A stretch of 64,000 nucleotides of DNA, from NCBI GenBank assembly GCA_033581555.1, contig JAVQSZ010000002.1, positions 70,065 through 134,064 of the forward strand, in the 5' to 3' direction. Positions 1 to 64,000 of this stretch are shown one piece after another; the stretch's first letter is position 1; each line of letters opens with the position of its first letter. The position numbers and the translations under genes are program-made. The notes beneath the pieces are model-generated. The model was not told the origin of the DNA and did no database searches. It worked only from the letters and a program-made list of their open reading frames with translations. Origin of the DNA: Nitrososphaerota archaeon. GTDB taxonomy: Archaea > Thermoproteota > Nitrososphaeria_A > Caldarchaeales > Calditenuaceae.

Positions 1-978
1 CTTCAGGACATGCACGTCAGGGAAATGATGAGGTACGCGCAGATCGCTGAGGAGCAAGGTTTCGAGTCGGTTTGGATCGCCGAGTCCAGGCTCTCGAGAG
101 ACGCGATAGTCCCGATGACCGCCATCGCCGCCGTGACAGAGAGGATCAAAGTTGGAGCGGGCGTGATCAACACCTGGACAAGGAACGCCGCGTTGATCGC
201 TCAGACATTCGCGACCCTCGACGAGCTCGCCGACGACAGGATCCTGCTGGGCCTCGGGGCTTGGTGGGACCCGCTCGCGTGGAAGGTCGGGATCGAGAGG
301 AGGGAGCCCCTTAAGTGCATGAGGGAGTACGTCGAGACGATCAGGAGGCTCCTCAGGATGGAGGAGGTGACCCATGAGGGCGAGTTCGTCAAGCTGAGGG
401 GCGTGAGGCTGGACGTCCTGCACGGCAAGGGTCCGGTCCCGAGGAACGTCCCGATCTACATCGGCGCCACCGGGTTCAAGATGATGGAGCTATCGGGCGA
501 GATAGCGGACGGCGTCCTCCTCAACTACTTGGTCTCGCCTCTTTACAACGACAAGGCCATCGAGCACATCAAGGTCGGGGCCGCGAGGGCCAAGAGGAGG
601 CTGGAGGACATCGACAGGCCCCAGCTGATAGCCTGCTCGGTCCACGAGGACGGCGACTACGCCGTCAAGCTCGCGAAGAAGCACGTAACGATGACCCTCG
701 GCCAGCAGCCCCACATCATGAAGGCGAGCGGCGTGAGAGAGGACCTAATCGAGGAGGTTCAGAGGGCGATGGGCGGATGGCCCGCGAAGCCTGGCGGGAT
801 CGAGAGGGCGATGGAGATCGTCCCGGACGACGTCGTGAGGCTCATTACGGCATCGGGCACGCCGTCCGAGGTGAAGAGGAAGATCGAAGAGTACATGGCC
901 CACGGCTGCACCGCGCCCCTCATCCTCCCGCTGAGCGGCGACGTCGAGTACGCGATTAGGGCCCTCGCAGCCCTCTGA
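1..978 (+). CDS. LLM-class flavin/F420-dependent oxidoreductase (luciferase-like monooxygenase family), 5' end truncated by window edge
   Basis: ORF 10..978; translation shows TIM-barrel LLM pattern ([12 protein letters not shown]..., [27 protein letters not shown]). The typical N-terminus is missing, so the gene probably begins upstream of base 1. Confidence 0.7.
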
Positions 979-987
979 GGTGGGACG

Positions 988-2358
988 ATGAAGTCCGAGA
1001 GGAAGCTGGTCAGGGGCGGAGTGTTAGTCACGATGGACGACGAGCTCGGCGTGATCAGGGACGGAGCCGTCCTGGTCGAGGGCGAGAGGATAGCCGCGGT
1101 CGGGAAGGCCGACGAGTTGACGAGGACGGAGAAGGTCGACGAGGTCGTCGACGCGAGGGGGAGCTTCGTGCTTCCGGGGCTGATCTGCGGCCACACCCAT
1201 CTGTACGGGATCGCGCTGAGGGGATCCGGCCTGAAGGTCGAGCCGCCGACTGACTTCCTCCAGATCCTCCAGAGGGTCTGGTGGCCGCTGGACGAGAGGC
1301 TGGACAACGAGGCGGCTTACGCGACGGCCCTGGCCGCGTCCATGGAGATGGCCCTCACCGGGACCACCTGCTTCGCCGACACGTACTCCGCGCCCAACGG
1401 AATCGAGGGGTCCCTCGACGCGATCGCAAGGGCGGTCGACGAGGTCGGGATCAGGGGCCTGATCTCCTTCGAGGCGACGGAGAGGCGGAGCGGCGATGAG
1501 GGCCTTAGGGGGCTGAAGGAGAACGAGCGGTTCCTCTCGAGCTCATCCTCGCGGAGGGCGATGGGGATGGTGAGCGTCCACGCGTCCTTCACGGTCACCG
1601 ACGAGCTGATCGAGAGGGCCGTAGAACTCTCGAGGCGGTTCGACTGCCCGATCACGGTCCACGTCTCCGAGGGGCCGAACGACGTCTACCACAACATCGA
1701 GAGGTACGGCATCAGGACCGTCGAGAGGCTCGAGGGGCTGGGGTTGCTCTCGCCGAGGGCTGTCCTGGCCCACTGCGTCCACCTCTCACCGAAGGAGATA
1801 TCGATCCTCGCGAGGACGGGGGCGAACGTCGCCCACAACCCGATGAGCAACATGCTGAACGCCGTGGGCGTCTCCCCGGTCCCGGAGATGCTCAGGGAGG
1901 GCGTGAACGTCTGCCTCGGGAACGACGGCTACGTCTTCGACGCCTTCGAGAACGCGAGGGCCGCGTTCCTGGTCCACAGGGTCCACAGGAGGGACCCGAC
2001 CGCGCTCTCCGCGAAGGTGGTGCTAGAGATGGCGACCGTCAGGGCTGCTGGGGCTTACGGCCTGAAGGACCTAGGGTCCCTGAGGCCCGGGAAGCTCGCG
2101 GACCTGATCGTCGTGAGGCCGACCGTAATGGCTACGCCCCTCACCGGAGACCCGTACTCCTACGTCGTCAACGGGCTGAGGGGATCGGACGTAAGGCTCG
2201 TGATGGTCGGCGGCGAGGTCGTCGCTAGAGACGGGAGGCTCACGAGGCTCGACCAGAGGGAGGCGGAGGAGAGGGTCCTCAGGTCGATCGAGAGGCTCTG
2301 GGAGAAGTTGGGCGAGGGGCCGCTCAGGGCCGTCGAGCCTCTGCGCGGAGGTGCGTGA
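988..2358 (+). CDS. Metal-dependent amidohydrolase (chlorohydrolase / SsnA / MTA-SAH-deaminase-like family)
   Basis: 456 aa. Motifs PGLICGHTHLYGIALRG (HxH metal site), later VHVSEGPNDV and CLGNDGYVFDAF, typical of subtype III amidohydrolases. 10 nt gap to upstream gene, 4 nt overlap with downstream gene. Confidence 0.75.
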   Translation: MKSERKLVRGGVLVTMDDELGVIRDGAVLVEGERIAAVGKADELTRTEKVDEVVDARGSFVLPGLICGHTHLYGIALRGSGLKVEPPTDFLQILQRVWWPLDERLDNEAAYATALAASMEMALTGTTCFADTYSAPNGIEGSLDAIARAVDEVGIRGLISFEATERRSGDEGLRGLKENERFLSSSSSRRAMGMVSVHASFTVTDELIERAVELSRRFDCPITVHVSEGPNDVYHNIERYGIRTVERLEGLGLLSPRAVLAHCVHLSPKEISILARTGANVAHNPMSNMLNAVGVSPVPEMLREGVNVCLGNDGYVFDAFENARAAFLVHRVHRRDPTALSAKVVLEMATVRAAGAYGLKDLGSLRPGKLADLIVVRPTVMATPLTGDPYSYVVNGLRGSDVRLVMVGGEVVARDGRLTRLDQREAEERVLRSIERLWEKLGEGPLRAVEPLRGGA

Positions 2359-3620
2359 GCGTGTCCTTCGTCAGGGAGCTGGTCTGCTCGAGGTGCGGAA
2401 GGAGCTACCTGCCGACCGAGAGGCCGGTCCTCTGCGCCTCCAGGGACCTCGGGAGGCTCGACGTGGTCTACGACTACGAGGAGCTGAAGGAGTTCCTGAC
2501 CAGGGAGGCGGTCTCGAGGAGGCCTTGGGCCGGAGGGGTCTGGAGGTACTGGGAACTGCTCCCTGCCGCGATGGAGTTCGGCGCGCCCTTCGACGAGGGC
2601 CTGACACCGCTGTTCTGCGCCAGGAGGCTCAACGACCACCTCGGCCTGAGGAGGATGAGGCTGAAGGACGAGACCCGGAACCCCACGAGCTCCTTCAAGG
2701 ACAGGGCGATGGCCGTGGGAGCCGCGAAGGCCGCCGAGTGGGGTGCGGAGACGGTTGTGACCGCATCGAGCGGGAACGCTGCCTCAGCGCTAGCCGCATA
2801 CGCAGCGAGCCTGGGCCTGAAGTGCGTCGCGTTCGTCCCCGAGAACGTCTCGCTCGGGAAGGCGGCGCAGCTGATCTCCTACGGCGCGAGGCTCTTCAGG
2901 GTCAAGTCGGTCGAGGAGGGGAGGGACCCGACGGTCCAGGCGATGCTGAGAGCGGTCGAGGAGTTCGGGTGGTACCCCTGTCCGAGCTTCGGCCCCTTCA
3001 ACCCGTACCAGGTCGAGGGCCCCAAGACCATCGTCTACGAGGTCGCGGAGCAGTTGGGCTGGAGGTTCCCGGACGCGTTCATCGTCCCGACTGGCTCGGG
3101 GTGCCTTCTCGCGGGGATCTGGAAGGGCGTGAGGGATCTGGTCGAGCTGGGGCTCGTTGAGGGCGAGATGCCGAGGTTGATAGCGGTCCAGCCGGAGGGG
3201 AACCAGCCCCTGGTGAGGGCTGTCAGGAAGGGACTCTCCTTCAGCGATGTCGTGCCCGAGAGGTCGCCCAAGTCGATCGCCTCCGGGTTGCTGGACCCGT
3301 ACCCCTGGGACGGCGACGCGGCGATGGAGGGGATAAGGAGGACCGGTGGGACAGGGGTCGCGGTCACCGACGAGGAGATCCTCGAGGCGGTCAAGCTCCT
3401 AGCCAGCAAAGCAGGCGTCTTCGCGGAGCCCTCGGGCGCGGTCGGAGTCGCGGCCGCGGTGAGGCTGCAGGACGAGGGCCACCTCGACGGGTCGGACGAG
3501 GTAGTAGTGCTGGTCACGGGTTCGGGGCTGAAGGAGGTCGAGAAGCTGGTCCCGACGGTCGGTGAGATACCGCTGATAACGCCTGACGTCGAGCAGTTGA
3601 GGCGCTACCTGGGGACCTGA
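2355..3620 (+). CDS. thrC: Threonine synthase-like PLP enzyme with N-terminal Cys4 zinc ribbon
   Basis: 421 aa. N-terminal C-x2-C ribbon (CSRCGRSY ... LCAS). PLP-lysine motif TSSFKDRAM. Gly-rich PLP loop TASSGNAASALAAYAA, fold type II. Start overlaps the amidohydrolase stop (GTG start). Confidence 0.8.
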   Translation: MSVSFVRELVCSRCGRSYLPTERPVLCASRDLGRLDVVYDYEELKEFLTREAVSRRPWAGGVWRYWELLPAAMEFGAPFDEGLTPLFCARRLNDHLGLRRMRLKDETRNPTSSFKDRAMAVGAAKAAEWGAETVVTASSGNAASALAAYAASLGLKCVAFVPENVSLGKAAQLISYGARLFRVKSVEEGRDPTVQAMLRAVEEFGWYPCPSFGPFNPYQVEGPKTIVYEVAEQLGWRFPDAFIVPTGSGCLLAGIWKGVRDLVELGLVEGEMPRLIAVQPEGNQPLVRAVRKGLSFSDVVPERSPKSIASGLLDPYPWDGDAAMEGIRRTGGTGVAVTDEEILEAVKLLASKAGVFAEPSGAVGVAAAVRLQDEGHLDGSDEVVVLVTGSGLKEVEKLVPTVGEIPLITPDVEQLRRYLGT

Positions 3621-5005
3621 GCCCTCGTCGCCCTATGGACGTACCGCCCCCTCCCGGGCCTCGAGGTGACCTCTCCGTCCTCAGCGACCACTTCGCCCCT
3701 CGAGATCGTCAGCACGGGGTACCCCGTGACCTCAACCCCCTCGTAGATCGAGAAGTCGAGCCTGCTGTGGAGGACGTCCTTCCCGAGCCTCACCCTCCTC
3801 TCCGGATCGATCAGAACGATGTCCGCGTCCGCTCCCACCGCGATCCTCCCCTTTCTCGGGTAGAGGCCGTAGACCCTCGCGGGGACGTAGGAGGTCAGGC
3901 GGACGAAGCGTTCGAGGCTGATCCTGCCCTTCCTCACTCCCTCCGAGAAGAGCGTCGGAACGATCGTCTCAGTCCCCTGGACGCCGCCCGGGATCTCCCT
4001 GAAGTCCCTCGACTTGAGCTTGTGGGCAGAGGCATAGGGCGCGTGGTCGCTCCCCACCACGTCGATCTGCCCCGAGGCGAGCCCGGACCAGAGGGCCTGG
4101 GCGTCCTCCCGCGTCCTCAGGGGCGGCGCCATGACGAAGAGCCCACCGTCGGGCCTCGAGTAGACCTCCTTCGTGAGGAGGAGGTAGTGGGGACAGGTCT
4201 CAACCCACATCCTCGCCCCGATCCCCCTCGCGGCCTCCGCGGCCCTCAACCCCGCTCCCGAGGAGAGGTGGACGACCAGGACCTCTGCCCCGGTCACCGA
4301 CGAGAGGTAGCCGAGCCTCAGGACCGCCTCCGCCTCCGAGACCGCCGGCCTGCTCTCCTCGTACCTCGAGACGTCCGCACCCGCCTCCTCCACGACCCTC
4401 TCGGTCTCCTTCAGGACAATCCACTCGTTCTCGCAGTGGCAGAGGACCAGCACCCCGGCCCTCGAGGCCCAGCTCAGCGCCCTGAGGAGGGACCCGTCGT
4501 CGATCATCAGCCCCCTCCTGCTGTAGGCCGTGAAGACCTTGACCGAGGAGACGCCCCTCCCGCCCACGAGCTCGTTCAGCTCAGCCTCTACCCTCGGACC
4601 CCACTCGAGGACGCAGACGTGGAGCCCGAAGTCGATCCTCGACTTCGCTGACGCGGCCGCCAGCCTCTCCTCGAAGGCCCCGACGATCGATCCTCCCCTC
4701 TCGGGCGTGACGAAGTCGATGAAGGTCGTGACGCCACCACACGAGGCCGCTGAGCTGCCCGAGTCGAAGTCATCAGCGGTCGCCATCCCACCGCCGTACT
4801 GCATCTCGAAGTGGACGTGCCCGTCTATCGCACCAGGGACGACCACTTTCCCGGAGGCGTCGATCACCCTTTCGGCCCGTGCCTCGATCGACTTCGCGAT
4901 GACCGCTATCTTCCCGCCCTCGACCCCAATCTCGCACTCGAAGGTCCCGAACGGGTCAGCCACCCTGCAGTTCCTCAGGACCAGGTCAAACCCCAACTCC
5001 CGCAC
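3605..5005 (-). CDS. Dihydropyrimidinase / hydantoinase-family cyclic amidohydrolase
   Basis: ORF track gives 3605..5158. The first ~50 aa are S/R/T-rich low complexity with no homology signal. The conserved N-terminus (LVLRNCRVADP..., PGAIDGHVHFEMQYGGGMATADDF..GGVTTFIDF) begins at a GTG at 5005 or TTG at 4996. This sits directly after the ade stop at 5016. Confidence 0.7.
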   Translation of the reverse strand: MRELGFDLVLRNCRVADPFGTFECEIGVEGGKIAVIAKSIEARAERVIDASGKVVVPGAIDGHVHFEMQYGGGMATADDFDSGSSAASCGGVTTFIDFVTPERGGSIVGAFEERLAAASAKSRIDFGLHVCVLEWGPRVEAELNELVGGRGVSSVKVFTAYSRRGLMIDDGSLLRALSWASRAGVLVLCHCENEWIVLKETERVVEEAGADVSRYEESRPAVSEAEAVLRLGYLSSVTGAEVLVVHLSSGAGLRAAEAARGIGARMWVETCPHYLLLTKEVYSRPDGGLFVMAPPLRTREDAQALWSGLASGQIDVVGSDHAPYASAHKLKSRDFREIPGGVQGTETIVPTLFSEGVRKGRISLERFVRLTSYVPARVYGLYPRKGRIAVGADADIVLIDPERRVRLGKDVLHSRLDFSIYEGVEVTGYPVLTISRGEVVAEDGEVTSRPGRGRYVHRATRAQVPR

Positions 5006-5015
5006 CGCCTTGAGC

Positions 5016-6800
5016 TCAGGCCGGGACGACGGCCGCGACCGGGTCGACGAACCTCTGCGCGTTGACGTCGAAGAGACCCTTGTCGGTAACGCGGGCCTCG
5101 GGGATGACCGAGAGCGTGAGGAGTGAGACGATCGGCATGTACGGGTGGTCGATCGCACCGAGCCTCTCCAGCGCCCTTCTGAATCCCCTCATCTTCTCCG
5201 CCATGACCCGCACGGGCTCCTCGGACATCAGCCCCGCGATCGGGAGCTCTATCCTCGAGAGGACCTCGCCGTTCAGGGTCGCGACCAGTCCTCCCTCCGA
5301 CTTGACGACCTCTGTCGCCGCGAGGTGCATGTCCCTCGGGTCGGTCCCTATCACTGCGAGGTTGTGGGAGTCGTGGGCGACCGTGGTCGCGATCGCGCCC
5401 CTCTCCATGAAGCCCTTCACGAACCCGTAGCCCCTCTTCCCAGTGCCCCTGTGCCTCTCCATTACCACCATCAGCGCGACGTCGCCCAGCAGGGCCCTAC
5501 CTCCCCTGACTTCGACCTCGGCGGTAGACCTCTTCGTCACGATCATCTCCAGGAACGCCCTCGAGACGTCTTCCACGGACGGGTCGGGCCTCCTGAACTC
5601 GATCACGTTCAGGACCAGCTTGCCGTCGCTGATCGGCGGCCTGAACTCGAAGTCTTCAGGCCTCAGGTCCTTGACCCTGACGGTGCCCAGGGCTCTCTTG
5701 TCGAACCTCCTCTCCGGGAGCTCCGCGACGAGCCTTCCGTCCCTCGCGACGACCTTGCCCCCGAAGAGCACCATCCTCACGTCGATCCTCTTCAGGCTAC
5801 CGAGGACTACTAGGTCGGCGAGCTTACCAGGCGAGACCGCTCCCAGCTCGAACATCCTCATGTGGGTCGCGGGCCTCAGTGTCACGCTCCGGATCGCCTC
5901 GACCTCGTCCATGCCGGCCTCGATCATCGACCTGACCACGAAGTCCAGGTGTCCCCTCTCCGCGAGCGTGTCGGGCATCACGTCGTCCGTCACAAGGATC
6001 ACCCGGTTCCAGGGGCTCGGGAGAGAGCCGATCGACCTCACGAACCTCCTTGGGTCCAGGATGTAGGGCCCCCTCAGCTTGACGTACATCCCCCTCCTGA
6101 GCTTCTCGACCGCCGACTCGACAGTGAAGTTCTCGTGGTCTGCCTCAGGGCCCGTCGCGACGTACGCGTTCAGCCTCGCGCCTGAGAGGAGTACGCAGTG
6201 CCCGTCGATCACGCACCTCCTCCTCCAGCCTATCTCGAGGATCCGCATGAACTTCTCACGGCCCGCGAGGACCGACTCGAAGTCCATCACCTCGCCCAGC
6301 CCCACAATCCCTTCCCAGTCGAGGGCCCTCTCGACGTCCTCCGGGGTGATCTCGGCCCCAGCCGTCACCGCATCGGACTCCGGGACGCAGGTCGGGACGA
6401 AGTAGGTGATCCTCATCGGTAATTCCCTAGAGTTCTCGAGCATCATCCTGACGCCCTCGATCCCGAGGACGTTCGCGATCTCGTGGGGGTCAGCGCAGAC
6501 CGTCGTGGTGCCGTGCGGGAGGACGGCCTCCGCGAACCTAACCGGGGTGACCATGCTGCTCTCGATGTGGAGGTGGGTGTCGATGAAGCCCGGCACCACC
6601 ACGCCCTCTACGTCCAACACGCCCTCGGCGCTCGGAGCGTCCTTGCCCACGTAGACTACCCTGTCCCTGTATATCCCGACGTCGGCCCATTCTACCTCAC
6701 CCGAGTAGACGTTGAGGACCTGGGCGCCCCTCAAAAGGAGCGTGAGTTTCCTTTTGCCCTGCGCAGCCTCGACGAGCTCCCTGATGTACTGCGCGTCCAT
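5016..6800 (-). CDS. ade: Adenine deaminase
   Basis: 594 aa. N-terminal LLRGAQVLNVYSGE..., metal site PGFIDTHLHIESSM. Length and motifs match the adenine deaminase (AdeC) family of amidohydrolases. Confidence 0.8.
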   Translation of the reverse strand: MDAQYIRELVEAAQGKRKLTLLLRGAQVLNVYSGEVEWADVGIYRDRVVYVGKDAPSAEGVLDVEGVVVPGFIDTHLHIESSMVTPVRFAEAVLPHGTTTVCADPHEIANVLGIEGVRMMLENSRELPMRITYFVPTCVPESDAVTAGAEITPEDVERALDWEGIVGLGEVMDFESVLAGREKFMRILEIGWRRRCVIDGHCVLLSGARLNAYVATGPEADHENFTVESAVEKLRRGMYVKLRGPYILDPRRFVRSIGSLPSPWNRVILVTDDVMPDTLAERGHLDFVVRSMIEAGMDEVEAIRSVTLRPATHMRMFELGAVSPGKLADLVVLGSLKRIDVRMVLFGGKVVARDGRLVAELPERRFDKRALGTVRVKDLRPEDFEFRPPISDGKLVLNVIEFRRPDPSVEDVSRAFLEMIVTKRSTAEVEVRGGRALLGDVALMVVMERHRGTGKRGYGFVKGFMERGAIATTVAHDSHNLAVIGTDPRDMHLAATEVVKSEGGLVATLNGEVLSRIELPIAGLMSEEPVRVMAEKMRGFRRALERLGAIDHPYMPIVSLLTLSVIPEARVTDKGLFDVNAQRFVDPVAAVVPA

Positions 6801-6830
6801 ACCGATTGGGCGTCGCCGGTGTTAATTTAG

Positions 6831-7529
6831 GTGAGGGGCCATGACCCCGGGACCGCGGCCTGGACAAACCGATATCTCTCGGGGCTTGTGGGAAAGGGGA
6901 GCATGGAGCAGGTCCAGGGGAGGCTGCCTCCAGGTCAGAGGTACGTCCGGGACTTCATCGTCTACGCGGCGCTGGGGATACCGAGGGTCGACCTGAACAG
7001 CTACAGGCTCTCGGTGACTGGTCTCGTCGAGAGGCCGCTCTCGTTCACCTACGAGGAGCTGCTCAGGATGCCGATGAAGAAGTACGTCAGGGACGCCCAC
7101 TGCGTTACCAAGTGGTCGGTGAAGGACGTCGAGTGGGAGGGAGTTCAGATCAGGTACCTCGCCGAGCTCGCCGGCGTCAAGCCCGAGGCCAGGTGGGTGA
7201 TGTTCAGGTGCCTAGACGGCTACTCGGCCCCCGTGCCGGTAGAGGACGCGCTGGACGAGTACTCTATCGTCGCTTTAAGGATCAACGGGAGGCCCATACC
7301 CCTCGAGAACGGGTTCCCCGCGAGGCCCTTCATCCCCCACCTCTACCTCTGGAAGAGCGCGAAGTGGTTGAACGAGATCGAGTTCATCGAGGAGTATGAG
7401 GACGGGTTCTGGGAGAGGCCAGAGAACGGCGGCTACCATGAGCGGGGGAACGTCTGGCAGGAGGAGAGGTTCAAGGACGCGGGCGGGTTCCACTCGAGGA
7501 GGAGGCCGATCAGGCCGAAGGGTTTCTGA
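6831..7529 (+). CDS. Sulfite-oxidase-family molybdopterin-binding oxidoreductase (YedY/MsrP-like catalytic domain)
   Basis: 232 aa. Conserved Mo-ligand region [18 protein letters not shown] and [16 protein letters not shown]. The true start may be the internal Met at 6903 (MEQVQ...). Confidence 0.7.
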
Positions 7530-7550
7530 GCTCCTGATGCCAGGCCCACA

Positions 7551-8318
7551 TCAAGATGGCAAGAACTTGGACCTGAGCCTGCTGCTCGCGACGTCTATCG
7601 CAACGACGAACGCTAGGACCACGAGCAGGGCCGTCGTGAGGGACCTGTAGTCGAGGACCTGGACGTAGGAGAGGATGTAGAACCCGATGCCTCCCGCGCC
7701 GACCAGCCCGAGGATCGTCGAGGCCCTCACGTTGTACTCGAACATGAAGATCGCCTGGCTGATGATGTAGTTCGCAGACTCAGGGATCACGACGTACCTC
7801 ATCAGAGCCAGCTTCCCCGCGCCAGAGATCCTGACCGAGTCTAGGACGTCCCTGTCGACCGCATCGAAGGCCTCGTAGAGTAGCTTGCCGAGGTATCCGA
7901 TCGAGTACACCGCGGTCCCCAGGACGCCGGCTAGGGGCCCGAACCCGACTGTGATGACGAAGAGGAGCGCCCAGAGGATGGCCGGGATGGTCCTAATCAC
8001 AGACAGGAGGAACCTGAAGAAGCTGGTGACCGGCGCAGTGAACAACGACCTGCTGCTCAGCGATGCCAGCGGCACCGAGACTAGGACCGCGAGCGTCGTC
8101 CCGGCGAGCGCTATCAACACCGTCTCGAGCATGCTCCCGAGGAGAACCGGTATCGGCTCCGGGTCTGGAGGGAAGGCGTTCGCGAGGAAGACGCAGAGGT
8201 TCGGGAGCTTGGAGATCGTCCTTGGGCTGAAGGCTCCGAAGTGCCAAAGCAGGACCAGCGCGACCCCCAGGAGGATCAGGAGGTTCGCGTTGGGGCCGGC
8301 CCACCGTAAGGCCCTCAA
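7551..8318 (-). CDS. phnE: ABC transporter permease, phosphonate/phosphite PhnE-like
   Basis: 255 aa, six predicted TM segments. Forms a 3-gene block with the upstream ATPase and binding protein; 4 nt overlap with ATPase stop. Confidence 0.55.
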   Translation of the reverse strand: MRALRWAGPNANLLILLGVALVLLWHFGAFSPRTISKLPNLCVFLANAFPPDPEPIPVLLGSMLETVLIALAGTTLAVLVSVPLASLSSRSLFTAPVTSFFRFLLSVIRTIPAILWALLFVITVGFGPLAGVLGTAVYSIGYLGKLLYEAFDAVDRDVLDSVRISGAGKLALMRYVVIPESANYIISQAIFMFEYNVRASTILGLVGAGGIGFYILSYVQVLDYRSLTTALLVVLAFVVAIDVASSRLRSKFLPS

Positions 8319-9022
8319 AACACGCTCAGGACCTCCTCGACGGACGCGTTAGAAGCGTCCTTGTGGAGCGCGATCCGGCCGTCCCTGATCACAGCGACCT
8401 TGTCGCCGAACTTCGGGACGAGGTGGACGTCGTGTGTGGTGATCGCGAACCCTATCCCTTGCGTCCTCAGGTCCCTAGTCAGCTCCAACACCTCCAGCGA
8501 AGTTAAGGGGTCGAGCTGGGAGACGAACTCGTCGGCGAGGACAATCTTCGCGCCTTGGACCAGTGCCCTCGCGATCGCGACCCTCTGCTTCTGCCCGCCG
8601 CTAAGCTCTTTCGCCTTGACGTTGACGTAATCCCCGAGTCCCAGGAGCTCGCAGGCGTCCTTCGCCCTCGAGACCGCCTCTCTGGGGAAGGACCCGACGA
8701 CCTGCGAGAAGAGCGAGAGCCCGCCGAGGGCCCCGAGGAGCGCGTTCTCCAGGACCGTGAGGTTCTCGACGATGCCGATCGCCTGCGGGACGTAAGCTAT
8801 GGCCCGACTTCGCCTCCCGTCGACTTGAAGGCCCTCGTATACCACGGAGCCCGACTGTGGTTTCAGGAGGCCCGCCGCGAGCTTGAGGAGCGTCGTCTTC
8901 CCCGCGCCGCTCCTCCCCAGGACCATCAGGACCTCGCCGGACTCGATGTCCAGGCTCACGGAGCTGAGGACCGGCCTCCCGGGCCTGTAGGCGAAGCTCA
9001 CGTCCCGCAGCGATATCCTCAA
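8315..9022 (-). CDS. phnC: ABC transporter ATP-binding protein, PhnC-like
   Basis: 235 aa. Walker A GRSGAGKTTLLK, signature LSGGQKQRVAIARAL, Walker B ILADEF. Confidence 0.6.
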   Translation of the reverse strand: MRISLRDVSFAYRPGRPVLSSVSLDIESGEVLMVLGRSGAGKTTLLKLAAGLLKPQSGSVVYEGLQVDGRRSRAIAYVPQAIGIVENLTVLENALLGALGGLSLFSQVVGSFPREAVSRAKDACELLGLGDYVNVKAKELSGGQKQRVAIARALVQGAKIVLADEFVSQLDPLTSLEVLELTRDLRTQGIGFAITTHDVHLVPKFGDKVAVIRDGRIALHKDASNASVEEVLSVF

Positions 9023-9032
9023 CGGAGGTCCC

Positions 9033-9962
9033 TCAAGCGTCGTACCCGAGCCCCGTCAGCTCGATGAACCTTTGCAGGGAGGCGAGGTGCTCCTTCGAGT
9101 CCTTCCTCTCCCACCCGACGAAGAGCCCGGAGACGAGCCTCCTCATGAGCTCCCTGTACTCCTCCCTCCCGAGGTCCTCAAAGGCCGAGATCAGGAGCTC
9201 CCTCGTCCGCGGGTCCAGCCTCTTCGAGACGACCAGCGTGTGGGACGGGAGCGGCCCCTGCTGCTCGATCACCCTGGTCGTGGCCATCACCTTCTGGAAG
9301 AGGTCGTAAGCGACGTCGCCCGCGGTCACGGTCACGTCCACGTTCCCGGCCATCAAAGCCTCGTAGCACTGCTGGTATCCGCCGCCGAAGTAAACCTCGG
9401 AGAAGAACTCCTTCGGGTCGACGGGCTTATCGCCCTTCCTGGTCAGGAGACCGAGCTCAACCATCCTCGCGAGCGGCGCCAGGTAACCCGAGGACGAGAT
9501 GGGGCTCGGGAAGCAGACCCTCTTCCCCCTCAGGTCCTCGAGCTTGGTGTACGGCGAGTCCGGCCTCACGATCCAGTACGAGAAGTAGAACGTGCCCTCG
9601 ACCCTCCTGCCGTCGATCGCCACGGTCCTCACCTCCGCGAGGTAGACCTCCGAGTCCGCGACCCTCACCGCGATCGCGGACGGCCACGAGCCCATCATCG
9701 CCGCGTGGACGTTGACGTACCTCAGCGCCTCGATCACCGCCGAGTAGCTCGTCGGGACGTAGACCTCGACCGGTCTGCCGAGCTTGGCCGTCAGGTACTC
9801 CTTCAGCTGCTGGGCCCTCTCGAGGATCGCTGCGGGGTTCTGAGTCGGTTGGATCGCGACAACGATCGGCTCGTCTCTGGTCTGCACGCCCCAGAGGGAC
9901 CAAACCGCGATGGACGCCAACGCGACGATCGCAAGGATCCCGAGGAGGTGCGAGCGTCTCAC
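9033..9962 (-). CDS. phnD: Phosphonate/phosphite/phosphate-family ABC substrate-binding protein, PhnD-like
   Basis: 309 aa. N-terminal signal/TM (LLGILAIVALASIAVWSLW), then a periplasmic-binding-protein type 2 pattern. Sits first in the operon with phnC/phnE. Confidence 0.55.
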   Translation of the reverse strand: MRRSHLLGILAIVALASIAVWSLWGVQTRDEPIVVAIQPTQNPAAILERAQQLKEYLTAKLGRPVEVYVPTSYSAVIEALRYVNVHAAMMGSWPSAIAVRVADSEVYLAEVRTVAIDGRRVEGTFYFSYWIVRPDSPYTKLEDLRGKRVCFPSPISSSGYLAPLARMVELGLLTRKGDKPVDPKEFFSEVYFGGGYQQCYEALMAGNVDVTVTAGDVAYDLFQKVMATTRVIEQQGPLPSHTLVVSKRLDPRTRELLISAFEDLGREEYRELMRRLVSGLFVGWERKDSKEHLASLQRFIELTGLGYDA

Positions 9963-10101
9963 GCCCGCTAGAGTATAACGTCGTTATAATAACCTTTCAC
10001 GACGACAACGCCCGACACGGGAGGACGACCGTCAGTAAGGCTCACTGAACCCTGAAATTCCCGCACGGGCGAGCGGATTTCACGGCGTTAAACCACGACC
10101 A

Positions 10102-10905
10102 TTAGGCTACGCTGCGCCTCGATCCGAGGAGGACCTCGAGCATCGCTACGTGCTTCTGCTCGTCGTGGTCGATCGAGACCAGCAGCGCCGCGAGCGCCGG
10201 ATTTCCCACCATCTCAGCGAGCTCGGTGAGGCCCTTCTCCTCGGCCTCCGACTCGTACTCCATCAGCTCCTCCAGTAGGGCCAGGTCTGACCTCAGGGAC
10301 CCGTGGTCGGTCCCGATGCCCCTCGAGACGAGCGTGAGTATCTCGGCGTGCCTGAGGCTGTCGACCGCGATCTGCCTGAGGACCTGTTGGACCGCGGCGT
10401 CCCTCACCCTGTTCATCACCTCGAGCACCCTCCTCGCGACGGCCTCCTCGAGCCTGATCCTCTCGGCGATGGAGCTGAGAGTCTCCTCGCTCAGGACCCC
10501 TGCGCCTCCGGCTGCGCGCTCGCCTGCGATGACCGAGTAGAGCCTGTTCGCGAGCTCGGAGACCTCCCTCGAGGCCTCTACCGCCACGCCCAGCCTGTGC
10601 CTCCTCGCCATAGACTCCGCAGCCTCGGATATCATCCTCCGGGCCGTCGCGTCTGACTCGATCGCCTCGAGCCATTGCGCGCCCCTCTTCTTGCTGAGGT
10701 AATGGGTGACCGTCGCGGGCCTGACGCCAAGTATTGAGGCGACCTGGACCTTCCGGAGCCCGTGCTTCTCGAGCAGCTCCCTACAGAGGGCCGCCCTCAC
10801 CGAAGGCAAGAGCTCCTCTGGCCGCTCGGGGAGCCTGACGCTCTGCACGACCCGAACCTCTGATCCCAAGATAAAACTGAATCCGGGAAGGGGTTGGGGG
10901 CTCAC
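10102..10905 (-). CDS. Putative transcriptional regulator (HTH) with C-terminal ferritin/rubrerythrin-like helical domain
   Basis: 267 aa. HTH-like segment KVQVASILGVRPATVTHYLSKK. The C-terminal half is helical with E/H-rich motifs (HAEILTL, DHDEQKHVAMLEVL). Sits 139 nt upstream of phnD on the same strand. Confidence 0.4.
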   Translation of the reverse strand: MSPQPLPGFSFILGSEVRVVQSVRLPERPEELLPSVRAALCRELLEKHGLRKVQVASILGVRPATVTHYLSKKRGAQWLEAIESDATARRMISEAAESMARRHRLGVAVEASREVSELANRLYSVIAGERAAGGAGVLSEETLSSIAERIRLEEAVARRVLEVMNRVRDAAVQQVLRQIAVDSLRHAEILTLVSRGIGTDHGSLRSDLALLEELMEYESEAEEKGLTELAEMVGNPALAALLVSIDHDEQKHVAMLEVLLGSRRSVA

Positions 10906-10970
10906 CGTCCACCTTCAGATAACATGTTGGGTAGAGACCTGGAAAGGACTTCCGACGGAAGGGGCTGGGG

Positions 10971-11192
10971 TCAGCCGTCGACGCCCAAGTTCTCCCTCAG
11001 GGCCCTGAGCCTAGAGAACTGGAGCCTTACCTCTTCCTCGAACGGGACGTCTCCCTCGCCGAAGCCGTGCTCGGACCTCAGCTCCCGCTTCAACACGACC
11101 ATCTCCTCCGCGACCCTCCAGAGCTCCTCCTCCGAGATGCCGGGCTCAAGGGCACGCCTCGCCAGCCTCCCGAACCTCTCGGCGTGGCTCAA
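10971..11192 (-). CDS. Small hypothetical protein (73 aa), start overlaps aspS stop
   Basis: ORF 10971..11192. ATGA-type 4 nt overlap with the aspS stop suggests translational coupling. Helical, charged; no recognisable motif. Confidence 0.35.
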   Translation of the reverse strand: MSHAERFGRLARRALEPGISEEELWRVAEEMVVLKRELRSEHGFGEGDVPFEEEVRLQFSRLRALRENLGVDG

Positions 11193-12538
11193 GGCATGAA
11201 CCTCTCAGGCGCCCTCGGGAAGAGCACGACCTCCCTGATGTTCGAGGCTCCGACTACCGCCATCGTCAGCCTCTCGATCCCGATGTTGAAGCCACCGTGG
11301 GGTGGTGCGCCGTACCTGAAGAACTCGGTGAACCACTTCACGCTCTCGGGGTTCATCCCCTTGAGCCTGACCTGCTCCACGATCTTCTCGTACCTATGCT
11401 CCCTCTGTCCCCCCGAGCTCATCTCAAGCCCCCTGTATACCAGATCGATGCTCCTCGCCCACGTCGGGTCCTCGTCGACCCTCATGACGTAGAAGGGCTT
11501 CACGGCGAACGGGAACCTGTTGATGAAGAAGGCCTCCGACTTGTACTTCTCCAAGACGTACTGGCTGAGGAGCCTCTCGGACTCCCTGTCAAGGTCGTCG
11601 CCGTACCTGATATCCTTGCCCATCGAGCTGAGGATCTCGTAGATCTCCGGGAACCTGAGCTCAGGGAGCGGCGTCCTCGGCACCTCCAGCTCCACGCCGA
11701 GAGCTTCGAGCTCCCTCGTCCTCTCCTCGAGGACCCTCTTCAGCCCCGCGATGAAGAGCTCCTCCTCGACCCTCATGACGTCAGTCTCGTCGGAGATGTA
11801 GGAGAGCTCAACGGCGCAGCCCCTGTGCTCGCAGAGGTGCCTCGGCGTGTGGCTGGGCTCGGCCCTCCAACTCGGACCGACCTCGTAGATCCTATCGAAG
11901 CCCGCGACCATCAGGAGCTGTCTGTGTAGCTGCGGGTCCTGCCTGAGGTAGGCCCTCTTCCCGAAGTAGTCGATCTCGAACATCTCCGCGCCGCTCTCTG
12001 AGGGAGCGCCGATGATGCAGGGCGTGAAGACTTGAACGAACCCGCGGGACTCGAGCCACTCGGTCATCCCCCTGACGAGGGACTGCTGGATCCTGAACAC
12101 GGCCAGGTTCCTGGGGTTCCTGAGGTCGATGGGCCTCCAGTCGAGCCTCGTGTCGAGCTGGGTCGCGGCGGCCCCCGTCACGTCTATCGGAAGCCTCTCC
12201 GCCCTCGAGAGGACCTCGACCTCCTTCGGGATCAGCTCGATTCCGACCTTCGCCTCCCTCCGCTCCGGAACCACGCCGACGACCGAGACGACGTCGTGGG
12301 TGTTCAGGGACTTCGCGACCCTAACGAGGTCCTCGGGCGCCTCCGCCTTCCTCAAGGTGAGCTGCGCGATCCCGCTCCTGTCCCTGACCCAGACGAAGAC
12401 CAGCCTCCCGACCTCCTTCACGTTCTCTACGAACCCCGCGATCCTCACCGTCGTCCCGGGCTCCTCGGGGATCTCGGCGATCTCGTGCGTCCTCTTCACG
12501 TCCCTCACCAGCCCTCGGGGAGTTAAAAGCCTGGTCAC
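11189..12538 (-). CDS. aspS: Aspartyl-tRNA synthetase, archaeal type
   Basis: 449 aa. N-terminal OB anticodon-binding domain; class II motifs (FEIDYFGKRAYLRQDPQLHRQ..., GAPPHGGFNIGIERL motif 3). Confidence 0.85.
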   Translation of the reverse strand: MTRLLTPRGLVRDVKRTHEIAEIPEEPGTTVRIAGFVENVKEVGRLVFVWVRDRSGIAQLTLRKAEAPEDLVRVAKSLNTHDVVSVVGVVPERREAKVGIELIPKEVEVLSRAERLPIDVTGAAATQLDTRLDWRPIDLRNPRNLAVFRIQQSLVRGMTEWLESRGFVQVFTPCIIGAPSESGAEMFEIDYFGKRAYLRQDPQLHRQLLMVAGFDRIYEVGPSWRAEPSHTPRHLCEHRGCAVELSYISDETDVMRVEEELFIAGLKRVLEERTRELEALGVELEVPRTPLPELRFPEIYEILSSMGKDIRYGDDLDRESERLLSQYVLEKYKSEAFFINRFPFAVKPFYVMRVDEDPTWARSIDLVYRGLEMSSGGQREHRYEKIVEQVRLKGMNPESVKWFTEFFRYGAPPHGGFNIGIERLTMAVVGASNIREVVLFPRAPERFMP

Positions 12539-12584
12539 GAGGTCCGACGACTTTTATTAGATCGAGGAAGGGCAGCTGCGCGGG

Positions 12585-13079
12585 ATGCCCATCAAGACGT
12601 TCAGGTTCGACGTTGAGGGAGGGAAGGCGACCGCCGGTCCGCCGATAGGCCCTTCGCTGACGCCTTTGGGGCTGAACGTCCTCGCGGTCGTCGAGAGGAT
12701 CAACGAGCTGACCTCGGAGTTCAGGGGGATGAGGGTCCCCGTGAAAGTCAGGGTCAACACCGACACGAAAGAGTTCGACGTCGAGGTCGGGATACCCACG
12801 GTCTCAGCGCTGATAGCGAAGGAGGCCCAGATCGAGAAGGGCTCGGGGGAGCCCGGGAGGAAGGCGGTCGCGAACCTCACGATGGAGCAGGTCGTGAAGA
12901 TCGCGAGGATGAAGATGCCCCACATGAGGGTCAACTCGCTCAGGGCCGCGGTCAAGACCGTCCTCGGGGTCTGCGTGAGCATGGGCGTGAACGTCGACGG
13001 CAAGAACCCCAAGGAGGTCCTCAGGGAACTCGAAGAGGGGGTACACGAGGGGCTCCTCGGAGAGGCGGCTACCGCCTGA
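12585..13079 (+). CDS. rpl11: 50S ribosomal protein L11 (uL11)
   Basis: 164 aa. GGKATAGPPIGPSLTPLGLNV is a diagnostic uL11 motif. Confidence 0.9.
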   Translation: MPIKTFRFDVEGGKATAGPPIGPSLTPLGLNVLAVVERINELTSEFRGMRVPVKVRVNTDTKEFDVEVGIPTVSALIAKEAQIEKGSGEPGRKAVANLTMEQVVKIARMKMPHMRVNSLRAAVKTVLGVCVSMGVNVDGKNPKEVLRELEEGVHEGLLGEAATA

Positions 13080-13728
13080 CCGAGAGCCTCACCGGCTCGC
13101 CCATCGAGAGCTTCAGGTAGACCGACTGAACGTTCGCCCACCTCTTCGGGAGCCTCTCGACGACCCTGTTCAGGACCGCCTGCGCGTTCTCGAGGAGGTG
13201 ATCTATCGGCATCTCCTCGGTCCCGATCACGCAGTTCGCCTGCGGGTTCTTCCTCACCCTGACCGTCACGCTCCGCTTGTACCTCGCGGCCATCGCGTCG
13301 ATGTCGGTCCCCGCTGGAACGGGCACCGGCGCCTTCCCCACATAGCCCAGTGCTGACCCCAGGGCCCTCGCGGCGAGGGAGATGAGGGAAGTGTCGACGA
13401 GGAAGTAGTCGTACTCCCTCGCGAGCTTCTTCGCGGCCTTCTTGTTCCCCACGAGCAGCTCGACCTCCTCCCTCTCGAGGACCTTGTCGATGTTCGCGGA
13501 CTTCCTCGCCTCAACAGCGAGCGCGCCGCCCGCGATCACCGCGACCCTCCTCGGCCTCGACCCCAGGCCCCTCGGCAGCTCGACCGTCTCAGTGAACCTG
13601 TTCTCCGGTTTCTTCAGGTCTATGTCCCTGAGGTTCACCTGTAGCTCCACCGACTGGACGAACTTCCTCTTCCCCCGGTCGCCCATCGCCCTTCTGAGGC
13701 CCTCCGAGATCTCCTGCGCTGCCAGCAT
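13069..13728 (-). CDS. rpl1: 50S ribosomal protein L1 (uL1)
   Basis: 219 aa. Typical uL1 N-terminus (KRKFVQSVELQVNLRDIDLKKPENRF) and overall pattern. Its 3' end overlaps the rpl11 3' end by 11 nt in convergent orientation. Confidence 0.9.
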   Translation of the reverse strand: MLAAQEISEGLRRAMGDRGKRKFVQSVELQVNLRDIDLKKPENRFTETVELPRGLGSRPRRVAVIAGGALAVEARKSANIDKVLEREEVELLVGNKKAAKKLAREYDYFLVDTSLISLAARALGSALGYVGKAPVPVPAGTDIDAMAARYKRSVTVRVRKNPQANCVIGTEEMPIDHLLENAQAVLNRVVERLPKRWANVQSVYLKLSMGEPVRLSVRR

Positions 13729-13836
13729 GCTCCTACCACGTGCGCAGACCTAAGGGAAATACGTACCGCGATCGGGCGCCAGGGCTCTGCCGATCTCCCG
13801 AAAATGTTAAGAGCTGAGCAGGATGGCAGGTCGGTG

Positions 13837-13910
<74 letters not shown>

Positions 13911-13997
13911 GAGGGCAGACATCTTCAAGGTCTCGGCCTCGCGCCCCTAACCGTTGAGGTCTCGACAGACCTCTCGATGGGCTAGGCCCTCAGCAAC

Positions 13998-14945
13998 TCA
14001 CGAGCCGGCCAGCCTCACCAGCCCCTCCCAACGGGCCTCAACCTCCCTCTTCAGCTCCTCGAGGAGATGGGCGTTCTCGGGTCTGAGGAGGTAGCTGAAC
14101 CTCTCTTGGAGACGGAGGAACTCCTCGAGCGGCCGTGGCCTCGAGACGAAGTAATTGATCCTGTACTTCCCTTCTTCGACCTCGTAGAGCGGGAAGTACC
14201 GAGTCTCGACCGCGAGCTTCGCGATCCGCATCGTCAGGGACGGATCGAACCTCCAGCCCCTGTTGCAGGGCGCCAGGACGTGGAGGAAAGTCGGCCCATC
14301 GAAGGTCAGGGCCTTCCTCACCTTGTTGGCGAGGTCCTTCCAGAAGTAGGGCGATGCGGTGGCGGCGTAGGGGACGCCATGGGAGACCGCGAACGCGATC
14401 AGGTCCTTCTTCGGGCCCGCCTTCCCGAACGGCGTAGTCGAGGTCCACGCGCCGTGGGGCGTGAGGGAGGAGCGCTGGATCCCGGTGTTCATGTAGGCCT
14501 CGTTGTCATAGCAGACGTAGAGGAACGAGTGTCTCCTCTCGAGGGCGCCCGAGAGCGCTTGGAGGCCTATGTCCGCGGTACCCCCGTCGCCTGCGATCAC
14601 GACGACCCTATGGTCCCGCGCCAGCCCCTTCTCCTTCAGGACCCTCAGGGCCGCCTCGATCCCAGAGGCGACCGCTGCCGCGTTCTCGAAGGCCACGTGG
14701 ACGTACGGGACCCTCCACGCCGTGTTCGGGTACTGGGTCGTCACGACCTCGACGCACCCGGTGGCGTTCACGACGATGTAGGGCTGCGGCACAGCGAGCA
14801 GGACCTGCCTGACCGCGATCATCGCGCCGCAGCCCGCGCAGGCCGAGTGGCCCGGGCTCAGGGGCTCGAACCCGACCAGCTCGTCGAGCCTTGACACCAT
14901 GCCGGCCACCTCACCTGAGGAGGATCCGCCTCGACCTGGCTTCAC
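13998..14945 (-). CDS. porB: Pyruvate/2-oxoacid:ferredoxin oxidoreductase, beta (TPP-binding) subunit
   Basis: 315 aa. TPP motif VVIAGDGGTADIG, cysteine cluster CAGCGA ... ATGC; last gene of the G-D-A-B operon. Confidence 0.8.
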   Translation of the reverse strand: MKPGRGGSSSGEVAGMVSRLDELVGFEPLSPGHSACAGCGAMIAVRQVLLAVPQPYIVVNATGCVEVVTTQYPNTAWRVPYVHVAFENAAAVASGIEAALRVLKEKGLARDHRVVVIAGDGGTADIGLQALSGALERRHSFLYVCYDNEAYMNTGIQRSSLTPHGAWTSTTPFGKAGPKKDLIAFAVSHGVPYAATASPYFWKDLANKVRKALTFDGPTFLHVLAPCNRGWRFDPSLTMRIAKLAVETRYFPLYEVEEGKYRINYFVSRPRPLEEFLRLQERFSYLLRPENAHLLEELKREVEARWEGLVRLAGS

Positions 14946-16071
14946 GCTCCCTCACTCCCCTCTCCGCCTCCCCGAGGAGCCTGCCGATCTTCCTCAGCGT
15001 GACAGGCTTCCCGCCAAGCCCGTAAACGACGCTCCACACCGGTACACGGAACCCTGCGTCGTAAAGCGCGGACTTGACCTCTGAGACCAGCGGAGGCGAC
15101 ACGGCCCCCGGCGAGAGGGACCTGTCCATCACGACCACGAGCTCCGCGTCGTTCAGCAGCTCGATCAACCTCCGCCTCGGGAAGGGCCTGAATAGCCTGA
15201 CCGAGAGGACATCGAAGATGTCCTGCAGCCTCTGCGTCTTCACGAAGTGCCTGAGCGACCCCGCGACGTCGCCCATGCAAATCAGCTTCACTCGCCCCCC
15301 GGTCCACTCGGCGTGGATCGCGCCCCTCTTCGACTCGGAGTTCGGGTAAAGCTCCTCAACCTCCGTGAAGACTCGGCCCGCGGCCCTGAGGGCCTTCTCC
15401 TGCTCGACCTTCGACTCGAAGTAGGCGTCCGGGAGCGCGAAGCCACCGATCGTCATCGGCTCGTCGTAGCTGAGCCTATGCCTCTCCCTCCTCGGGAGGA
15501 ACCTCCTGACCTCCTCATCTGGGAGCACGGCGACTGGTTCGCACGAGTGCGAGGTGGTAAAGCCGTTGAAGTTAACCGCTACCGGGAGCAGCACCCTCGG
15601 GTCCTCGGCGAGCCTGAAGGCCTTGACGACGTTGTCGTAGACGTCCTGCGGGTCCTCGCAGAAGACCTGGACCCATCCCGAGTCCCTCGAACCCATGATG
15701 TCAGAGTGGTCGCAGTGGATGTTGATCGGAGCGGAGAGCGCCCTGTTCGCCACCGCCATTACGATCGGGAGCCTCAGCCCGGAGGCGACGTACATCACCT
15801 CGTGCATGTACGCGAGCCCCTGGCTGCTGGTGGCGGTGAAGACCCTGGCCCCCGCCGCGGAGGCGCCTATGCACGCGCTGAGCGCGGAGTGCTCCGACTC
15901 GATGAGGACCATCGCGGCCTTGACGTCCCCCCTCCCGACGTACTCGGCCAACTTCTCGACGATCGTCGTCTGGGGCGTGATCGGGTATGCGGTGATCAGG
16001 TCGACGTCGGACTGCTTGACCGCGTACGCCGCGGCCTCGTTCCCGGTCATGAGGAGCGAGTTGAGCAACAT
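14911..16071 (-). CDS. porA: Pyruvate/2-oxoacid:ferredoxin oxidoreductase, alpha subunit
   Basis: ORF track gives 14911..16221. The first 50 aa are R/D-rich low complexity overlapping porD. The conserved N-terminus MLLNSLLMTGNEAAAYAVK starts at 16071, with a 1 nt overlap on the porD stop. Confidence 0.8.
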   Translation of the reverse strand: MLLNSLLMTGNEAAAYAVKQSDVDLITAYPITPQTTIVEKLAEYVGRGDVKAAMVLIESEHSALSACIGASAAGARVFTATSSQGLAYMHEVMYVASGLRLPIVMAVANRALSAPINIHCDHSDIMGSRDSGWVQVFCEDPQDVYDNVVKAFRLAEDPRVLLPVAVNFNGFTTSHSCEPVAVLPDEEVRRFLPRRERHRLSYDEPMTIGGFALPDAYFESKVEQEKALRAAGRVFTEVEELYPNSESKRGAIHAEWTGGRVKLICMGDVAGSLRHFVKTQRLQDIFDVLSVRLFRPFPRRRLIELLNDAELVVVMDRSLSPGAVSPPLVSEVKSALYDAGFRVPVWSVVYGLGGKPVTLRKIGRLLGEAERGVREREARSRRILLR

Positions 16072-16337
16072 CACGACTCCCTCACCATCCTTATCGCTCT
16101 CCTGGGACACTCGACCGCACAGATCCCGCAGCCCTTGCAGTGGTCGTAGTCTATCGCGACCTTCCCGTCCTCGGTCACGATTATCGCGGGCTCTGGACAA
16201 TAGATCCAGCAGATCAGGCACCCGACGCAGTTCGCGAGGTCCACAACGGGCCTAGAGCTCCTCCAGCCCGCGGTGACGTTCCGTGCTGAAGACCCCGGTT
16301 CGAAGATCAGCGCAGCTGTCCTGGGGCGGTGGGCCAA
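16071..16337 (-). CDS. porD: 2-oxoacid:ferredoxin oxidoreductase delta subunit (2x[4Fe-4S] ferredoxin)
   Basis: 88 aa with two CxxCxxCxxxCP motifs (CVGCLICWIYCP, CKGCGICAVECP). Confidence 0.8.
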   Translation of the reverse strand: MAHRPRTAALIFEPGSSARNVTAGWRSSRPVVDLANCVGCLICWIYCPEPAIIVTEDGKVAIDYDHCKGCGICAVECPRRAIRMVRES

Positions 16338-16338
16338 C

Positions 16339-16860
16339 TCAAGTCACCTCGTTGTAAGCCGCCCTGGCGACCGCAGCGTCCTGCGGGCTCAAGTGCTCCG
16401 AGACGGCCTGTTCGAGCGCCCCGATCTCCGGCACCCCAATCGCCCTTGACATCGCCCCGAGCAGAGCGATCCCTACCGACCTCGGCCTCCCTAGCCTCTC
16501 CGCGATCCATGACGCGTTGACCACCGTGACCCTGTAAGGCGCGCCCGACGGCTCCGGCCCCCTCGTCGCGGAGTTGACAACTACGTGCGACTCCCTCTTT
16601 ACCAGCCTCTCGAGCGGGACAAAACCCAGCAGCCTCTCCTCGAGGACGACAGCGACGTCCGCGCGTTCTACCGGCGTCCTGAGCTCGATCGGCCTCCGGG
16701 AGAACCTCAGGTAGGCCCTGACCGGTGCGCCGGCCCTCTCCGGTCCGAACTCGGGAAACGTTTGGACGTGAAAGCCCGTGCGGAAGAGGGCGGTCGCGCA
16801 GATCCGCGCCGACGTGACCACCCCTTGGCCTCCCCTCCCGAGGAAGACCACCTCGGCCAA
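16339..16860 (-). CDS. porG: 2-oxoacid:ferredoxin oxidoreductase gamma subunit
   Basis: 173 aa. MAEVVFLGRGGQGVVTSARI is a typical gamma-subunit N-terminus; first gene of the operon. Confidence 0.75.
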   Translation of the reverse strand: MAEVVFLGRGGQGVVTSARICATALFRTGFHVQTFPEFGPERAGAPVRAYLRFSRRPIELRTPVERADVAVVLEERLLGFVPLERLVKRESHVVVNSATRGPEPSGAPYRVTVVNASWIAERLGRPRSVGIALLGAMSRAIGVPEIGALEQAVSEHLSPQDAAVARAAYNEVT

Positions 16861-17143
16861 GGAGACTTCACCCCCATAATGACAGGGTAACGACGTAAAA
16901 AATATTGGACGAACGAGGGAAATTCATCATAGCCTGCGAACGTCTAAAGGGGGAAGGGCGCGGAAACACGACGGACGGTAGGGATCATGGGTTCCGCTCT
17001 GAACGCGTTCGGGACCGGTGATTCACGACGTCTCCCGCTGGGATCGATAGCGACTCTTGACGAAGACGATGGGATCGCTCTCGGCCGATCGTCGACATTT
17101 GGAGTCGTGGGACTCGCCCGCCGGTCGATGCGCTTCAGACGGC

Positions 17144-18385
17144 TCAGAAGTCCTTCCACTTGGTAGCCACGACCGCGAGGGAGAGGCCGAGCGCGGCCAG
17201 CCCGGCGACCACGAGCGCAGGGAGGAGGGCTCCGGCCGGAGACCCGACGATGAGCGCCTCCCTAAGGGCCACATGGAAATAATAGAGGGGCGTGAACCTC
17301 GCGACCGCCTGAAGGAACTCGGGCATCAGCTCGAGGGGCCAGAGGGCTCCAGAGAGGAACATCATCGGGAACGCGACGGAATTCGCGAGAGCGGTCACCG
17401 CCCCCGCCTCCCTGAGAGAGCCGCCTATCGCGACGCCGAAGCCCGTGAAGGCCAGCGTCCCGAGCAGAATGACCAGGAGGCTCAGGGCGTCTGGGAACGC
17501 GGAGATCCTGAAGACCGCCCAGCCGACCGCTAGCATCACCCCCAGCAGGATCAGCGAGACGATGGTCTGGACGACGACGATCGACGCGATCCACGTCGAC
17601 TTCGGGAGCGGCGTCGAGGCGAGGAGCTTGACTAGGCCGCGCCTGTACGCGTCGAAGACCAGGAGGGAGACCCCGATCAACCCGTTCGTCATGACGAAGG
17701 CCGCGACGTATCCGGGGAGGTAGTAGTCGACGAGGCGGAGCTGCTTGGTTTGCGTTAAGACTGAGCTCACCTCCATCGCCGAGGAGGCGTTGAGGAGCGC
17801 GAGCTCGAACTTCGACGCTATCACGTTGATGATGCCCTCGATCGGCTGGAGGAGCCTGTCGTCGGGGCTGCCCTCCAGGGTCAGCTTAGGCCTCTCGCCC
17901 CCAATGGTCTGCCTGAAGGACCTTATCGCCCTCACCGACGACTCGATCTCTGCTCTGGTTTGCGGGGGGATCGACTCCCCGGCCATCGCGACCATCCTCA
18001 GTATCGTGTCGGCCGTGATCTCGAGCCTGTTGGCGACGGTGACGTTAAGGAGGTTCTCGGTGAAGCCCTTCGGGATCGTGAGGATCCGGACCGCCGCGAA
18101 TCCGGTGCCGCGCGGCGCGGGGTCGTCGGGCCTGAGGAGGTGGACCTCGAAGACGCTCTCGTTGAGGGCCCTGATGAAGGCCTCCGAGAGGGCTCCAGGC
18201 TTCCCGCTCTGGTCGACGTCGAGGTTCCTGACGTAAAGCGTGTAGTTCGGCGGCGAAGGCCCTCCGAAGACGCTCCCGAAGATGAGCAGGAGCATCACGG
18301 GGAAGAGGAACCCGAAGAAGATGCTCTGCTTGCTCCTCATCCAGGCCTTGAAGAGTAGCTTGATCAGGGTCGGTGCCGCCCTCAC
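17144..18385 (-). CDS. ABC-2 type transporter permease
   Basis: 413 aa. N-terminal TM, large extracytoplasmic loop, then a C-terminal 5-TM ABC-2 core; 4 nt overlap with the upstream ATPase. Confidence 0.7.
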   Translation of the reverse strand: MRAAPTLIKLLFKAWMRSKQSIFFGFLFPVMLLLIFGSVFGGPSPPNYTLYVRNLDVDQSGKPGALSEAFIRALNESVFEVHLLRPDDPAPRGTGFAAVRILTIPKGFTENLLNVTVANRLEITADTILRMVAMAGESIPPQTRAEIESSVRAIRSFRQTIGGERPKLTLEGSPDDRLLQPIEGIINVIASKFELALLNASSAMEVSSVLTQTKQLRLVDYYLPGYVAAFVMTNGLIGVSLLVFDAYRRGLVKLLASTPLPKSTWIASIVVVQTIVSLILLGVMLAVGWAVFRISAFPDALSLLVILLGTLAFTGFGVAIGGSLREAGAVTALANSVAFPMMFLSGALWPLELMPEFLQAVARFTPLYYFHVALREALIVGSPAGALLPALVVAGLAALGLSLAVVATKWKDF

Positions 18386-19314
18386 GCCAGCTCGCCCCTC
18401 TCGGTGAGCCTTGACCCGATGACCCTCAGGAAGACGTCCTCGAGCCCGGCCCTCCTGATCTCGGGGTAGGCCTCGACCGAGAGCTCCCTGAGGGTCGAGA
18501 TCACCTCCGCGACCTCCGACTGCGTGCGGACCTTTACGACGGCTCGGCCATCTGGGGCGACCTCGACCTCGTACCCTCTCTCCCGGAGAGACCTGACAGC
18601 CCTCTCCTCCAACCCCTCGAAGAAGAGCCTCGTCTTCCCCCCGTGCTCCTCGATCAGCCTCCTCACCTCGCCGATCGCAGCGATCCTCCCCTTGACGATG
18701 ATCGCGACCCTGTCGCTCAGCCTCTCGGCCTCCTCCATGTAGTGGGTGGTGAGGACCACCGTCACGCCCTCCCTCTTCAGCTGCTTGATGTAGAGCCAGG
18801 TCTCCCGCCTCGCCTCCGGGTCAAGTCCGGTCGTGGGCTCGTCGAGGAAGACGATCTCCGGGTCCCCCACGAGGGCCATCGCTATCCCGACCCTCCTCTT
18901 CAGCCCTCCCGAGAGCTTGGAGAACAGCCTGCCCCTGAGCTCCCAGAGGCCCAGCTTCTCGAGGACCTCCCTGACGTTCTCCGCGCCCTTCGACGCTGCC
19001 GCCAGCTCGACGTTCTCGTACACGGTGAGGTCGTCCTCGGCGTTGAACTCCTGGGGCAGGACGCCGATCAGCTTCTTGATCTCCCGTACGCCGGCGGGGT
19101 CTCGGATGCTGAAGCCCTTCAGGTACGCGTTCCCTGAGGTCGGCGTTCGCAAACATTCGAGCATCTCGACGGTCGTCGTCTTCCCGGCGCCGTTGGGACC
19201 GAGAAGCGCGAAGACTTCGCCCTCGTTAACCGTGAAAGAGATCCTGTCCACCGCGAGGACATCACCGTACCTCTTGGTGAGATCCTCTACGACGATGGCG
19301 GGAGAGACTCTCAC
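18382..19314 (-). CDS. ABC transporter ATP-binding protein (DrrA/ABC-2 associated type)
   Basis: 310 aa. Walker A GPNGAGKTTT, signature LSGGLKRRVGIAMAL, Walker B VFLDEPTTGLD. Confidence 0.8.
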   Translation of the reverse strand: MRVSPAIVVEDLTKRYGDVLAVDRISFTVNEGEVFALLGPNGAGKTTTVEMLECLRTPTSGNAYLKGFSIRDPAGVREIKKLIGVLPQEFNAEDDLTVYENVELAAASKGAENVREVLEKLGLWELRGRLFSKLSGGLKRRVGIAMALVGDPEIVFLDEPTTGLDPEARRETWLYIKQLKREGVTVVLTTHYMEEAERLSDRVAIIVKGRIAAIGEVRRLIEEHGGKTRLFFEGLEERAVRSLRERGYEVEVAPDGRAVVKVRTQSEVAEVISTLRELSVEAYPEIRRAGLEDVFLRVIGSRLTERGELA

Positions 19315-19474
19315 GCTGCCACTTCCGGCTGCCGCTATAAAAGATCAAAGAGGTCGAAGACCAGCTCAGGCACTTTAGCGCCGCGAGGATTGCGACCTGA
19401 CCGTCGTGCGGAGGCGAACGAGTAGCTCAAACTCAGTCCTAAACAATTATATCGGCTCAGCATAACAAATCCTC

Positions 19475-20980
19475 GTGAACTCCCAGTGGCCTTCACTTTC
19501 CAAGGAGCAAATCTTCGCGAGGCTGAGGGAATACGCCTCAGAGGACGCGGAGCCGTCGAGCGGGAGGCTCTTCACGATCGCCTTCGAGTCCGGCCTCGAC
19601 GACCTGAAGGAAATCGCCCTCGAGGCCTTCAGGGCCTTCATGGACAAGAACATGCTCGACTTCACGGAGTTCCCCAGCGTGATCAGGATGGAGAGAGATG
19701 TGGTCGGGATCGCGACAAGGTTGATGAACGGCGACGAGCAGGTCGCGGGGACCTACACCTTCGGCGGTACCGAGAGCGTCTTCCTCGCGGTGAAGGCCGC
19801 GCGCGACTGGTTCATCCTCGGGAGAGGAACGATCACGATCCCCGAGTTAGTGATCCCCGTCACCGCGCACCCGTGCTTCGACAAGGCCGCCGAGTACATG
19901 GGCCTAAAGGTCAAACGAGTGAAGGTGGACCCGGAGACGCTTCAGGCTGATGTCGAGGCCGTGAAGGAGGCGATCACGGAGAACACCGCGATGGTCGCAG
20001 CTTCTGCTCCGAACTGGCTCTTTGGGACTGTCGACCCAGTTAAGGAGATGGCCGAGGTCGCGCAGGACGGTCGCATCTGGTTCCACGTCGACGCTTGTGT
20101 CGGCGGCTTCGCGCTCCCGTTCATGAGGAAGCTGGGCGAGGACGTCCCGGACTTCGACTTCAGCGTCGAGGGGGTCACCTCGATATCGCTGGACCCGCAT
20201 AAGTACGCATACGCGCCCATAGGAGCATCGGTGGTCCTCTTCAGGAAGGAGTACTACAAGATGTATTCCCAGTTCGCCTGCCTGAGGTGGCCGGGTTACC
20301 CGATCGTGAACCCCGCCGTGCTCTCGTCGAGGTCCGCGGGACACCTGGCCTCCACGTGGGCAGTCCTCCACTACTTGGGCGAAGAGGGTTACCTGCGGCT
20401 CACCAGGTCGATAATCGAGGCGAGAGACCTGATCTCCCGCGGCGTGGAGAAGCTGGGTTACAGGGTTATGGGGAGGCCGACGGTCATACTCGCCTTCACC
20501 TCGGAAGACCTCAACCTCTTCAGGCTCTCCGACGAGATGACGAAGAGGGGCTGGTACCTCTTGCCTCAGAGGGGCGTCCCTGAGATGGGGATACCCCCAA
20601 GCGTCCACCTCACGATCACTCCGCTCAACAGGAGAACCTGCGATGAGATGGTGAGGGACCTGGAGGAGTGCACCGATCTCGTGAGGAGGCTCCCGCCCAG
20701 CGAAGCAGAGGGACTGATCGAGGGACTAGGTCTGATCATGCGGCTGATCACGCCCCAGGAGTTCGACCTGGCCTCATTGGGGGCTCTGATGAGGGAGCTT
20801 GAAAGGAGCCTAGAGGTCTACGGCCCCGCGCTCCTCAAGGCCCTTGGCCTGAAGGAGGGCCTCCCCAAGGAGATGTCGACTATATATCAGCTCTTCAACA
20901 ACCTGCCGCCGAGTGTCACGGAGCTCCTCGTGAACTACGTTGTCATACAGCTCTTCCGGGGAGCCGGACGACCCGTGTGA
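19475..20980 (+). CDS. PLP-dependent group II decarboxylase family protein (sphingosine-1-phosphate-lyase / glutamate-decarboxylase-like)
   Basis: 501 aa. PLP-lysine motif SISLDPHKYAYAPIG (S-x-x-x-D-x-HK); Gly-rich TFGGTESV. Confidence 0.65.
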   Translation: MNSQWPSLSKEQIFARLREYASEDAEPSSGRLFTIAFESGLDDLKEIALEAFRAFMDKNMLDFTEFPSVIRMERDVVGIATRLMNGDEQVAGTYTFGGTESVFLAVKAARDWFILGRGTITIPELVIPVTAHPCFDKAAEYMGLKVKRVKVDPETLQADVEAVKEAITENTAMVAASAPNWLFGTVDPVKEMAEVAQDGRIWFHVDACVGGFALPFMRKLGEDVPDFDFSVEGVTSISLDPHKYAYAPIGASVVLFRKEYYKMYSQFACLRWPGYPIVNPAVLSSRSAGHLASTWAVLHYLGEEGYLRLTRSIIEARDLISRGVEKLGYRVMGRPTVILAFTSEDLNLFRLSDEMTKRGWYLLPQRGVPEMGIPPSVHLTITPLNRRTCDEMVRDLEECTDLVRRLPPSEAEGLIEGLGLIMRLITPQEFDLASLGALMRELERSLEVYGPALLKALGLKEGLPKEMSTIYQLFNNLPPSVTELLVNYVVIQLFRGAGRPV

Positions 20981-21009
20981 ACTCCGCACCTGTAGTGCGT
21001 ATCTGACCG

Positions 21010-22629
21010 TTATGGTTGCTGACTTTTCGTTGACCTTTCAATGAAATAATTCTTGTACATCTCGCGAAGGGCCTTCTTGTCGAACTTCCCTGTCCCTGTT
21101 TTCGGTATCGATTCGACGAAGATTATTTCATCGGGTAACTGCCACTTAGCCACCCGTTCTCTCAGGTGATCGATTATCTCTGCCTTACCGATTTTGTTCA
21201 CGTAATCGCCCTTGAGTACAACAAAAGCCAGAGGCCTCTCCTGCCATACCTCGTGTGGAACCCCCACGACGGCTGCTTCGAGTACAGCGGGGTGACTCAT
21301 TATGAGATTCTCTAAGTCAACCGATGAGATCCATTCTCCCCCGCTCCTTATGAGGTCTTTGTATCTATCGACTATCTGAATGTAGCCCTTTTCATCAATA
21401 GTCGCCGCATCACCAGTTCTCAACCATCCTCCACAGAAGGATTGAGCTGTCCTCTCTGGGTCCTTGAAGTACGAGTCGATAACCCACGCTCCCCTGAACA
21501 GTAGTTCTCCGACCGACTTCCCATCCCGAGGAAGCTCGTTCCCCTCCTGATCCACGACCTTGACCTCGATGCCGGGGACCGGTATTCCCTGCTTGAGCTT
21601 GACCCTCCTCACCTCCTCCTCGTTGCCGTCGATGTCCCTCTTGAGCCAGTTGACCACCGCGGCTGGCCCCTCGGTCATCCCCCACGCGTGCACTACCTCC
21701 ACACCTAATTCCTCGAACTCGTTCAATATCGCCGGCGTGAGAGAGGCTCCTCCGACGATGACCCTCTTCAGGCTGCTGATGTCGTAGTTCCGGGTTTTGT
21801 TGAGGTGATTGAGGAAGTTGATCCAGACGGTCGGTGCGCCTGCGGTCACGGTCACCCTTTCGCCCTCTATCAGCTCAGCGAGCCTCTGAGGGGTAGGATG
21901 TGGACCGGGTAGGACGATCTTCGCTCCCGCTATCATCGAGGAGAAGGGGAGGAACCATCCGACCGCATGGAAAAGCGGGACCTGTAGGAGCACCACGTCA
22001 CGGTCCGTCAGGTTGAAGAACTGAGGGAGACAGAGCGCCAGCCCAGCGATGAACACGCTTCTGTGGCTGTGAATCACTCCCTTGGGAGGCCCAGTCGTTC
22101 CGCTCGTGTAGAGGAGGAACGCCGGCGCGTTCTCGTCTAGGCTGTCGGGGAACTCGAAGCCCTGCTGGCCGTTCTCCAGTAATTTCTCATACGACGCGAC
22201 CCCTGACCGGTGTTCCGTCTGATCCTCCCCCATGATTACGCATCTGAGGTCGTGCCTGCCCAATTCCGCGAAGGCGGCGTACTGGTCTTCGTCGACGAAG
22301 ACGATCTTGTCGTCCGCGTGGTTGAGAATGTAACCTATTTCACGCTTCGAAAGTCTGAGGTTCAACGTGTGCAGGACGGCGCCCATGCAGGGGACGGCGT
22401 AGTACAGCTCGAGGTGACGGTGAGTGTTCCACGCGAGCGTTCCCACGACGTCGGCCTCGCCTACACCTAAGCCCCGGAGAGCTGAGCCGAGCCGCTTTAC
22501 CCTTTCGTAAAACTCAGTGTAGCTGTATCTTAAAATTTCACCGTCCGATTTATAAGAAGCTATCTCCTGACTTCCGAATAATAAGGCCGCACGCCTGAGG
22601 ACGCAGATTAAACTCAACTGAAAGACCAC
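21010..22629 (-). CDS. AMP-forming acyl-CoA synthetase / fatty-acid-CoA ligase
   Basis: 539 aa. AMP-binding P-loop LLYTSGTTGPPKGV; later YRTGDAA... and GKFDKKALRE C-terminal lysine motif. Confidence 0.85.
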   Translation of the reverse strand: MVFQLSLICVLRRAALLFGSQEIASYKSDGEILRYSYTEFYERVKRLGSALRGLGVGEADVVGTLAWNTHRHLELYYAVPCMGAVLHTLNLRLSKREIGYILNHADDKIVFVDEDQYAAFAELGRHDLRCVIMGEDQTEHRSGVASYEKLLENGQQGFEFPDSLDENAPAFLLYTSGTTGPPKGVIHSHRSVFIAGLALCLPQFFNLTDRDVVLLQVPLFHAVGWFLPFSSMIAGAKIVLPGPHPTPQRLAELIEGERVTVTAGAPTVWINFLNHLNKTRNYDISSLKRVIVGGASLTPAILNEFEELGVEVVHAWGMTEGPAAVVNWLKRDIDGNEEEVRRVKLKQGIPVPGIEVKVVDQEGNELPRDGKSVGELLFRGAWVIDSYFKDPERTAQSFCGGWLRTGDAATIDEKGYIQIVDRYKDLIRSGGEWISSVDLENLIMSHPAVLEAAVVGVPHEVWQERPLAFVVLKGDYVNKIGKAEIIDHLRERVAKWQLPDEIIFVESIPKTGTGKFDKKALREMYKNYFIERSTKSQQP

Positions 22630-22714
22630 GCCTTTGCGACGGTGAACCTAAATTTTAAGCCTTTCCTTTATTGCTCATTAGGTCGGTCATAGATTTATTA
22701 ACCACGAGGGGGTA

Positions 22715-24181
22715 GTGAAAGAGATGATCAGAAACCCAGAAGATTATATAGCGAGCATACAGGACGGCAGGGAAGTCTATTACATGGGTAAGAGGGTTAG
22801 CGACATCGCCGGCCACCCGTCCCTCAGGATCCCGCTCCATCACGCAAAAAGGATGTACGAACTGAGGAGCGACCCAGCCTACAGGGCTACACTCGTCTAC
22901 GAGGACGAGAGGTTCGGTCCCGTCAGCTCCTTCTTCAAGGTACCTAGGAGTGAGCAGGACCTAGTGGAACGCGCAGAGACGATCGGTGCCCTCACGAGGG
23001 CCTGCAACGGGATATTCAACATCACGCAGGCGATAGGAAGCGACGCCCTGTTCGCGCTGATGATAATCACGAAGAGGCTGGAGAAGGAGCAGGGCAAGGG
23101 CGAATACCACGAGAGGCTGATGAGGTATTACGAGCACGTCGTGACCCGGGACTTGGCGCTAGCGACGGCCCAGATGGACGTCAAGGGGGATCGGTCCAAG
23201 AGGCCCCACGAGCAGCCCGACCCCGACCTCTACCTACGGGTCGTGGAGGTGAGCGAGGGCGGAATCGTGGTCTGCGGTGCCAAGGCCCACACGACCCAGA
23301 GCGTAGTCGCCGACGAGCTGTTCTTCATCCCCAGCAGGGCAATGACCGAGAAGGACCAAGACTACTCCGTTGCCTTCGCGATCCCCGCAAACGCGAAGGG
23401 CCTCAAGTTCATCGTGAGGCCCCTGTTGGAGTTCGACGGTTACGCGGAGAAGGAGGACGCCCCGCTCAGCTCGTCGAACCTCGAGGCCGAGACGCTCACG
23501 GTCCTTGACCACGTCTTCGTCCCATGGGACCGGGTCTTCCTCTTCAAGGAGTGGAGGTTAGCCGGCGAGCTCGCGAACCTATTCGCAACCTACCACAGGT
23601 ATACGGCGGTCAGTTACCGGTCCGTCCTGGTCGACCTCTTCTTAGGCGCGGCGAGGCTGGCGGCCGCTTGCAACGGCATCGAGAACGCGCCGCACGTCAG
23701 GGACGACATCTTGGACATAGTCCTCTACAAGGAGATCATGCGCATGGCCACGAGGATGGCCGCGTTGAAGGCGATCCGCGACCCCGAAACGGGGATCCTC
23801 GTGCCGAACCCCGTCTACACAAACATCGGCAAGCTGTACTCGAACGCCTTCTTCCCAGTCGTGATCAAGAACCTGATCGACATAGCTGGAGGACTCGTCT
23901 CCACCCTTCCCTCGACCGCAGAGCTCAAGAACCCGGCCACTGGGCACTACATAGAGAAGTTCATGCAGGGCAGTCCGAAGTTCAGCGGGCTGGATCGATT
24001 CAAAGTCATGAGACTCGTGCGGGAGCTGGCTGGAGGGCCCCTGACCGGATACCTGTTAGGCGCCATGATACACGCGGAGGGATCCGTCGCCGCCAGCAAG
24101 ATCGCGCTCTACAGGGACTACGACTTCGCCGAGGCCGAGAGGCTCGCCATGAAGGTAGCGGGGCTGAGCGAGGGAGAGTGA
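22715..24181 (+). CDS. HpaB / 4-hydroxybutyryl-CoA dehydratase family protein (4-hydroxyphenylacetate 3-monooxygenase-like fold)
   Basis: 488 aa. Family-level resemblance from the N-terminus (EDYIASIQDGREVYYMGKRV) and length. Only three scattered Cys, so no clear AbfD-type [4Fe-4S] ligand set. Subfamily not resolved. Confidence 0.55.
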   Translation: MKEMIRNPEDYIASIQDGREVYYMGKRVSDIAGHPSLRIPLHHAKRMYELRSDPAYRATLVYEDERFGPVSSFFKVPRSEQDLVERAETIGALTRACNGIFNITQAIGSDALFALMIITKRLEKEQGKGEYHERLMRYYEHVVTRDLALATAQMDVKGDRSKRPHEQPDPDLYLRVVEVSEGGIVVCGAKAHTTQSVVADELFFIPSRAMTEKDQDYSVAFAIPANAKGLKFIVRPLLEFDGYAEKEDAPLSSSNLEAETLTVLDHVFVPWDRVFLFKEWRLAGELANLFATYHRYTAVSYRSVLVDLFLGAARLAAACNGIENAPHVRDDILDIVLYKEIMRMATRMAALKAIRDPETGILVPNPVYTNIGKLYSNAFFPVVIKNLIDIAGGLVSTLPSTAELKNPATGHYIEKFMQGSPKFSGLDRFKVMRLVRELAGGPLTGYLLGAMIHAEGSVAASKIALYRDYDFAEAERLAMKVAGLSEGE

Positions 24182-24194
24182 GTCACCCGATAGT

Positions 24195-24248
24195 CCGAAG
24201 GCGAACTCGAGCTCCGAACTTCGGCGATCACAAGCCCCCTTTTCGCTT
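24195..24248 (+). terminator. Candidate transcription terminator downstream of the HpaB-like gene
   Basis: Inverted repeat CCGAAG(24195-24200)/CTTCGG(24219-24224), followed by C5T4-rich tract CCCCCTTTTCGCTT (24235-24248). Archaeal terminators are typically oligo-T tracts. Confidence 0.3.
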
Positions 24249-24284
24249 AACCGGAGCGAAATCGACCTCTGACCGACAGCTCGG

Positions 24285-25181
24285 TCAACGTGTGAAAGTC
24301 TGATGAGATACCTCGTAACGCGAGTACTTGATCATCCCGAGTCCCGCTGTCCTCTCGTCGCCGACGTTGAAGAGTTCCCCCAGCTTGAGAAGCGCATCGG
24401 TGAACCTCATGAAGGTCTCGGACATCAGCGAGTCTGAGGGTATTACGTAGTGGACCCTCCCCAAGAATCCGATGCTCGCCCCACCCCGTTTCAATGAGAC
24501 AGTCTTTATGCCCTTCGGATAGCCAGAGCACGCAACCCCCCCGGCCTTCAGCCACCTCCTGTACGCCTCATTAGGAACTGGCGTCTCGCCGAGGTTGGCA
24601 ACCCAGAAGTTAAGGAGGCTCACCAACAGCCTCTCAGGATCGGGGAACATCACGTTGCGCGGAGGAGCCAGCCACACTCGATCACCGCTTAGGCCCAGCA
24701 GATCGGACACGTCCCTCGGCGGCGCGGTAAACCTTGTGGGTGTGATGAAGCGTACCGCGAATCTGTTCACCGGGACTGACCTCTTCCAGAGCTCTCGAAG
24801 TTCTATCAATCTGAAGTCGATGGCCTCAACTTTGCACTCAGTTCCGTTGAATGAGACCTTGTTGAGCGCCATTATTCCTTTGCTGAGCGCTCCACTGAGT
24901 CGTTCACCGAGAGCAGTTACGTTGAAGTAGAAAATCTTCTCAGGAAGTAAATACCTGTACACGGGCTCCGCAGTTGCTGCATCGATCACCGGCGTGACAG
25001 AGTAGGGCGCCGGCTTATTTGTTGAGTGAATCTCGTCAGCCAAGCTACCGTCAACCGAGGACAATATATTGTAAAATAATCCCTGTACCGCGTATCCACT
25101 GTAATCTGAGAAAGTGATCGGCGCTCTGGTTTTGAACGAGATAGTGAACCTCGCGCACAATTCTTGGGAGTCGTATTTCAT
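24285..25181 (-). CDS. cas6: Cas6-like CRISPR RNA endoribonuclease (last gene of the type I-A cassette)
   Basis: 298 aa. Its position after cas8a and a C-terminal glycine-rich segment (KRGGASIGFLGRVHY) fit the Cas6 G-rich loop. The rest of the assignment rests on operon context. Confidence 0.55.
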   Translation of the reverse strand: MKYDSQELCARFTISFKTRAPITFSDYSGYAVQGLFYNILSSVDGSLADEIHSTNKPAPYSVTPVIDAATAEPVYRYLLPEKIFYFNVTALGERLSGALSKGIMALNKVSFNGTECKVEAIDFRLIELRELWKRSVPVNRFAVRFITPTRFTAPPRDVSDLLGLSGDRVWLAPPRNVMFPDPERLLVSLLNFWVANLGETPVPNEAYRRWLKAGGVACSGYPKGIKTVSLKRGGASIGFLGRVHYVIPSDSLMSETFMRFTDALLKLGELFNVGDERTAGLGMIKYSRYEVSHQTFTR

Positions 25182-26311
25182 ATCGCTCTGCTGAGTTTCC
25201 TTGCGATTCTCAGACTTCTCCTCTGAAGCATGTACAAATTGAAATCCTTGTCGCCTCTGTTAGGAAGTTTGTTCGTGTCCATCAACACCCAACGCATGAA
25301 CTCCCTGTCAACCGTGTATACGAACTCCTCATAAGGCTTGAGACCGTGTATGACCTCATAGAGGAGAACAGAATATCTGATCGCTGCGGCCCTCTCGGAG
25401 CCGCTGTTAGTCGCGTCCAGCGCCACCTCGAGGAGCCCATGGAAGTCGTCCGCCACCCCGTTACCGTCTATGATACCGCATCTTCTCAGCTCTGCGTAGG
25501 TCCGATCGAGTCTCATGGTCATCGAAGTGAAGATCGATGCTGGTGCGCTCCCCCCGGGCTCTCTAATCGCGTATACGGATACGCTCGTCGAGCGCATGAG
25601 GCTCGCCATCAGTAGGTGGAGTGCCGACTCGGGGAAGAGTCCCGCCAAACGTCCCTTTCTCTTACCTACATAAGTGCTTAGGTCCTTGTAGCCGGTTTGA
25701 TGCGAAATAATGCGCTCCGCGTTGATGGTGAAGCCCCTCTCCGTCGAGGACGTCAGCGGGGTCACCACGACCGTAACGTAGTCGTTCACTCCTACCAACG
25801 TCCTGCCTACCGCGCATCCGAGGTAACCGCATAACGCGAGCGCTATCGAAGATAATGGGTATTTTTTGCTTTTAATGAGGCCAGCCGTAGAATAGCCTGG
25901 AACCCTGTTGTGTTCATAGAACTCAGGCTTGAGTATTTCTATCAGTCTAAAATTTTCATTCGAGGACACGACGGAACGCAAATTGTCCTTCACCAGCTTC
26001 AAGAAAGAAAGGGCGTCTATCCCTTCATCTCGCTTTCCGAGTTCTCGCAATATCTCTACCATCACTTTCTTATCGTTCCCACTCATCGGCAGCCTGAGAG
26101 AGACCCCCTTACTCACCGATGCTTGCTTCTCTTCCAGAAGTTGTTCCACTGCTTCTAATGCGTTTTCTAAGGCCTTTACAGGTCTAGGACCGTCTACGAT
26201 TATTTCCGTAGGCGTTACGGTTATTCTGTACGCAGGGTCTAAATGGAACAATAATCCGAGTAGACAATCAGTAGCGAATTTGGGGAGAAGCTTTATTGTA
26301 AGCGTAGGCAC
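25178..26311 (-). CDS. cas8a: Cas8a-like large subunit candidate (Cas8a2/Csa4-type) of type I-A Cascade
   Basis: 377 aa with no clear motif. Assigned from its canonical position between cas3'' and cas6 in I-A cassettes and from its size; overlaps both flanking genes by 4 and 1 nt. Confidence 0.4.
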   Translation of the reverse strand: MPTLTIKLLPKFATDCLLGLLFHLDPAYRITVTPTEIIVDGPRPVKALENALEAVEQLLEEKQASVSKGVSLRLPMSGNDKKVMVEILRELGKRDEGIDALSFLKLVKDNLRSVVSSNENFRLIEILKPEFYEHNRVPGYSTAGLIKSKKYPLSSIALALCGYLGCAVGRTLVGVNDYVTVVVTPLTSSTERGFTINAERIISHQTGYKDLSTYVGKRKGRLAGLFPESALHLLMASLMRSTSVSVYAIREPGGSAPASIFTSMTMRLDRTYAELRRCGIIDGNGVADDFHGLLEVALDATNSGSERAAAIRYSVLLYEVIHGLKPYEEFVYTVDREFMRWVLMDTNKLPNRGDKDFNLYMLQRRSLRIARKLSRAI

Positions 26312-27129
26312 TAAACTTCACCTCCTAATGCGCTCTTCAGCTCCTCGATGAATTGAGTACGACTAGATGTCGATTCGTCGCTCCGCCTGCTCTCGGAAGC
26401 ATCTAGGTTGTCTCCTATCAATATCGGTAAGAGAATCAAAACATACCCCTTCAGCTTCTTTCTCCTGGTAGAATCTTCTTCAAAATTCGATATGCTTTTC
26501 ATCAGCTCTACGACTTCCTCAAAAGATATCTTCTCAGCTAGCGCTTCGTGAACGTGATAGGTCTCTATCCCCGTTCGTCTAGATATGTAATCGGACAAGT
26601 TGGAGAGATATTCTCTCTTGATATATCCACCGGTTTTTATCAAGTGGATAAACTTGTCGCGAATTTCTCTGTGCTCGCCGCTAAGATAAGTCACATCGAA
26701 CGTGAAAGCCTCTTTGAAGTTATCGAAAGTCCTACCCATGGCGTGCAGATGATCCAAAACAGCGAGAACAGTCAAGTGTGTGAGATCGCTCTTCTCTCCT
26801 AAACTGTCAAAAACTCTCTTAAGGTATACAGCTGAAAACACCTCATGTAGGTAGAAGCCAGACGCCCTTCCCTCTATAGGGGTGCAATCGTCTTCGTAAT
26901 TGACTTGGTATGCTTCGATAGCCTTTCCTACGTCATGAAACACGCCGGCGATCATAATACTCTGCTTGATCTCCTCGGGCGAGGTCCCTATACCTAAGAC
27001 TCTGAGGCGTCCCGAAACAGTCTCGTGGTAGCCGTTATCGATTATCTTCTCAACATATTTCAGGACTCCTTCGGTGTGTCGTATCAGCGATTGACCTCTA
27101 TAAGCACACGGCTTGCAGTCGGTCACCAC
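26311..27129 (-). CDS. cas3'': Cas3'' HD nuclease domain protein (split Cas3, type I-A)
   Basis: 272 aa. HD-domain metal motifs H..(GVFHDVGK) and downstream His (DHLHAMG); a standalone HD gene immediately after a DExH helicase gene. Confidence 0.75.
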   Translation of the reverse strand: MVTDCKPCAYRGQSLIRHTEGVLKYVEKIIDNGYHETVSGRLRVLGIGTSPEEIKQSIMIAGVFHDVGKAIEAYQVNYEDDCTPIEGRASGFYLHEVFSAVYLKRVFDSLGEKSDLTHLTVLAVLDHLHAMGRTFDNFKEAFTFDVTYLSGEHREIRDKFIHLIKTGGYIKREYLSNLSDYISRRTGIETYHVHEALAEKISFEEVVELMKSISNFEEDSTRRKKLKGYVLILLPILIGDNLDASESRRSDESTSSRTQFIEELKSALGGEV

Positions 27130-28796
27130 TGCATACCTACCTCCTCATCATAGCCTTCTAAAATTACCGCTGCTATGTTATTCATCACGAATTGCTTCGA
27201 TAGGCAGTCCGCTCTCGATGACAGTCTGATGTCTTTACGCCGCACAATTTCCTTTGACTCGGTGACGAACTCCTTGATCCGCTCGGAGTCGAACAGCCTC
27301 CAAAATTCTTCGTCTCCTATCGTGAATATTAGATTAATTCGCTCCTGAGGGTTCTTTACGAAGGTATCCGCGTATGCTCTGGGAACGACCGGAATCATCT
27401 CTCCCTCACGAACGAACCCACAATAAGCCTCCCACACTTTTACAGCAACCCTTGCAGAGAGGGATGGATAAAAGTCCACCAGCCTCAGCTGATAGAGCAG
27501 GCTCCTGTCTACGAGCCGGGTTTCAACGTAATCGTCATAAACCTCGAGTAGTGCGGTAGACAACTCTCTCATCCCCAGGAGCTTTCGAAGGGTCTTCTCA
27601 ACCAGCTCTTCGGCGTACACACTCTTTCCGCCCTCGCTCAGTGGATATATGAGCACCTTACCAGATCCGCCTTTCCTCGCTACTCTACCGGCCCTCTGAA
27701 TGAGCGAGTCTGGTGGAGCGGCCTCGGTTATCAGAGCGTCGAAGCTCATGTCTACGCCCGCTTCAAAAATCTGTGTGGCTACAACAACGCACGGCCCTCT
27801 CTCTACTTCGGAAAGCCTCCGTCTTCTCTCGGCCTCAATCATCTTCGCGTGAAGTATTACAGGCTTGATCCCTTCCTTCTGCAAGGACCTGTAAATCTCA
27901 ATCGCGTTTCTTACCGTATTGGCGATAACTAATACGCGGCTGAACCTCCTCGCGGCTTCAACTATCTGACTTAATTTATCCTCTTCTCCCACTATTTCTA
28001 CATCGATCTGTCTTTTAACAAATCCAAGATCAGATTGTGAAGGCATTATCTCTTTTATGAGTGAATCCTCTAACACTCTTTCGACCTCTTCTTTTATTTT
28101 GTTTTTAATTAGTTGAGGCATCGTCGCTGTAGATATTATAACGGGAACTCCCATTTCTAGTAAGCCTATTATGCTTGTAATCGCAGAAGTTAACATTTTG
28201 CTTCGCCCATTCACAATAGAATTCGAGCTTACAAAGAGGTGAAATTCATCGAAGACTACTGTCGCGGAGTAAATGCAGCCCCTAGGCACCTCATAGTGAG
28301 CGTAGCCCTTAGTAAAGAGTTTCTTTAATTCTACCGGAGGGATCTTATATAATGAAGAGACGAACGTATCGAGGGTTGTGATGACGAACCTCTTACATAA
28401 CATAGGACTTCCCGGAGAGCTCATCTGTTGAAGGCCTACTTCATCCCCAGCCAGTGGAAGCCCGGTTTCACTCAATCTCCCCACATAATCCCGCATCCTC
28501 TTCAGCATGTGTGTCCCTATCGAGCGCATAGGTAGGACGTGTATCACCCTCTGCCCTAAGTCAGCCCTCCCTTGTTTAATTGCGGCGTAAATGGTGAGAG
28601 AGAGGGTACTCTTGCCGTAGCCCGTTGGGGCCTCAAGAAAGATAAGAGTCCTCGACTCCTCTCTTACCCCCTCTTCAAGGGCTGAGAGGGTCTTTTCTAA
28701 CAAGGGCCTCGCGTCTCCGTTGAAGAGTTTGCGGCTGATGTCCTGATAGACCTCACTCAAAGACTGCGAGCCCATCATCCCCCACCCTGTAAGCAT
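27123..28796 (-). CDS. cas3': Cas3' DExH helicase (split Cas3, type I-A)
   Basis: 557 aa. Walker A EAPTGYGKST, DExH box VVFDEFH, motif VI QRAGRVARKG. The start may be a slightly internal Met, since the ORF overlaps cas5 by 44 nt. Confidence 0.8.
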   Translation of the reverse strand: MLTGWGMMGSQSLSEVYQDISRKLFNGDARPLLEKTLSALEEGVREESRTLIFLEAPTGYGKSTLSLTIYAAIKQGRADLGQRVIHVLPMRSIGTHMLKRMRDYVGRLSETGLPLAGDEVGLQQMSSPGSPMLCKRFVITTLDTFVSSLYKIPPVELKKLFTKGYAHYEVPRGCIYSATVVFDEFHLFVSSNSIVNGRSKMLTSAITSIIGLLEMGVPVIISTATMPQLIKNKIKEEVERVLEDSLIKEIMPSQSDLGFVKRQIDVEIVGEEDKLSQIVEAARRFSRVLVIANTVRNAIEIYRSLQKEGIKPVILHAKMIEAERRRRLSEVERGPCVVVATQIFEAGVDMSFDALITEAAPPDSLIQRAGRVARKGGSGKVLIYPLSEGGKSVYAEELVEKTLRKLLGMRELSTALLEVYDDYVETRLVDRSLLYQLRLVDFYPSLSARVAVKVWEAYCGFVREGEMIPVVPRAYADTFVKNPQERINLIFTIGDEEFWRLFDSERIKEFVTESKEIVRRKDIRLSSRADCLSKQFVMNNIAAVILEGYDEEVGMQW

Positions 28797-29586
28797 CGTG
28801 CCTCTCAGCCAACTTGATCCTCATCCAGCAGCTCGAGACCGGGTCCCTACTGCCCGGGATGATGTATTCTTCCGTCTCAGGCTCACCGACCCATCGGTAG
28901 TCAAGCGCCCAGAAGGACTCCGTATAAACACCTGATAGGGCGTACGGTCCGCCTCCGTATTCTAAGACGTCTTCCACCAGCCTCTTAGGGTGGTAGAAAC
29001 GGGTTCTATACTCCCGTCCGATCATTACGGCCTTCCTGAGGTCTGCCTGCTCGACCGAGACGATGCCCTCTTTTGAGCCGAGAGCTGTAATCGAGTTAGC
29101 CGCCACGAGTAGCTTGTGCTCCCAGTCTTTCCCGAGCTTCTCCTCAGCTAGCTCCTCCTTGACGAGCAGGCCTAACGTTAACAATCCCGAGGGCATGTAG
29201 ATTTTACCCGTGGGAACGACGTTGAACCTGTACAGTGGGTCCCCCCGCCTACTGGGCCTCTGGAACTGCAGGATTTGATATCTCACTATGTCCTCCCAGT
29301 ATTTTCCGACGCGTTTCTCTCCGCCTTCCTCTTCCACGAAGAACGCAGATGCCGAAGCGAAGATGTCCTTATAGAGTTCTGCGCTCGATCCAATCACCGC
29401 CTTCCCCATCTGTGATACGGTGATAAGTTCTCCTGTCTTGCCCATCACGCACAATGGCTTTGATATCGCTCCGATGATCGTTGTTGGTGGGGGAGGTGAG
29501 GAGTAGGCGTGCTGGACTTTCGATACTAGGGGGGTCTTGACGCTGAAACCCCAACATAGTCTGAGATCGATCGTCAAGCTCATCAT
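28753..29586 (-). CDS. cas5: Cas5 (Cas5a, type I-A)
   Basis: 277 aa. N-terminal Cas5 signature ...AYSSPPPPTTIIGAISKPL (PPP[ST]TI[IV]G), glycine-rich loop. Confidence 0.75.
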   Translation of the reverse strand: MMSLTIDLRLCWGFSVKTPLVSKVQHAYSSPPPPTTIIGAISKPLCVMGKTGELITVSQMGKAVIGSSAELYKDIFASASAFFVEEEGGEKRVGKYWEDIVRYQILQFQRPSRRGDPLYRFNVVPTGKIYMPSGLLTLGLLVKEELAEEKLGKDWEHKLLVAANSITALGSKEGIVSVEQADLRKAVMIGREYRTRFYHPKRLVEDVLEYGGGPYALSGVYTESFWALDYRWVGEPETEEYIIPGSRDPVSSCWMRIKLAERHDAYRVGDDGLAVFE

Positions 29587-29596
29587 GGTTGATCTA

Positions 29597-30619
29597 CTAT
29601 TTGCCTTGTGTGACCAGATTCATGATGTCTTCGAAAACGTCCTCGAGCGTTTCGTGTTTTGAGACGCCGGCGGGGACGCTCAACCCCTCTCTATTCACGC
29701 ACCATACTTTGACTTCATGACCTGTTAGCGCCAAGTACTTCTGCGCCCTCTTCCACGTCCTCTCAACGTAGTCGGTGTAGTTCCCTGGAGAGACAGTGAA
29801 GGAGTCACGAGATAGCGCGAGCACGGAAGACCTAAGCTCGATGTTGGGGAAGAACCTCGACCTCTTCCCGCCATAGGAGTTGTTGGTAAGCAGCTTCAGG
29901 AGCGCGATCAGAGCGGCCTTTCTCCTATTGGGGATCGAATTGCTTAGTTCTTGTTTTTTCTTCTCCAATTCATCGCGCGCTCCCTTTGGAGTTTCCCCGA
30001 AAACGTTAGATGGTACGCCGATTCCTGCTAAGTCGAGGTTTAGGTTAAGCGTGTATACAGAAGAGGCTATCTCGACGTTATACGGGATCTGACCGAGTTT
30101 GGCGTCTTTCCCAGCCTGCGAGAACAGGTAGCGAACGTGAAACTCAGCCTCCATCGCGGTGGCGTTAAGCACGTCCTGGATAGCTGGGATCATGTATCCG
30201 ACCTGAAAGCGGGATGTTCGTTTAACTGGGATATCACCAGTGTAAAGGAACCCGCCTACGTCGGCTACAATGTCTTTCAATAGAACGTCTATTTCGAACC
30301 TCATGATGTCCTCGTGGCTCTTCGGCGGCTTGACACCCTCTTCCGTAAGATAGCTGTCCTCAGAGAACTTGATGAACTCGTTTCTGGATGAGAATACGCC
30401 TACAGGCAATTTCATAGATTTCGCTACGTCGACTAACAGAGCCTGATATCCGTGGGCTATTGATTCTCCGGAGACTGCTGGCACGTATTTCAGGGTGTAG
30501 CCGTCGTGCTGTGGGATCACCATCGGTACAGTTCGATGCCTCGACAGGTTGCCGACGGTCTCGACCGAGTTGAGGGCCTCGACGTTCATCAAGCACCTCA
30601 AGGATATGCTGAGGAACAC
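29597..30619 (-). CDS. cas7: Cas7 (Csa2) backbone subunit, type I-A
   Basis: 340 aa. N-terminal MNVEALNSVETVGNLSRHR and overall RAMP pattern typical of Csa2. Confidence 0.75.
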   Translation of the reverse strand: MFLSISLRCLMNVEALNSVETVGNLSRHRTVPMVIPQHDGYTLKYVPAVSGESIAHGYQALLVDVAKSMKLPVGVFSSRNEFIKFSEDSYLTEEGVKPPKSHEDIMRFEIDVLLKDIVADVGGFLYTGDIPVKRTSRFQVGYMIPAIQDVLNATAMEAEFHVRYLFSQAGKDAKLGQIPYNVEIASSVYTLNLNLDLAGIGVPSNVFGETPKGARDELEKKKQELSNSIPNRRKAALIALLKLLTNNSYGGKRSRFFPNIELRSSVLALSRDSFTVSPGNYTDYVERTWKRAQKYLALTGHEVKVWCVNREGLSVPAGVSKHETLEDVFEDIMNLVTQGK

Positions 30620-30620
30620 C

Positions 30621-31067
30621 TCACTTCACCTCGCCCTGTTGAGCCGAAGGGGCTCTCAATCTCGACTCCACCAGTATCGCCGAGGCATACGCACCGATCT
30701 TCCTGGCAAGCGATGTATCGCTCTGAACCTTATCGATGAATTCCCTAACCATCTCGCTGCTGGGGAGGTGTCCCACGATCTGAAAGACACCGATTTCGTC
30801 CTGCACCTCGACGACCCGATACTCCCGCCCAGTGGTCGTTGTCTTAGTGCCAACCCTAAGTCTCCGTTCACTCTCGGATCGCGCTAGCTCGCTGTCTACG
30901 AGCCTCAGCGAGTCCCGTATAGTTCGAACCGCGGGCTCGGGGTTTAGCGCGTTAGCCATCCTGTCGATCATCGAGGGCGAACCGCTCAGAGCAGCAGCTG
31001 TAGCCAGGAGGACAGCGATCGGTCTGAACCCTTCTAGATCATGTTGAGGAGACTTACTCCCTGTCAT
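30621..31067 (-). CDS. csa5: Csa5 (Cas11 small subunit, type I-A)
   Basis: ORF track 30621..31130. The first 21 codons lie in AT-rich promoter-like DNA and would overlap csa3. The internal Met at 31067 gives a 148 aa alpha-helical protein, typical Csa5 size, immediately upstream of cas7. Confidence 0.6.
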   Translation of the reverse strand: MTGSKSPQHDLEGFRPIAVLLATAAALSGSPSMIDRMANALNPEPAVRTIRDSLRLVDSELARSESERRLRVGTKTTTTGREYRVVEVQDEIGVFQIVGHLPSSEMVREFIDKVQSDTSLARKIGAYASAILVESRLRAPSAQQGEVK

Positions 31068-31119
31068 GCGAGCCAAAAATATACAAGATGGTATATAAGA
31101 TTTATTCACCCGGAAAGGA
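31068..31119. promoter_or_regulatory. Divergent csa5/csa3 promoter region with a shared symmetric TATATA element
   Basis: AT-rich 52 nt spacer gagccaaaaatatacaagatggtatataagatttattcacccggaaaggA. TATATAAG at 31093-31100 lies 20-27 nt upstream of the csa3 ATG (31120). On the other strand it lies about 26-31 nt upstream of the csa5 ATG (31067). Both spacings suit leaderless archaeal transcripts. Confidence 0.4.
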
Positions 31120-31839
31120 ATGCATTCCATCTACTTGAAACAGATAAAAGCCTTATTACGGCTTAGTGAAACCATAGAGTCGATGATTTTAGCGGTCACG
31201 CTGGGCTTCGACGAGAAGTTCGCGGTCAGGGCCGTCATTCGGCACTCACACTCACGGCTGACCCGCATCGTGGTGATAACGCCTGCGCTTAGGGCGGATG
31301 AACGCACGGAGGCGGCGATTGGATCTCTGAGGGAGTTCCTGAGGAGATACCTCCAGATCGAGGACGTCGAGAGGGTTGAGGTGAGCGTGGACGACTGTTT
31401 CGACGCCGTCGGCGAACTCGTTGGAATGTTCGACTCGTGGGCAGGAGACGCCGTGACCCTCAACTTAAGCGGCGGAATGAGGCTCCTCGTGATCGAGTGT
31501 CTGATCGGCGCGCTGATGAGCAGGACACTTATGACCATCGAACTGGAGAGCGAAGACGGTTCGGCTTACTTTAGTTTCGGGAACGATTACTTCGATCCAG
31601 CCGTTTTCAACGAAATCGACCATATAGACAAACTGATTCTGAAATATCTAACTAACAAATGTTCCGCGTCTTCGTTGTCGAAGTTGTTGGATCTCCCCAA
31701 GTCTTCTGCTTGGAGGAGGGTAAGGAAACTTGAGAGGCTCGGGCTCGTCGAGGTGGAAAGGGTGGGCAGGTCTCTTGCGGTGAGGCCTACCGACAAAGGA
31801 AGAGTGCTGAGAAGCATCATGCGCGACCTACACCGCTAA
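31120..31839 (+). CDS. csa3: Csa3: CARF-domain + winged-HTH CRISPR-associated transcriptional regulator
   Basis: 239 aa. N-terminal Rossmann-like CARF (ILAVTLGFDEKFAVRAV, VVITPA, VTLNLSGGMRLLVIECL). C-terminal wHTH (LILKYLTNK...LSKLLDLPKSSAWRRVRKLERLGLVE). The alternative start at Met22 is 31183. Confidence 0.7.
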   Translation: MHSIYLKQIKALLRLSETIESMILAVTLGFDEKFAVRAVIRHSHSRLTRIVVITPALRADERTEAAIGSLREFLRRYLQIEDVERVEVSVDDCFDAVGELVGMFDSWAGDAVTLNLSGGMRLLVIECLIGALMSRTLMTIELESEDGSAYFSFGNDYFDPAVFNEIDHIDKLILKYLTNKCSASSLSKLLDLPKSSAWRRVRKLERLGLVEVERVGRSLAVRPTDKGRVLRSIMRDLHR

Positions 31840-31866
31840 CGCTTAGAGTTGAAGCCGAGCCCCCGC

Positions 31867-32286
31867 TCAATCGAGTTTCTGGACGACGTCGTGAACGATG
31901 ACGTTGGTCTTGTCGCCGATGCGCGTTATAGTGGCCTTAGCGATGAAGGCACTCCCGCGTTTGATCAGACCCACAGGGCCGTAGTAGTTAGTGGATTCGA
32001 GCCTTGCCATGAACCGGTCGTTGACCTTTACCACCGCGAACCCCTTGTAAACACGCTCCACCTCGACCTTTAGGAGCCTCCCTCCAGCGAACCTCGACCT
32101 CACCGCGGACGATGCGACGTACCTGCCCCTCACTTTCACCACCCTCCTCGACCTCATTAAGCCCCTGAGGACTGACCGGGCCCTAGAGGGCTCGAGTTCG
32201 AGCTCCTGCGCGACGTCCTCCAGCGTCATCCCTGCCCTGCCTGCGGTCAGGAGAAGCATGTACACCTCCTTCGTAAGGGAGGTCAT
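31867..32286 (-). CDS. Hypothetical protein: N-terminal winged-helix + C-terminal beta-rich domain
   Basis: 139 aa. MarR-like wHTH (VYMLLLTAGRAGMTLEDVAQELELEPSRARSVLRGLMRS). The C-terminal ~70 aa is predicted beta-rich (LLKVEVERVYKGFAVVKVNDRF...). Lower-GC codon usage like the cas genes. Confidence 0.45.
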   Translation of the reverse strand: MTSLTKEVYMLLLTAGRAGMTLEDVAQELELEPSRARSVLRGLMRSRRVVKVRGRYVASSAVRSRFAGGRLLKVEVERVYKGFAVVKVNDRFMARLESTNYYGPVGLIKRGSAFIAKATITRIGDKTNVIVHDVVQKLD

Positions 32287-32415
32287 CTCTCAACAAGTGG
32301 ACTAGTCGTTAAAATAGGTCTACTTCGTCCGGATTTACCGAATGCAACTTTAGAAGACGTATGGAATGTTTTACTATATCCTTACTGGAATAATATGTCT
32401 CAACATATAAGCCAT

Positions 32416-33315
32416 CTACTTTTTTAGGACTACGGAACTTTTTCCATCCCTGTGCTCAGGAGTATCATTGATCAGAACACGGTAGCCACGACGGGATGTC
32501 GTCTGTACTGGTAATTTGTCTTTATCCAACCGTTTAGTTTCAAGCAACCACTCTGCACATCTGGTCAATATATCTTTCCACACTCTAATTTCATACTCCT
32601 TACCGTCAGGGAATCTTATCGACTTGTAACGTAACGGTTCTCCTTTCTTGGGTTTAAGTTCACTTAGCGGTAGACCTTTCCTGTCACGATAAGGAGGCGC
32701 AATTACGGTAGGAGGAGGACTGCCTATGCCGGCGTACCTCATTATCGAAAAGGCGTTCCTGATGACTTCGCCCGGCTCCATCTTCCTTATGTCCCATTCT
32801 GCGATCTTCTTTTCATGCAGAGGCTTCTGCACTTGGGTGTCATAGACCTCCCACTTCGCCCCATCGGTCGCGATGAAGTATCTCACTCCCTCCGACACGC
32901 AGTATGACACCTGCTGAATCAAGTCCTCCTCCTTCCCCAGGCTCTTAGCACCTATGAACGCGATCCTCTGGCCGTTCAGCAGAAGCGCGTAGTCAGGTCT
33001 TCCGGCCTGAGTGGAGACTTCGGGTATGACGAGGTTCGGGTCTTCGGTGTCCCAACCTAGCGCCCTCAGGAAGGGGTCGATGAGCACGTACCTTGTCAGG
33101 GTCTCGCTTTTCTGTAACATGTCACGGTGACTTTCGATTTTCATTCTAAGCTGCCTGACGAGATCAACGAGTCCTTCAAGCGCCACAATCCTAATTTTAA
33201 AATCATAAATATATACTTTATGGGAAATAATTTGTAGGACCGACTGTCGATGTGCGAAACCTAAGTTTACGCTCCTCAATTGAGGCTGCTTTACCGCTAC
33301 GCGACCCTCCAACAT
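32416..33315 (-). CDS. HsdR_N-like (type I restriction enzyme R N-terminal / Mrr-like PD-(D/E)xK) domain protein with uncharacterised C-terminal domain
   Basis: HsdR_N pattern SETLTRYVLIDPFLRALGW...GRPDYALLL...IAFIGAKSLGKEE...GVRYFIATDGAKWEVYD. The C-terminal ~110 aa is K/R-rich and unknown. Start uncertain: Met1 at 33315 would overlap the hef 3' end by ~100 nt; the internal Met at 33144 gives 243 aa. Low-GC island codon usage. Confidence 0.5.
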   Translation of the reverse strand: MLEGRVAVKQPQLRSVNLGFAHRQSVLQIISHKVYIYDFKIRIVALEGLVDLVRQLRMKIESHRDMLQKSETLTRYVLIDPFLRALGWDTEDPNLVIPEVSTQAGRPDYALLLNGQRIAFIGAKSLGKEEDLIQQVSYCVSEGVRYFIATDGAKWEVYDTQVQKPLHEKKIAEWDIRKMEPGEVIRNAFSIMRYAGIGSPPPTVIAPPYRDRKGLPLSELKPKKGEPLRYKSIRFPDGKEYEIRVWKDILTRCAEWLLETKRLDKDKLPVQTTSRRGYRVLINDTPEHRDGKSSVVLKK

Positions 33316-34897
33316 TGGTCCACGGCCAAGGATGACCCACCACGGGTTCAGGCCCCCTTCGCGGAACCAGAACTCCCGGCAAGTCCCTCGAGGCGAGCTT
33401 CAGGACCCTCTCGACCCGCCGGGCCCTCCTATACCCCTCCCTGAAGTAGTACTCGTCTATCGTCCCCTTGGTCACCAGAATAACGACCCTGCCGGGTAAC
33501 CTCCTCCCCGTCCTACCCCTCCTCTGGATGTACCTGATCCCGGACACGGTCGGCTCGTAGAAGACGACCAGCCCACACTCGGGGACGTCGAGCCCCTCCT
33601 CACCGATAGACGTGGCCACCAATACGCTGAACTTCCCCGCCCTGAACTCCTTCAGGATCCTGACCTGCTCGTCCTGGGTCATCCTCGGGCCCGACTTGCC
33701 CTCCGCCTTCCCCACGAAGAGGTGGGCTCTGATACCCCTAGAGCTCATCCTCTCGACGAGGAGCTCAGCCGTAGACCTGAGGTTGGCGAAGACCAGGACC
33801 CTGTCGCCAGGGTTGGAGGAGAGGTGTTCGCTCAGGACCCTGAGGAGGACCTCGACCTTCGGGTGCTCGGCCTCGCATCCCTTCACGAGCTCCACCAGCT
33901 CGCGGAAGTCTGGGCTCGATGACAGGACCCTGTGGCTCCTGCGCCTAGACCTCCTCACCTCGTCGAGGTATCTGAGGAGGAGTGAAGCGTGCTGACTCTC
34001 CACGAGCTCCAGGGCGTAGAAGAGGCTGAGGACTTCGGAGAGGACTACGAGGGAGTGGGCGACCAACCCCCTCGCACCGGACCCGAGCTCCGCCTTCAGC
34101 CGCTCCATCACCGCGAGCAGCGACCTCCGGTTGAACTCGATCCCCTCGAGGGCGACGTAACCCGTTGACCGGAGCCTCTCAAGCCTCGACTCGATCATCT
34201 CCTTGATCTTCGACCTGATTCTTTCGTACTGCTCGGGGAGGGAGACGGTGACCCAGCTGACGTCGGTGCCGGGCACGTAAGCCTTCACGTCCTCGTCCTC
34301 CTCGGTCCTCCATTCGATCCTCTCTATCCAGAGGTTCCTGACCAGCTCCTTCACCCTCTCGGGGTCCGAACCTGGAGAGGCTGTGAGCGCGAGGATCAGG
34401 GGCCATGGGCAGGCCTTGACGTACTCGTTCGCGATCCGCGTGTACGCGTAACGCTCCCTGGACCTGTGGCACTCGTCCATCACGACGACCGCGAACTCCT
34501 CGAGGTTCACGAGGCCCCTGGAGATGTCGTTCCAGACCGTCTGGGGCGTGGCGAGGACTAGCCTTACGCTCGGGTCGAGCCAATACCGTTCCCTGTCGGG
34601 GACGTCGCCGGTCAGCGCCGCGACCTCCCTCCTCTCGAGCCTCAGGTGGGCGAGGACGCTGGAGGTGTGCTGTAGGACGAGGGGCTTGGTCGGGGCCATG
34701 ACTAGGGCCCTGCACCCGGGATACCTGTGGAGGACCTCCGCGACGACGAGCTCCGCGATTACGGTCTTCCCGAGCGCGGTCGGGAGGACGACCAGCGTGT
34801 TGCCCCTCAGCGCGGCCTCCGCGATCCTGACCTGGTACTCGCGCCTCAGCAGGGTCCTCTCCCTCACCATCGGGTGCTCGATGAACTGGACCTCCAT
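33218..34897 (-). CDS. hef: Hef/FANCM-like superfamily 2 helicase (no nuclease domain)
   Basis: 559 aa. Motif I VVLPTALGKT, II MDECHRS, III LTASPG, V ATSIGEEGLDVP, VI QRRGRTGRR. The last ~40 codons run into AT-rich island-boundary DNA; see findings. Confidence 0.75.
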   Translation of the reverse strand: MEVQFIEHPMVRERTLLRREYQVRIAEAALRGNTLVVLPTALGKTVIAELVVAEVLHRYPGCRALVMAPTKPLVLQHTSSVLAHLRLERREVAALTGDVPDRERYWLDPSVRLVLATPQTVWNDISRGLVNLEEFAVVVMDECHRSRERYAYTRIANEYVKACPWPLILALTASPGSDPERVKELVRNLWIERIEWRTEEDEDVKAYVPGTDVSWVTVSLPEQYERIRSKIKEMIESRLERLRSTGYVALEGIEFNRRSLLAVMERLKAELGSGARGLVAHSLVVLSEVLSLFYALELVESQHASLLLRYLDEVRRSRRRSHRVLSSSPDFRELVELVKGCEAEHPKVEVLLRVLSEHLSSNPGDRVLVFANLRSTAELLVERMSSRGIRAHLFVGKAEGKSGPRMTQDEQVRILKEFRAGKFSVLVATSIGEEGLDVPECGLVVFYEPTVSGIRYIQRRGRTGRRLPGRVVILVTKGTIDEYYFREGYRRARRVERVLKLASRDLPGVLVPRRGPEPVVGHPWPWTNVGGSRSGKAASIEERKLRFRTSTVGPTNYFP

Positions 34898-35018
34898 CCC
34901 TTAGGACGCGGCCGGCTCCGCCTAATTTGCCATCGCGTGCTCGACCGTTCTAGTGCCCAACAGACCGAGGACTTAACGCGGCAGACCTTTTTACCAGTCC
35001 GAGTCCGGAACGTTTGGG

Positions 35019-35402
35019 ATGAAGCGGGTCTCGCCGAGGGCGCTGAGGAGGATGCAGGAGAGGCTCCTGTCGTCGTCGGGGATATCGATGAACGAGCTTG
35101 GCGAGGCGAGGGTCCTGATCGAGCTGGGTGAAAGGAGGATAAGGCTCGAGGGCGTGACGGTCGTCGAGCTCGAGGGCCCGATGGGGAAGGTCTACCAGCT
35201 GGTGGGGGGTAGAGAGGTCGAGGAGGTAGCGGTGAGCGAGGAGGTTCAGGCTACGGCCGCGAGCGTTCCGGAGGTCAGCGATGAGGACGTAGCCCTGGTG
35301 GCCGCACAAGCGGGGGTCTCTGAGGAGGAGGCGAGGAGGGCCCTGATCGAGGCCGGAGGCGACCTCGCGAGGGCCATACTCTCGCTCAGGTCCAGGAAGT
35401 AG
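35019..35402 (+). CDS. nac: Nascent polypeptide-associated complex protein (NAC alpha homologue) with C-terminal UBA-like domain
   Basis: 127 aa. N-terminal PRALRRMQERL...MNELGEARVLIELGERRI; C-terminal EEEARRALIEAGGDLARAI (UBA). Confidence 0.8.
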   Translation: MKRVSPRALRRMQERLLSSSGISMNELGEARVLIELGERRIRLEGVTVVELEGPMGKVYQLVGGREVEEVAVSEEVQATAASVPEVSDEDVALVAAQAGVSEEEARRALIEAGGDLARAILSLRSRK

Positions 35403-35403
35403 T

Positions 35404-35808
35404 TCAGAGGCCGACGTAGTGCAGCTTCACGTGCTCCCTCATCAGCTCCCCGTAGGGCGTGGCATAGCCACAGTGGGGACAGACGTGAAGACCAGGGTCG
35501 GCCGGACCTGCCGTGCTCAGCGCGAGCCTGACCTCTTCAGGGTTGAGCACGACCACCCTCAGCCTCTCGCCGTCGGACTCCACCTTGCAGTGCTCCGAGA
35601 CGCTCAACTCCCCTAGGGCGTCCCGAACGAGGCCGAGGAGGGCGGCCTGGCTCGGCCTCGACCAGCTGACCGAGAGGTCTATCGCGACCGACCCCTCCCT
35701 GGGGACCGCGATCCCGCCCAACTCAACAAGGCGCTCGGTGAGCCTCGCCGCGAGGGGGACCTCGAGCCCCCTGAAGCCCACGACGACGACGTAGACGACG
35801 TCCCTCAA
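35404..35808 (-). CDS. Hypothetical protein with C-terminal C2H2-type zinc-finger-like motif
   Basis: 134 aa; C-terminal CPHCGYATPYGELMREHVKLH (C-x2-C...H-x4-H). No other recognisable motif. Confidence 0.35.
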   Translation of the reverse strand: MRDVVYVVVVGFRGLEVPLAARLTERLVELGGIAVPREGSVAIDLSVSWSRPSQAALLGLVRDALGELSVSEHCKVESDGERLRVVVLNPEEVRLALSTAGPADPGLHVCPHCGYATPYGELMREHVKLHYVGL

Positions 35809-36359
35809 GTCCCGGTCACCCGCGGAGCTGAAGTCTTCATTTGGGAGAAGATCACCCTCAGCCTTTCGACGCCGCCGATGCTCCTGATGTACTCCGCGAC
35901 CTCGGGCTGGACGTAGTCCTCCCAGGGCCCTCCCTCGACCATCAGCCTCCTGATCTCGGTCCCGTTGAACCTCTCCCTCTCGAAGAGCTGGGGCTCCCTC
36001 ACCCTGATCCCCGAGGACTCCGCCAACAGCTTTACGAAGGGGTTGTTGGTGTAGAGCGCCTCGAACTTGGGCACCGTGGCTACCACCCTGCTGATCCAGA
36101 GATGGTGCTCTCCGATGTCCGGCACCGGGACCGGAATCACCCTCGAGAGGTCGTGTCCCGCGCTCTTCAGGCCTATGCGGATCATCTCGATCCTCTCACC
36201 CGCGGTGAAGGGGTTGTCGGGCGTGTAGCTGAACTGGGAGCTCCCTATAGCGACTATGAGCTCGTCGTTCTCCGATAGTGCTTGTTCAGCGGCCCTGAGG
36301 TGTCCGAGGTGAAACGGCTGGAACCTCCCGACCAGCAGCCCCCGCTTCGGTATCGCCAA
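35805..36359 (-). CDS. nadM: Nicotinamide-nucleotide adenylyltransferase, archaeal type
   Basis: 184 aa. VGRFQPFHLGHL (HxGH nucleotidyltransferase motif in the archaeal NMNAT context), later ISRV. Confidence 0.85.
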   Translation of the reverse strand: MAIPKRGLLVGRFQPFHLGHLRAAEQALSENDELIVAIGSSQFSYTPDNPFTAGERIEMIRIGLKSAGHDLSRVIPVPVPDIGEHHLWISRVVATVPKFEALYTNNPFVKLLAESSGIRVREPQLFERERFNGTEIRRLMVEGGPWEDYVQPEVAEYIRSIGGVERLRVIFSQMKTSAPRVTGT

Positions 36360-36469
36360 CCCGTGCCGTCGTAGCGGCGACTCTCTAATTAACGGAACAC
36401 CGGTCCTTCCTTCGACCGATCCGGGACCACAAAACTATTAACGCCCCCCAAATCGCGTGCTAGAGGCGC

Positions 36470-36889
36470 ATGTCGACCACTTACGAGGTGCCCAGCGGGC
36501 TGAGCTACTCTAGGAACCACGAGTGGGTCAGGCAGAAGGGCAAGTACGCGGTGATCGGGGTCACGGACTACGTCCAGAAGAAGCTGCGGGAGATACTCTA
36601 CGTGGAGCTCCCGAACATCAACACCAAGCTCACCAGAGGCCAGCACCTCGCGACGATCGAGTCGGTCGGGGGGAGCCACGAGGTGAGGGCCCCGGTCAGC
36701 GGGAAGATAGTTGAGGTGAACGCGAGGCTCATCGACAGCCCCGAGCTGATCAACGAGTACCCCTACGAGGACGGTTGGATCTGCAGGATGGAGGTCTCGG
36801 ACCCGACGGAGCTAGAGGACCTGATGCAGCCCGACGAGTACACTAGATACATCGAGGAGCTTGAGCTGGAGGCTAGCGAGACCGAGTGA
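36470..36889 (+). CDS. gcvH: Glycine cleavage system H protein family member lacking the canonical lipoyl-lysine
   Basis: 139 aa. Classic GcvH pattern (YSRNHEWVR..., AVIGVTDYVQKKL, DPYEDGWI). The lipoylation motif is ESVGGSHEV instead of ESVKA, with Gly in place of the Lys. Confidence 0.7.
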   Translation: MSTTYEVPSGLSYSRNHEWVRQKGKYAVIGVTDYVQKKLREILYVELPNINTKLTRGQHLATIESVGGSHEVRAPVSGKIVEVNARLIDSPELINEYPYEDGWICRMEVSDPTELEDLMQPDEYTRYIEELELEASETE

Positions 36890-36904
36890 GCGCCGTTCAC
36901 TCTC

Positions 36905-37885
36905 TCACGCCGTTAAAGCAGAGATCACCCTCAGCGGCGTCCTCATTATCGAGACGAAGCCCTCGAGCTTGATGCCCCTCGCGATCCCGAAGAGCTCCTC
37001 CACCTCTCCTGGAGTCAGAGGCACGTCGGCGGAGTGCGCGTTGAGCTCGGCCTGTTGGGGCGTCTTCACGCCCGCGATCGCGACGACCTTGTCCCTCTCC
37101 ACGAGGGCCCTCAGCGCGATCTGTGAGACCTCGCACCCGTACTTCCTCGCCAGCTCCCTCATCCTCTCCAGCAACGGCTCGACCCTGCGGAGGTTGGTCC
37201 CGTCGAAGAGCCTGTTGATGCTCCTCACTAGGTCCCTGGGCCTGTTGACGGCCGAGTACTTCCCCGTCAGGAGGCCCTGCGCCAGGGGACTGTAGGCGAG
37301 GACCGTCACCCTCTCGCCGAAGGCCCTGAAGTTGCTCTCCGCCGCTCCCCTCTCCAATAAATTGTACTTCACCTGGTTCGAGACGATCTCCGCAGACCTC
37401 AGGTGCTCCTGGGCCTTTGCGAGCAGTCGCGGTGGGAAGTTGCTGACGCCGACGTACCTGATCTTCCCCTCCCTCAACAGCCTGTCCATCGCCCTCATCG
37501 TCGACGATATCGGGACGAACGGGTTCGGCCAGTGGACCTGATAGAGGTCTATGACGTCCACCCCGAGCCTCTTCAGGCTCCGCTCGCAGGCCTTGATCGT
37601 CCCGTCGTAGGTGGCATGGGTCGGCCAGACCTTCGTCGCTATGAGGACCGAGTCCCTCATCCCCTTGATCGCCCTCCCGACCACCTCCTCTGACCTTCCG
37701 CCGCCGTAGATCTCCGCGGTGTCGATCAGGTTGACCCCGAGCTCGATCGACCTCCTTATGGCCTGGATCACCTCCTCCTCTCCGTAGCCCCTCCCCCAGC
37801 CCCACTCCCTGCTCCCGATCTGCCAAGTCCCGACGGCGATCACCGAGACCCTCTCGGACGACCTCCCGAGAGTCGTGTACCTCAC
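36905..37885 (-). CDS. Aldo/keto reductase
   Basis: ORF track 36905..38356. The first 157 codons are R/G-rich low complexity overlapping the upstream membrane-protein gene. The conserved AKR N-terminus VRYTTLGRSSERVSVIAVGTWQIG starts at a GTG at 37885. Later IDTAEIYGGG and GVSNF. Confidence 0.8.
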   Translation of the reverse strand: MRYTTLGRSSERVSVIAVGTWQIGSREWGWGRGYGEEEVIQAIRRSIELGVNLIDTAEIYGGGRSEEVVGRAIKGMRDSVLIATKVWPTHATYDGTIKACERSLKRLGVDVIDLYQVHWPNPFVPISSTMRAMDRLLREGKIRYVGVSNFPPRLLAKAQEHLRSAEIVSNQVKYNLLERGAAESNFRAFGERVTVLAYSPLAQGLLTGKYSAVNRPRDLVRSINRLFDGTNLRRVEPLLERMRELARKYGCEVSQIALRALVERDKVVAIAGVKTPQQAELNAHSADVPLTPGEVEELFGIARGIKLEGFVSIMRTPLRVISALTA

Positions 37886-38229
37886 GCACCCCCCGACCTC
37901 CTCAGGACGAGCCTCAACGCGGTGCTCAAAGATATCGCGGCTGCGGCCGTCACGGCGAAGTAGACGACCGCGGGAAGCGAGACGAGGACGACAGTCGGCA
38001 GCCCAACGACTGCAGAGAGCAGCTCGGCGAGCCTGAAAGACTTCGGGTGCGAGAGGGTGGAGAGGAGCGCGACGACGTAAGGCAACGTCCCGACGGCCGC
38101 GAACGGGATCGCGTGAGCCCTCCTCTCGAGCAGCGACCCGCCGATCAGTCCGGTGATCAGGGCCGCGACCGCCCAGAGGCCGGAAGGCAAGATGATCAGA
38201 GCCAAGGCGCCGACTGGAACGCCGATCAT
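37882..38229 (-). CDS. Small integral membrane protein (about 115 aa, 3-4 TM)
   Basis: Internal Met MIGVPVGALALIILPSGLW... of ORF 37882..38349; hydrophobic throughout; 4 nt overlap with the AKR start. Confidence 0.45.
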   Translation of the reverse strand: MIGVPVGALALIILPSGLWAVAALITGLIGGSLLERRAHAIPFAAVGTLPYVVALLSTLSHPKSFRLAELLSAVVGLPTVVLVSLPAVVYFAVTAAAAISLSTALRLVLRRSGGA

Positions 38230-38258
38230 CGGAAGGATGCTCCTCGCCCTCAACCCGG

Positions 38259-40799
38259 TCACCCGCTGATCGTGAGGACCATGAGCCTCTCCCTGACCTC
38301 CTCCGGCCTCCTCGGGACCTCCAGCAGGTGATACCTGTAACCGTACCACTCGTCAAATGAGTCGGAGTAGAATTCCGAGACCGGGCTCTCGCTCTGGCCT
38401 CCAGGATAGACTCCGTACGCGATCGGCCTCCCGTCTACGAAGGTCACGACCATCTTCCAGCTCGGGCCCGTGGTGACGTAGACCTTCCTCTCGAGTACAC
38501 GGAGGTCGTACGGGAACCCGGCGTTCATCAAGGTTCCCGAGGCTCCGTCGTGGGACAGTGGCCCGATCGAGAACGCGTCGAGCGAGCTCAGGTGTCCGAC
38601 GCGGAGCCTGTGTATCCTTCCCCAAGTCCACCCTCCCGGGTCCGGCCCGAGGTTCGCCCTCAACCACTCGACCGCCCTCGAGAGCGCGGACCTCGCGACC
38701 CTCCTCAGGTCTCCCCCGAACCAATAACTCTGGGGCTCGTTGTGGATCAGCCAGACCATCGTCGACTCCAGGGGCAGGTAGCTGCTCGAGAGCCCCAGCT
38801 CCCTGAACCTGGCCGCGAAGGACTCCTCGTAGAGCGCTGAGAACCAGGCCCACCATATCGCCGGTGCGACCGAGTCCCTCCTCATTTTGTAGTCCCATCG
38901 CCGGAGCTCCTCAAGCGCGCGCCTCTCGGGATCCGTCAGCCCCTCGAAGCCTGCCGAGAGCTCGAGCAGCTTGGGGACCATCGAGGCCGCGAACCAGAGG
39001 TGGACGTCGTTCTGGTAGGCCATGAAGTCCTCAATTGAATGGGAGCCCTTCGATGCTAGGAGAGCGTGTATCCGCTGGGCCCTAGCGCCGGGGTCGTACC
39101 ATCCCGCCAAGATATAATACGGATAGAGTCTCCCCGCGGTCTGCTGGTTCGGTGCGGCCGCGAAGCCCCTCGCCGGGTTGATCGTCATCGGGACGTGCTC
39201 GTAGGGCACGAAGCCCTCCCACTCGTGCGCGCCGGTTCCGTTCAGAATCGACCTGGAGCCTATCACCTTGATCGACTCGCCGGTCGGAAGCCTCACGGTC
39301 CTGTAGGGGAAGAGCCCGGGGACGACGATGCCGTAGTTCCCATGCTTGTCGATCACAGCCCAGTTCTGCGACGGCACGTCCCAGTACCTCAGCGCTTCAA
39401 CGACCTCGGCGAGCGATCTGGCTCTCATCACCCTGTAGGCTGCGACCGACTCGCGCGTCACTCCGGAGCCGTCGTCGTTGAACCCGGAGATCGCGGTCCA
39501 CTTCATCGAGACGTACACCCCGTTGTGGTGGAAGACCGGCCCGTGGACCGTTAGGTTGACGGTTATGACCCTCTCGCCTCCTCCCCTGACCCTGATCGTC
39601 TCCTCGAGTCTCCTCATCTCCCTCCACTCGCCCTTGAAGGAGTACTGGTTGCCCCTGACTTTCTCGAGGTAGAAGTCTGTGACCCCGATCTGCGAGTTGG
39701 TGAGGCCCCACGCGACGTGCTCGTTGAACCCGATGATCACGAACGGCACCCCTGGGAGAGTGACTCCCCTTACGTTCAGCTCACCGGTCACGAGGTGAAC
39801 CTCGTACCAGACCGAGGGGAGGTTCAGCGATAGGTGGGGGTCATCTGCGAGCATCGGCCCGCCAGTCGCGGAGAGCCTCGGCGAGACGACCCAGTTGTTG
39901 CTACCGACGTCGAGCCTTCCGAAACCCGCGAGGCCCGAGATTGAGTTGATGAACTCGAAGAGCCTACCCGCGAGCTCCTTATCTGTGAGGTCTACGCCGG
40001 TCGCCCACTCCTCGAACCAGTTGAGCCTTTCGAGGAGGTCCGGGTCCGCGCCGAGCCTGAGCCTCCCGATCGAGCCGTCCCCGGGGACGACGGTGACGTT
40101 CTCGATGTAGTAGTGCCTTACTGGGTAGAGCTTCATCGCCTCAGAGGGTCCCAGCTTGACCGCGAGGGCCGTTAACAGCAAGGGGTACCAGAAGCCCGTG
40201 AGCGTCCAAGCCATGAACCTTGCCCATACGAGGGAGTCCTCAGGCCTCCACGGCTCGGGCTCGTAGTTGAGGAGCTTGAACATCAGGGGCAACTTCCCCG
40301 AAGTCCTCATCTCCTCGATCGCGGCGTTCACGCCCTCCGAATACGCGACCAGGACCGAGTGGACCTCAGGGTGGTTCGCCCTGAGCCACTCCGCGGTCGC
40401 CTTCGCGGACCTGTGAAGGCCTATGACCCTCATCAGCGCGTCGGTCCTCAGGCCGGCCTCCCCGACGATCTCGGAGAGCCTCCCTGAGGCCAGCCTCCTC
40501 TGCACGTCCATCTGCCAGAGCCTGTCCCTCGCGTGGACGTAACCTAGGGCCCTGAAAGCGTCGAGCTCGTCGGCGGCGTAGACGTGTGGAACAAGCCTGC
40601 CGTCGTAGACGACCTTCACCTGCGACCTCAGGCCGGGGAGCCTCACGATCGCGTCCGAGACCCCAACCCTCTCGAGCTCGGTCCAGACGCCCTTGATCGG
40701 ATGGAGGACCGCGAAGGGCCCAGACACCAGGATCAGCAAGACGGCTATCGTCGCGGACAAGACGGCTATCGATAGATCTCCGAGGACGCGCCTGACCAT
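38259..40799 (-). CDS. Penicillin-acylase-family Ntn hydrolase (peptidase S45), N-terminally membrane-anchored
   Basis: 846 aa. N-terminal TM helix. Beta-subunit nucleophile region GSNNWVVSPRLSATGGPMLADDPHL ... VPFVIIGFNEHVAWGLT closely parallels the SNMWVIG...GPQFGW...GHN region of penicillin G acylases. Confidence 0.75.
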   Translation of the reverse strand: MVRRVLGDLSIAVLSATIAVLLILVSGPFAVLHPIKGVWTELERVGVSDAIVRLPGLRSQVKVVYDGRLVPHVYAADELDAFRALGYVHARDRLWQMDVQRRLASGRLSEIVGEAGLRTDALMRVIGLHRSAKATAEWLRANHPEVHSVLVAYSEGVNAAIEEMRTSGKLPLMFKLLNYEPEPWRPEDSLVWARFMAWTLTGFWYPLLLTALAVKLGPSEAMKLYPVRHYYIENVTVVPGDGSIGRLRLGADPDLLERLNWFEEWATGVDLTDKELAGRLFEFINSISGLAGFGRLDVGSNNWVVSPRLSATGGPMLADDPHLSLNLPSVWYEVHLVTGELNVRGVTLPGVPFVIIGFNEHVAWGLTNSQIGVTDFYLEKVRGNQYSFKGEWREMRRLEETIRVRGGGERVITVNLTVHGPVFHHNGVYVSMKWTAISGFNDDGSGVTRESVAAYRVMRARSLAEVVEALRYWDVPSQNWAVIDKHGNYGIVVPGLFPYRTVRLPTGESIKVIGSRSILNGTGAHEWEGFVPYEHVPMTINPARGFAAAPNQQTAGRLYPYYILAGWYDPGARAQRIHALLASKGSHSIEDFMAYQNDVHLWFAASMVPKLLELSAGFEGLTDPERRALEELRRWDYKMRRDSVAPAIWWAWFSALYEESFAARFRELGLSSSYLPLESTMVWLIHNEPQSYWFGGDLRRVARSALSRAVEWLRANLGPDPGGWTWGRIHRLRVGHLSSLDAFSIGPLSHDGASGTLMNAGFPYDLRVLERKVYVTTGPSWKMVVTFVDGRPIAYGVYPGGQSESPVSEFYSDSFDEWYGYRYHLLEVPRRPEEVRERLMVLTISG

Positions 40800-40847
40800 C
40801 GAATACGGGAGGAGCGTTCTTGGAAATAAAGGGGATTGATTGGTGCC

Positions 40848-41447
40848 TCAGAGGGGCGTGGTCGCGGTCGGTTGGGCGGGCTGCGGAGGCGACTCAGGTA
40901 TCGAGAAGAACGCGACTATCTGCAGGATCTCTGCGATCAGAATCAGAATGAACCCCACTAGAATTATGCTGAGGAGCGCGCCGTAGAAGTACAGCTTTCC
41001 CACGGTCCCGAACATGGGAACATTAAGCCTGGAGTTGATCGCGTCGTAGCCGCGCCGTAGAAATCTGGCTGAGAAGATCATGACGAGCCAGAACGCGACG
41101 AGGCCCACGATGAACACCCCGAGCAGCTGCGAGAAGAACGCAAAAGGATCAGCCGGCGCTCCCGGACCTAGTCCTCCCCCGAGGATCGTGAAGAACAAAC
41201 CAAAGCCGAGGAGCAGCCCCGCGACTACCGACCCGATGATTGCTAAGATCACCGCTGTCAGGACGTTGTTGAAGATTGTCCTATCGTTCACGGCCTTGGA
41301 GACCCTGTCGACCGCGATCAGTATGAGGACCCACCCCACTATCGCCAGCACAAACCCGACCGAGGGCACGAGACCCAGGACGACTAGTATCGCTCCGATC
41401 CCACCAAGCGTCTTTGCCTCCGAGAGACTTTGCACGGCTGGCCTCAA
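40848..41447 (-). CDS. Integral membrane protein (4-5 TM), function unknown
   Basis: 199 aa; hydrophobic segments separated by short loops; P/Q-rich C-terminal tail. Confidence 0.5.
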   Translation of the reverse strand: MRPAVQSLSEAKTLGGIGAILVVLGLVPSVGFVLAIVGWVLILIAVDRVSKAVNDRTIFNNVLTAVILAIIGSVVAGLLLGFGLFFTILGGGLGPGAPADPFAFFSQLLGVFIVGLVAFWLVMIFSARFLRRGYDAINSRLNVPMFGTVGKLYFYGALLSIILVGFILILIAEILQIVAFFSIPESPPQPAQPTATTPL

Positions 41448-41504
41448 TTCCGTTGATTATTAACTGTTTAGCAAAAACGCGTTCGACTATGAGGGTTAAC
41501 ACCG

Positions 41505-41843
41505 TCAACCTCGGGCGCTGCCCAATAGCCTCGCGAGCTCCTGAGCCTCGAGGACGTTCCCTTGGACCCTGAGCTTGCCCGCGAAGAAGAGCTTGAACGG
41601 GTCGGCCTTTCCCGTGAAGACGTCGACGAGGTCCTGCGAGGACGCTATTATGGTCGCGACAGGGTTCGGCCCTTCTCCCGCTGCGGCCTCGAGCGATCCG
41701 GGCTTGACGTGGAGGTAGAACGGACCTCCGTCCGTGGGCTTGAACTGGAAGACCTTCTCCGCCTTAGCGAGGCTCGCCATCAGACTCGGGTTGGCAGAGA
41801 CCCTGGAGACGAGGTCGCGGAGGGAGTCTAGAGGCGCGCTCAC
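41505..41843 (-). CDS. SCP2 (sterol carrier protein 2)-like lipid-binding domain protein
   Basis: 112 aa; C-terminal FFAGKLRVQGNVLEAQEL is the typical SCP2 signature. Confidence 0.65.
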   Translation of the reverse strand: MSAPLDSLRDLVSRVSANPSLMASLAKAEKVFQFKPTDGGPFYLHVKPGSLEAAAGEGPNPVATIIASSQDLVDVFTGKADPFKLFFAGKLRVQGNVLEAQELARLLGSARG

Positions 41844-41982
41844 GTTATAACACGTAGGTAGTGATTATTAAATCGTTCAGCCGAGCGACTACACGGAGCG
41901 GCCTTACCCGTTTGGGTCAGATCTCCCTCGATCGCACAGTCACGATCGATGGACACCGGTGTGGCCGTCACGCATCCTGCGG

Positions 41983-43056
41983 TCACCTCGAGAACCCGAT
42001 TCCGTCGCAGGTTATCCTCGCGCCCCGGTCGCCGAGGGACTCGACGTCGAACCTCGCGCCTATGACCCTCTCCGCGATGAAGACCGCTGTCTCCGTGTGG
42101 CCTGTCAGCTCGGTCACCCTGTAAGTCGACCTGCCGTCCGCGAGGGCGACCCAGATCACGAGCTGGTCCCCGAGGTGGCTGTCGACCGGCGCGCCTGTCC
42201 TCAGCTGCCTCGCGCACTCCTCGACCGCCCTGTCCGCGACCCTCTCCGCAGGAACCCCCCTCTCTCCCAACGAGTCGAACCCCATCGCGAGGCCGTTGTC
42301 GAGCTCGAGGACGACGATCACTCCCGTGCCGGGGTCGAGGGAGCACTTGGGGTGAGGGCTTTGGAGCGCCTCGGTCTCAACGGCGACCTCAGGTACTTTC
42401 AGCCTTTTCAGGCCCTCGGACGCCCTCCTCGCCATCCTCTCGACGATGTGCTCGGGGAGGTTGCAGCTGTACGCAAAGACCTTCGCCCTTACGACCCTCC
42501 CCGTCTCGACATCGATCGGCCGTAGCCTCCTCACGGGCTCGACCCTCGCCCTAACGATCCCACCTCCCCTAGGATAGAAGCCCCTCCTGACCAGCTCGAT
42601 CTCGGCCCTCACGCCCATCCTCCTCAGCGCGGGCATCAGGACCCAGTTCAGGTACTCTACGGGCGGTGCCATAGGGTTGTTCGTCCCTCCCCGGAGCTCG
42701 AGCTCGACGGGGCCGGTCGCGAACGCCGTTACCGGGAGGAGCGACTGGAGCATCAACGTGGTGCTACCGGCGGTTCCCGCGTCGACGACGAACCTCCCCG
42801 ACCTGGGCGCGGAGGGATAGAACGCGACCTCCATCGACCCGACCCTGAGGCCCTCGACCCTGCCCCCGGTCAGCTCCGCGACGCCCCTCACCGCCACCAG
42901 GTGCTGCGGCCTGAGCCCCGGCGGGTTCCTCTTCGCCCTGACGTTCACGACCCTGATCGGCCTCGAGAGCAGCGCCGCGGCCGAGACCGCCATCCTGAGG
43001 ATCTGGCCGCCCCCCTCACCGACCGATCCGTCGATGACGATGGGCTCCACGACCAC
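41983..43056 (-). CDS. rtcA: RNA 3'-terminal phosphate cyclase
   Basis: 357 aa. N-terminal IDGSVGEGGGQILRMAVSAAALL, catalytic His region; RtcA length. Confidence 0.85.
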   Translation of the reverse strand: MVVEPIVIDGSVGEGGGQILRMAVSAAALLSRPIRVVNVRAKRNPPGLRPQHLVAVRGVAELTGGRVEGLRVGSMEVAFYPSAPRSGRFVVDAGTAGSTTLMLQSLLPVTAFATGPVELELRGGTNNPMAPPVEYLNWVLMPALRRMGVRAEIELVRRGFYPRGGGIVRARVEPVRRLRPIDVETGRVVRAKVFAYSCNLPEHIVERMARRASEGLKRLKVPEVAVETEALQSPHPKCSLDPGTGVIVVLELDNGLAMGFDSLGERGVPAERVADRAVEECARQLRTGAPVDSHLGDQLVIWVALADGRSTYRVTELTGHTETAVFIAERVIGARFDVESLGDRGARITCDGIGFSR

Positions 43057-43057
43057 C

Positions 43058-44260
43058 TCACCTCCGAGCGGCGCTGACGATCGAGACGACGTCCCTCGGC
43101 CTCAGCCTGTAGTCCGCCGGGAGCCTCATCTTGCTCCTCGCGTCGATGGCGTAGAGGAAGTTCTCCCCCAGCTCTGTGTGGACCTTGTATGCCAAATCCC
43201 TGGGGGTCGAGCCCTCCTTCACCAAGTAGACGTCGGGGAGGACGCGACCGTTCGAGTCCGCGAAGGTGCTCGGGTCCTCGACCGGGAAGACCGGGATGTA
43301 CCTCAGGACTTCGAGGTAGACCTTGTCGATCAGCCTCTGGACGCCGGTCCCACCGTTCCGCGCCATGAACTCCGCGACCCTCTCCAGCGCCCTTCGCTGC
43401 TCCGACGTGAGCCTCGCCTGCTCGGTGACCTCGAAGCTCGGGTCGCCGGGCAGGTACTTCACGACGCCCCTCCTCGCCGCGAGCCTCAGGAGCTTCTCGG
43501 CCTCGGCGCTGCAGGCGACGACGTCGTACCCGGCCTCGACCAGCCTACTGATCCCCTCCCTAGCCGTAGGGACGTCGGCCTTGTTGGCCGCTACGATCAT
43601 CGGTTTCGTGAGCCTCCTGAGCGCCCTGACGTAACGCAGCACGTCCTCCCTGGTCCACTTGGAGGGCCTGGAACCGTCGAGGCCCGCGGACTCGAGCGCC
43701 TGCTCGGCGGCCTGCTCGGTAACCCTCAGCCCCGACATCTTCCTCGCGACCTCAGCGGCCATCGTCGACTGCTTCGTCTCCACGACCCTCACGACCCTGT
43801 TCCAGTCCCTCGCGAGGAGCTCGGCCATCCAGAGGTCCATTTCGTCCTCGACCATCCTCACGTCCTCGACGGGGTCGTGCGTCCCCGGCTGGACCGGGTT
43901 GCCGTCGTCGTCGGTCCCTCCAGAGGCGTCCGCGACCACTATCAGCGCGTCGGCCTGCCTTATCTCGTCCAGGAACTGGAGGCCCATCCCCCTCCCCGCG
44001 TGGGCGCCCCTGACGATCCCGGGGCAGTCGATCACCGCGATCGGAACGAACCTGGTCCCGTCGACGCAAAGGGAGTTGTTCGGGTCGTCTTTCACGCCCA
44101 GCTCCCTGCAGACGCAGCTCACCCTTAGGTAGGTGATGCCCCTGTTCGGCTTAGTGGTGGTGAAGGGGAAGTTCGCGGCCGGCACCTCGACCATCGTGAG
44201 CGCGGTGAAGAGCGTGCTCTTGCCGACGTTGGCCTTCCCGACGATGCCGGCCAGCTCCAA
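43058..44260 (-). CDS. ychF: Obg-like ATPase YchF/OLA1 with C-terminal TGS domain
   Basis: 400 aa. G1 GIVGKANVGKSTLF, FPFTTTKPNRG (G2), DCPG (G3), NKAD (G4); C-terminal TGS-like region. Confidence 0.75.
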   Translation of the reverse strand: MELAGIVGKANVGKSTLFTALTMVEVPAANFPFTTTKPNRGITYLRVSCVCRELGVKDDPNNSLCVDGTRFVPIAVIDCPGIVRGAHAGRGMGLQFLDEIRQADALIVVADASGGTDDDGNPVQPGTHDPVEDVRMVEDEMDLWMAELLARDWNRVVRVVETKQSTMAAEVARKMSGLRVTEQAAEQALESAGLDGSRPSKWTREDVLRYVRALRRLTKPMIVAANKADVPTAREGISRLVEAGYDVVACSAEAEKLLRLAARRGVVKYLPGDPSFEVTEQARLTSEQRRALERVAEFMARNGGTGVQRLIDKVYLEVLRYIPVFPVEDPSTFADSNGRVLPDVYLVKEGSTPRDLAYKVHTELGENFLYAIDARSKMRLPADYRLRPRDVVSIVSAARR

Positions 44261-44329
44261 TCCGACTGACGTGGTCCTCGCCGCTATTAGGGGATCCCCT
44301 TTATCAATGGGGCGGGCAGAGGGTGCGCG

Positions 44330-44518
44330 TTGAGCCCGAAGGCCCTGGTGCTGCTGACGGCTGCGGTCGTCACCGTCCTCTCGCTGCTCGGGACCTTCCT
44401 CTACGGCGTCGTTGCGGGCCTCAGGGTAGCCCTCCGGTTCCTCCTGCCCCTGTTGGTGATCGCTGTGGCCCTGATGCTCCTGGTCGCGCTCCTCTCGAGG
44501 CCGAGGGAGGAGGACTAG
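44330..44518 (+). CDS. Possible small membrane protein (62 aa, two TM)
   Basis: Short hydrophobic ORF in the tiaS-ychF intergenic region; no supporting motif. Confidence 0.25.
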   Translation: MSPKALVLLTAAVVTVLSLLGTFLYGVVAGLRVALRFLLPLLVIAVALMLLVALLSRPREED

Positions 44519-45804
44519 ACCGCGCAGGCGTCTGACCCGCTAGATGCCTGCAGCCAGAGAGGCCTGACCAGGTGCCGCCTCGCCGAGACCGCGACCTCGT
44601 AGACCCCCTCCCTGACCTCCCTCTCGACCCTCACCCTGACCTTCGTCGCGTTAGGGTCGACCCTGCCGCAACCCTTGCACCTGTATCCCTTCCCGGAGCC
44701 CACGGACTTCATCGCCCTCCCGCAGTCCTGACACCTAGGAGCGCGCTCCGCGTACACATCCCTCAGCCTGATGACCTCGAGCTTCTCGAGGTTCAGCGTG
44801 AGGCCCTCCGGCTTCGGCTTGACGGCGCCGTAGACCGCGACCTCGTCCCCGACCTCGAGCCTCTCCACGACCCTCCTGAACTCACCAGTCGGCTCGTAGG
44901 CCGCGACCGTGATCTCGCCGGTCCCGTCAGAGACCTCCAGCAGGACGTGCCCTCCTGGGATGACCCTGGGCCTCCCCGCGACTAGGCCCCTCACGACGAC
45001 TGACTCGAGGGGCCTGACCGACTGGACCTGCCGCTCGACGTAGTGGATGTCGGTTGCCTGGTTAGTCCTGTAGACCTCGAAGAACTCGATCGGCTCGTTG
45101 ACCCTCAGCAGGGTGAGCGCGCCAGTGAGGACGTCAGCGCGAACCGACCTGATCCCGAGGAGGACCGGACACGGCGTGTGGGGCGTGACCCTGACTTCGC
45201 CCTTCTCGTAGTCGTAGTTGTCGAAGGTGACGCCGCGGTAGGCCCTGTCCATCTCCTTCACCGACTCGGGGTCGACCAGCCTCTCCTTCCCCCACATCTC
45301 CCTGGTCCGGTAGGCTAGAAGCTCGAACGTCGAGAGGGTCTCCTTCACCGCCCCCGCGGCCGCCGTCGCACCGATCAACCCCCTCATCTCGCCGTAGCCC
45401 CAGTGCGCGATCGCAAAAGTCCGGACGAGCTCCATCGCCTCCTCGAGCTCAACGATCTCCCTGACCGCCCTGAAGTAAAACCGCCGGAGCCCGGGCCTAG
45501 CGTCCTCCCCGAACGCCACGACCCCAGGGTCGGCCCCGCTCTCCAGGTCCGCGAGCTCCTCAACAGTCTCGATAACGGCCCTCCAGACGTCCCCGAACAC
45601 GGAAGGGTCGACCTCGAGGGGCAGGCAGACGGCCGCGTTCCCCCTCGTCTTGTAGGGGCAGTTCGGGTTGAGCCTGACCAGCCAAGGGTGGTCCAGCCTC
45701 CTCGCCCCGAGGGACTCGGCCCTCCTCAGCGCCACCGCTCCGACGTAGGTCGTGCACATCGACCTCTTGGAGTCGGTGTCGTCGATCCCGACGTAGACCC
45801 TCAC
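44515..45804 (-). CDS. tiaS: tRNA(Ile2) 2-agmatinylcytidine synthetase
   Basis: 429 aa. N-terminal MRVYVGIDDTDSKRSMCTTY...LNPNCPYKTRGNAAV is highly diagnostic for TiaS. C-terminal Zn ribbon CQDCG...CKGCG. Confidence 0.85.
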   Translation of the reverse strand: MRVYVGIDDTDSKRSMCTTYVGAVALRRAESLGARRLDHPWLVRLNPNCPYKTRGNAAVCLPLEVDPSVFGDVWRAVIETVEELADLESGADPGVVAFGEDARPGLRRFYFRAVREIVELEEAMELVRTFAIAHWGYGEMRGLIGATAAAGAVKETLSTFELLAYRTREMWGKERLVDPESVKEMDRAYRGVTFDNYDYEKGEVRVTPHTPCPVLLGIRSVRADVLTGALTLLRVNEPIEFFEVYRTNQATDIHYVERQVQSVRPLESVVVRGLVAGRPRVIPGGHVLLEVSDGTGEITVAAYEPTGEFRRVVERLEVGDEVAVYGAVKPKPEGLTLNLEKLEVIRLRDVYAERAPRCQDCGRAMKSVGSGKGYRCKGCGRVDPNATKVRVRVEREVREGVYEVAVSARRHLVRPLWLQASSGSDACAV

Positions 45805-45919
45805 TCCCGAACCTGAGTCCGCCGGCCCGAATTTCAGCCTTCACAGGTCGACGGCTACCCGCTTTCGGCGAGGACCTGCACGGCTTAAAGCGAGCTTCCG
45901 GCCGTGAGGTCAGGAGCGG

Positions 45920-46609
45920 ATGAGCGTCCCGGAGAAGCAGGAGGTGCTGGTCGTGAACGGCTGCGCTCTGCCGAGGATGGCCCTCTACGACCTCGAGAAC
46001 GAGAGCTGGTACCTCGAGGAGGACGACGTCATCAGGGTTGGGGTGCTCCCCACCACGCAGACGAAGTGGGGCAAAGTTACCTCCGTGAGGCCCAAGACCC
46101 CAGGGACCGTCGTTGAGGAGGGGAGGTCGCTGGCGTTCGTCGAGGCTAAGAAGTTCGTGGGACGCGTCAACGCGAGGTTCAAGGTCGAGGTCTTGGAGGC
46201 GAACCGAGAGCTCCTCGAGGTCCCGCACCTCTGCCAGTCCGATCCCTACGGACGTGGATGGATCGTCGAGGTTAGGCCGCTCGAGGCAGGGTACAGGGAG
46301 AGGCTCAGGACGTTCGACGAGGCAGCGGACGTCCTCCGCGAGGAGATCAGGAGCAGGGGGATCATGTGCTTCAGGGAGGTCCCGGACGTCGTGATGGCGG
46401 CCCTGGGGGTCGAGTGCAGCCAGGCGCTGCTAGTCCTGGCCGACGCGATAAGGCATGTCCCTCCGGGGCAGGTGATCCACTTGGTCGCTGAGGCCGACGA
46501 GAACGCTGAGCGGGAGGTCAGGGCCTGGGCGAGGGTCACCGGCAACGAGCTCCTCGAGTTCGCGCTGGAGGGCAGGCTGGCTCACGCGTTGATCAAGAGG
46601 CGTGGGTGA
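45920..46609 (+). CDS. Fusion protein: GcvH-like lipoyl-domain fold (Lys retained) + TusA/SirA-like C-terminal domain
   Basis: 229 aa. The N-terminal ~125 aa follows the GcvH pattern (FVEAKKFVGRVNARFKVEVLEAN..., SDPYGRGWIVEV). The C-terminal ~90 aa resembles the TusA two-layer fold (GIMCFREVPDVVMAAL...LVAEADENAEREVRAWARVTGNEL) but with C-x4-P instead of CPxP. Confidence 0.4.
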   Translation: MSVPEKQEVLVVNGCALPRMALYDLENESWYLEEDDVIRVGVLPTTQTKWGKVTSVRPKTPGTVVEEGRSLAFVEAKKFVGRVNARFKVEVLEANRELLEVPHLCQSDPYGRGWIVEVRPLEAGYRERLRTFDEAADVLREEIRSRGIMCFREVPDVVMAALGVECSQALLVLADAIRHVPPGQVIHLVAEADENAEREVRAWARVTGNELLEFALEGRLAHALIKRRG

Positions 46610-46635
46610 GTCCCTTTCATTAGGGACCGAACGCG

Positions 46636-47562
46636 GTGATCTCTCGGATGGGCGCGGCGGTCGAGTCGGAGGACCTCTGGAAGACCTACGACGGCCAGAA
46701 CTGGGTCCTGAAGGGCGCGACCCTCACGGTCAACGAGGGCGAGGTCTTCGCGCTCCTCGGGAGGAACGGAGCCGGGAAGACGACCTTCATCAGGATAGCC
46801 TGCACGCTCCTCAAGCCCAGCAGGGGGACGGTCAGGGTGCTTGGGCGCGACGTCATCGCGGACGCTGGGTGGATCAGGAGGAGGATCGCGGTGGTGCCGC
46901 AGGAGGGGAGGCCGTCGAACCTCTCGACGCCATGGGCCCACGTCTACTACTACCTGATCGCTAGGGGGATGCCCAGGAGCGAGGCCGCGAGGAGGGCGAG
47001 TGAGTACCTCGAGGCGATGGAGCTTTGGGAGGTCAAGGACGTGATCTGCGGCAACCTCTCAGGAGGGATGAGGCAGAGGGTCTACGTCGCGATGGCGATG
47101 GCGACCGAGGCCGACGTCCTCTTCCTCGACGAGCCAACGATCGGGCTGGACCCCATCTCGAAGACGACGATGTGGTCCCAGATCAGGAGGGCCTCCGAGG
47201 AGGGGAGAACCGTCATAGTCACCACCCACAACATGGAGGAGGCCGAGACGATCTCCGACAGGGTCTCGATCATCAACGCCGGGAGGATCGTCGTGACCGG
47301 GAGCGTCGAGGAGGTGATGAGTGCCGTCGAGTACGATTACAGGGTCGACGTCGAGGGGATGGCTGACCCGCAGGAGCTCAACGCCTACGGTCCCGTCAGG
47401 CGGATCGGTGACCGGTTTAGGGTCCTAACGACCGCGTCCGGCGCGAGGGAGCTCGCGGAGGTCGCGGTCGAGAGGGGTTGGAGGGTGAACGTCTCCAAGA
47501 CCTCGCTCGAGGACGCCTTCATCTTATTGGCGGGTGGTCACGTTGAGGATGAGGCTCGCTGA
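46636..47562 (+). CDS. ABC transporter ATP-binding protein (ABC-2 associated)
   Basis: 308 aa. Walker A GRNGAGKTT, signature LSGGMRQRV, Walker B LFLDEPTIGLD. Confidence 0.8.
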   Translation: MISRMGAAVESEDLWKTYDGQNWVLKGATLTVNEGEVFALLGRNGAGKTTFIRIACTLLKPSRGTVRVLGRDVIADAGWIRRRIAVVPQEGRPSNLSTPWAHVYYYLIARGMPRSEAARRASEYLEAMELWEVKDVICGNLSGGMRQRVYVAMAMATEADVLFLDEPTIGLDPISKTTMWSQIRRASEEGRTVIVTTHNMEEAETISDRVSIINAGRIVVTGSVEEVMSAVEYDYRVDVEGMADPQELNAYGPVRRIGDRFRVLTTASGARELAEVAVERGWRVNVSKTSLEDAFILLAGGHVEDEAR

Positions 47563-48310
47563 GGGCTTAGTCCACTTCGTGAAGTCGGTTTACGCCTCGA
47601 CGATGCTCTTCGGGGTGATCCCGTTCAAGCAGAACCCACTCTGGTCGCTCTCGCCGATGCTGGCGCCGATGGCCTTCCTCCTCTTCCTCTCGGTCTACGG
47701 GATACGTGAGATCGTGCCTTACGCGCTGATAGGTGGGATGACCTCGATCGTCGTCGCGAACTCGATCACGATGGAGTCGGACGCGGCCTTCAACAGGCTG
47801 ATCCTGAAGATAGAGTCGATGTTCGTCCTAACGAGAGGCGGCCTGATACCCTACGCGGTGGGGTTGGCGCTCGGGAACCTGATCAACGCGCTGCCGGGGA
47901 TGCTGGTCTTCGGGGCGTTACTCTGGACCCTCGCAGGGGTGAACCAGCTCTGGAGCTGGGCGGTGTTCCTAGGAGCGCTGGCGGCGACGTGGGCGATCGT
48001 CTCCATGGTGGGCTACTACATCAGCACGTTCGCACGGGACATCAGGGACCTCTGGGTCTACTCGCCGATCTTCACCGGCGTCTTCTCCTACCTGCCACCG
48101 GTCTTCTACCCGCTCGAGAGGATCCCGTGGACTGAGCTGAAGTATTTCGCGTACGTCTCCCCGACCACCGCGCCCGCGAGGCTGATGCAGGCGGCCGCTG
48201 GCCTCGTGAGTATCACTTGGACCGAAGCCCTCCTCCTCTGGCTGTTGCTCCTGGTCCACGGCTCGATCGTCTTCGTTCTGCTCCACCGCAGGCTAAGGAG
48301 GCCCATCTGA
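47534..48310 (+). CDS. ABC-2 type transporter permease
   Basis: 258 aa, six TM segments; overlaps the upstream ATPase by 29 nt. Confidence 0.7.
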   Translation: MVTLRMRLAEGLVHFVKSVYASTMLFGVIPFKQNPLWSLSPMLAPMAFLLFLSVYGIREIVPYALIGGMTSIVVANSITMESDAAFNRLILKIESMFVLTRGGLIPYAVGLALGNLINALPGMLVFGALLWTLAGVNQLWSWAVFLGALAATWAIVSMVGYYISTFARDIRDLWVYSPIFTGVFSYLPPVFYPLERIPWTELKYFAYVSPTTAPARLMQAAAGLVSITWTEALLLWLLLLVHGSIVFVLLHRRLRRPI

Positions 48311-48355
48311 CAGGTCGGGGCTCACGGTGATAAGAGGGCTCCGCGGAGGGCCGGC

Positions 48356-48823
48356 GTGGAGTTCACCCTTAGGGCGGTCGGCGTCGTGAGGGTCGAGGCC
48401 TCGGAGGAGGAGGTGAGGGAGAGGTCCGGGGAGCTGCGGGGGACCGTAGAAGTCTTCCCGGAGTTCGAGGAGGCCCTCGAGGGGATCGAGGGGTACACGC
48501 ACCTATTCCTGATCGCCTACCTGGACAGGGTCCAGCAGAGGCTGCTCAAGGTCAAGCCGAGGAGGCTCCTCAGGAAGGGCTTCAGGGAGGAGGACCTCCC
48601 GGAGCTCGGGGCCTTCGCGACCGACTCGCCGGTGAGACCGAACCCGATCGCGCTGACCCTCGTCAAGCTGGTGAGGAGGGAGGGGAGGTTCCTCCACGTC
48701 GAGGGCCTCGACCTCTTCGACGGCACGCCGGTGCTCGACATCAAGCCCTACAGGTCCGACTACAGGGCTAGGGAGTTCAGGGTCCCCGAGTGGGTGAAGT
48801 TCAACTCGCGCCCCGAGATCTGA
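48356..48823 (+). CDS. trmO: TsaA/YaeB-family tRNA methyltransferase (TrmO-like)
   Basis: 155 aa. GYTHLFLIAYLDR, SPVRPNPIALTLVKLV and GLDLFDGTPVLDIKPY are hallmarks of the YaeB/TrmO beta-barrel family. Confidence 0.75.
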   Translation: MEFTLRAVGVVRVEASEEEVRERSGELRGTVEVFPEFEEALEGIEGYTHLFLIAYLDRVQQRLLKVKPRRLLRKGFREEDLPELGAFATDSPVRPNPIALTLVKLVRREGRFLHVEGLDLFDGTPVLDIKPYRSDYRAREFRVPEWVKFNSRPEI

Positions 48824-48827
48824 ACTG

Positions 48828-49439
48828 CTACTGCCCGGTCAGCGCCCTGACGACGATCGATCTCAGCTGCTCCTCGGCCCTCTTCAACCTATAGTCCAGC
48901 GTCGAGTCTATCACCATGCTGCCGTCCGGCCTCGAGGCCCTCACGCCCCCGATCACGGGTATCGGTCTAACAGAGACGTTCACCTTCACGCCCCTCTCCT
49001 TTGAGAGCTCCTTCGCGATCGACCTGACCGCCTCCATGTCCTCCGCGCAGGTCTCAACGACGACCTCCTCGGTCCCGAGGTACTCTACGGCGTCGGAGAG
49101 GCTCCTCCTCAGGAACTCCCTGTACTCCTTCGAGCCCCTCATCGACTTAACCCGCTCCACCGCGTCCCTGATCGCCGCGTCGACCATCCTCTCCATCTCC
49201 TCAAGGTAGGCCCTCCTCGCCTCGAGCTCCAGCTGGCCGGTCCTCCGCATCCTCTCGGACTCCACCTCCCTGATGACCCGCTCCATCTCCGACCTCAGCT
49301 CCTCGAGGAGCCTCGCGCCCTCCCTCTCGAGCCTCTCAAGGACCCTCTTCCCGGCCTCGTCGAGCTTGGACTCGTAGACGATCAGGGCCTCCGAGACTAC
49401 CTCCTCGATCAGGCGCTCTAGCGTAACGGGCGCCGACAT
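48828..49439 (-). CDS. A/V-type ATPase subunit E-like protein (orphan, outside any atp operon)
   Basis: 203 aa. Long N-terminal coiled coil, then C-terminal globular motif PVIGGVRASRPDGSMVIDSTLDYRL (GGV..S.DG.I..DNT...RL). Confidence 0.5.
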   Translation of the reverse strand: MSAPVTLERLIEEVVSEALIVYESKLDEAGKRVLERLEREGARLLEELRSEMERVIREVESERMRRTGQLELEARRAYLEEMERMVDAAIRDAVERVKSMRGSKEYREFLRRSLSDAVEYLGTEEVVVETCAEDMEAVRSIAKELSKERGVKVNVSVRPIPVIGGVRASRPDGSMVIDSTLDYRLKRAEEQLRSIVVRALTGQ

Positions 49440-49549
49440 CGCGGACCCTCCTCTCGCCGTGGATATAACCTGATACCCGGCGTCGGAGCCCCTCTCGACC
49501 CATCTGGTCGGGGACCACGTTTAAGAGCCCGAGGGGACGAATCGGGACG

Positions 49550-49993
49550 TTGAGGACGAGGCTGTTCCGGTGCACGGACTGCGACCTCGAGGTCAGGCTC
49601 CAGGCGTGGAAGGCCGTCTGCCCTAGGTGCGGCAAGCAGTACACGCTCGTGCCGGTGGAGGAGAGGCTCCCGAAGGCCTCGCCTGCGTTCGCGTACGCCT
49701 CCGCCGCGCTCCTCATCGCGTCTGGCCTCGCGGCCGCGTCGTCCTCGGTCCCCTATTGGGGCGTTGCGGTCGCGTCGGCACTCCTCGCCTCGGTCGCGGT
49801 GCTCACGAGGTCGCTCGGGGGCCACCTGATCGGGGCCTCGGTCGGCCTCGCTCTGGGGCTCCTGTTCGGGGTCTTGATCTCCACGAACCCGGTAGTCCTC
49901 GTCGCGGGCCTCGCCTCGTCGGCGCTCTCGGTCTACGATGAGATCGCGGTCTCGGGCTCCAAGAGGAGGCTGTTGGAGCTCAGGAGCCACTGA
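49550..49993 (+). CDS. Zinc-ribbon membrane protein, function unknown
   Basis: 147 aa. N-terminal C-x2-C...C-x2-C (CTDCDLEV...CPRCGKQ) followed by three hydrophobic helices. Confidence 0.45.
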   Translation: MRTRLFRCTDCDLEVRLQAWKAVCPRCGKQYTLVPVEERLPKASPAFAYASAALLIASGLAAASSSVPYWGVAVASALLASVAVLTRSLGGHLIGASVGLALGLLFGVLISTNPVVLVAGLASSALSVYDEIAVSGSKRRLLELRSH

Positions 49994-49995
49994 AC

Positions 49996-51861
49996 TCATT
50001 TAGGCAGAAAGGCCCTGATCCTCTTGCCCTCCGCCAGGGCCGAAAGGAGCGCCTTGCCGGCCTCGGTCCCTTTCGAGACCTTGACCTTCCCCCTCCTTCC
50101 GACGGTCGCCGTGAGGAGGTATTCGCCCTCGACGTAGACGCTCACGGGCCTGCCTACCTCGACGTCCTTCACCGTCAGGACGATGGAGGGGCCCGCGTCG
50201 CTGACCGAGCACTCGACCTCCTCTCCGATCGCGTCCGGGTACGGGACGACCTTCACCCTCACGCCGTGGACCCTCTCCACCTCCTTCAGGGCCCTCCCGA
50301 GGGACTTGCCAGCCGCCCTGAGCTGAGACCTGTCGACCATCACGGCTATCGTGCCTTCGGGAGAGGCCTCGAGCCTGAAGCCCTCGACGCCCGCGCCCCT
50401 CATGAGCTCCTCGACCTTGGAGACGGCCTCCTCCACTCCCCTCGGCTTGAGGGAGACTACCACCCGCTCCTCGCCGAAAGTGTAGATCTCATACTCGAGC
50501 TCACCGGTCTCGAAGTCCCTGACCTCGACCAGCGGCCTGACGAGGTCCTCGTTCCTCATCCCCTTCGGGAGCCTGACGGTCAGCGACAGCTCCAGGACCT
50601 TCTGGACTTTTCCGTCCCTGAGGAAGATCACCGTGTCGACGATGTGCGGCAGCATCCCGAGCTCGGTCCGCTCGAGGAGCCGCTGGATCGCGTCGATCGG
50701 GTCGCTGGCGTGTATCACGCCGACCATCCCAACCCCAGCGAGCCTCATGTCGATGAAGACTTGGAAGTCCTTGGGCCTCCGCATCTCGTCGAAGATCGTG
50801 TAGTCCGGCCTCACGAGCAACAGCACCTCCGCGGTCTTCTCGAAGTCGCCCTCCAGGGGGCCGTACTGGGTGATCTCAGGCCCGACGAGGAGGTCCCTCG
50901 GCGACTCGAGGGTCTTGACGACCTTCCCCAGCCTGGAGTAGAACTCCGCAAGCGAGGAGGCGAAGGTGGTTTTGCCGGACCCGGGCGGGCCCGCGATCAG
51001 AATCCCTTCCGCCCTCTTCGAGAGCCTCGCGATCAGCCTCTCGCTCAGGTTGTAGTCCTCGAGCCTCATCCTGACCAGGGGCCTGACGACCGTCAGCTCC
51101 AATTCGTCGCTGAAGGGGGGCCTCGCGACCGCGATCCTCAGGTCCCCGAGCTGCGCGACCATCGCGCCCTGCCTGACGATCTCGACGTAGCCGTCTTTAG
51201 AGTTCCTCAAGGCCCACATCAGCTCGTCGACGTAGGCCTGGACCTCCTCCTGCGAGAGCGGCTCCTCCCTCAACCTGACCAGCGTGACCGAGCCCGGCCT
51301 CCCCCTCTTCGCTGTCGGGGGCGCGCCGACCTTGAGGTGCAGACTGATCGTGTCGTGCGTCATCAACCTCGTCACCGAGAGCTCGCCAACTTCAGGCCTC
51401 CAGGGGACGTACACCGCCTTCACGCCCTCGGCCTCCGCGACCAGCGCCTGGACGTAGTCCGAGGTGTACAGGACAGCGCCTTCACGCTTCGCGACGTCCC
51501 TGATCAGCGCGTCGATCCTCCCTCCCCTCGCGAGCCTGATCTCCTCGAGCGTCGGCCTCTCTCCCGCGAACCTCAAGGCGACCGAGGCCGACTGCCCCAG
51601 CTCCCTGATCCTCTTGATCTCCTCAAGCCCGACGAGCCCCTCTCCCCTGCCCCTTGAGGCCTGGGCCTGGAGCTCGTCGAGGGCAGGGACCGGAACGATG
51701 ACCTCTGCGTCCCTCAGTTCCCCGGACTCGATCATCCTCGAGAGGACCCTGTTGATCAGGACGCTCGTGTCGGGGACGATCCTCTTCGGCTCCCCGCTCA
51801 TCTCCAGCCTCCTGAGCTTCAGCCCTCGTGCGTGGTAATAAGACAGAGCTTCCGGAGTCAC
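49996..51861 (-). CDS. PIN-domain / PilT-like ATPase / KH-domain protein (PINA-type, COG1855 family)
   Basis: 621 aa. N-terminal PIN (RIVPDTSVLINRVL). Central P-loop ATPase ILIAGPPGSGKTTFA, Walker B TIFDEMR. C-terminal KH-like region. The true start may be Met21 at 51801. Confidence 0.7.
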   Translation of the reverse strand: MTPEALSYYHARGLKLRRLEMSGEPKRIVPDTSVLINRVLSRMIESGELRDAEVIVPVPALDELQAQASRGRGEGLVGLEEIKRIRELGQSASVALRFAGERPTLEEIRLARGGRIDALIRDVAKREGAVLYTSDYVQALVAEAEGVKAVYVPWRPEVGELSVTRLMTHDTISLHLKVGAPPTAKRGRPGSVTLVRLREEPLSQEEVQAYVDELMWALRNSKDGYVEIVRQGAMVAQLGDLRIAVARPPFSDELELTVVRPLVRMRLEDYNLSERLIARLSKRAEGILIAGPPGSGKTTFASSLAEFYSRLGKVVKTLESPRDLLVGPEITQYGPLEGDFEKTAEVLLLVRPDYTIFDEMRRPKDFQVFIDMRLAGVGMVGVIHASDPIDAIQRLLERTELGMLPHIVDTVIFLRDGKVQKVLELSLTVRLPKGMRNEDLVRPLVEVRDFETGELEYEIYTFGEERVVVSLKPRGVEEAVSKVEELMRGAGVEGFRLEASPEGTIAVMVDRSQLRAAGKSLGRALKEVERVHGVRVKVVPYPDAIGEEVECSVSDAGPSIVLTVKDVEVGRPVSVYVEGEYLLTATVGRRGKVKVSKGTEAGKALLSALAEGKRIRAFLPK

Positions 51862-52850
51862 CCTCCCGGCCTCGCCCTCGCCTCCCGGATCCCGAGCACA
51901 GCCGCGACGGCCGCCCCGACTACCGGTGAGTGCTCCCCGAAGGCAGGGTCCTCGACTGAAGGGGCCTCGAGGATCAGGTAGGAGCTCATCCTCGGGATCA
52001 CCGAGCCCGCGAAGAAGTCCTTGTTCGAGAGGTATACCGAGCCGCCCAGGACGAGGACCTCGGGGTCGAGCGCGTTGACCGCTGAGGCGAGTCCAGCCGC
52101 GTGGACCTCCGCGAGCCTCGCGAAGAGCTGAGCTGCTCCCTCGTCGCCGGCGCGGTAGAGCCTGAAGGCCTCTGAGGGGTCCTGACCGCCGGAGGTGAGG
52201 TACTCGGCTAGCTCAGACGAACTCGGGATCAGCCCGTCCTCGAGGAGCCTCCTCGCAAAGGAGAGCATGTTGCCTCCGGACGCGTAGGCCTCCCAGTGTC
52301 CTCTCCCTCCGCAACCGCAGCCCATGTAGCCCGATGGGTCGACGACGACGTGACCCAGCTCGATCGCGTTCCCCCTCCTCCCTAGGAGCGGCCTCGAGGA
52401 GAGGACGCAGCCCGCGCCGATTCCGGTGCTTACGGTGACGTAGAGCAGGTCCTCGATCCCCCTTGACCTCCTCGCCCACCACTCCGCGATCGCCGCCGCG
52501 TTGCAGTCGTTCAGGACGAAGACCTCCTCGACGCCCCCGACCTCGACCACCGGCCCGACCACGTCGACCATCTCCGGCCTCCCGGCGACGTTGGGCGCCC
52601 TCAGTACCACGCCCCTCCTCGCGTCCAGAGGCCCGATCGTCGCGACGCCAGCCTCCCTCCTCACCCTCTCCCCCGCGACGACCTCCCTCACCACTTCCCT
52701 CAGAGCCTCAGGGATCGCCTCCCTCCTCCCCGACTGAGGAGTGGGCGCCCTCACGAGCTTCAGGACCCTCAGGGCCTCTGGGTCGACCAGCGCGGCCCTC
52801 AGCCACGTCGCGCCCACGTCGACCGAGAGGACGGCCTCCAACGCCTCCAC
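51858..52850 (-). CDS. ROK-family sugar kinase (glucokinase-like)
   Basis: 330 aa. N-terminal LSVDVGATWLRAALVD; ROK zinc motif GCGCGGRGHWEAYASG. Confidence 0.75.
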   Translation of the reverse strand: MEALEAVLSVDVGATWLRAALVDPEALRVLKLVRAPTPQSGRREAIPEALREVVREVVAGERVRREAGVATIGPLDARRGVVLRAPNVAGRPEMVDVVGPVVEVGGVEEVFVLNDCNAAAIAEWWARRSRGIEDLLYVTVSTGIGAGCVLSSRPLLGRRGNAIELGHVVVDPSGYMGCGCGGRGHWEAYASGGNMLSFARRLLEDGLIPSSSELAEYLTSGGQDPSEAFRLYRAGDEGAAQLFARLAEVHAAGLASAVNALDPEVLVLGGSVYLSNKDFFAGSVIPRMSSYLILEAPSVEDPAFGEHSPVVGAAVAAVLGIREARARPGG

Positions 52851-53174
52851 CTAGTCCGGCCAGCTCCACGACTTGTACAAGGAGTAGACTTCGCCTCGCC
52901 TGAAGAAGTGGTGCCTCAGCTCGGAGAAGGTCTCGGGGGCCTTCATATCCTCAGCGCTGCACTCGCCCTCCTCCTCGACGACCTTGAAGGCGACGAAGTC
53001 GCCTGCCCTCGAGCCGTAAGGCCACTGAGAGGACCTCGCGGCCGAGACGATCAGCCACGCCGCGTAGTCTACCGCAGCCTCCCTCTCCCTGAAGCACTCC
53101 GGCACACCGGCTCGCTCACCCCCCGGGACCCATCCCTTGCCTTGGACGAAGAGGAGGACCCTGTACCTCGCCAT
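52851..53174 (-). CDS. Hypothetical protein (107 aa)
   Basis: ORF immediately upstream of the ROK kinase on the same strand, with good RBS-free compact spacing. No motif recognised. Confidence 0.3.
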   Translation of the reverse strand: MARYRVLLFVQGKGWVPGGERAGVPECFREREAAVDYAAWLIVSAARSSQWPYGSRAGDFVAFKVVEEEGECSAEDMKAPETFSELRHHFFRRGEVYSLYKSWSWPD

Positions 53175-53250
53175 CGGGGCCTGAAGACCTCGGCCTCTGA
53201 TATCGCTTAGCCCGCGATACCGTTTTTACGCCGAAGACCGCGATCCGCCC

Positions 53251-54417
53251 GTGACCGTCGCCGACGGCCTCGACTCCGTGGGCACCTCGAGGATAGAGGA
53301 ACTCTTCGAGCTGGCGATGAAGATGGAGGACGCCATCAACCTCGGCGTGGGCGAACCCGACTACGACGCGCCCGAACCCCTCGTCGAGGCCGCTTGCAGG
53401 CAGATCAGGGCCGGAAAGAACAAGTACGGTCCGGTGGCAGGGATCCCTGAGCTCAGGGAGAGGATAGCTGAGAGCTACGCGGAGCGGGGGGTCGACTTGA
53501 GCCCGGAGAACGTCTTCGTCACGCTGGGCGCTCAGAATGCGATCTTCGCAGCGATGGCATCGATACTCGAGCGGGGCGACGAGGTCGCGGTCTTCTCGCC
53601 TGCCTTCCCGACTTATGCCGCGGTCGCGACGATGCTGGGGGCGAGGGTCAAGTTCGTGAGGACTTCGCCCTCGAGGAGGTACGTCCCGGACCCTGAGGAG
53701 GTGAGGTCCGCCGTAACGAGGTCTACGAAGGTCGTCGTGGTCAACTCGCCCTCGAACCCGACGGGCGCGGTCTACGGGAGGAGGGAGATGGCTGAGGTGT
53801 TCGAGGCCGCGAGGAGGGCGGGGGCATACGTCATCTCCGACGAGGTCTACGAGGAGTTCGTCTATGACGGAGAGTTCGTCAGCGCCGCCGAGTTCCTCGA
53901 CGTCCACGACAGGGTCCTGATCGCCAACAGCTTCTCGAAGACGCTAGCAGTGACCGGGTGGAGGCTCGGGTACCTGATCGCGCCCCCTGACCTCTCCGAG
54001 AGGATCGGCAAGGTCCTCCTCTACGGGCACACCTGCCCCCCGACCTTCGCGCAGCACGCGGTCCTCGAGGTCCTCGGAAGCGAGGAGGTGAAGGGGTTCG
54101 TCAGGAGGATAAGGGAGGAGTACCGGAGGAGGAGGGACGCGTCCGTTGGGGTTCTTAACGAGCACGGGATCGAGGTAGTGCCGCCGTCCGGATCGCTCTA
54201 CCTCTTCCCCAAGCTGCCAGGCCCGCTCGACGACAACGCCTTCTGCCTGAGGCTGCTCGAGCGCGAGAGAGTCGTCGCTGTCCCGGGCAGCACCTTCGGT
54301 CCGGGAGGAGAGCGCCACGTCAGGTTGAGCATCACCAGACCGCTGGACGTCCTCGTCGAGGGAGTCAGGAGGTTCGCGAGGCTCGCGAGGGCCCTGTCGG
54401 ACCTAGGCGACCCGTGA
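53251..54417 (+). CDS. Class I/II PLP aminotransferase (aspartate/aromatic aminotransferase-like)
   Basis: 388 aa. PLP-lysine motif ANSFSKTLAVTGWRLGY, NLGVGEPDYD N-terminal region. Confidence 0.8.
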   Translation: MTVADGLDSVGTSRIEELFELAMKMEDAINLGVGEPDYDAPEPLVEAACRQIRAGKNKYGPVAGIPELRERIAESYAERGVDLSPENVFVTLGAQNAIFAAMASILERGDEVAVFSPAFPTYAAVATMLGARVKFVRTSPSRRYVPDPEEVRSAVTRSTKVVVVNSPSNPTGAVYGRREMAEVFEAARRAGAYVISDEVYEEFVYDGEFVSAAEFLDVHDRVLIANSFSKTLAVTGWRLGYLIAPPDLSERIGKVLLYGHTCPPTFAQHAVLEVLGSEEVKGFVRRIREEYRRRRDASVGVLNEHGIEVVPPSGSLYLFPKLPGPLDDNAFCLRLLERERVVAVPGSTFGPGGERHVRLSITRPLDVLVEGVRRFARLARALSDLGDP

Positions 54418-55437
54418 GTGCCTCAGCCTATCGAGCTCCTCCTCGATCGCCCCGAAGTCCCGAGAGACTGCCCTGTAAGAGAGCCTGCCCCTGGTGGCGC
54501 GCTCCGCCAGGCCGATCTCGACCAAGAACTCGGCGTGGGATAAGGCCTCGAGGACAGCTAGCCAAGTGTCGACCGGGCCGAGCTCCTCGAACCTCCCCCT
54601 GGACCACGTGAGGCTTGCCGCGAGGCCGATCGCGTCCATCCAGCCGCCCATCGCCTCGAGCGCCTCCCTAAGCCTCTTCACGTGGTGCTCGAAGAGGAAG
54701 TCGACCCTCGCGCTGACGTCAGAGAACGGCTCGCCGTGGGCCGGGAGGACGACCGAGGGCCTGAGCGTCTCGGCCTTCACGAGGGACATTAGGTATGATC
54801 GGAGCGAGTTGTAACCCGGGATCGGGTAGAACGGGACGTTCGAGGTCTCCCTCGGGAGCAGGTGGTCGCCTGAGATAAGGGCCCTGGTCTCCGAGTTGAG
54901 CACGCACACGTGCCCCGGCGTGTGGCCCGGCGTGTGGACGACCACCCACGGGCTCCCCTCGCCGCCCAACCTCTCGCCCTCGCTCACGGGACCTAAGTCC
55001 TCCGGCAGGAGCTTGACGTTCCGCTCGAAGAAGGACCTGATCAGCTCCTTCACCCTCCCCTCGACGCCGAGCAGGTCGAAGAATCCCAGCTCGCTCCGAA
55101 CCGCCCCCTTCACCATCTCCAGCACGCCGATGTCGCCTGGGTGCATGCGGACACCGCACCCGAAGACCTCTGCGACCGCCCTCGAGCCTCCCGAGTGGTC
55201 GTAATGGATGTGCGTCAGGACGACATCATAGGGACCGGAGCCGCCCGCGACCCTCTTGACCTCCCCGATCAGCAGCGAGGAACTGTCCGGGAAGCCAGTG
55301 TCGACCAGCGTCCACCTGCCGCCGGCCTTTAGGAGGTAGGCGTTGACGTGGTCGACGTACTCGGAGCTCGACCACATCCTCAGCCTCCAGACTCCTGGGA
55401 GGACCTCGGAGCTCTCCGCCTCCAACCGACCCCCCAA
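54403..55437 (-). CDS. Metallo-beta-lactamase-fold hydrolase
   Basis: 344 aa. LTHIHYDHSGG (HxHxDH), later HTPGHTPGH and DH; helical C-terminal extension. Confidence 0.75.
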   Translation of the reverse strand: MGGRLEAESSEVLPGVWRLRMWSSSEYVDHVNAYLLKAGGRWTLVDTGFPDSSSLLIGEVKRVAGGSGPYDVVLTHIHYDHSGGSRAVAEVFGCGVRMHPGDIGVLEMVKGAVRSELGFFDLLGVEGRVKELIRSFFERNVKLLPEDLGPVSEGERLGGEGSPWVVVHTPGHTPGHVCVLNSETRALISGDHLLPRETSNVPFYPIPGYNSLRSYLMSLVKAETLRPSVVLPAHGEPFSDVSARVDFLFEHHVKRLREALEAMGGWMDAIGLAASLTWSRGRFEELGPVDTWLAVLEALSHAEFLVEIGLAERATRGRLSYRAVSRDFGAIEEELDRLRHSRVA

Positions 55438-55458
55438 GACCAGCCCCTCTAAAAACGG

Positions 55459-57183
55459 TTAGCCCAGGAGAGGAGGCCCGAGCTCGCCGACGTTCCTGAC
55501 CCTCGACGCGATCAACGACCCGATCCACTCGGCGAGCTCCCCGACCTTGATGCCCCTCACTACCGTGCCCCTGTGGTCCCTGAGCGAGACTGTCCCCTCG
55601 CTCGCCTCTGCCTTCCCGACGATCGCGACGAAGGAGACCCTCTGCCTGTGGGCCTCCCTGATCCTCCTCTCGAGCGTCCCCTCCGTCCAGACCTCTGTCC
55701 TGACTCCGTGCCCCTCGAGGAGCTCAGCGACCCTCCGCGCGTAGTCCGACTCGCCCTCGGTGACGGGCAGCACCGCCACCTGGACCGGTGTGAGCCAGAC
55801 CGGAAGCCTACCGTTGTAGTGCTCGAGGAGAACGCCGATGAACCTCTCGAGGCTCCCGAGGATCGCCCTGTGTATCATCACCGGCCTCCGCCTGACGTTG
55901 TCCTGGTCGACGTACTCGAGCCCCAGCCTCTCGGGCATGAAGAAGTCCAGCTGGACGGTCGTACACTGCCATCTCCTCCCCATCGAGTCCTCGACGTCGA
56001 CGTCTATCTTCGGGCCGTAAAAGGCCCCCTCGCCGTGCTTGATCTGATAGCTCGCTCCGACCGCTTCCAGCGCCGACTTGAGGTCGGACTCGGCGACCTC
56101 CCAGAGCTCCGGGGTGCCGATGAACTTATCCGGCCTCGTCGAGAGGTTGACGTAGAGCCTGGCGCCGAGCGTCCTCTCCAGCACGTCGAACGCCGCCTCG
56201 AGTATCTCGGTGACTACCCGCTCGACCTGGTCGGGCCTCGCGAAGACGTGCCCGTCGTCCTGGGTGATGCTCCTGACCCTCAACAGGCCCGTCAGCTCGC
56301 CGGCCTGCTCGTTCCTGTAGACGGTCCCGAACTCCGAGAGCTTCACCGGGAGGTCCCTGTAACTCCTCGGCTTACTGGCGTAGATCATCGCGTGCCCTGG
56401 GCAGTTCATCGGCTTCAGGACGTACTCCTCGTCGCCGAGCGTGAAGTGGAACATCCTGTCCCTGAAGGTCTCGTAGTGTCCAGTCCTGTACCAGAGCGTC
56501 GACTTGAAGAGGTGGGGCGTCCAGACCTCCTGAAAACCCAACCTTCTGTTAACCTCCCTGATCAGCCTGATCAGCTCGTCCCTGATGACGAACCCCCTCG
56601 GGTGGAAGAGGATCAGCCCAGGCCCCACGTTCTCGTTAACGCTGAAGACGTCAAGCTCCCTCCCGAGCGATATGTGGACCGGCTCAGCCTGCTTGACCTC
56701 GACCGCGGCGACCGCACCGCTCTCCTGCTCGGCCCGTCGGACCTGCGCCCGCTCGGCCCCCCTCCTCGCGACCTCCTTGGTCACGACCCTCAGCTGCTCC
56801 GCGAGCGGGTGGCCCTTCACCGAGACCGAGAACCTCTTGTTCCACCCGAAGGGAGCCCTGTGGACCTCAATCCCGAGACCCGCCGCGCGGTCGGCCATGA
56901 ACCTGATCAGCTCGAGGGCCTTCGAAGGCGGAGCGAGGTCCGGGCTCAGGTGGGCATAGGGGTAGATCAGGAGCCTCTTGGCCCCAAGCCGGTCCATCGC
57001 TTCCTTCACCTGCCTCACCATCTCCTCAGCGACCTCCTCTCCGTCGTCACGCTCGACGGTCGTAAAGAGCACAAGGAGGTCCTCGTGCCTCTTGACGCGC
57101 CTCTCGGCCTCCTCGTGGACCGGCCCCTCGACCGCGATCGGCTCGTACTCGATCGAGTCGACGTGGAGCTGCAGCGCCCTCAT
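55459..57183 (-). CDS. thrS: Threonyl-tRNA synthetase (archaeal type with N-terminal DTD-like editing domain)
   Basis: 574 aa. N-terminal ~130 aa with LLIYPYAHLSPDLA (archaeal editing-domain-like). Class II core FKSTLWYRTGHYETFRDRMF, anticodon-binding C-terminus. Confidence 0.85.
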   Translation of the reverse strand: MRALQLHVDSIEYEPIAVEGPVHEEAERRVKRHEDLLVLFTTVERDDGEEVAEEMVRQVKEAMDRLGAKRLLIYPYAHLSPDLAPPSKALELIRFMADRAAGLGIEVHRAPFGWNKRFSVSVKGHPLAEQLRVVTKEVARRGAERAQVRRAEQESGAVAAVEVKQAEPVHISLGRELDVFSVNENVGPGLILFHPRGFVIRDELIRLIREVNRRLGFQEVWTPHLFKSTLWYRTGHYETFRDRMFHFTLGDEEYVLKPMNCPGHAMIYASKPRSYRDLPVKLSEFGTVYRNEQAGELTGLLRVRSITQDDGHVFARPDQVERVVTEILEAAFDVLERTLGARLYVNLSTRPDKFIGTPELWEVAESDLKSALEAVGASYQIKHGEGAFYGPKIDVDVEDSMGRRWQCTTVQLDFFMPERLGLEYVDQDNVRRRPVMIHRAILGSLERFIGVLLEHYNGRLPVWLTPVQVAVLPVTEGESDYARRVAELLEGHGVRTEVWTEGTLERRIREAHRQRVSFVAIVGKAEASEGTVSLRDHRGTVVRGIKVGELAEWIGSLIASRVRNVGELGPPLLG

Positions 57184-57259
57184 TCCCCCGCAGAGGGCCC
57201 CCGGTCGACCATAACTTAAACGGGTACCGTTCGGGACCGCGCGGTTCAGGGTTATCTAC

Positions 57260-57577
57260 TTGGGGCTCGAGGGGCGCGGCGTGAGCTCGATCGATGACGT
57301 GAGGATCGAATCGGTCGAAACCGAGGGGAAGGTCAGCCTCTTCAAGGGCAGGGCGAGGGTCTCGGGGGTCGAGGTGCGGTTCAGCGGGATAGCAGTCTAC
57401 ACGATCGGAGGTCCGACGGTCGGGATTGAGCTCGACGAGGACTCGAGGCTGAGCCTCGCTGCGATGGGGGTCTCCGGAGAGGCAATCGACGAGCTCCTCG
57501 GCGAGCTGACGAGGCGCATAGTTGAGGGGGATTTGATCCTCGCGGGAGAGAAGAGGGTCAGGGGTCAGCCCCTTTGA
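57260..57577 (+). CDS. Hypothetical protein (105 aa)
   Basis: ORF with consistent codon usage; 4 nt overlap with the downstream NTF2-like gene. No motif. Confidence 0.35.
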   Translation: MGLEGRGVSSIDDVRIESVETEGKVSLFKGRARVSGVEVRFSGIAVYTIGGPTVGIELDEDSRLSLAAMGVSGEAIDELLGELTRRIVEGDLILAGEKRVRGQPL

Positions 57578-58005
57578 CGGAGCGAGGGCCTCAGGACCCG
57601 TTCGAGGCGGTGGTCTCGGCCTACGAGTCGATCGGGCGCGGAGACGTCGAGTCGCTCATCGAGGCCTACGCAGAGGGATACACGCTGGTCAGCGAGCTGA
57701 ACCCCGGGGAGCTCCTCGAGCCCGAGAGGGCGATCGCGACGAGGAGGTCGATGCCTGCTCAGATCGCCGACCTCGAGTTCAAGCTTGAGGAGGTTCACAC
57801 AAGGCGGATCGGGAACGACGCGGCGCTGGTCGTCTACAGGCTGAGGTACAAGGGGATCCTCGTCTACCAGTATAGGTTCGAAGGAGCTTATCTCGAGGTC
57901 GAGGCGATTGGGACCGCGCTCCTAGTGAGGGAGGGAGAGAGGTGGAAGATCGTCCACGAACACCTCACGCCGCTAACGCGCCCCTTAGACGTCACCTCTC
58001 GGTGA
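57574..58005 (+). CDS. NTF2/SnoaL-like fold protein (DUF4440-like)
   Basis: 143 aa; pattern of conserved D/W/H in ...ERWKIVHEHLTP typical of NTF2-like small proteins. Confidence 0.4.
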   Translation: MTERGPQDPFEAVVSAYESIGRGDVESLIEAYAEGYTLVSELNPGELLEPERAIATRRSMPAQIADLEFKLEEVHTRRIGNDAALVVYRLRYKGILVYQYRFEGAYLEVEAIGTALLVREGERWKIVHEHLTPLTRPLDVTSR

Positions 58006-58378
58006 GCCAGCCGATCACGCCCTCTGGGTCCTCGGTCTCGACGTAGACGTCGATCCACCCGATCTCAGGTATCTCGTCCTCCTCGAGGAAGGAGACCGTC
58101 CCGACGTAGGCGGCCTGCTTGCTCAGGACCAGCCTCACGTAGCCCGTGCCGGAGTAGGACCTGATGATCCGCTCGGCCGCAGCCCTCACCTTCCTCCTCC
58201 TCAAGTTCTCCTTTAGGTACTTGAGAGAGGAGAGCTGGTCGGACTCGCCGTAGACCTCGACAGACCCTCCCCTCTCCCTCACCTCGAATTTCACCTCGGG
58301 GAACAACCTCGAGACCGCGGCCAAGACCTTCCTCTGGTCCTCGGTCGGCTTGACCTCCGCTACGATCCTCACCCTCAC
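57992..58378 (-). CDS. UPF0201/COG1325-family small protein (putative RNA-binding)
   Basis: 128 aa. N-terminal MRVRIVAEVKPTEDQRKV... resembles the conserved archaeal UPF0201 family. Confidence 0.45.
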   Translation of the reverse strand: MRVRIVAEVKPTEDQRKVLAAVSRLFPEVKFEVRERGGSVEVYGESDQLSSLKYLKENLRRRKVRAAAERIIRSYSGTGYVRLVLSKQAAYVGTVSFLEEDEIPEIGWIDVYVETEDPEGVIGWLTER

Positions 58379-58389
58379 GCGGCCTCCAC

Positions 58390-58845
58390 GTGAAGCCCGC
58401 GACTAAAAGTCAAATGAGCGGTCTGGCCCAGCGGTGGCCGATGGCGAAGTTCTCCGTCACGTTGAAAGGAAGGAGCGCGGACGCGACGGTCCACGCGGAC
58501 AGCCTCGAAGAGCTCAGGTCGTTGGTAGCGGAGGTTAAGGCCCTCCTCGACGAGCTCGACGGTCACGGTGCCGAGCCCGAGGCTCGAGCGTTGCTGGGGA
58601 AGAGGAGGGGGTCGTCGGAGGCGGCGCTAGCGCTCGAGGCGATCGGGTCGCTGCTCGTGCCGAGGGGCTTCTTCGCAAAGCCCAGGAAGACCTCGGAGGT
58701 CAGGGATGAGATCGAGCGGCTTACCGGGCTGAAGCTTCAGAGCAGGAAGGTGAGTCAAGCCCTGGGATACCTCTACAAGAGGGGCCGGCTCCGGAGGTTG
58801 GGCTCGAAGGGCGAGGACTCCTATGTCTCGGCTCAAACTAACTAA
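58390..58845 (+). CDS. Hypothetical protein (151 aa)
   Basis: ORF with archaeal codon usage; basic C-terminus; no motif. Confidence 0.35.
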   Translation: MKPATKSQMSGLAQRWPMAKFSVTLKGRSADATVHADSLEELRSLVAEVKALLDELDGHGAEPEARALLGKRRGSSEAALALEAIGSLLVPRGFFAKPRKTSEVRDEIERLTGLKLQSRKVSQALGYLYKRGRLRRLGSKGEDSYVSAQTN

Positions 58846-58965
58846 CCGGCACCCTCGGAGAGGGACGCGGGCAGGCGATGACTGGTTTGACCAGGTCCGA
58901 GCGGTGAGGTCCCACGGGACAGGTCGAGCCTGCCATCCTTTATACGGGCGCTCGTTGACCTTGGA

Positions 58966-59346
58966 GTGATGTCGGAGGGCGATGACATCGAGCTGAGGCT
59001 GATCAGGTTGAGGAGGCTGAGTAGGCTGATGGCCTCGAGGGTGGCCCAGGAAGCGAAGACCGTCGATGACAAGAGGTCGGCCGTCGAGGAGCTGAAGGCT
59101 CATTTGGACGAGAGGGGGATCGAGGTGTTGGAGGAGGCCCGAGAGCTGAACCCGACTTTGGCCGAAAGAGTCGCGGAAGCGCTGCTGAACGCCGTGAGGG
59201 GCGGGAGGCTCGAGTCGCCCATCGATGCCGGCGCTCTCCTAAGGCTCTTCAGGTCATTAGGCCTCCCGGTCAGGCCATCGACGTCCGTTAAGGTCCTCAA
59301 GGACGGAGAGGTCAAGGACCTCAGCAAGTACCTCGCGGAGCGCTAA
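58966..59346 (+). CDS. PDCD5/TFAR19-like dsDNA-binding protein homologue
   Basis: 126 aa. Pattern EAK...EE....ILE.AREL.P..AERV...L........G.L...I....L..L parallels the PDCD5-family helical bundle. Confidence 0.45.
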   Translation: MMSEGDDIELRLIRLRRLSRLMASRVAQEAKTVDDKRSAVEELKAHLDERGIEVLEEARELNPTLAERVAEALLNAVRGGRLESPIDAGALLRLFRSLGLPVRPSTSVKVLKDGEVKDLSKYLAER

Positions 59347-59389
59347 TCGTCAACCCGCTCGAAAACGCTTAATCGCGCTCGGGACGTCG

Positions 59390-60787
59390 ATGACCGGTTT
59401 GGAGGGCTACAGCTCGCCTTCGAGCACAGACCTCGAGAGGCTCAGAAGGGTCCTGGGGCCGGAGGACGTCTCGACCGACCGGTACGACCTCATCACGAAC
59501 TCGCTGGACGCCTTTCCCGGGGAGGTCCACTTACCCGACGCGGTCGTCTGGCCCGAGACCCCTGCGGAGGTCTCAGAGGTGCTGAGGCTCGCGAACGAGC
59601 GACGAATTCCGGTCTACGTCAGGGGCGCGGGCACCGGGCTCGCGGGCGCCTGCGTCCCGGTCTACGGGGGGATCGTGATGAACACGATGAAGATGAACAG
59701 GGTCCTCGAAGTCAGGCCCCTGGACTTCCAGGTCGACGTTCAGCCAGGCGTGATCTACGACCAGCTCAACGCCCACCTCGCGCCCTACGGGCTCTTCTTC
59801 CCCCCTGACCCTGGAAGCAGCAGGTCCTGCACGATCGGCGGGATGATTGCGAACAACGCCTCGGGGCTGAGGGCGGTGAGGTACGGCGTCACGAGGGACT
59901 ACGTCCTCTCGGTGGAGGTGGTGCTGCCCACGGGAAAGCAGATGCGTGTCGGGGTGAACGTCTTCAAGTCATCGATCGGGTACGACCTGGTCAGGCTGCT
60001 AGTCGGTTCGGAGGGGACGCTGGGGGTGATAACCGGCTCTACGCTGAGGCTGAGGAGGCTCCCGAGGCACAGGATGACCGTCGCGGCCTACTTCGACTCG
60101 ATCGAAGGTGGAGTGTCGGCGATCGGCTCGATCAGGCAGGAGGGCCTTGAGCCGGCGGCGATCGAGTTCCTCGACAGGGTCCACCTCGAGCTGATCTCGG
60201 CGCACTCGAGCGTGCTCCTCCCGTCCCACGAGTGCATGCTGATCCTCGAGTTCCACGGGTACTCGGCCAGCGGCGTGGGTGACGAGGTGAGGGCCGCCGC
60301 AGCCATACTCGGCGAGAGCGGCGCGGTCCTGGTCGACCTCCCGAGGGACCCGGAGGAGGAGCAGCGGATTTGGGAGGCGAGGAAGGCGCTTTACCCCTCG
60401 GTGACTAGGGCCTGCAGGGCGCCGATAACTGGGGACGTAATCGTCCCGCTCTCGAGGCTGATGGAGACGGTGATGAAGGCGTACGAGCTCGGCAGGAGAT
60501 ACGGCGTGAGGGTCGGAGTCGCAGGACACCTCGGCGACGGGAACATTCACGCGAACTGGCTCACCGAAGGCCGCGACACCGATTCGTGGAAAAGGGCCTG
60601 GAGGGCTAACGCGGAGCTTGTGAGCTACGCGATCTCGGTGGGGGGCGCGGCCTCCGCGGAGCACGGCATAGGGATCGAGAAGAAGGAGTTCATGAGGGAG
60701 CAGCACGGCGACACCCTCGAGCTGATGCGGCGGATCAAGGAGCTCTTCGACCCCAACTGGATCCTCAACCCGGGAATAATGCTCTGA
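59390..60787 (+). CDS. FAD-linked oxidase (GlcD / D-lactate dehydrogenase family)
   Basis: 465 aa. FAD-binding PCMH domain (PVYVRGAGTGLAGA), C-terminal FAD-oxidase domain (GVAGHLGDGNIHAN..., HGIGIEKKEF). Confidence 0.8.
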   Translation: MTGLEGYSSPSSTDLERLRRVLGPEDVSTDRYDLITNSLDAFPGEVHLPDAVVWPETPAEVSEVLRLANERRIPVYVRGAGTGLAGACVPVYGGIVMNTMKMNRVLEVRPLDFQVDVQPGVIYDQLNAHLAPYGLFFPPDPGSSRSCTIGGMIANNASGLRAVRYGVTRDYVLSVEVVLPTGKQMRVGVNVFKSSIGYDLVRLLVGSEGTLGVITGSTLRLRRLPRHRMTVAAYFDSIEGGVSAIGSIRQEGLEPAAIEFLDRVHLELISAHSSVLLPSHECMLILEFHGYSASGVGDEVRAAAAILGESGAVLVDLPRDPEEEQRIWEARKALYPSVTRACRAPITGDVIVPLSRLMETVMKAYELGRRYGVRVGVAGHLGDGNIHANWLTEGRDTDSWKRAWRANAELVSYAISVGGAASAEHGIGIEKKEFMREQHGDTLELMRRIKELFDPNWILNPGIML

Positions 60788-60857
60788 GGACCATCCACGA
60801 CAAGCCTGTTTATGTTCGCATACCGTTAAATCGCCGACGTGCTGTTAAGTCTCAGAC

Positions 60858-61730
60858 ATGCTTTCAGCCCTGAAGTCCGGATGGGCCTGGGCTTCGGTCT
60901 TCGCCGCGGCACTAGTCCTGTCCTCGGTTCTGACCGTGGGCCTCAGCGAGCAGTCCTACTTCGTCTACGAGTACCGGCTTGAGCGCGCTGACGGACCGTC
61001 CGTCTCAGGGAAGCTGAGGGTCACCGCGACCGAGGTAGGCGAGGGGACGGTCAGGCTTAGGGTTGACTTCACCTTCAACGACGGCGTCGCGTCGCTCGAG
61101 AAGAACGTCCCCGCATCGGCCTTCATCGTCCCTACGCTGCCCGCTGACTTCTCGCCGGGCACCTTCAGCTACTCAAGGGGGAACTACTCGCTCCTCGTGA
61201 CCGTCGAGGAGGTCGGAAGGGCCCAGAGACAGGTCGGAGGTAGGACTTACCAGACCGTGAGCTACTCGGTCAGGGCGGTCTCTGCAGTCGGCGGCGACCG
61301 GCGCACCGAGTTCACAGCGACGGTCGAGGCGATCGAGCCGTCTAGGGTGATCTACGCCCACTCGGCCTCGCTCGCGTCGGATGGCCGATGGTTGAAGTCC
61401 CTTGAGCTCAAGCTCACCGACTCGAACATCGACCTCGCTTCTGTCAGGCCTGCTGCTACCTCGTTCGCGGTCGAGAGGCTGCTGACCGTCCCCTACGCGT
61501 CCGGCGTCATCGAGGCGGGCTCGGGCATCGCGTCCTCTGGGTCTAACCCCTTGAAGCCTGTGGGTCCGGGAGCCTCGGTCGAGCAGGCCTCCCAGGACCA
61601 GGGCCTCAGGGTCGCAGCGGTCGGCGTCGCTGGCCTCGCAGCAGTAGCGGCGGTCGCGGTCCTCTCGCTGAGGGCCTCCAGGAGGACGGGTCCCGCTGAC
61701 GCGGCTCTGGGGAAGCCTCATTACGTCTGA
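60858..61730 (+). CDS. Secreted/cell-surface protein with N-terminal signal and C-terminal TM anchor
   Basis: 290 aa. N-terminal hydrophobic signal, S/T/V-rich beta-rich body, C-terminal AAVGVAGLAAVAAVAVL anchor; directly upstream of an ABC-2 pair. Confidence 0.45.
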   Translation: MLSALKSGWAWASVFAAALVLSSVLTVGLSEQSYFVYEYRLERADGPSVSGKLRVTATEVGEGTVRLRVDFTFNDGVASLEKNVPASAFIVPTLPADFSPGTFSYSRGNYSLLVTVEEVGRAQRQVGGRTYQTVSYSVRAVSAVGGDRRTEFTATVEAIEPSRVIYAHSASLASDGRWLKSLELKLTDSNIDLASVRPAATSFAVERLLTVPYASGVIEAGSGIASSGSNPLKPVGPGASVEQASQDQGLRVAAVGVAGLAAVAAVAVLSLRASRRTGPADAALGKPHYV

Positions 61731-61742
61731 GGGCCCGAGGGC

Positions 61743-62681
61743 TTGGGAGCGGTCATAAGGGTCGAGTCTCTGGTCAAGGAGTACCGGGACGGAGGGAGGG
61801 TTGGGCCTATAACTCTCACCGTGGGTCAGTCGGAGGTCTACGGGCTCGTTGGCCCGAACGGCTCCGGGAAGACTACCACGCTGAGGGCGGTCCTGGGGCT
61901 CCTCAGGCCTACGTCAGGACGCGTCGAGGTCCTCGGCGCCGACCCTTTCGAGGACCCCAAGAGGGTCAACTCCCGCGTCGGTTACTCCCCGGAGCTCCCG
62001 ACCTTCCCGGCCTTCTTCACCGCAAGGAAGCTGCTCGAGGTGACCTGCAGGCTGAAGGGCATGAGCCTCCAGGAGACGAAGAGGGAGGTCGAGAGGGTGC
62101 TCGACCTGACCGGGCTGGTCAGGCACGCCGACAGGAGGGTCGCTGGCTTCTCGAAGGGGATGATACAGAGGCTCTCAATCGGCCAGGCCCTCGTCGGCGA
62201 CCCGGATCTCCTGATCCTCGACGAGCCGATGCTCGGGGTCGACCCGGTCGGGAGGGTCCACATCAGGGAAGTCCTGCAGGAGGAGAGGAGGCAGGGCAAG
62301 ACGATCGTCTTCTCCTCCCACGAGCTGTACGAGGTCGAGAGGGTCTCCGACAGGGTTGCGATGGTCTACATGGGGAGGACCGTGCTCGAGGGGTCGGTCG
62401 CGGACCTGCTGAGACCGAGCGAGGACGTCGTCCTCGAGGTCAGGGTGAAGAGGCCGCCGGCCGACGGCGTGAGGAACGCCATTCTGAGGACTGAAGGGGT
62501 GAGGTCGCTGGAGATCGACGGCCAGGCCCTGAGGGTCGTATTCGATGGGTCGAGGGACCCGAGGGAGGAGATCGCGGACCTGCTGGTCAGGTCGGGTTGC
62601 GGGCTGCTCGAGATGAGGACGGCCCCGCCTTCGCTCGAGGACGTCTTCGTCAAGGTGGTCAGGGATGGCGTCCACTCTTAG
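61743..62681 (+). CDS. ABC transporter ATP-binding protein (ABC-2 associated)
   Basis: 312 aa. Walker A GPNGSGKTTT, signature FSKGMIQRLSIGQAL, Walker B LILDEPMLGVD. Confidence 0.8.
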   Translation: MGAVIRVESLVKEYRDGGRVGPITLTVGQSEVYGLVGPNGSGKTTTLRAVLGLLRPTSGRVEVLGADPFEDPKRVNSRVGYSPELPTFPAFFTARKLLEVTCRLKGMSLQETKREVERVLDLTGLVRHADRRVAGFSKGMIQRLSIGQALVGDPDLLILDEPMLGVDPVGRVHIREVLQEERRQGKTIVFSSHELYEVERVSDRVAMVYMGRTVLEGSVADLLRPSEDVVLEVRVKRPPADGVRNAILRTEGVRSLEIDGQALRVVFDGSRDPREEIADLLVRSGCGLLEMRTAPPSLEDVFVKVVRDGVHS

Positions 62682-63516
62682 GGCCCTGACGGTGCTCGTC
62701 GAGTACGAGTTATTGCGCAGTTTAGCGAGGCGCCGCGTGCTCCTCCTGCTGACAGCGACCCTGCTCCTCGAGGTCGCGATCTACTTCGTCCTCACGAGGC
62801 TCCCGCCCCTCTTCGTGAACCCGATAAGGCAGTATGCGTGGTCGGTCGGGCTGATCGCGCCCTCCACGGCCCTCCTTCACGTCCTCGCGATCACGATCGG
62901 CGCCTCGGCGTCCTCGGAGGAGTACGAGACCGGCACGGCGGACTTCTGGTTCACGAGGCCGATCTCGAGGCTCGAGTATTTCGCGGGCAAGACGCTGGGA
63001 GGCCTGCTACTCCTCGGGTCCATCATAGCCCTATACTCTTCGTTGGCCCTGGTCCTGTCCTGGTACGCCTTCGGCCCTCAGTCGAGGCTCGACGCCCTCG
63101 TCCTGGGCATCGCGGCCTCTCTCGCCTCCGCGGCGCCCTCGTTCGCGCTGGGCGTGGCGCTCGGCGAGCTGACCAGGAGGAGCATGATCGCGATACTCCT
63201 CGGCGGAATCCTCTTCTTCGGGTCGGTGCTGTTCCAGAGCTACGCGAACGTCGTCGCGGTCCTCAACAATGACAGGTCGCTCCTCGAGATCGCCTCCTAC
63301 CTTCCCAGCTGGGGCGCGGTGGGCTACACGGTCACCGTGGTCTCTGAACTCCTGAACCTGCGCGGCTTCGCGGCAAGCTTCTTCGCGGCCGCTTCCGGGC
63401 TCACGCTCGTTGACGTCGGGAGGGCCCACCTCAGCATCCTCGCGTACTCGGTCGCGCCCTTCCTCGCGGCCTGGTTCAGGCTCAGGTACGGCGACGTCAC
63501 GAGGCGGTCTGCCTGA
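62665..63516 (+). CDS. ABC-2 type transporter permease
   Basis: 283 aa, six TM segments; overlaps the upstream ATPase by 17 nt. Confidence 0.65.
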   Translation: MASTLRALTVLVEYELLRSLARRRVLLLLTATLLLEVAIYFVLTRLPPLFVNPIRQYAWSVGLIAPSTALLHVLAITIGASASSEEYETGTADFWFTRPISRLEYFAGKTLGGLLLLGSIIALYSSLALVLSWYAFGPQSRLDALVLGIAASLASAAPSFALGVALGELTRRSMIAILLGGILFFGSVLFQSYANVVAVLNNDRSLLEIASYLPSWGAVGYTVTVVSELLNLRGFAASFFAAASGLTLVDVGRAHLSILAYSVAPFLAAWFRLRYGDVTRRSA

Positions 63517-63559
63517 CCGGAATTTGGCTTAAATTCAGCTGATCCCTAGGGGCGTAGAG

Positions 63560-63715
63560 ATGTCGAAGAAGACCCTGCCCAAGAAGAAGAGGCTGGCCGC
63601 GGCGACGAAGAGGGCGAAGCCGGTCCCGGCGTGGATAAGGCTGAGGACCGGGAACGAGGTGACGGTCAGCAGGAGGCAGAGGAACTGGAGGCGGTCCGCA
63701 AGCGTGAAGCCGTGA
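63560..63715 (+). CDS. rpl39e: 50S ribosomal protein L39e (eL39)
   Basis: Not in the ORF track (51 aa). My translation of ATG at 63560 gives MSKKTLPKKKRLAAATKRAKPVPAWIRLRTGNEVTVSRRQRNWRRSASVKP*, the classic eL39 pattern. It sits immediately upstream of L31e, as in many archaea. Confidence 0.8.
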   Translation: MSKKTLPKKKRLAAATKRAKPVPAWIRLRTGNEVTVSRRQRNWRRSASVKP

Positions 63716-63720
63716 GGTGA

Positions 63721-63990
63721 GTGAGGGTGACCGAGAGGAAGTGGGAGGTCACGCTGAACCTTAGGGACGCGTACGAGTCCAAGCGGTTGAGGAGGGCGAA
63801 GAGGGCGATCACCCTACTGAAGGAGAAGGCGAGGAGGATCGCGAAGGCGAAGAGCGTCGTGATCGACCAGTCCCTGAACGAGGTCTTCTGGAGCAGATCC
63901 GCATCAAGGCCGCCGAGGAGGCTCAAGGTCGTGATCGAGAAGGTCGACGACGAGACTGCTGAGGTCAAGCTGTCCGGTTCGGAGGGGTGA
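63721..63990 (+). CDS. rpl31e: 50S ribosomal protein L31e (eL31)
   Basis: 89 aa (GTG start). EVTLNLRDAYESKRLRRAKRAITLLKE...VVIDQSLNEVFWSRSASRPPRRLKV matches the eL31 family. Confidence 0.8.
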   Translation: MRVTERKWEVTLNLRDAYESKRLRRAKRAITLLKEKARRIAKAKSVVIDQSLNEVFWSRSASRPPRRLKVVIEKVDDETAEVKLSGSEG

Positions 63991-64000
63991 ACCCCCTGGA

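Follow-up and report, generated by a model that had tools for sequence, protein, structure and literature searches.

A Caldarchaeales gene joining an LbpA-type GcvH-fold module to a TusA-type domain: conserved cysteines, genomic partners and a possible persulfide relay

The locus and the two domains of its product

We analysed a 64-kb stretch of DNA, referred to here as the window, in which an open reading frame at 45920..46609 on the forward strand encodes a protein of 229 amino acids with an LbpA-like and a TusA-like part, as identified from the list of open reading frames, Pfam matches to GCV_H and TusA, and an AlphaFold2 model. It shows 100% identity to P0001, a protein of a MAG from the Caldarchaeales that is named 'Thaumarchaeota archaeon'. 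As the initial annotation of this locus had stated, the gene lies between tiaS, assigned from the Pfam listing (44515-45804, reverse strand) and placed on its upstream flank, and a pair of ABC transporter genes that extends over 46636-48310 on the forward strand; trmO is also among the tRNA-modification genes found near the fusion gene in the window. The first gene of the pair (46636..47562, forward strand, with a likely true start at the ATG at 46648) encodes a DrrA/NodI-like ATPase that matched Pfam ABC_tran with an E-value of 6.5e-30 and scored 233 bits, under the cut-off, with the NCBIfam drrA subfamily. The second gene (47534..48310, forward strand) encodes an ABC-2 type permease that matched Pfam ABC2_membrane with an E-value of 5e-6 (26.6 bits vs a cut-off of 26.9) and whose sequence contains no cysteine.

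Two TATA-like boxes were recognized on the forward strand. The archaeal TATA-like box GGCTTAAA (45882..45889), located about 30 nt upstream of the fusion ATG, is the sole invariant block in an alignment of the upstream intergenic region from four Caldarchaeales loci (A5), and is the putative promoter of the fusion gene. The box CTTTCATTA (46614..46622), about 25 nt upstream of the ATPase ATG at 46648, is invariant in five loci (alignment A4), with variable flanking bases and stem positions that show no covariation; it is possibly a separate promoter for the ABC genes. An inverted repeat GTCCCT..AGGGAC that follows the fusion stop codon was considered as a hairpin or terminator and rejected, since its two arms show no covariation among relatives, and the invariance of the central TTTCATTA fits a TATA-like box better. 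Elsewhere in the window, no CRISPR array was found in the unannotated gap at 32200-33300 that adjoins cas genes.

The N-terminal module of the fusion protein comprises residues 1-152 (45920..46375, forward strand), as assigned by Foldseek, BLASTP and HMM scores, and the TusA-fold domain comprises residues 154-227 (46379..46600, forward strand), as assigned by phmmer to E. coli TusA (3lvj, 1dcj) and by Foldseek. Pfam GCV_H (PF01597) matched residues 23-141 with an E-value of 9.6e-21 (74.4 bits vs a cut-off of 22.2). Pfam TusA (PF01206) matched residues 162-226 with an E-value of 2.2e-6 and, against a cut-off of 28.6 bits, scored 27.9 bits on the whole protein and 29.0 bits when the C-terminal half was scanned alone. 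Foldseek searches of the PDB retrieved GcvH structures with the N-terminal half (1onl, E 7e-13, TMt 0.90, rmsd 1.8 Å; 1htp and 3a7l, TMt about 0.9) and E. coli TusA with the C-terminal half (3lvj_C, E 6e-5, TMt 0.81, rmsd 2.0 Å), which additionally matched YeeD of the YeeE-YeeD complex (8j4c and 8k1r). The AlphaFold2 model has a pLDDT of 93 and a pTM of 0.85, with a linker pLDDT above 90, and these values suggest that the two domains are held in a fixed arrangement. Pfam, AlphaFold2 and Foldseek on each half uphold the earlier description of the product as a single-polypeptide fusion of a GcvH fold to a TusA fold. That description had named two observations that would speak against it, a C-terminal half unlike TusA and an N-terminal half failing GcvH HMMs; since both folds are present, neither was made. 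Its estimate of about 125 amino acids for the N-terminal module was too short, the GcvH-type module spanning about 150 residues including its C-terminal helix.

The similarity of this module to GcvH did not reach the level of an equivalog with the NCBIfam models TIGR00527 and NF002270 (44.7 vs 115.85 bits and 74.2 vs 117 bits). In BLASTP comparisons, it showed 35% identity over 144 amino acids to P0237, an LbpA encoded in a shdr cluster, vs 25% over 115 amino acids to the window's own GcvH, and it scored 122 bits with an HMM of LbpA-signature proteins and 115 bits with an HMM of Cys-less GcvH proteins. Its nearest stand-alone relatives are LbpA-signature proteins of Aquificota, Acidiferrobacter and Hydrogenisulfobacillus, one of which is located within a full shdr-lbpA-dsrE-lplA-tusA cluster. 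Previous work has shown that LbpA is distinguished by two conserved cysteines near its N- and C-termini which are absent from GcvH (Cao et al., 2018; PMC6067878). In the fusion protein, C15 (codon 45962..45964, forward strand, within NGCxLP) aligns with C7 of P0237, and C150 (codon 46367..46369, forward strand, within GIxCFxEVPD) aligns with C143. Because these residues match the two signature cysteines of the sHdr-associated LbpA, the N-terminal module is, as judged by alignment, of the LbpA type and not a plain GcvH. With LbpA it shares the GcvH-type fold, a GC-x-[FL]-P motif that contains the N-terminal cysteine, and the cysteine just past the C-terminal helix; it differs from LbpA in being joined to a TusA domain.

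Conservation of the cysteines and of the lipoylation position

The phylogenetic distribution of the fusion, which the initial annotation had proposed to determine, was established from 114 full-length family members, and all those of named lineage are archaeal (Caldarchaeales, Bathyarchaeia, other Thermoproteota and Thermoplasmata). A search by alignment A1 of a collection holding one genome per species, with a reach of the Caldarchaeales only, found the fusion as one open reading frame in 11 genomes. Given this single open reading frame in 11 genomes and the 114 full-length homologues, the fusion is a genuine, conserved protein and no assembly or frameshift artefact. When metagenomes were scanned with P0017, the true fusions were L029 and L030 only, the other matches being mostly ordinary GcvH proteins that matched the word KDPYGKGW. 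No fusion of GcvH or LbpA to TusA is described in the literature searched, a body that leaves out most papers of subscription journals, among them any reviews on the diversity of TusA.

The lysine that had been placed at the lipoylation position (VEAKK) was confirmed at that site: in alignments, the second lysine of the motif, K78 (codon 46151..46153, forward strand), coincides with the lipoyl-lysines of GcvH from T. thermophilus (1onl) and of LbpA. Together with E75, it occupies the canonical E-x-x-K hairpin in the window's copy, a further likeness to LbpA, and it is retained in the two nearest relatives of this copy. P0004, which has 65% identity, belongs to the same clade and has the same neighbours, carries arginine instead. 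Among 110 members, position 78 is arginine in 65, lysine in 40 and another residue in 5, and on a neighbour-joining tree of 81 non-redundant family sequences it changed between lysine and arginine at least 16 times, compared with 2, 1 and 0 changes at the three conserved cysteines. From this distribution, lipoylation is not a property of the family, even though the window's copy has K78, and the earlier idea of a lipoyl carrier finds no backing in the family.

Cysteine was found at position 15 in 107 of 113 members and at position 150 in 104 of 110, and the two residues were lost jointly in the only lineage to lack either one. The family keeps its cysteines while the lipoyl-lysine freely swaps to arginine, a pattern which argues for a lipoate-independent function of the cysteines.

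In the C-terminal domain, C166 (codon 46415..46417, forward strand) is a cysteine in all 111 members that have a residue at that position. It is the equivalent of the persulfide-carrying Cys19 of TusA (alGveCsqall aligned with alGlrCpepvm) and, as in TusA/YhhP (3lvj, 1dcj; PF01206), it stands at the N-terminus of helix 1 in a two-layer alpha/beta fold; most family members also have a DDP-type motif, as seen in the family consensus. The initial annotation had taken a C-x4-P motif (MCFREVP) as the substitute for CPxP. The alignment corrects this, as Cys19 of TusA (LRCPEP) aligns with C166 in GVECSQAL, and C150, the cysteine of the proposed motif, belongs to the linker upstream of the TusA domain. 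Unlike TusA, the family has C-[SA]-x-[VIA] in place of CPxP, with CSQA in the window's copy: the residue at +1 is serine in 52 members, alanine in 32 and proline in 12 (of 114), and the residue at +3 is valine in 55, isoleucine in 24, alanine in 13 and proline in 8. A second difference from TusA is that the domain is preceded by a conserved, cysteine-bearing linker and is covalently attached to the LbpA-like module.

If the product were an ordinary glycine-cleavage H protein whose C-terminal extension is fortuitous, its GcvH fold and its Pfam GCV_H score, clearly over the cut-off, would be explained, as would the label 'glycine cleavage system H protein' that databases give to some relatives. 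This reading is effectively refuted, however, by NCBIfam GcvH scores far below their cut-offs, by a lipoyl-lysine that varies across the family and by a C-terminal domain whose TusA fold is conserved and whose cysteine is invariant. In addition, neither gcvT nor gcvP adjoins the fusion gene. The two additional conserved cysteines and a gene context other than that of glycine cleavage are further differences from GcvH.

Genomic neighbourhoods of the fusion gene

A link to sulfur trafficking of the sHdr type had also been suggested for this locus. The part of that suggestion which rests on the protein stands, the N-terminal module being most like LbpA and having its two signature cysteines, whereas the gene context does not bear it out. 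No homologues of shdr, dsrE, lplA or lipS were found in the 64-kb window, and none appeared in the surrounding 5-8 kb at those related loci for which neighbours and their Pfam families were listed; the screening of L029 and L030 with the proteins of one shdr cluster gave only the match of LbpA to the fusion. The 11 Caldarchaeales loci were checked solely for neighbour types already seen. In contrast to LbpA, the fusion gene is not located beside shdr, dsrE or lipoate-assembly genes (sLpl(AB), LipS1/S2) at the loci examined, where a rhodanese and an ABC-2 transporter are found instead.

These searches bear on whether the protein is truly a lipoylated LbpA that has its TusA donor as a fused domain and serves an sHdr-type pathway of sulfane-sulfur oxidation encoded elsewhere in the genome. 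K78 and E75 in the canonical hairpin, the nearness of the N-terminal module to the LbpA proteins of shdr clusters and the interaction of TusA with LbpA in Aquifex (PMC11094781) are all in line with such a protein. Nevertheless, we consider it unlikely, since the lipoate-attachment lysine is strictly conserved in 95 LbpAs (PMC6067878), whereas arginine replaces it in most members of the present family, including P0004 from the same clade; to this are added the negative results for sHdr and lipoate-assembly genes in the regions given above and the window's stand-alone GcvH, which also lacks the lipoyl-lysine.

Two partners of the fusion gene recur, an ABC-2 transporter and a rhodanese with two domains. 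The rhodanese, which has a CRIGERS motif, is encoded immediately next to the fusion gene in five of eight distinct contexts, namely Caldarchaeales clade C (6 of the 11 species genomes), Thermoplasmata, the P0046/P0230 group, L029 and L030, and these neighbouring rhodaneses are orthologous, with 60-69% identity between lineages. No rhodanese is encoded within the 64-kb window. Because rhodaneses form a very large, widespread family (at least 7985 matches in a search with the rhodanese), some of this adjacency could be fortuitous. A group of Thermoplasmata with fusion proteins of 221 amino acids has neither the rhodanese nor the ABC-2 transporter as a neighbour; a pirin gene lies upstream and a gene for a MOSC-domain protein lies nearby. 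In clade B, a hemerythrin gene is located divergently upstream, and its product has a weak likeness to the RIC/YtfE Fe-S repair protein (34 bits vs a cut-off of 205).

Some of these neighbours could be taken to mean that the fusion protein feeds sulfur into biosynthesis (tRNA thiolation, molybdenum cofactor or Fe-S repair), as E. coli TusA does, and not for a dissimilatory process or export. The tRNA-modification genes tiaS and trmO in the window, the MOSC-domain gene, the RIC/YtfE-like hemerythrin and a partner rhodanese whose family is widespread and housekeeping-like would all fit such a supply. However, none of the tiaS, trmO, MOSC and hemerythrin neighbours recurs across lineages, the RIC-like match is far under its cut-off, and the reactions of the tiaS and trmO families require no sulfur, so that a biosynthetic role appears quite improbable.

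An orthologous ABC-2 transporter was found near the fusion gene in three of the eight contexts, including that of the window, and five contexts have no ABC genes in their flanks. The order fusion gene, ABC ATPase and ABC-2 permease is kept in 5 of the 11 Caldarchaeales species genomes. Linkage to ABC-2 genes occurs in two Caldarchaeales clades with unlike upstream flanks, and the gap between the fusion and ATPase genes is 6 nt in clade B. The permease accompanies the ATPase at all loci that have that ATPase beside the fusion gene. Orthologues of these ABC genes are likewise present at a distance of 1.5 kb from a Thermoplasmata fusion gene: among the four ABC ATPases of the window, that at 46636..47562 was the best match to the ATPase adjacent to the Thermoplasmata fusion gene (45.6% identity and 234 bits, the rest scoring 152, 114 and 74 bits), and the Thermoplasmata permeases have 32% identity to the permease at 47534..48310 (E 1e-19).

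With this linkage, the fusion protein might primarily be an accessory cytoplasmic part of the adjacent ABC-2 exporter, either as a chaperone that loads it with a sulfur species as substrate or as a sensor of sulfane sulfur or redox state that gates the ATPase. A parallel would be the thiosulfate uptake pair YeeE(TsuA)-YeeD(TsuB) (8j4c, 8k1r), in which the genes of a TusA-like protein and a membrane transporter are likewise coupled; the Foldseek match shows the C-terminal domain of the fusion to be structurally YeeD-like. Here, in contrast, the transporter is an ATP-driven one of the ABC-2 type, and the coupling is limited to a part of the family. We hold an accessory role to be doubtful given the five contexts that have no ABC genes in their flanks, the conserved TATA-like box ahead of the ATPase gene, the cysteine-free permease and an ATPase that falls in a generic DrrA/NodI-like group. 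Moreover, such transporters are common in the window: of its four ABC ATPase/permease pairs, three have a permease that was scanned as, or resembles, the ABC-2 type.

A possible cysteine persulfide relay

With a probability of roughly one half, we read the fusion protein as a rhodanese-fed, largely lipoate-independent cysteine persulfide relay. Sulfur would most likely travel between cysteines and not on a lipoate arm, because the three cysteines are kept almost invariant and the lipoate-attachment lysine is not. The protein would be a cytoplasmic protein-persulfide carrier made of two modules, LbpA-type and TusA-type, which are separate proteins in sHdr sulfur oxidizers. In the route that we infer, a sulfurtransferase would load sulfane sulfur onto C166, and the recurrent candidate for this step is the two-domain rhodanese of the thiosulfate-sulfurtransferase type with its CRIGERS active site. 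Persulfide chemistry at C166, where this copy has CSQA and TusA has CPxP, is assumed. From C166 the sulfur would be transferred, without leaving the polypeptide, to the LbpA-type pair of cysteines, of which C150 is located in the rigid linker and C15 in the N-terminal strand, and it would then pass from this pair to an acceptor. Residue 78 of the hairpin, which bears lipoate in GcvH and LbpA, would need only to be basic, lysine or arginine, so that the relay would be lipoate-independent in most members and probably in the window's copy too.

Sulfur exchange between rhodanese and TusA, as well as the co-purification of TusA with LbpA in Aquifex, have been reported (PMC11094781), and a partnership of the fusion with rhodanese would have a precedent in TusA. 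Counted against the relay are the window's lack of a rhodanese gene, the CSQA motif at C166, the retention of K78, at which this particular copy may be lipoylated, the possible promoter of its own for the ABC genes, the permease devoid of cysteine and the Thermoplasmata 221-aa group with neither neighbour.

LbpA and TusA are known to cooperate in sHdr sulfur oxidation, where the hand-over of sulfur between them and the role of the two strictly conserved LbpA cysteines are still to be explained (Cao et al., 2018; Tanabe et al., 2024). The natural LbpA-TusA fusion provides 'Rosetta-stone' evidence for a direct mutual action of the two, and makes one small protein available for studying the hand-over between them. 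Linked as it is to a rhodanese and to an ABC-2 transporter instead of sHdr, the fusion points to a route of sulfur trafficking, in thermophilic and soil archaea, that goes unmentioned in the literature consulted on Caldarchaeales metabolism.

Since the ABC-2 pair is linked to the fusion gene in Thermoplasmata too, the carrier may give sulfur to, or take sulfur from, the ATPase and permease encoded downstream. A bolder and rather improbable form of the relay is a lipoate-independent carrier of the LbpA type, new to the literature and present in several archaeal lineages, in which the C15/C150 dithiol would fill the place that has been proposed for dihydrolipoamide as the acceptor, the protein's own TusA domain, fed by the CRIGERS rhodanese, would be the donor, and the ABC-2 exporter would receive the sulfur in Caldarchaeales and Thermoplasmata. 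If so, the fusion would be a cytoplasmic sulfur chaperone for the ATP-driven export of sulfane-sulfur species.

Architecture and TusA-site cysteine of the fusion protein

The open reading frame that the initial annotation had described as a GcvH-like/TusA-like fusion was recovered exactly, at 45920-46609 on the + strand, encoding 229 aa, and its GC3 of 0.89 is typical for real genes of the window (62% G+C). Pfam searches detected GCV_H at residues 23-141 (E 9.6e-21, 74 bits vs. a cut-off of 22.2) and TusA at residues 162-226 (E 2.2e-6), the latter scoring 27.9 bits with the whole protein and 29.0 bits with the isolated C-terminal half, with a cut-off of 28.6. Searching PDB sequences with phmmer retrieved GcvH 1onl (4e-15) and E. 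coli TusA 3lvj/1dcj (2e-3). An AlphaFold2 model, for which ten homologues served as input, was confident throughout, linker included (pLDDT 93, pTM 0.85). By Foldseek, its N-terminal half matched solved H-proteins (1onl, E 7e-13, TM 0.90 on target, rmsd 1.8 Å), and its C-terminal half matched TusA (3lvj_C, E 6e-5, TM 0.81, rmsd 2.0 Å) as well as YeeD. From these Pfam, phmmer and AlphaFold2/Foldseek results, the C-terminal half has a TusA fold and the N-terminal half is recognized by the Pfam GcvH HMM, as had been proposed for each. The linker (GIxCFxEVPD) is rigid and conserved.

The CPxP motif of TusA is absent, as initially reported, but its counterpart is not the C-x4-P sequence MCFREVP containing C150, which had been taken as the degenerate site. 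Alignment to E. coli TusA places C166 (alGveCsqall) on Cys19 (alGlrCpepvm), so that CSQA replaces the motif, and P155-D156 on the SPD that precedes TusA strand 1; this leaves C150 ahead of the TusA domain. The C-terminal part is a TusA-fold domain with a cysteine at the catalytic position.

An LbpA-type module without the lipoyl-lysine in most of the family

Although the N-terminal half has the GcvH fold, as first suggested, it is not a generic GcvH: it scored far below the NCBI GcvH equivalog cut-offs and shares the residues that mark LbpA. As defined by Cao et al. (2018, PMC6067878), LbpA combines a strictly conserved lysine with two cysteines, N- and C-terminal, which are likewise strictly conserved and are missing from GcvH. 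Among 1.8 billion representative proteins searched with a family profile, the stand-alone proteins that matched best were 145-160 aa long and showed exactly these features: an ESGKW lysine, a cysteine near the N-terminus in GC-x-[FV]-P-[ED], and one or two more directly after the C-terminal helix. Their sources are established sHdr-type sulfur oxidizers (Hydrogenivirga and other Aquificota, Acidiferrobacter, Hydrogenisulfobacillus). The only one whose locus was readable, the stand-alone LbpA P0237, belongs to a textbook shdr cluster, in which genes for CCG-domain, ferredoxin-like and FAD subunits are followed by GCV_H, DsrE, two LplA-B ligases, a second GCV_H, two TusA and further DsrE genes. 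BLASTP aligned the fusion with P0237 at 35% identity over 144 residues, pairing C15 with C7, K78 with K68 and C150 with C143, vs. only 25% over 115 residues with the stand-alone GcvH of the window. We also built one HMM from LbpA-signature proteins and another from cysteine-less GcvH proteins among the representative matches. The fusion N-modules favoured the former by a mean of 12 bits (102 of 110 positive) and the window's fusion by 7 bits, whereas the stand-alone GcvH favoured the latter by 55 bits. This score comparison is modest evidence, and the LbpA assignment rests more on the signature cysteines. The N-module is thus of the LbpA type with both signature cysteines, and that the fusion protein is an ordinary GcvH, despite the shared fold, is extremely improbable.

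The stand-alone GcvH (36470-36889, +, 139 aa) is itself of the canonical type (Pfam GCV_H 130 bits; pea H-protein, E 4e-34). It has Gly at the lipoyl-lysine position (atiESVGgshev vs. gavESVKatsdv) and hence cannot be lipoylated; neither gcvT nor gcvP adjoins its gene.

A first homology search returned ten clusters only, all from Caldarchaeales (Aigarchaeota) MAGs and one of them 100% identical to the window protein, so that the window belongs to a MAG of this kind. An exhaustive profile search, followed by another based on word matches, extended the family to 114 full-length two-domain proteins, with named sources including Aigarchaeota/Caldarchaeales, Bathyarchaeia, other Thermoproteota and Thermoplasmata. 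Databases already show this architecture, given that IMG auto-annotates some of the proteins as 'glycine cleavage system H lipoate-binding protein/TusA-related sulfurtransferase'; no paper on a GcvH/LbpA-TusA fusion was found in a literature search that covered few subscription-journal papers. Changes were counted as minima on a neighbour-joining tree of 81 family sequences below 90% identity. C166 is cysteine in 111/111 proteins (no change), C15 in 107/113 (two changes) and C150 in 104/110 (one change). C15 and C150 are missing jointly in a single lineage, which has D and F instead and whose TusA domain shows the canonical motif, as CPGP; no other lineage lacks C15. The lipoylation position 78, in contrast to the lysine found in 95/95 published LbpAs (PMC6067878), is R in 65 members, K in 40 and T, V or S in 5, with at least 16 changes. 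P0004, a homologue from the window protein's own clade with 65% identity and the same gene neighbourhood, reads VEAKR. Strong purifying selection acts on the three cysteines but not on the position-78 lysine; judging from these residues, the hairpin tip evidently wants a basic residue and requires neither lysine nor, hence, lipoate. E75-x-x-K78 is kept in the window protein and its homologues P0002 and P0003, and the window's own copy may be lipoylated at K78.

Gene neighbourhoods and a possible sulfur relay

Eight distinct contexts were sampled. In Caldarchaeales clade A, which comprises the window, P0003 and others, tiaS (-) lies on one side and ABC ATPase and ABC-2 permease genes downstream, as initially noted, and then comes trmO. 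Clade B has a divergent hemerythrin gene in place of tiaS, then fusion, ABC ATPase (after a 6-nt gap) and ABC-2, and clade C, to which 6 of the 11 species genomes belong, has rhodanese, fusion and SIS genes in this order on one strand. In Thermoplasmata with fusions of 238-242 aa, the gene faces oppositely oriented rhodanese, SUI1, two ABC-2 and ABC ATPase genes; an oppositely oriented rhodanese also follows it in the group of homologues P0046/P0230, at L029 (P0017 group, Thermoproteota) and at L030. Thermoplasmata with 221-aa fusions have pirin, fusion and glyoxalase genes in this order on one strand. The neighbouring rhodaneses are orthologous two-domain proteins (60-69% identity across lineages) with the active site CRIGERS, which fits the CRxGx[R/T] thiosulfate-sulfurtransferase (TST) type (PMC11094781). 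The family thus repeatedly adjoins a TST-type rhodanese and, less often, an orthologous ABC-2 transporter. As a caveat on this linkage, a database search showed the rhodanese family to be enormous and widespread; tblastn and Pfam scans of ~45 window genes revealed no rhodanese in the 64 kb.

The fusion would act like a TusA and LbpA pair, yet falls short of both families: it differs from TusA by lacking CPxP, with a borderline Pfam score, and the family differs from LbpA in its unconserved lysine and in having no shdr or lipoate-ligase context at the loci examined. Among the loci with Pfam-annotated neighbour lists, none has an sHdr, DsrE, LplA or LipS gene, and neither tblastn with a complete shdr cluster nor Pfam scans covering ~45 genes detected one in the 64-kb window. 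That the protein is a genuine LbpA, carrying lipoate on the retained K78 for an sHdr system encoded far away, is unlikely. We class it as a fusion of two known partner domains in which the cofactor site has been shed and the genomic company has changed. It involves no new principle and offers a natural experiment on the role of the LbpA cysteines and on TusA to LbpA sulfur handover.

At about even odds (0.5), we favour a sulfur relay, lipoate-independent in most members, from rhodanese via C166 and C150/C15 to a further acceptor. The rhodanese would persulfurate C166, by the precedent of rhodanese-TusA sulfur exchange demonstrated in Hyphomicrobium (PMC11094781). Sulfur would then pass intramolecularly to C150/C15, as the co-purification of TusA with LbpA in Aquifex suggests (PMC11094781), and leave for an acceptor, possibly the ABC-2 system in the window's organism; lipoate would be dispensable in most members. 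Delivery of the sulfur to tRNA, Moco or Fe-S biosynthesis instead is quite unlikely.

Because the window contains four ABC ATPase/permease pairs (7551-9022, -; 17144-19314, -; 46636-48310, +; 61743-63516, +), any single adjacency carries less weight. The Thermoplasmata ATPase matched the fusion-adjacent one at 45.6% identity and 234 bits vs. 152, 114 and 74 bits for the other three, and of the window permeases only the fusion-adjacent one was a good match to those of Thermoplasmata, so that the linkage occurs in two phyla with orthologous transporters. The fusion-adjacent permease, the only one scanned with Pfam, hit ABC2_membrane just under the cut-off. By analogy with YeeD-YeeE, the fusion could be an accessory, loader or sensor of the exporter, which partly overlaps the relay and which we regard as unlikely. 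The fusion points to a sulfur-trafficking module of rhodanese, LbpA/TusA carrier and ABC-2 transporter, of which two Caldarchaeales genome papers make no mention.

Where the intergenic sequences of related Caldarchaeales loci have otherwise diverged, two boxes stay invariant: GGCTTAAA (45882-45889) precedes the ATG of the fusion gene by ~30 nt, and TTTCATTA / CTTTCATTA (46614-46622) precedes ATG 46648 in the ABC ATPase gene by ~25 nt. Both look like archaeal TATA-type promoter elements of transcripts with a short leader or none. The second may be a separate promoter of the transporter genes, a caveat on their linkage with the fusion; the GTG at 46636, listed as the ATPase start, is probably not the true one.

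Additional features of the loci and the window

The hemerythrin-domain genes of clade B (L001, 7303-7878; L007, 7333-7893; L020, 4327-4890; all -) encode proteins weakly like the Fe-S cluster repair di-iron protein RIC/YtfE (34 bits vs. a cut-off of 205). One clade-C genome carries a ~3 kb insertion between the fusion and SIS genes (L024, 5648-8648); in the other five, SIS lies directly 3' of the fusion. At L009 and L015, of the 221-aa Thermoplasmata group, the fusion gene overlaps the pirin 3' end by 4-11 nt, MOSC-domain, RidA-like and GCV_T genes lie nearby on the opposite strand, and neither rhodanese nor ABC-2 is nearby, a context unlike all others.

The first ABC pair (7551-9022) adjoins a phosphonate-type binding protein gene. 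The only other possibly sulfur-related gene of the window (6831-7529, +), ~39 kb from the fusion, encodes a 232-aa protein with a sulfite-oxidase-family molybdopterin-binding domain (Oxidored_molyb, E 2e-41). A gene block at 24285-31839, with GC3 of 0.53-0.69 vs. ~0.9 elsewhere, encodes type I-A-like Cas proteins (Cas6, Cas3 helicase, Csa2/DevR (Cas7), Csa5 and the regulator Csa3) and is probably a horizontally acquired island; no CRISPR array was found in the gap beside it (32200-33300). Compared with window 44515-48823, loci L018, L019 and L027 showed that the fusion diverges faster than its syntenic neighbours, with 65% identity at L019 vs. 82% for the ABC ATPase, 76% for the permease and 79% for TrmO, and 86% at L018 vs. 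92-93%.
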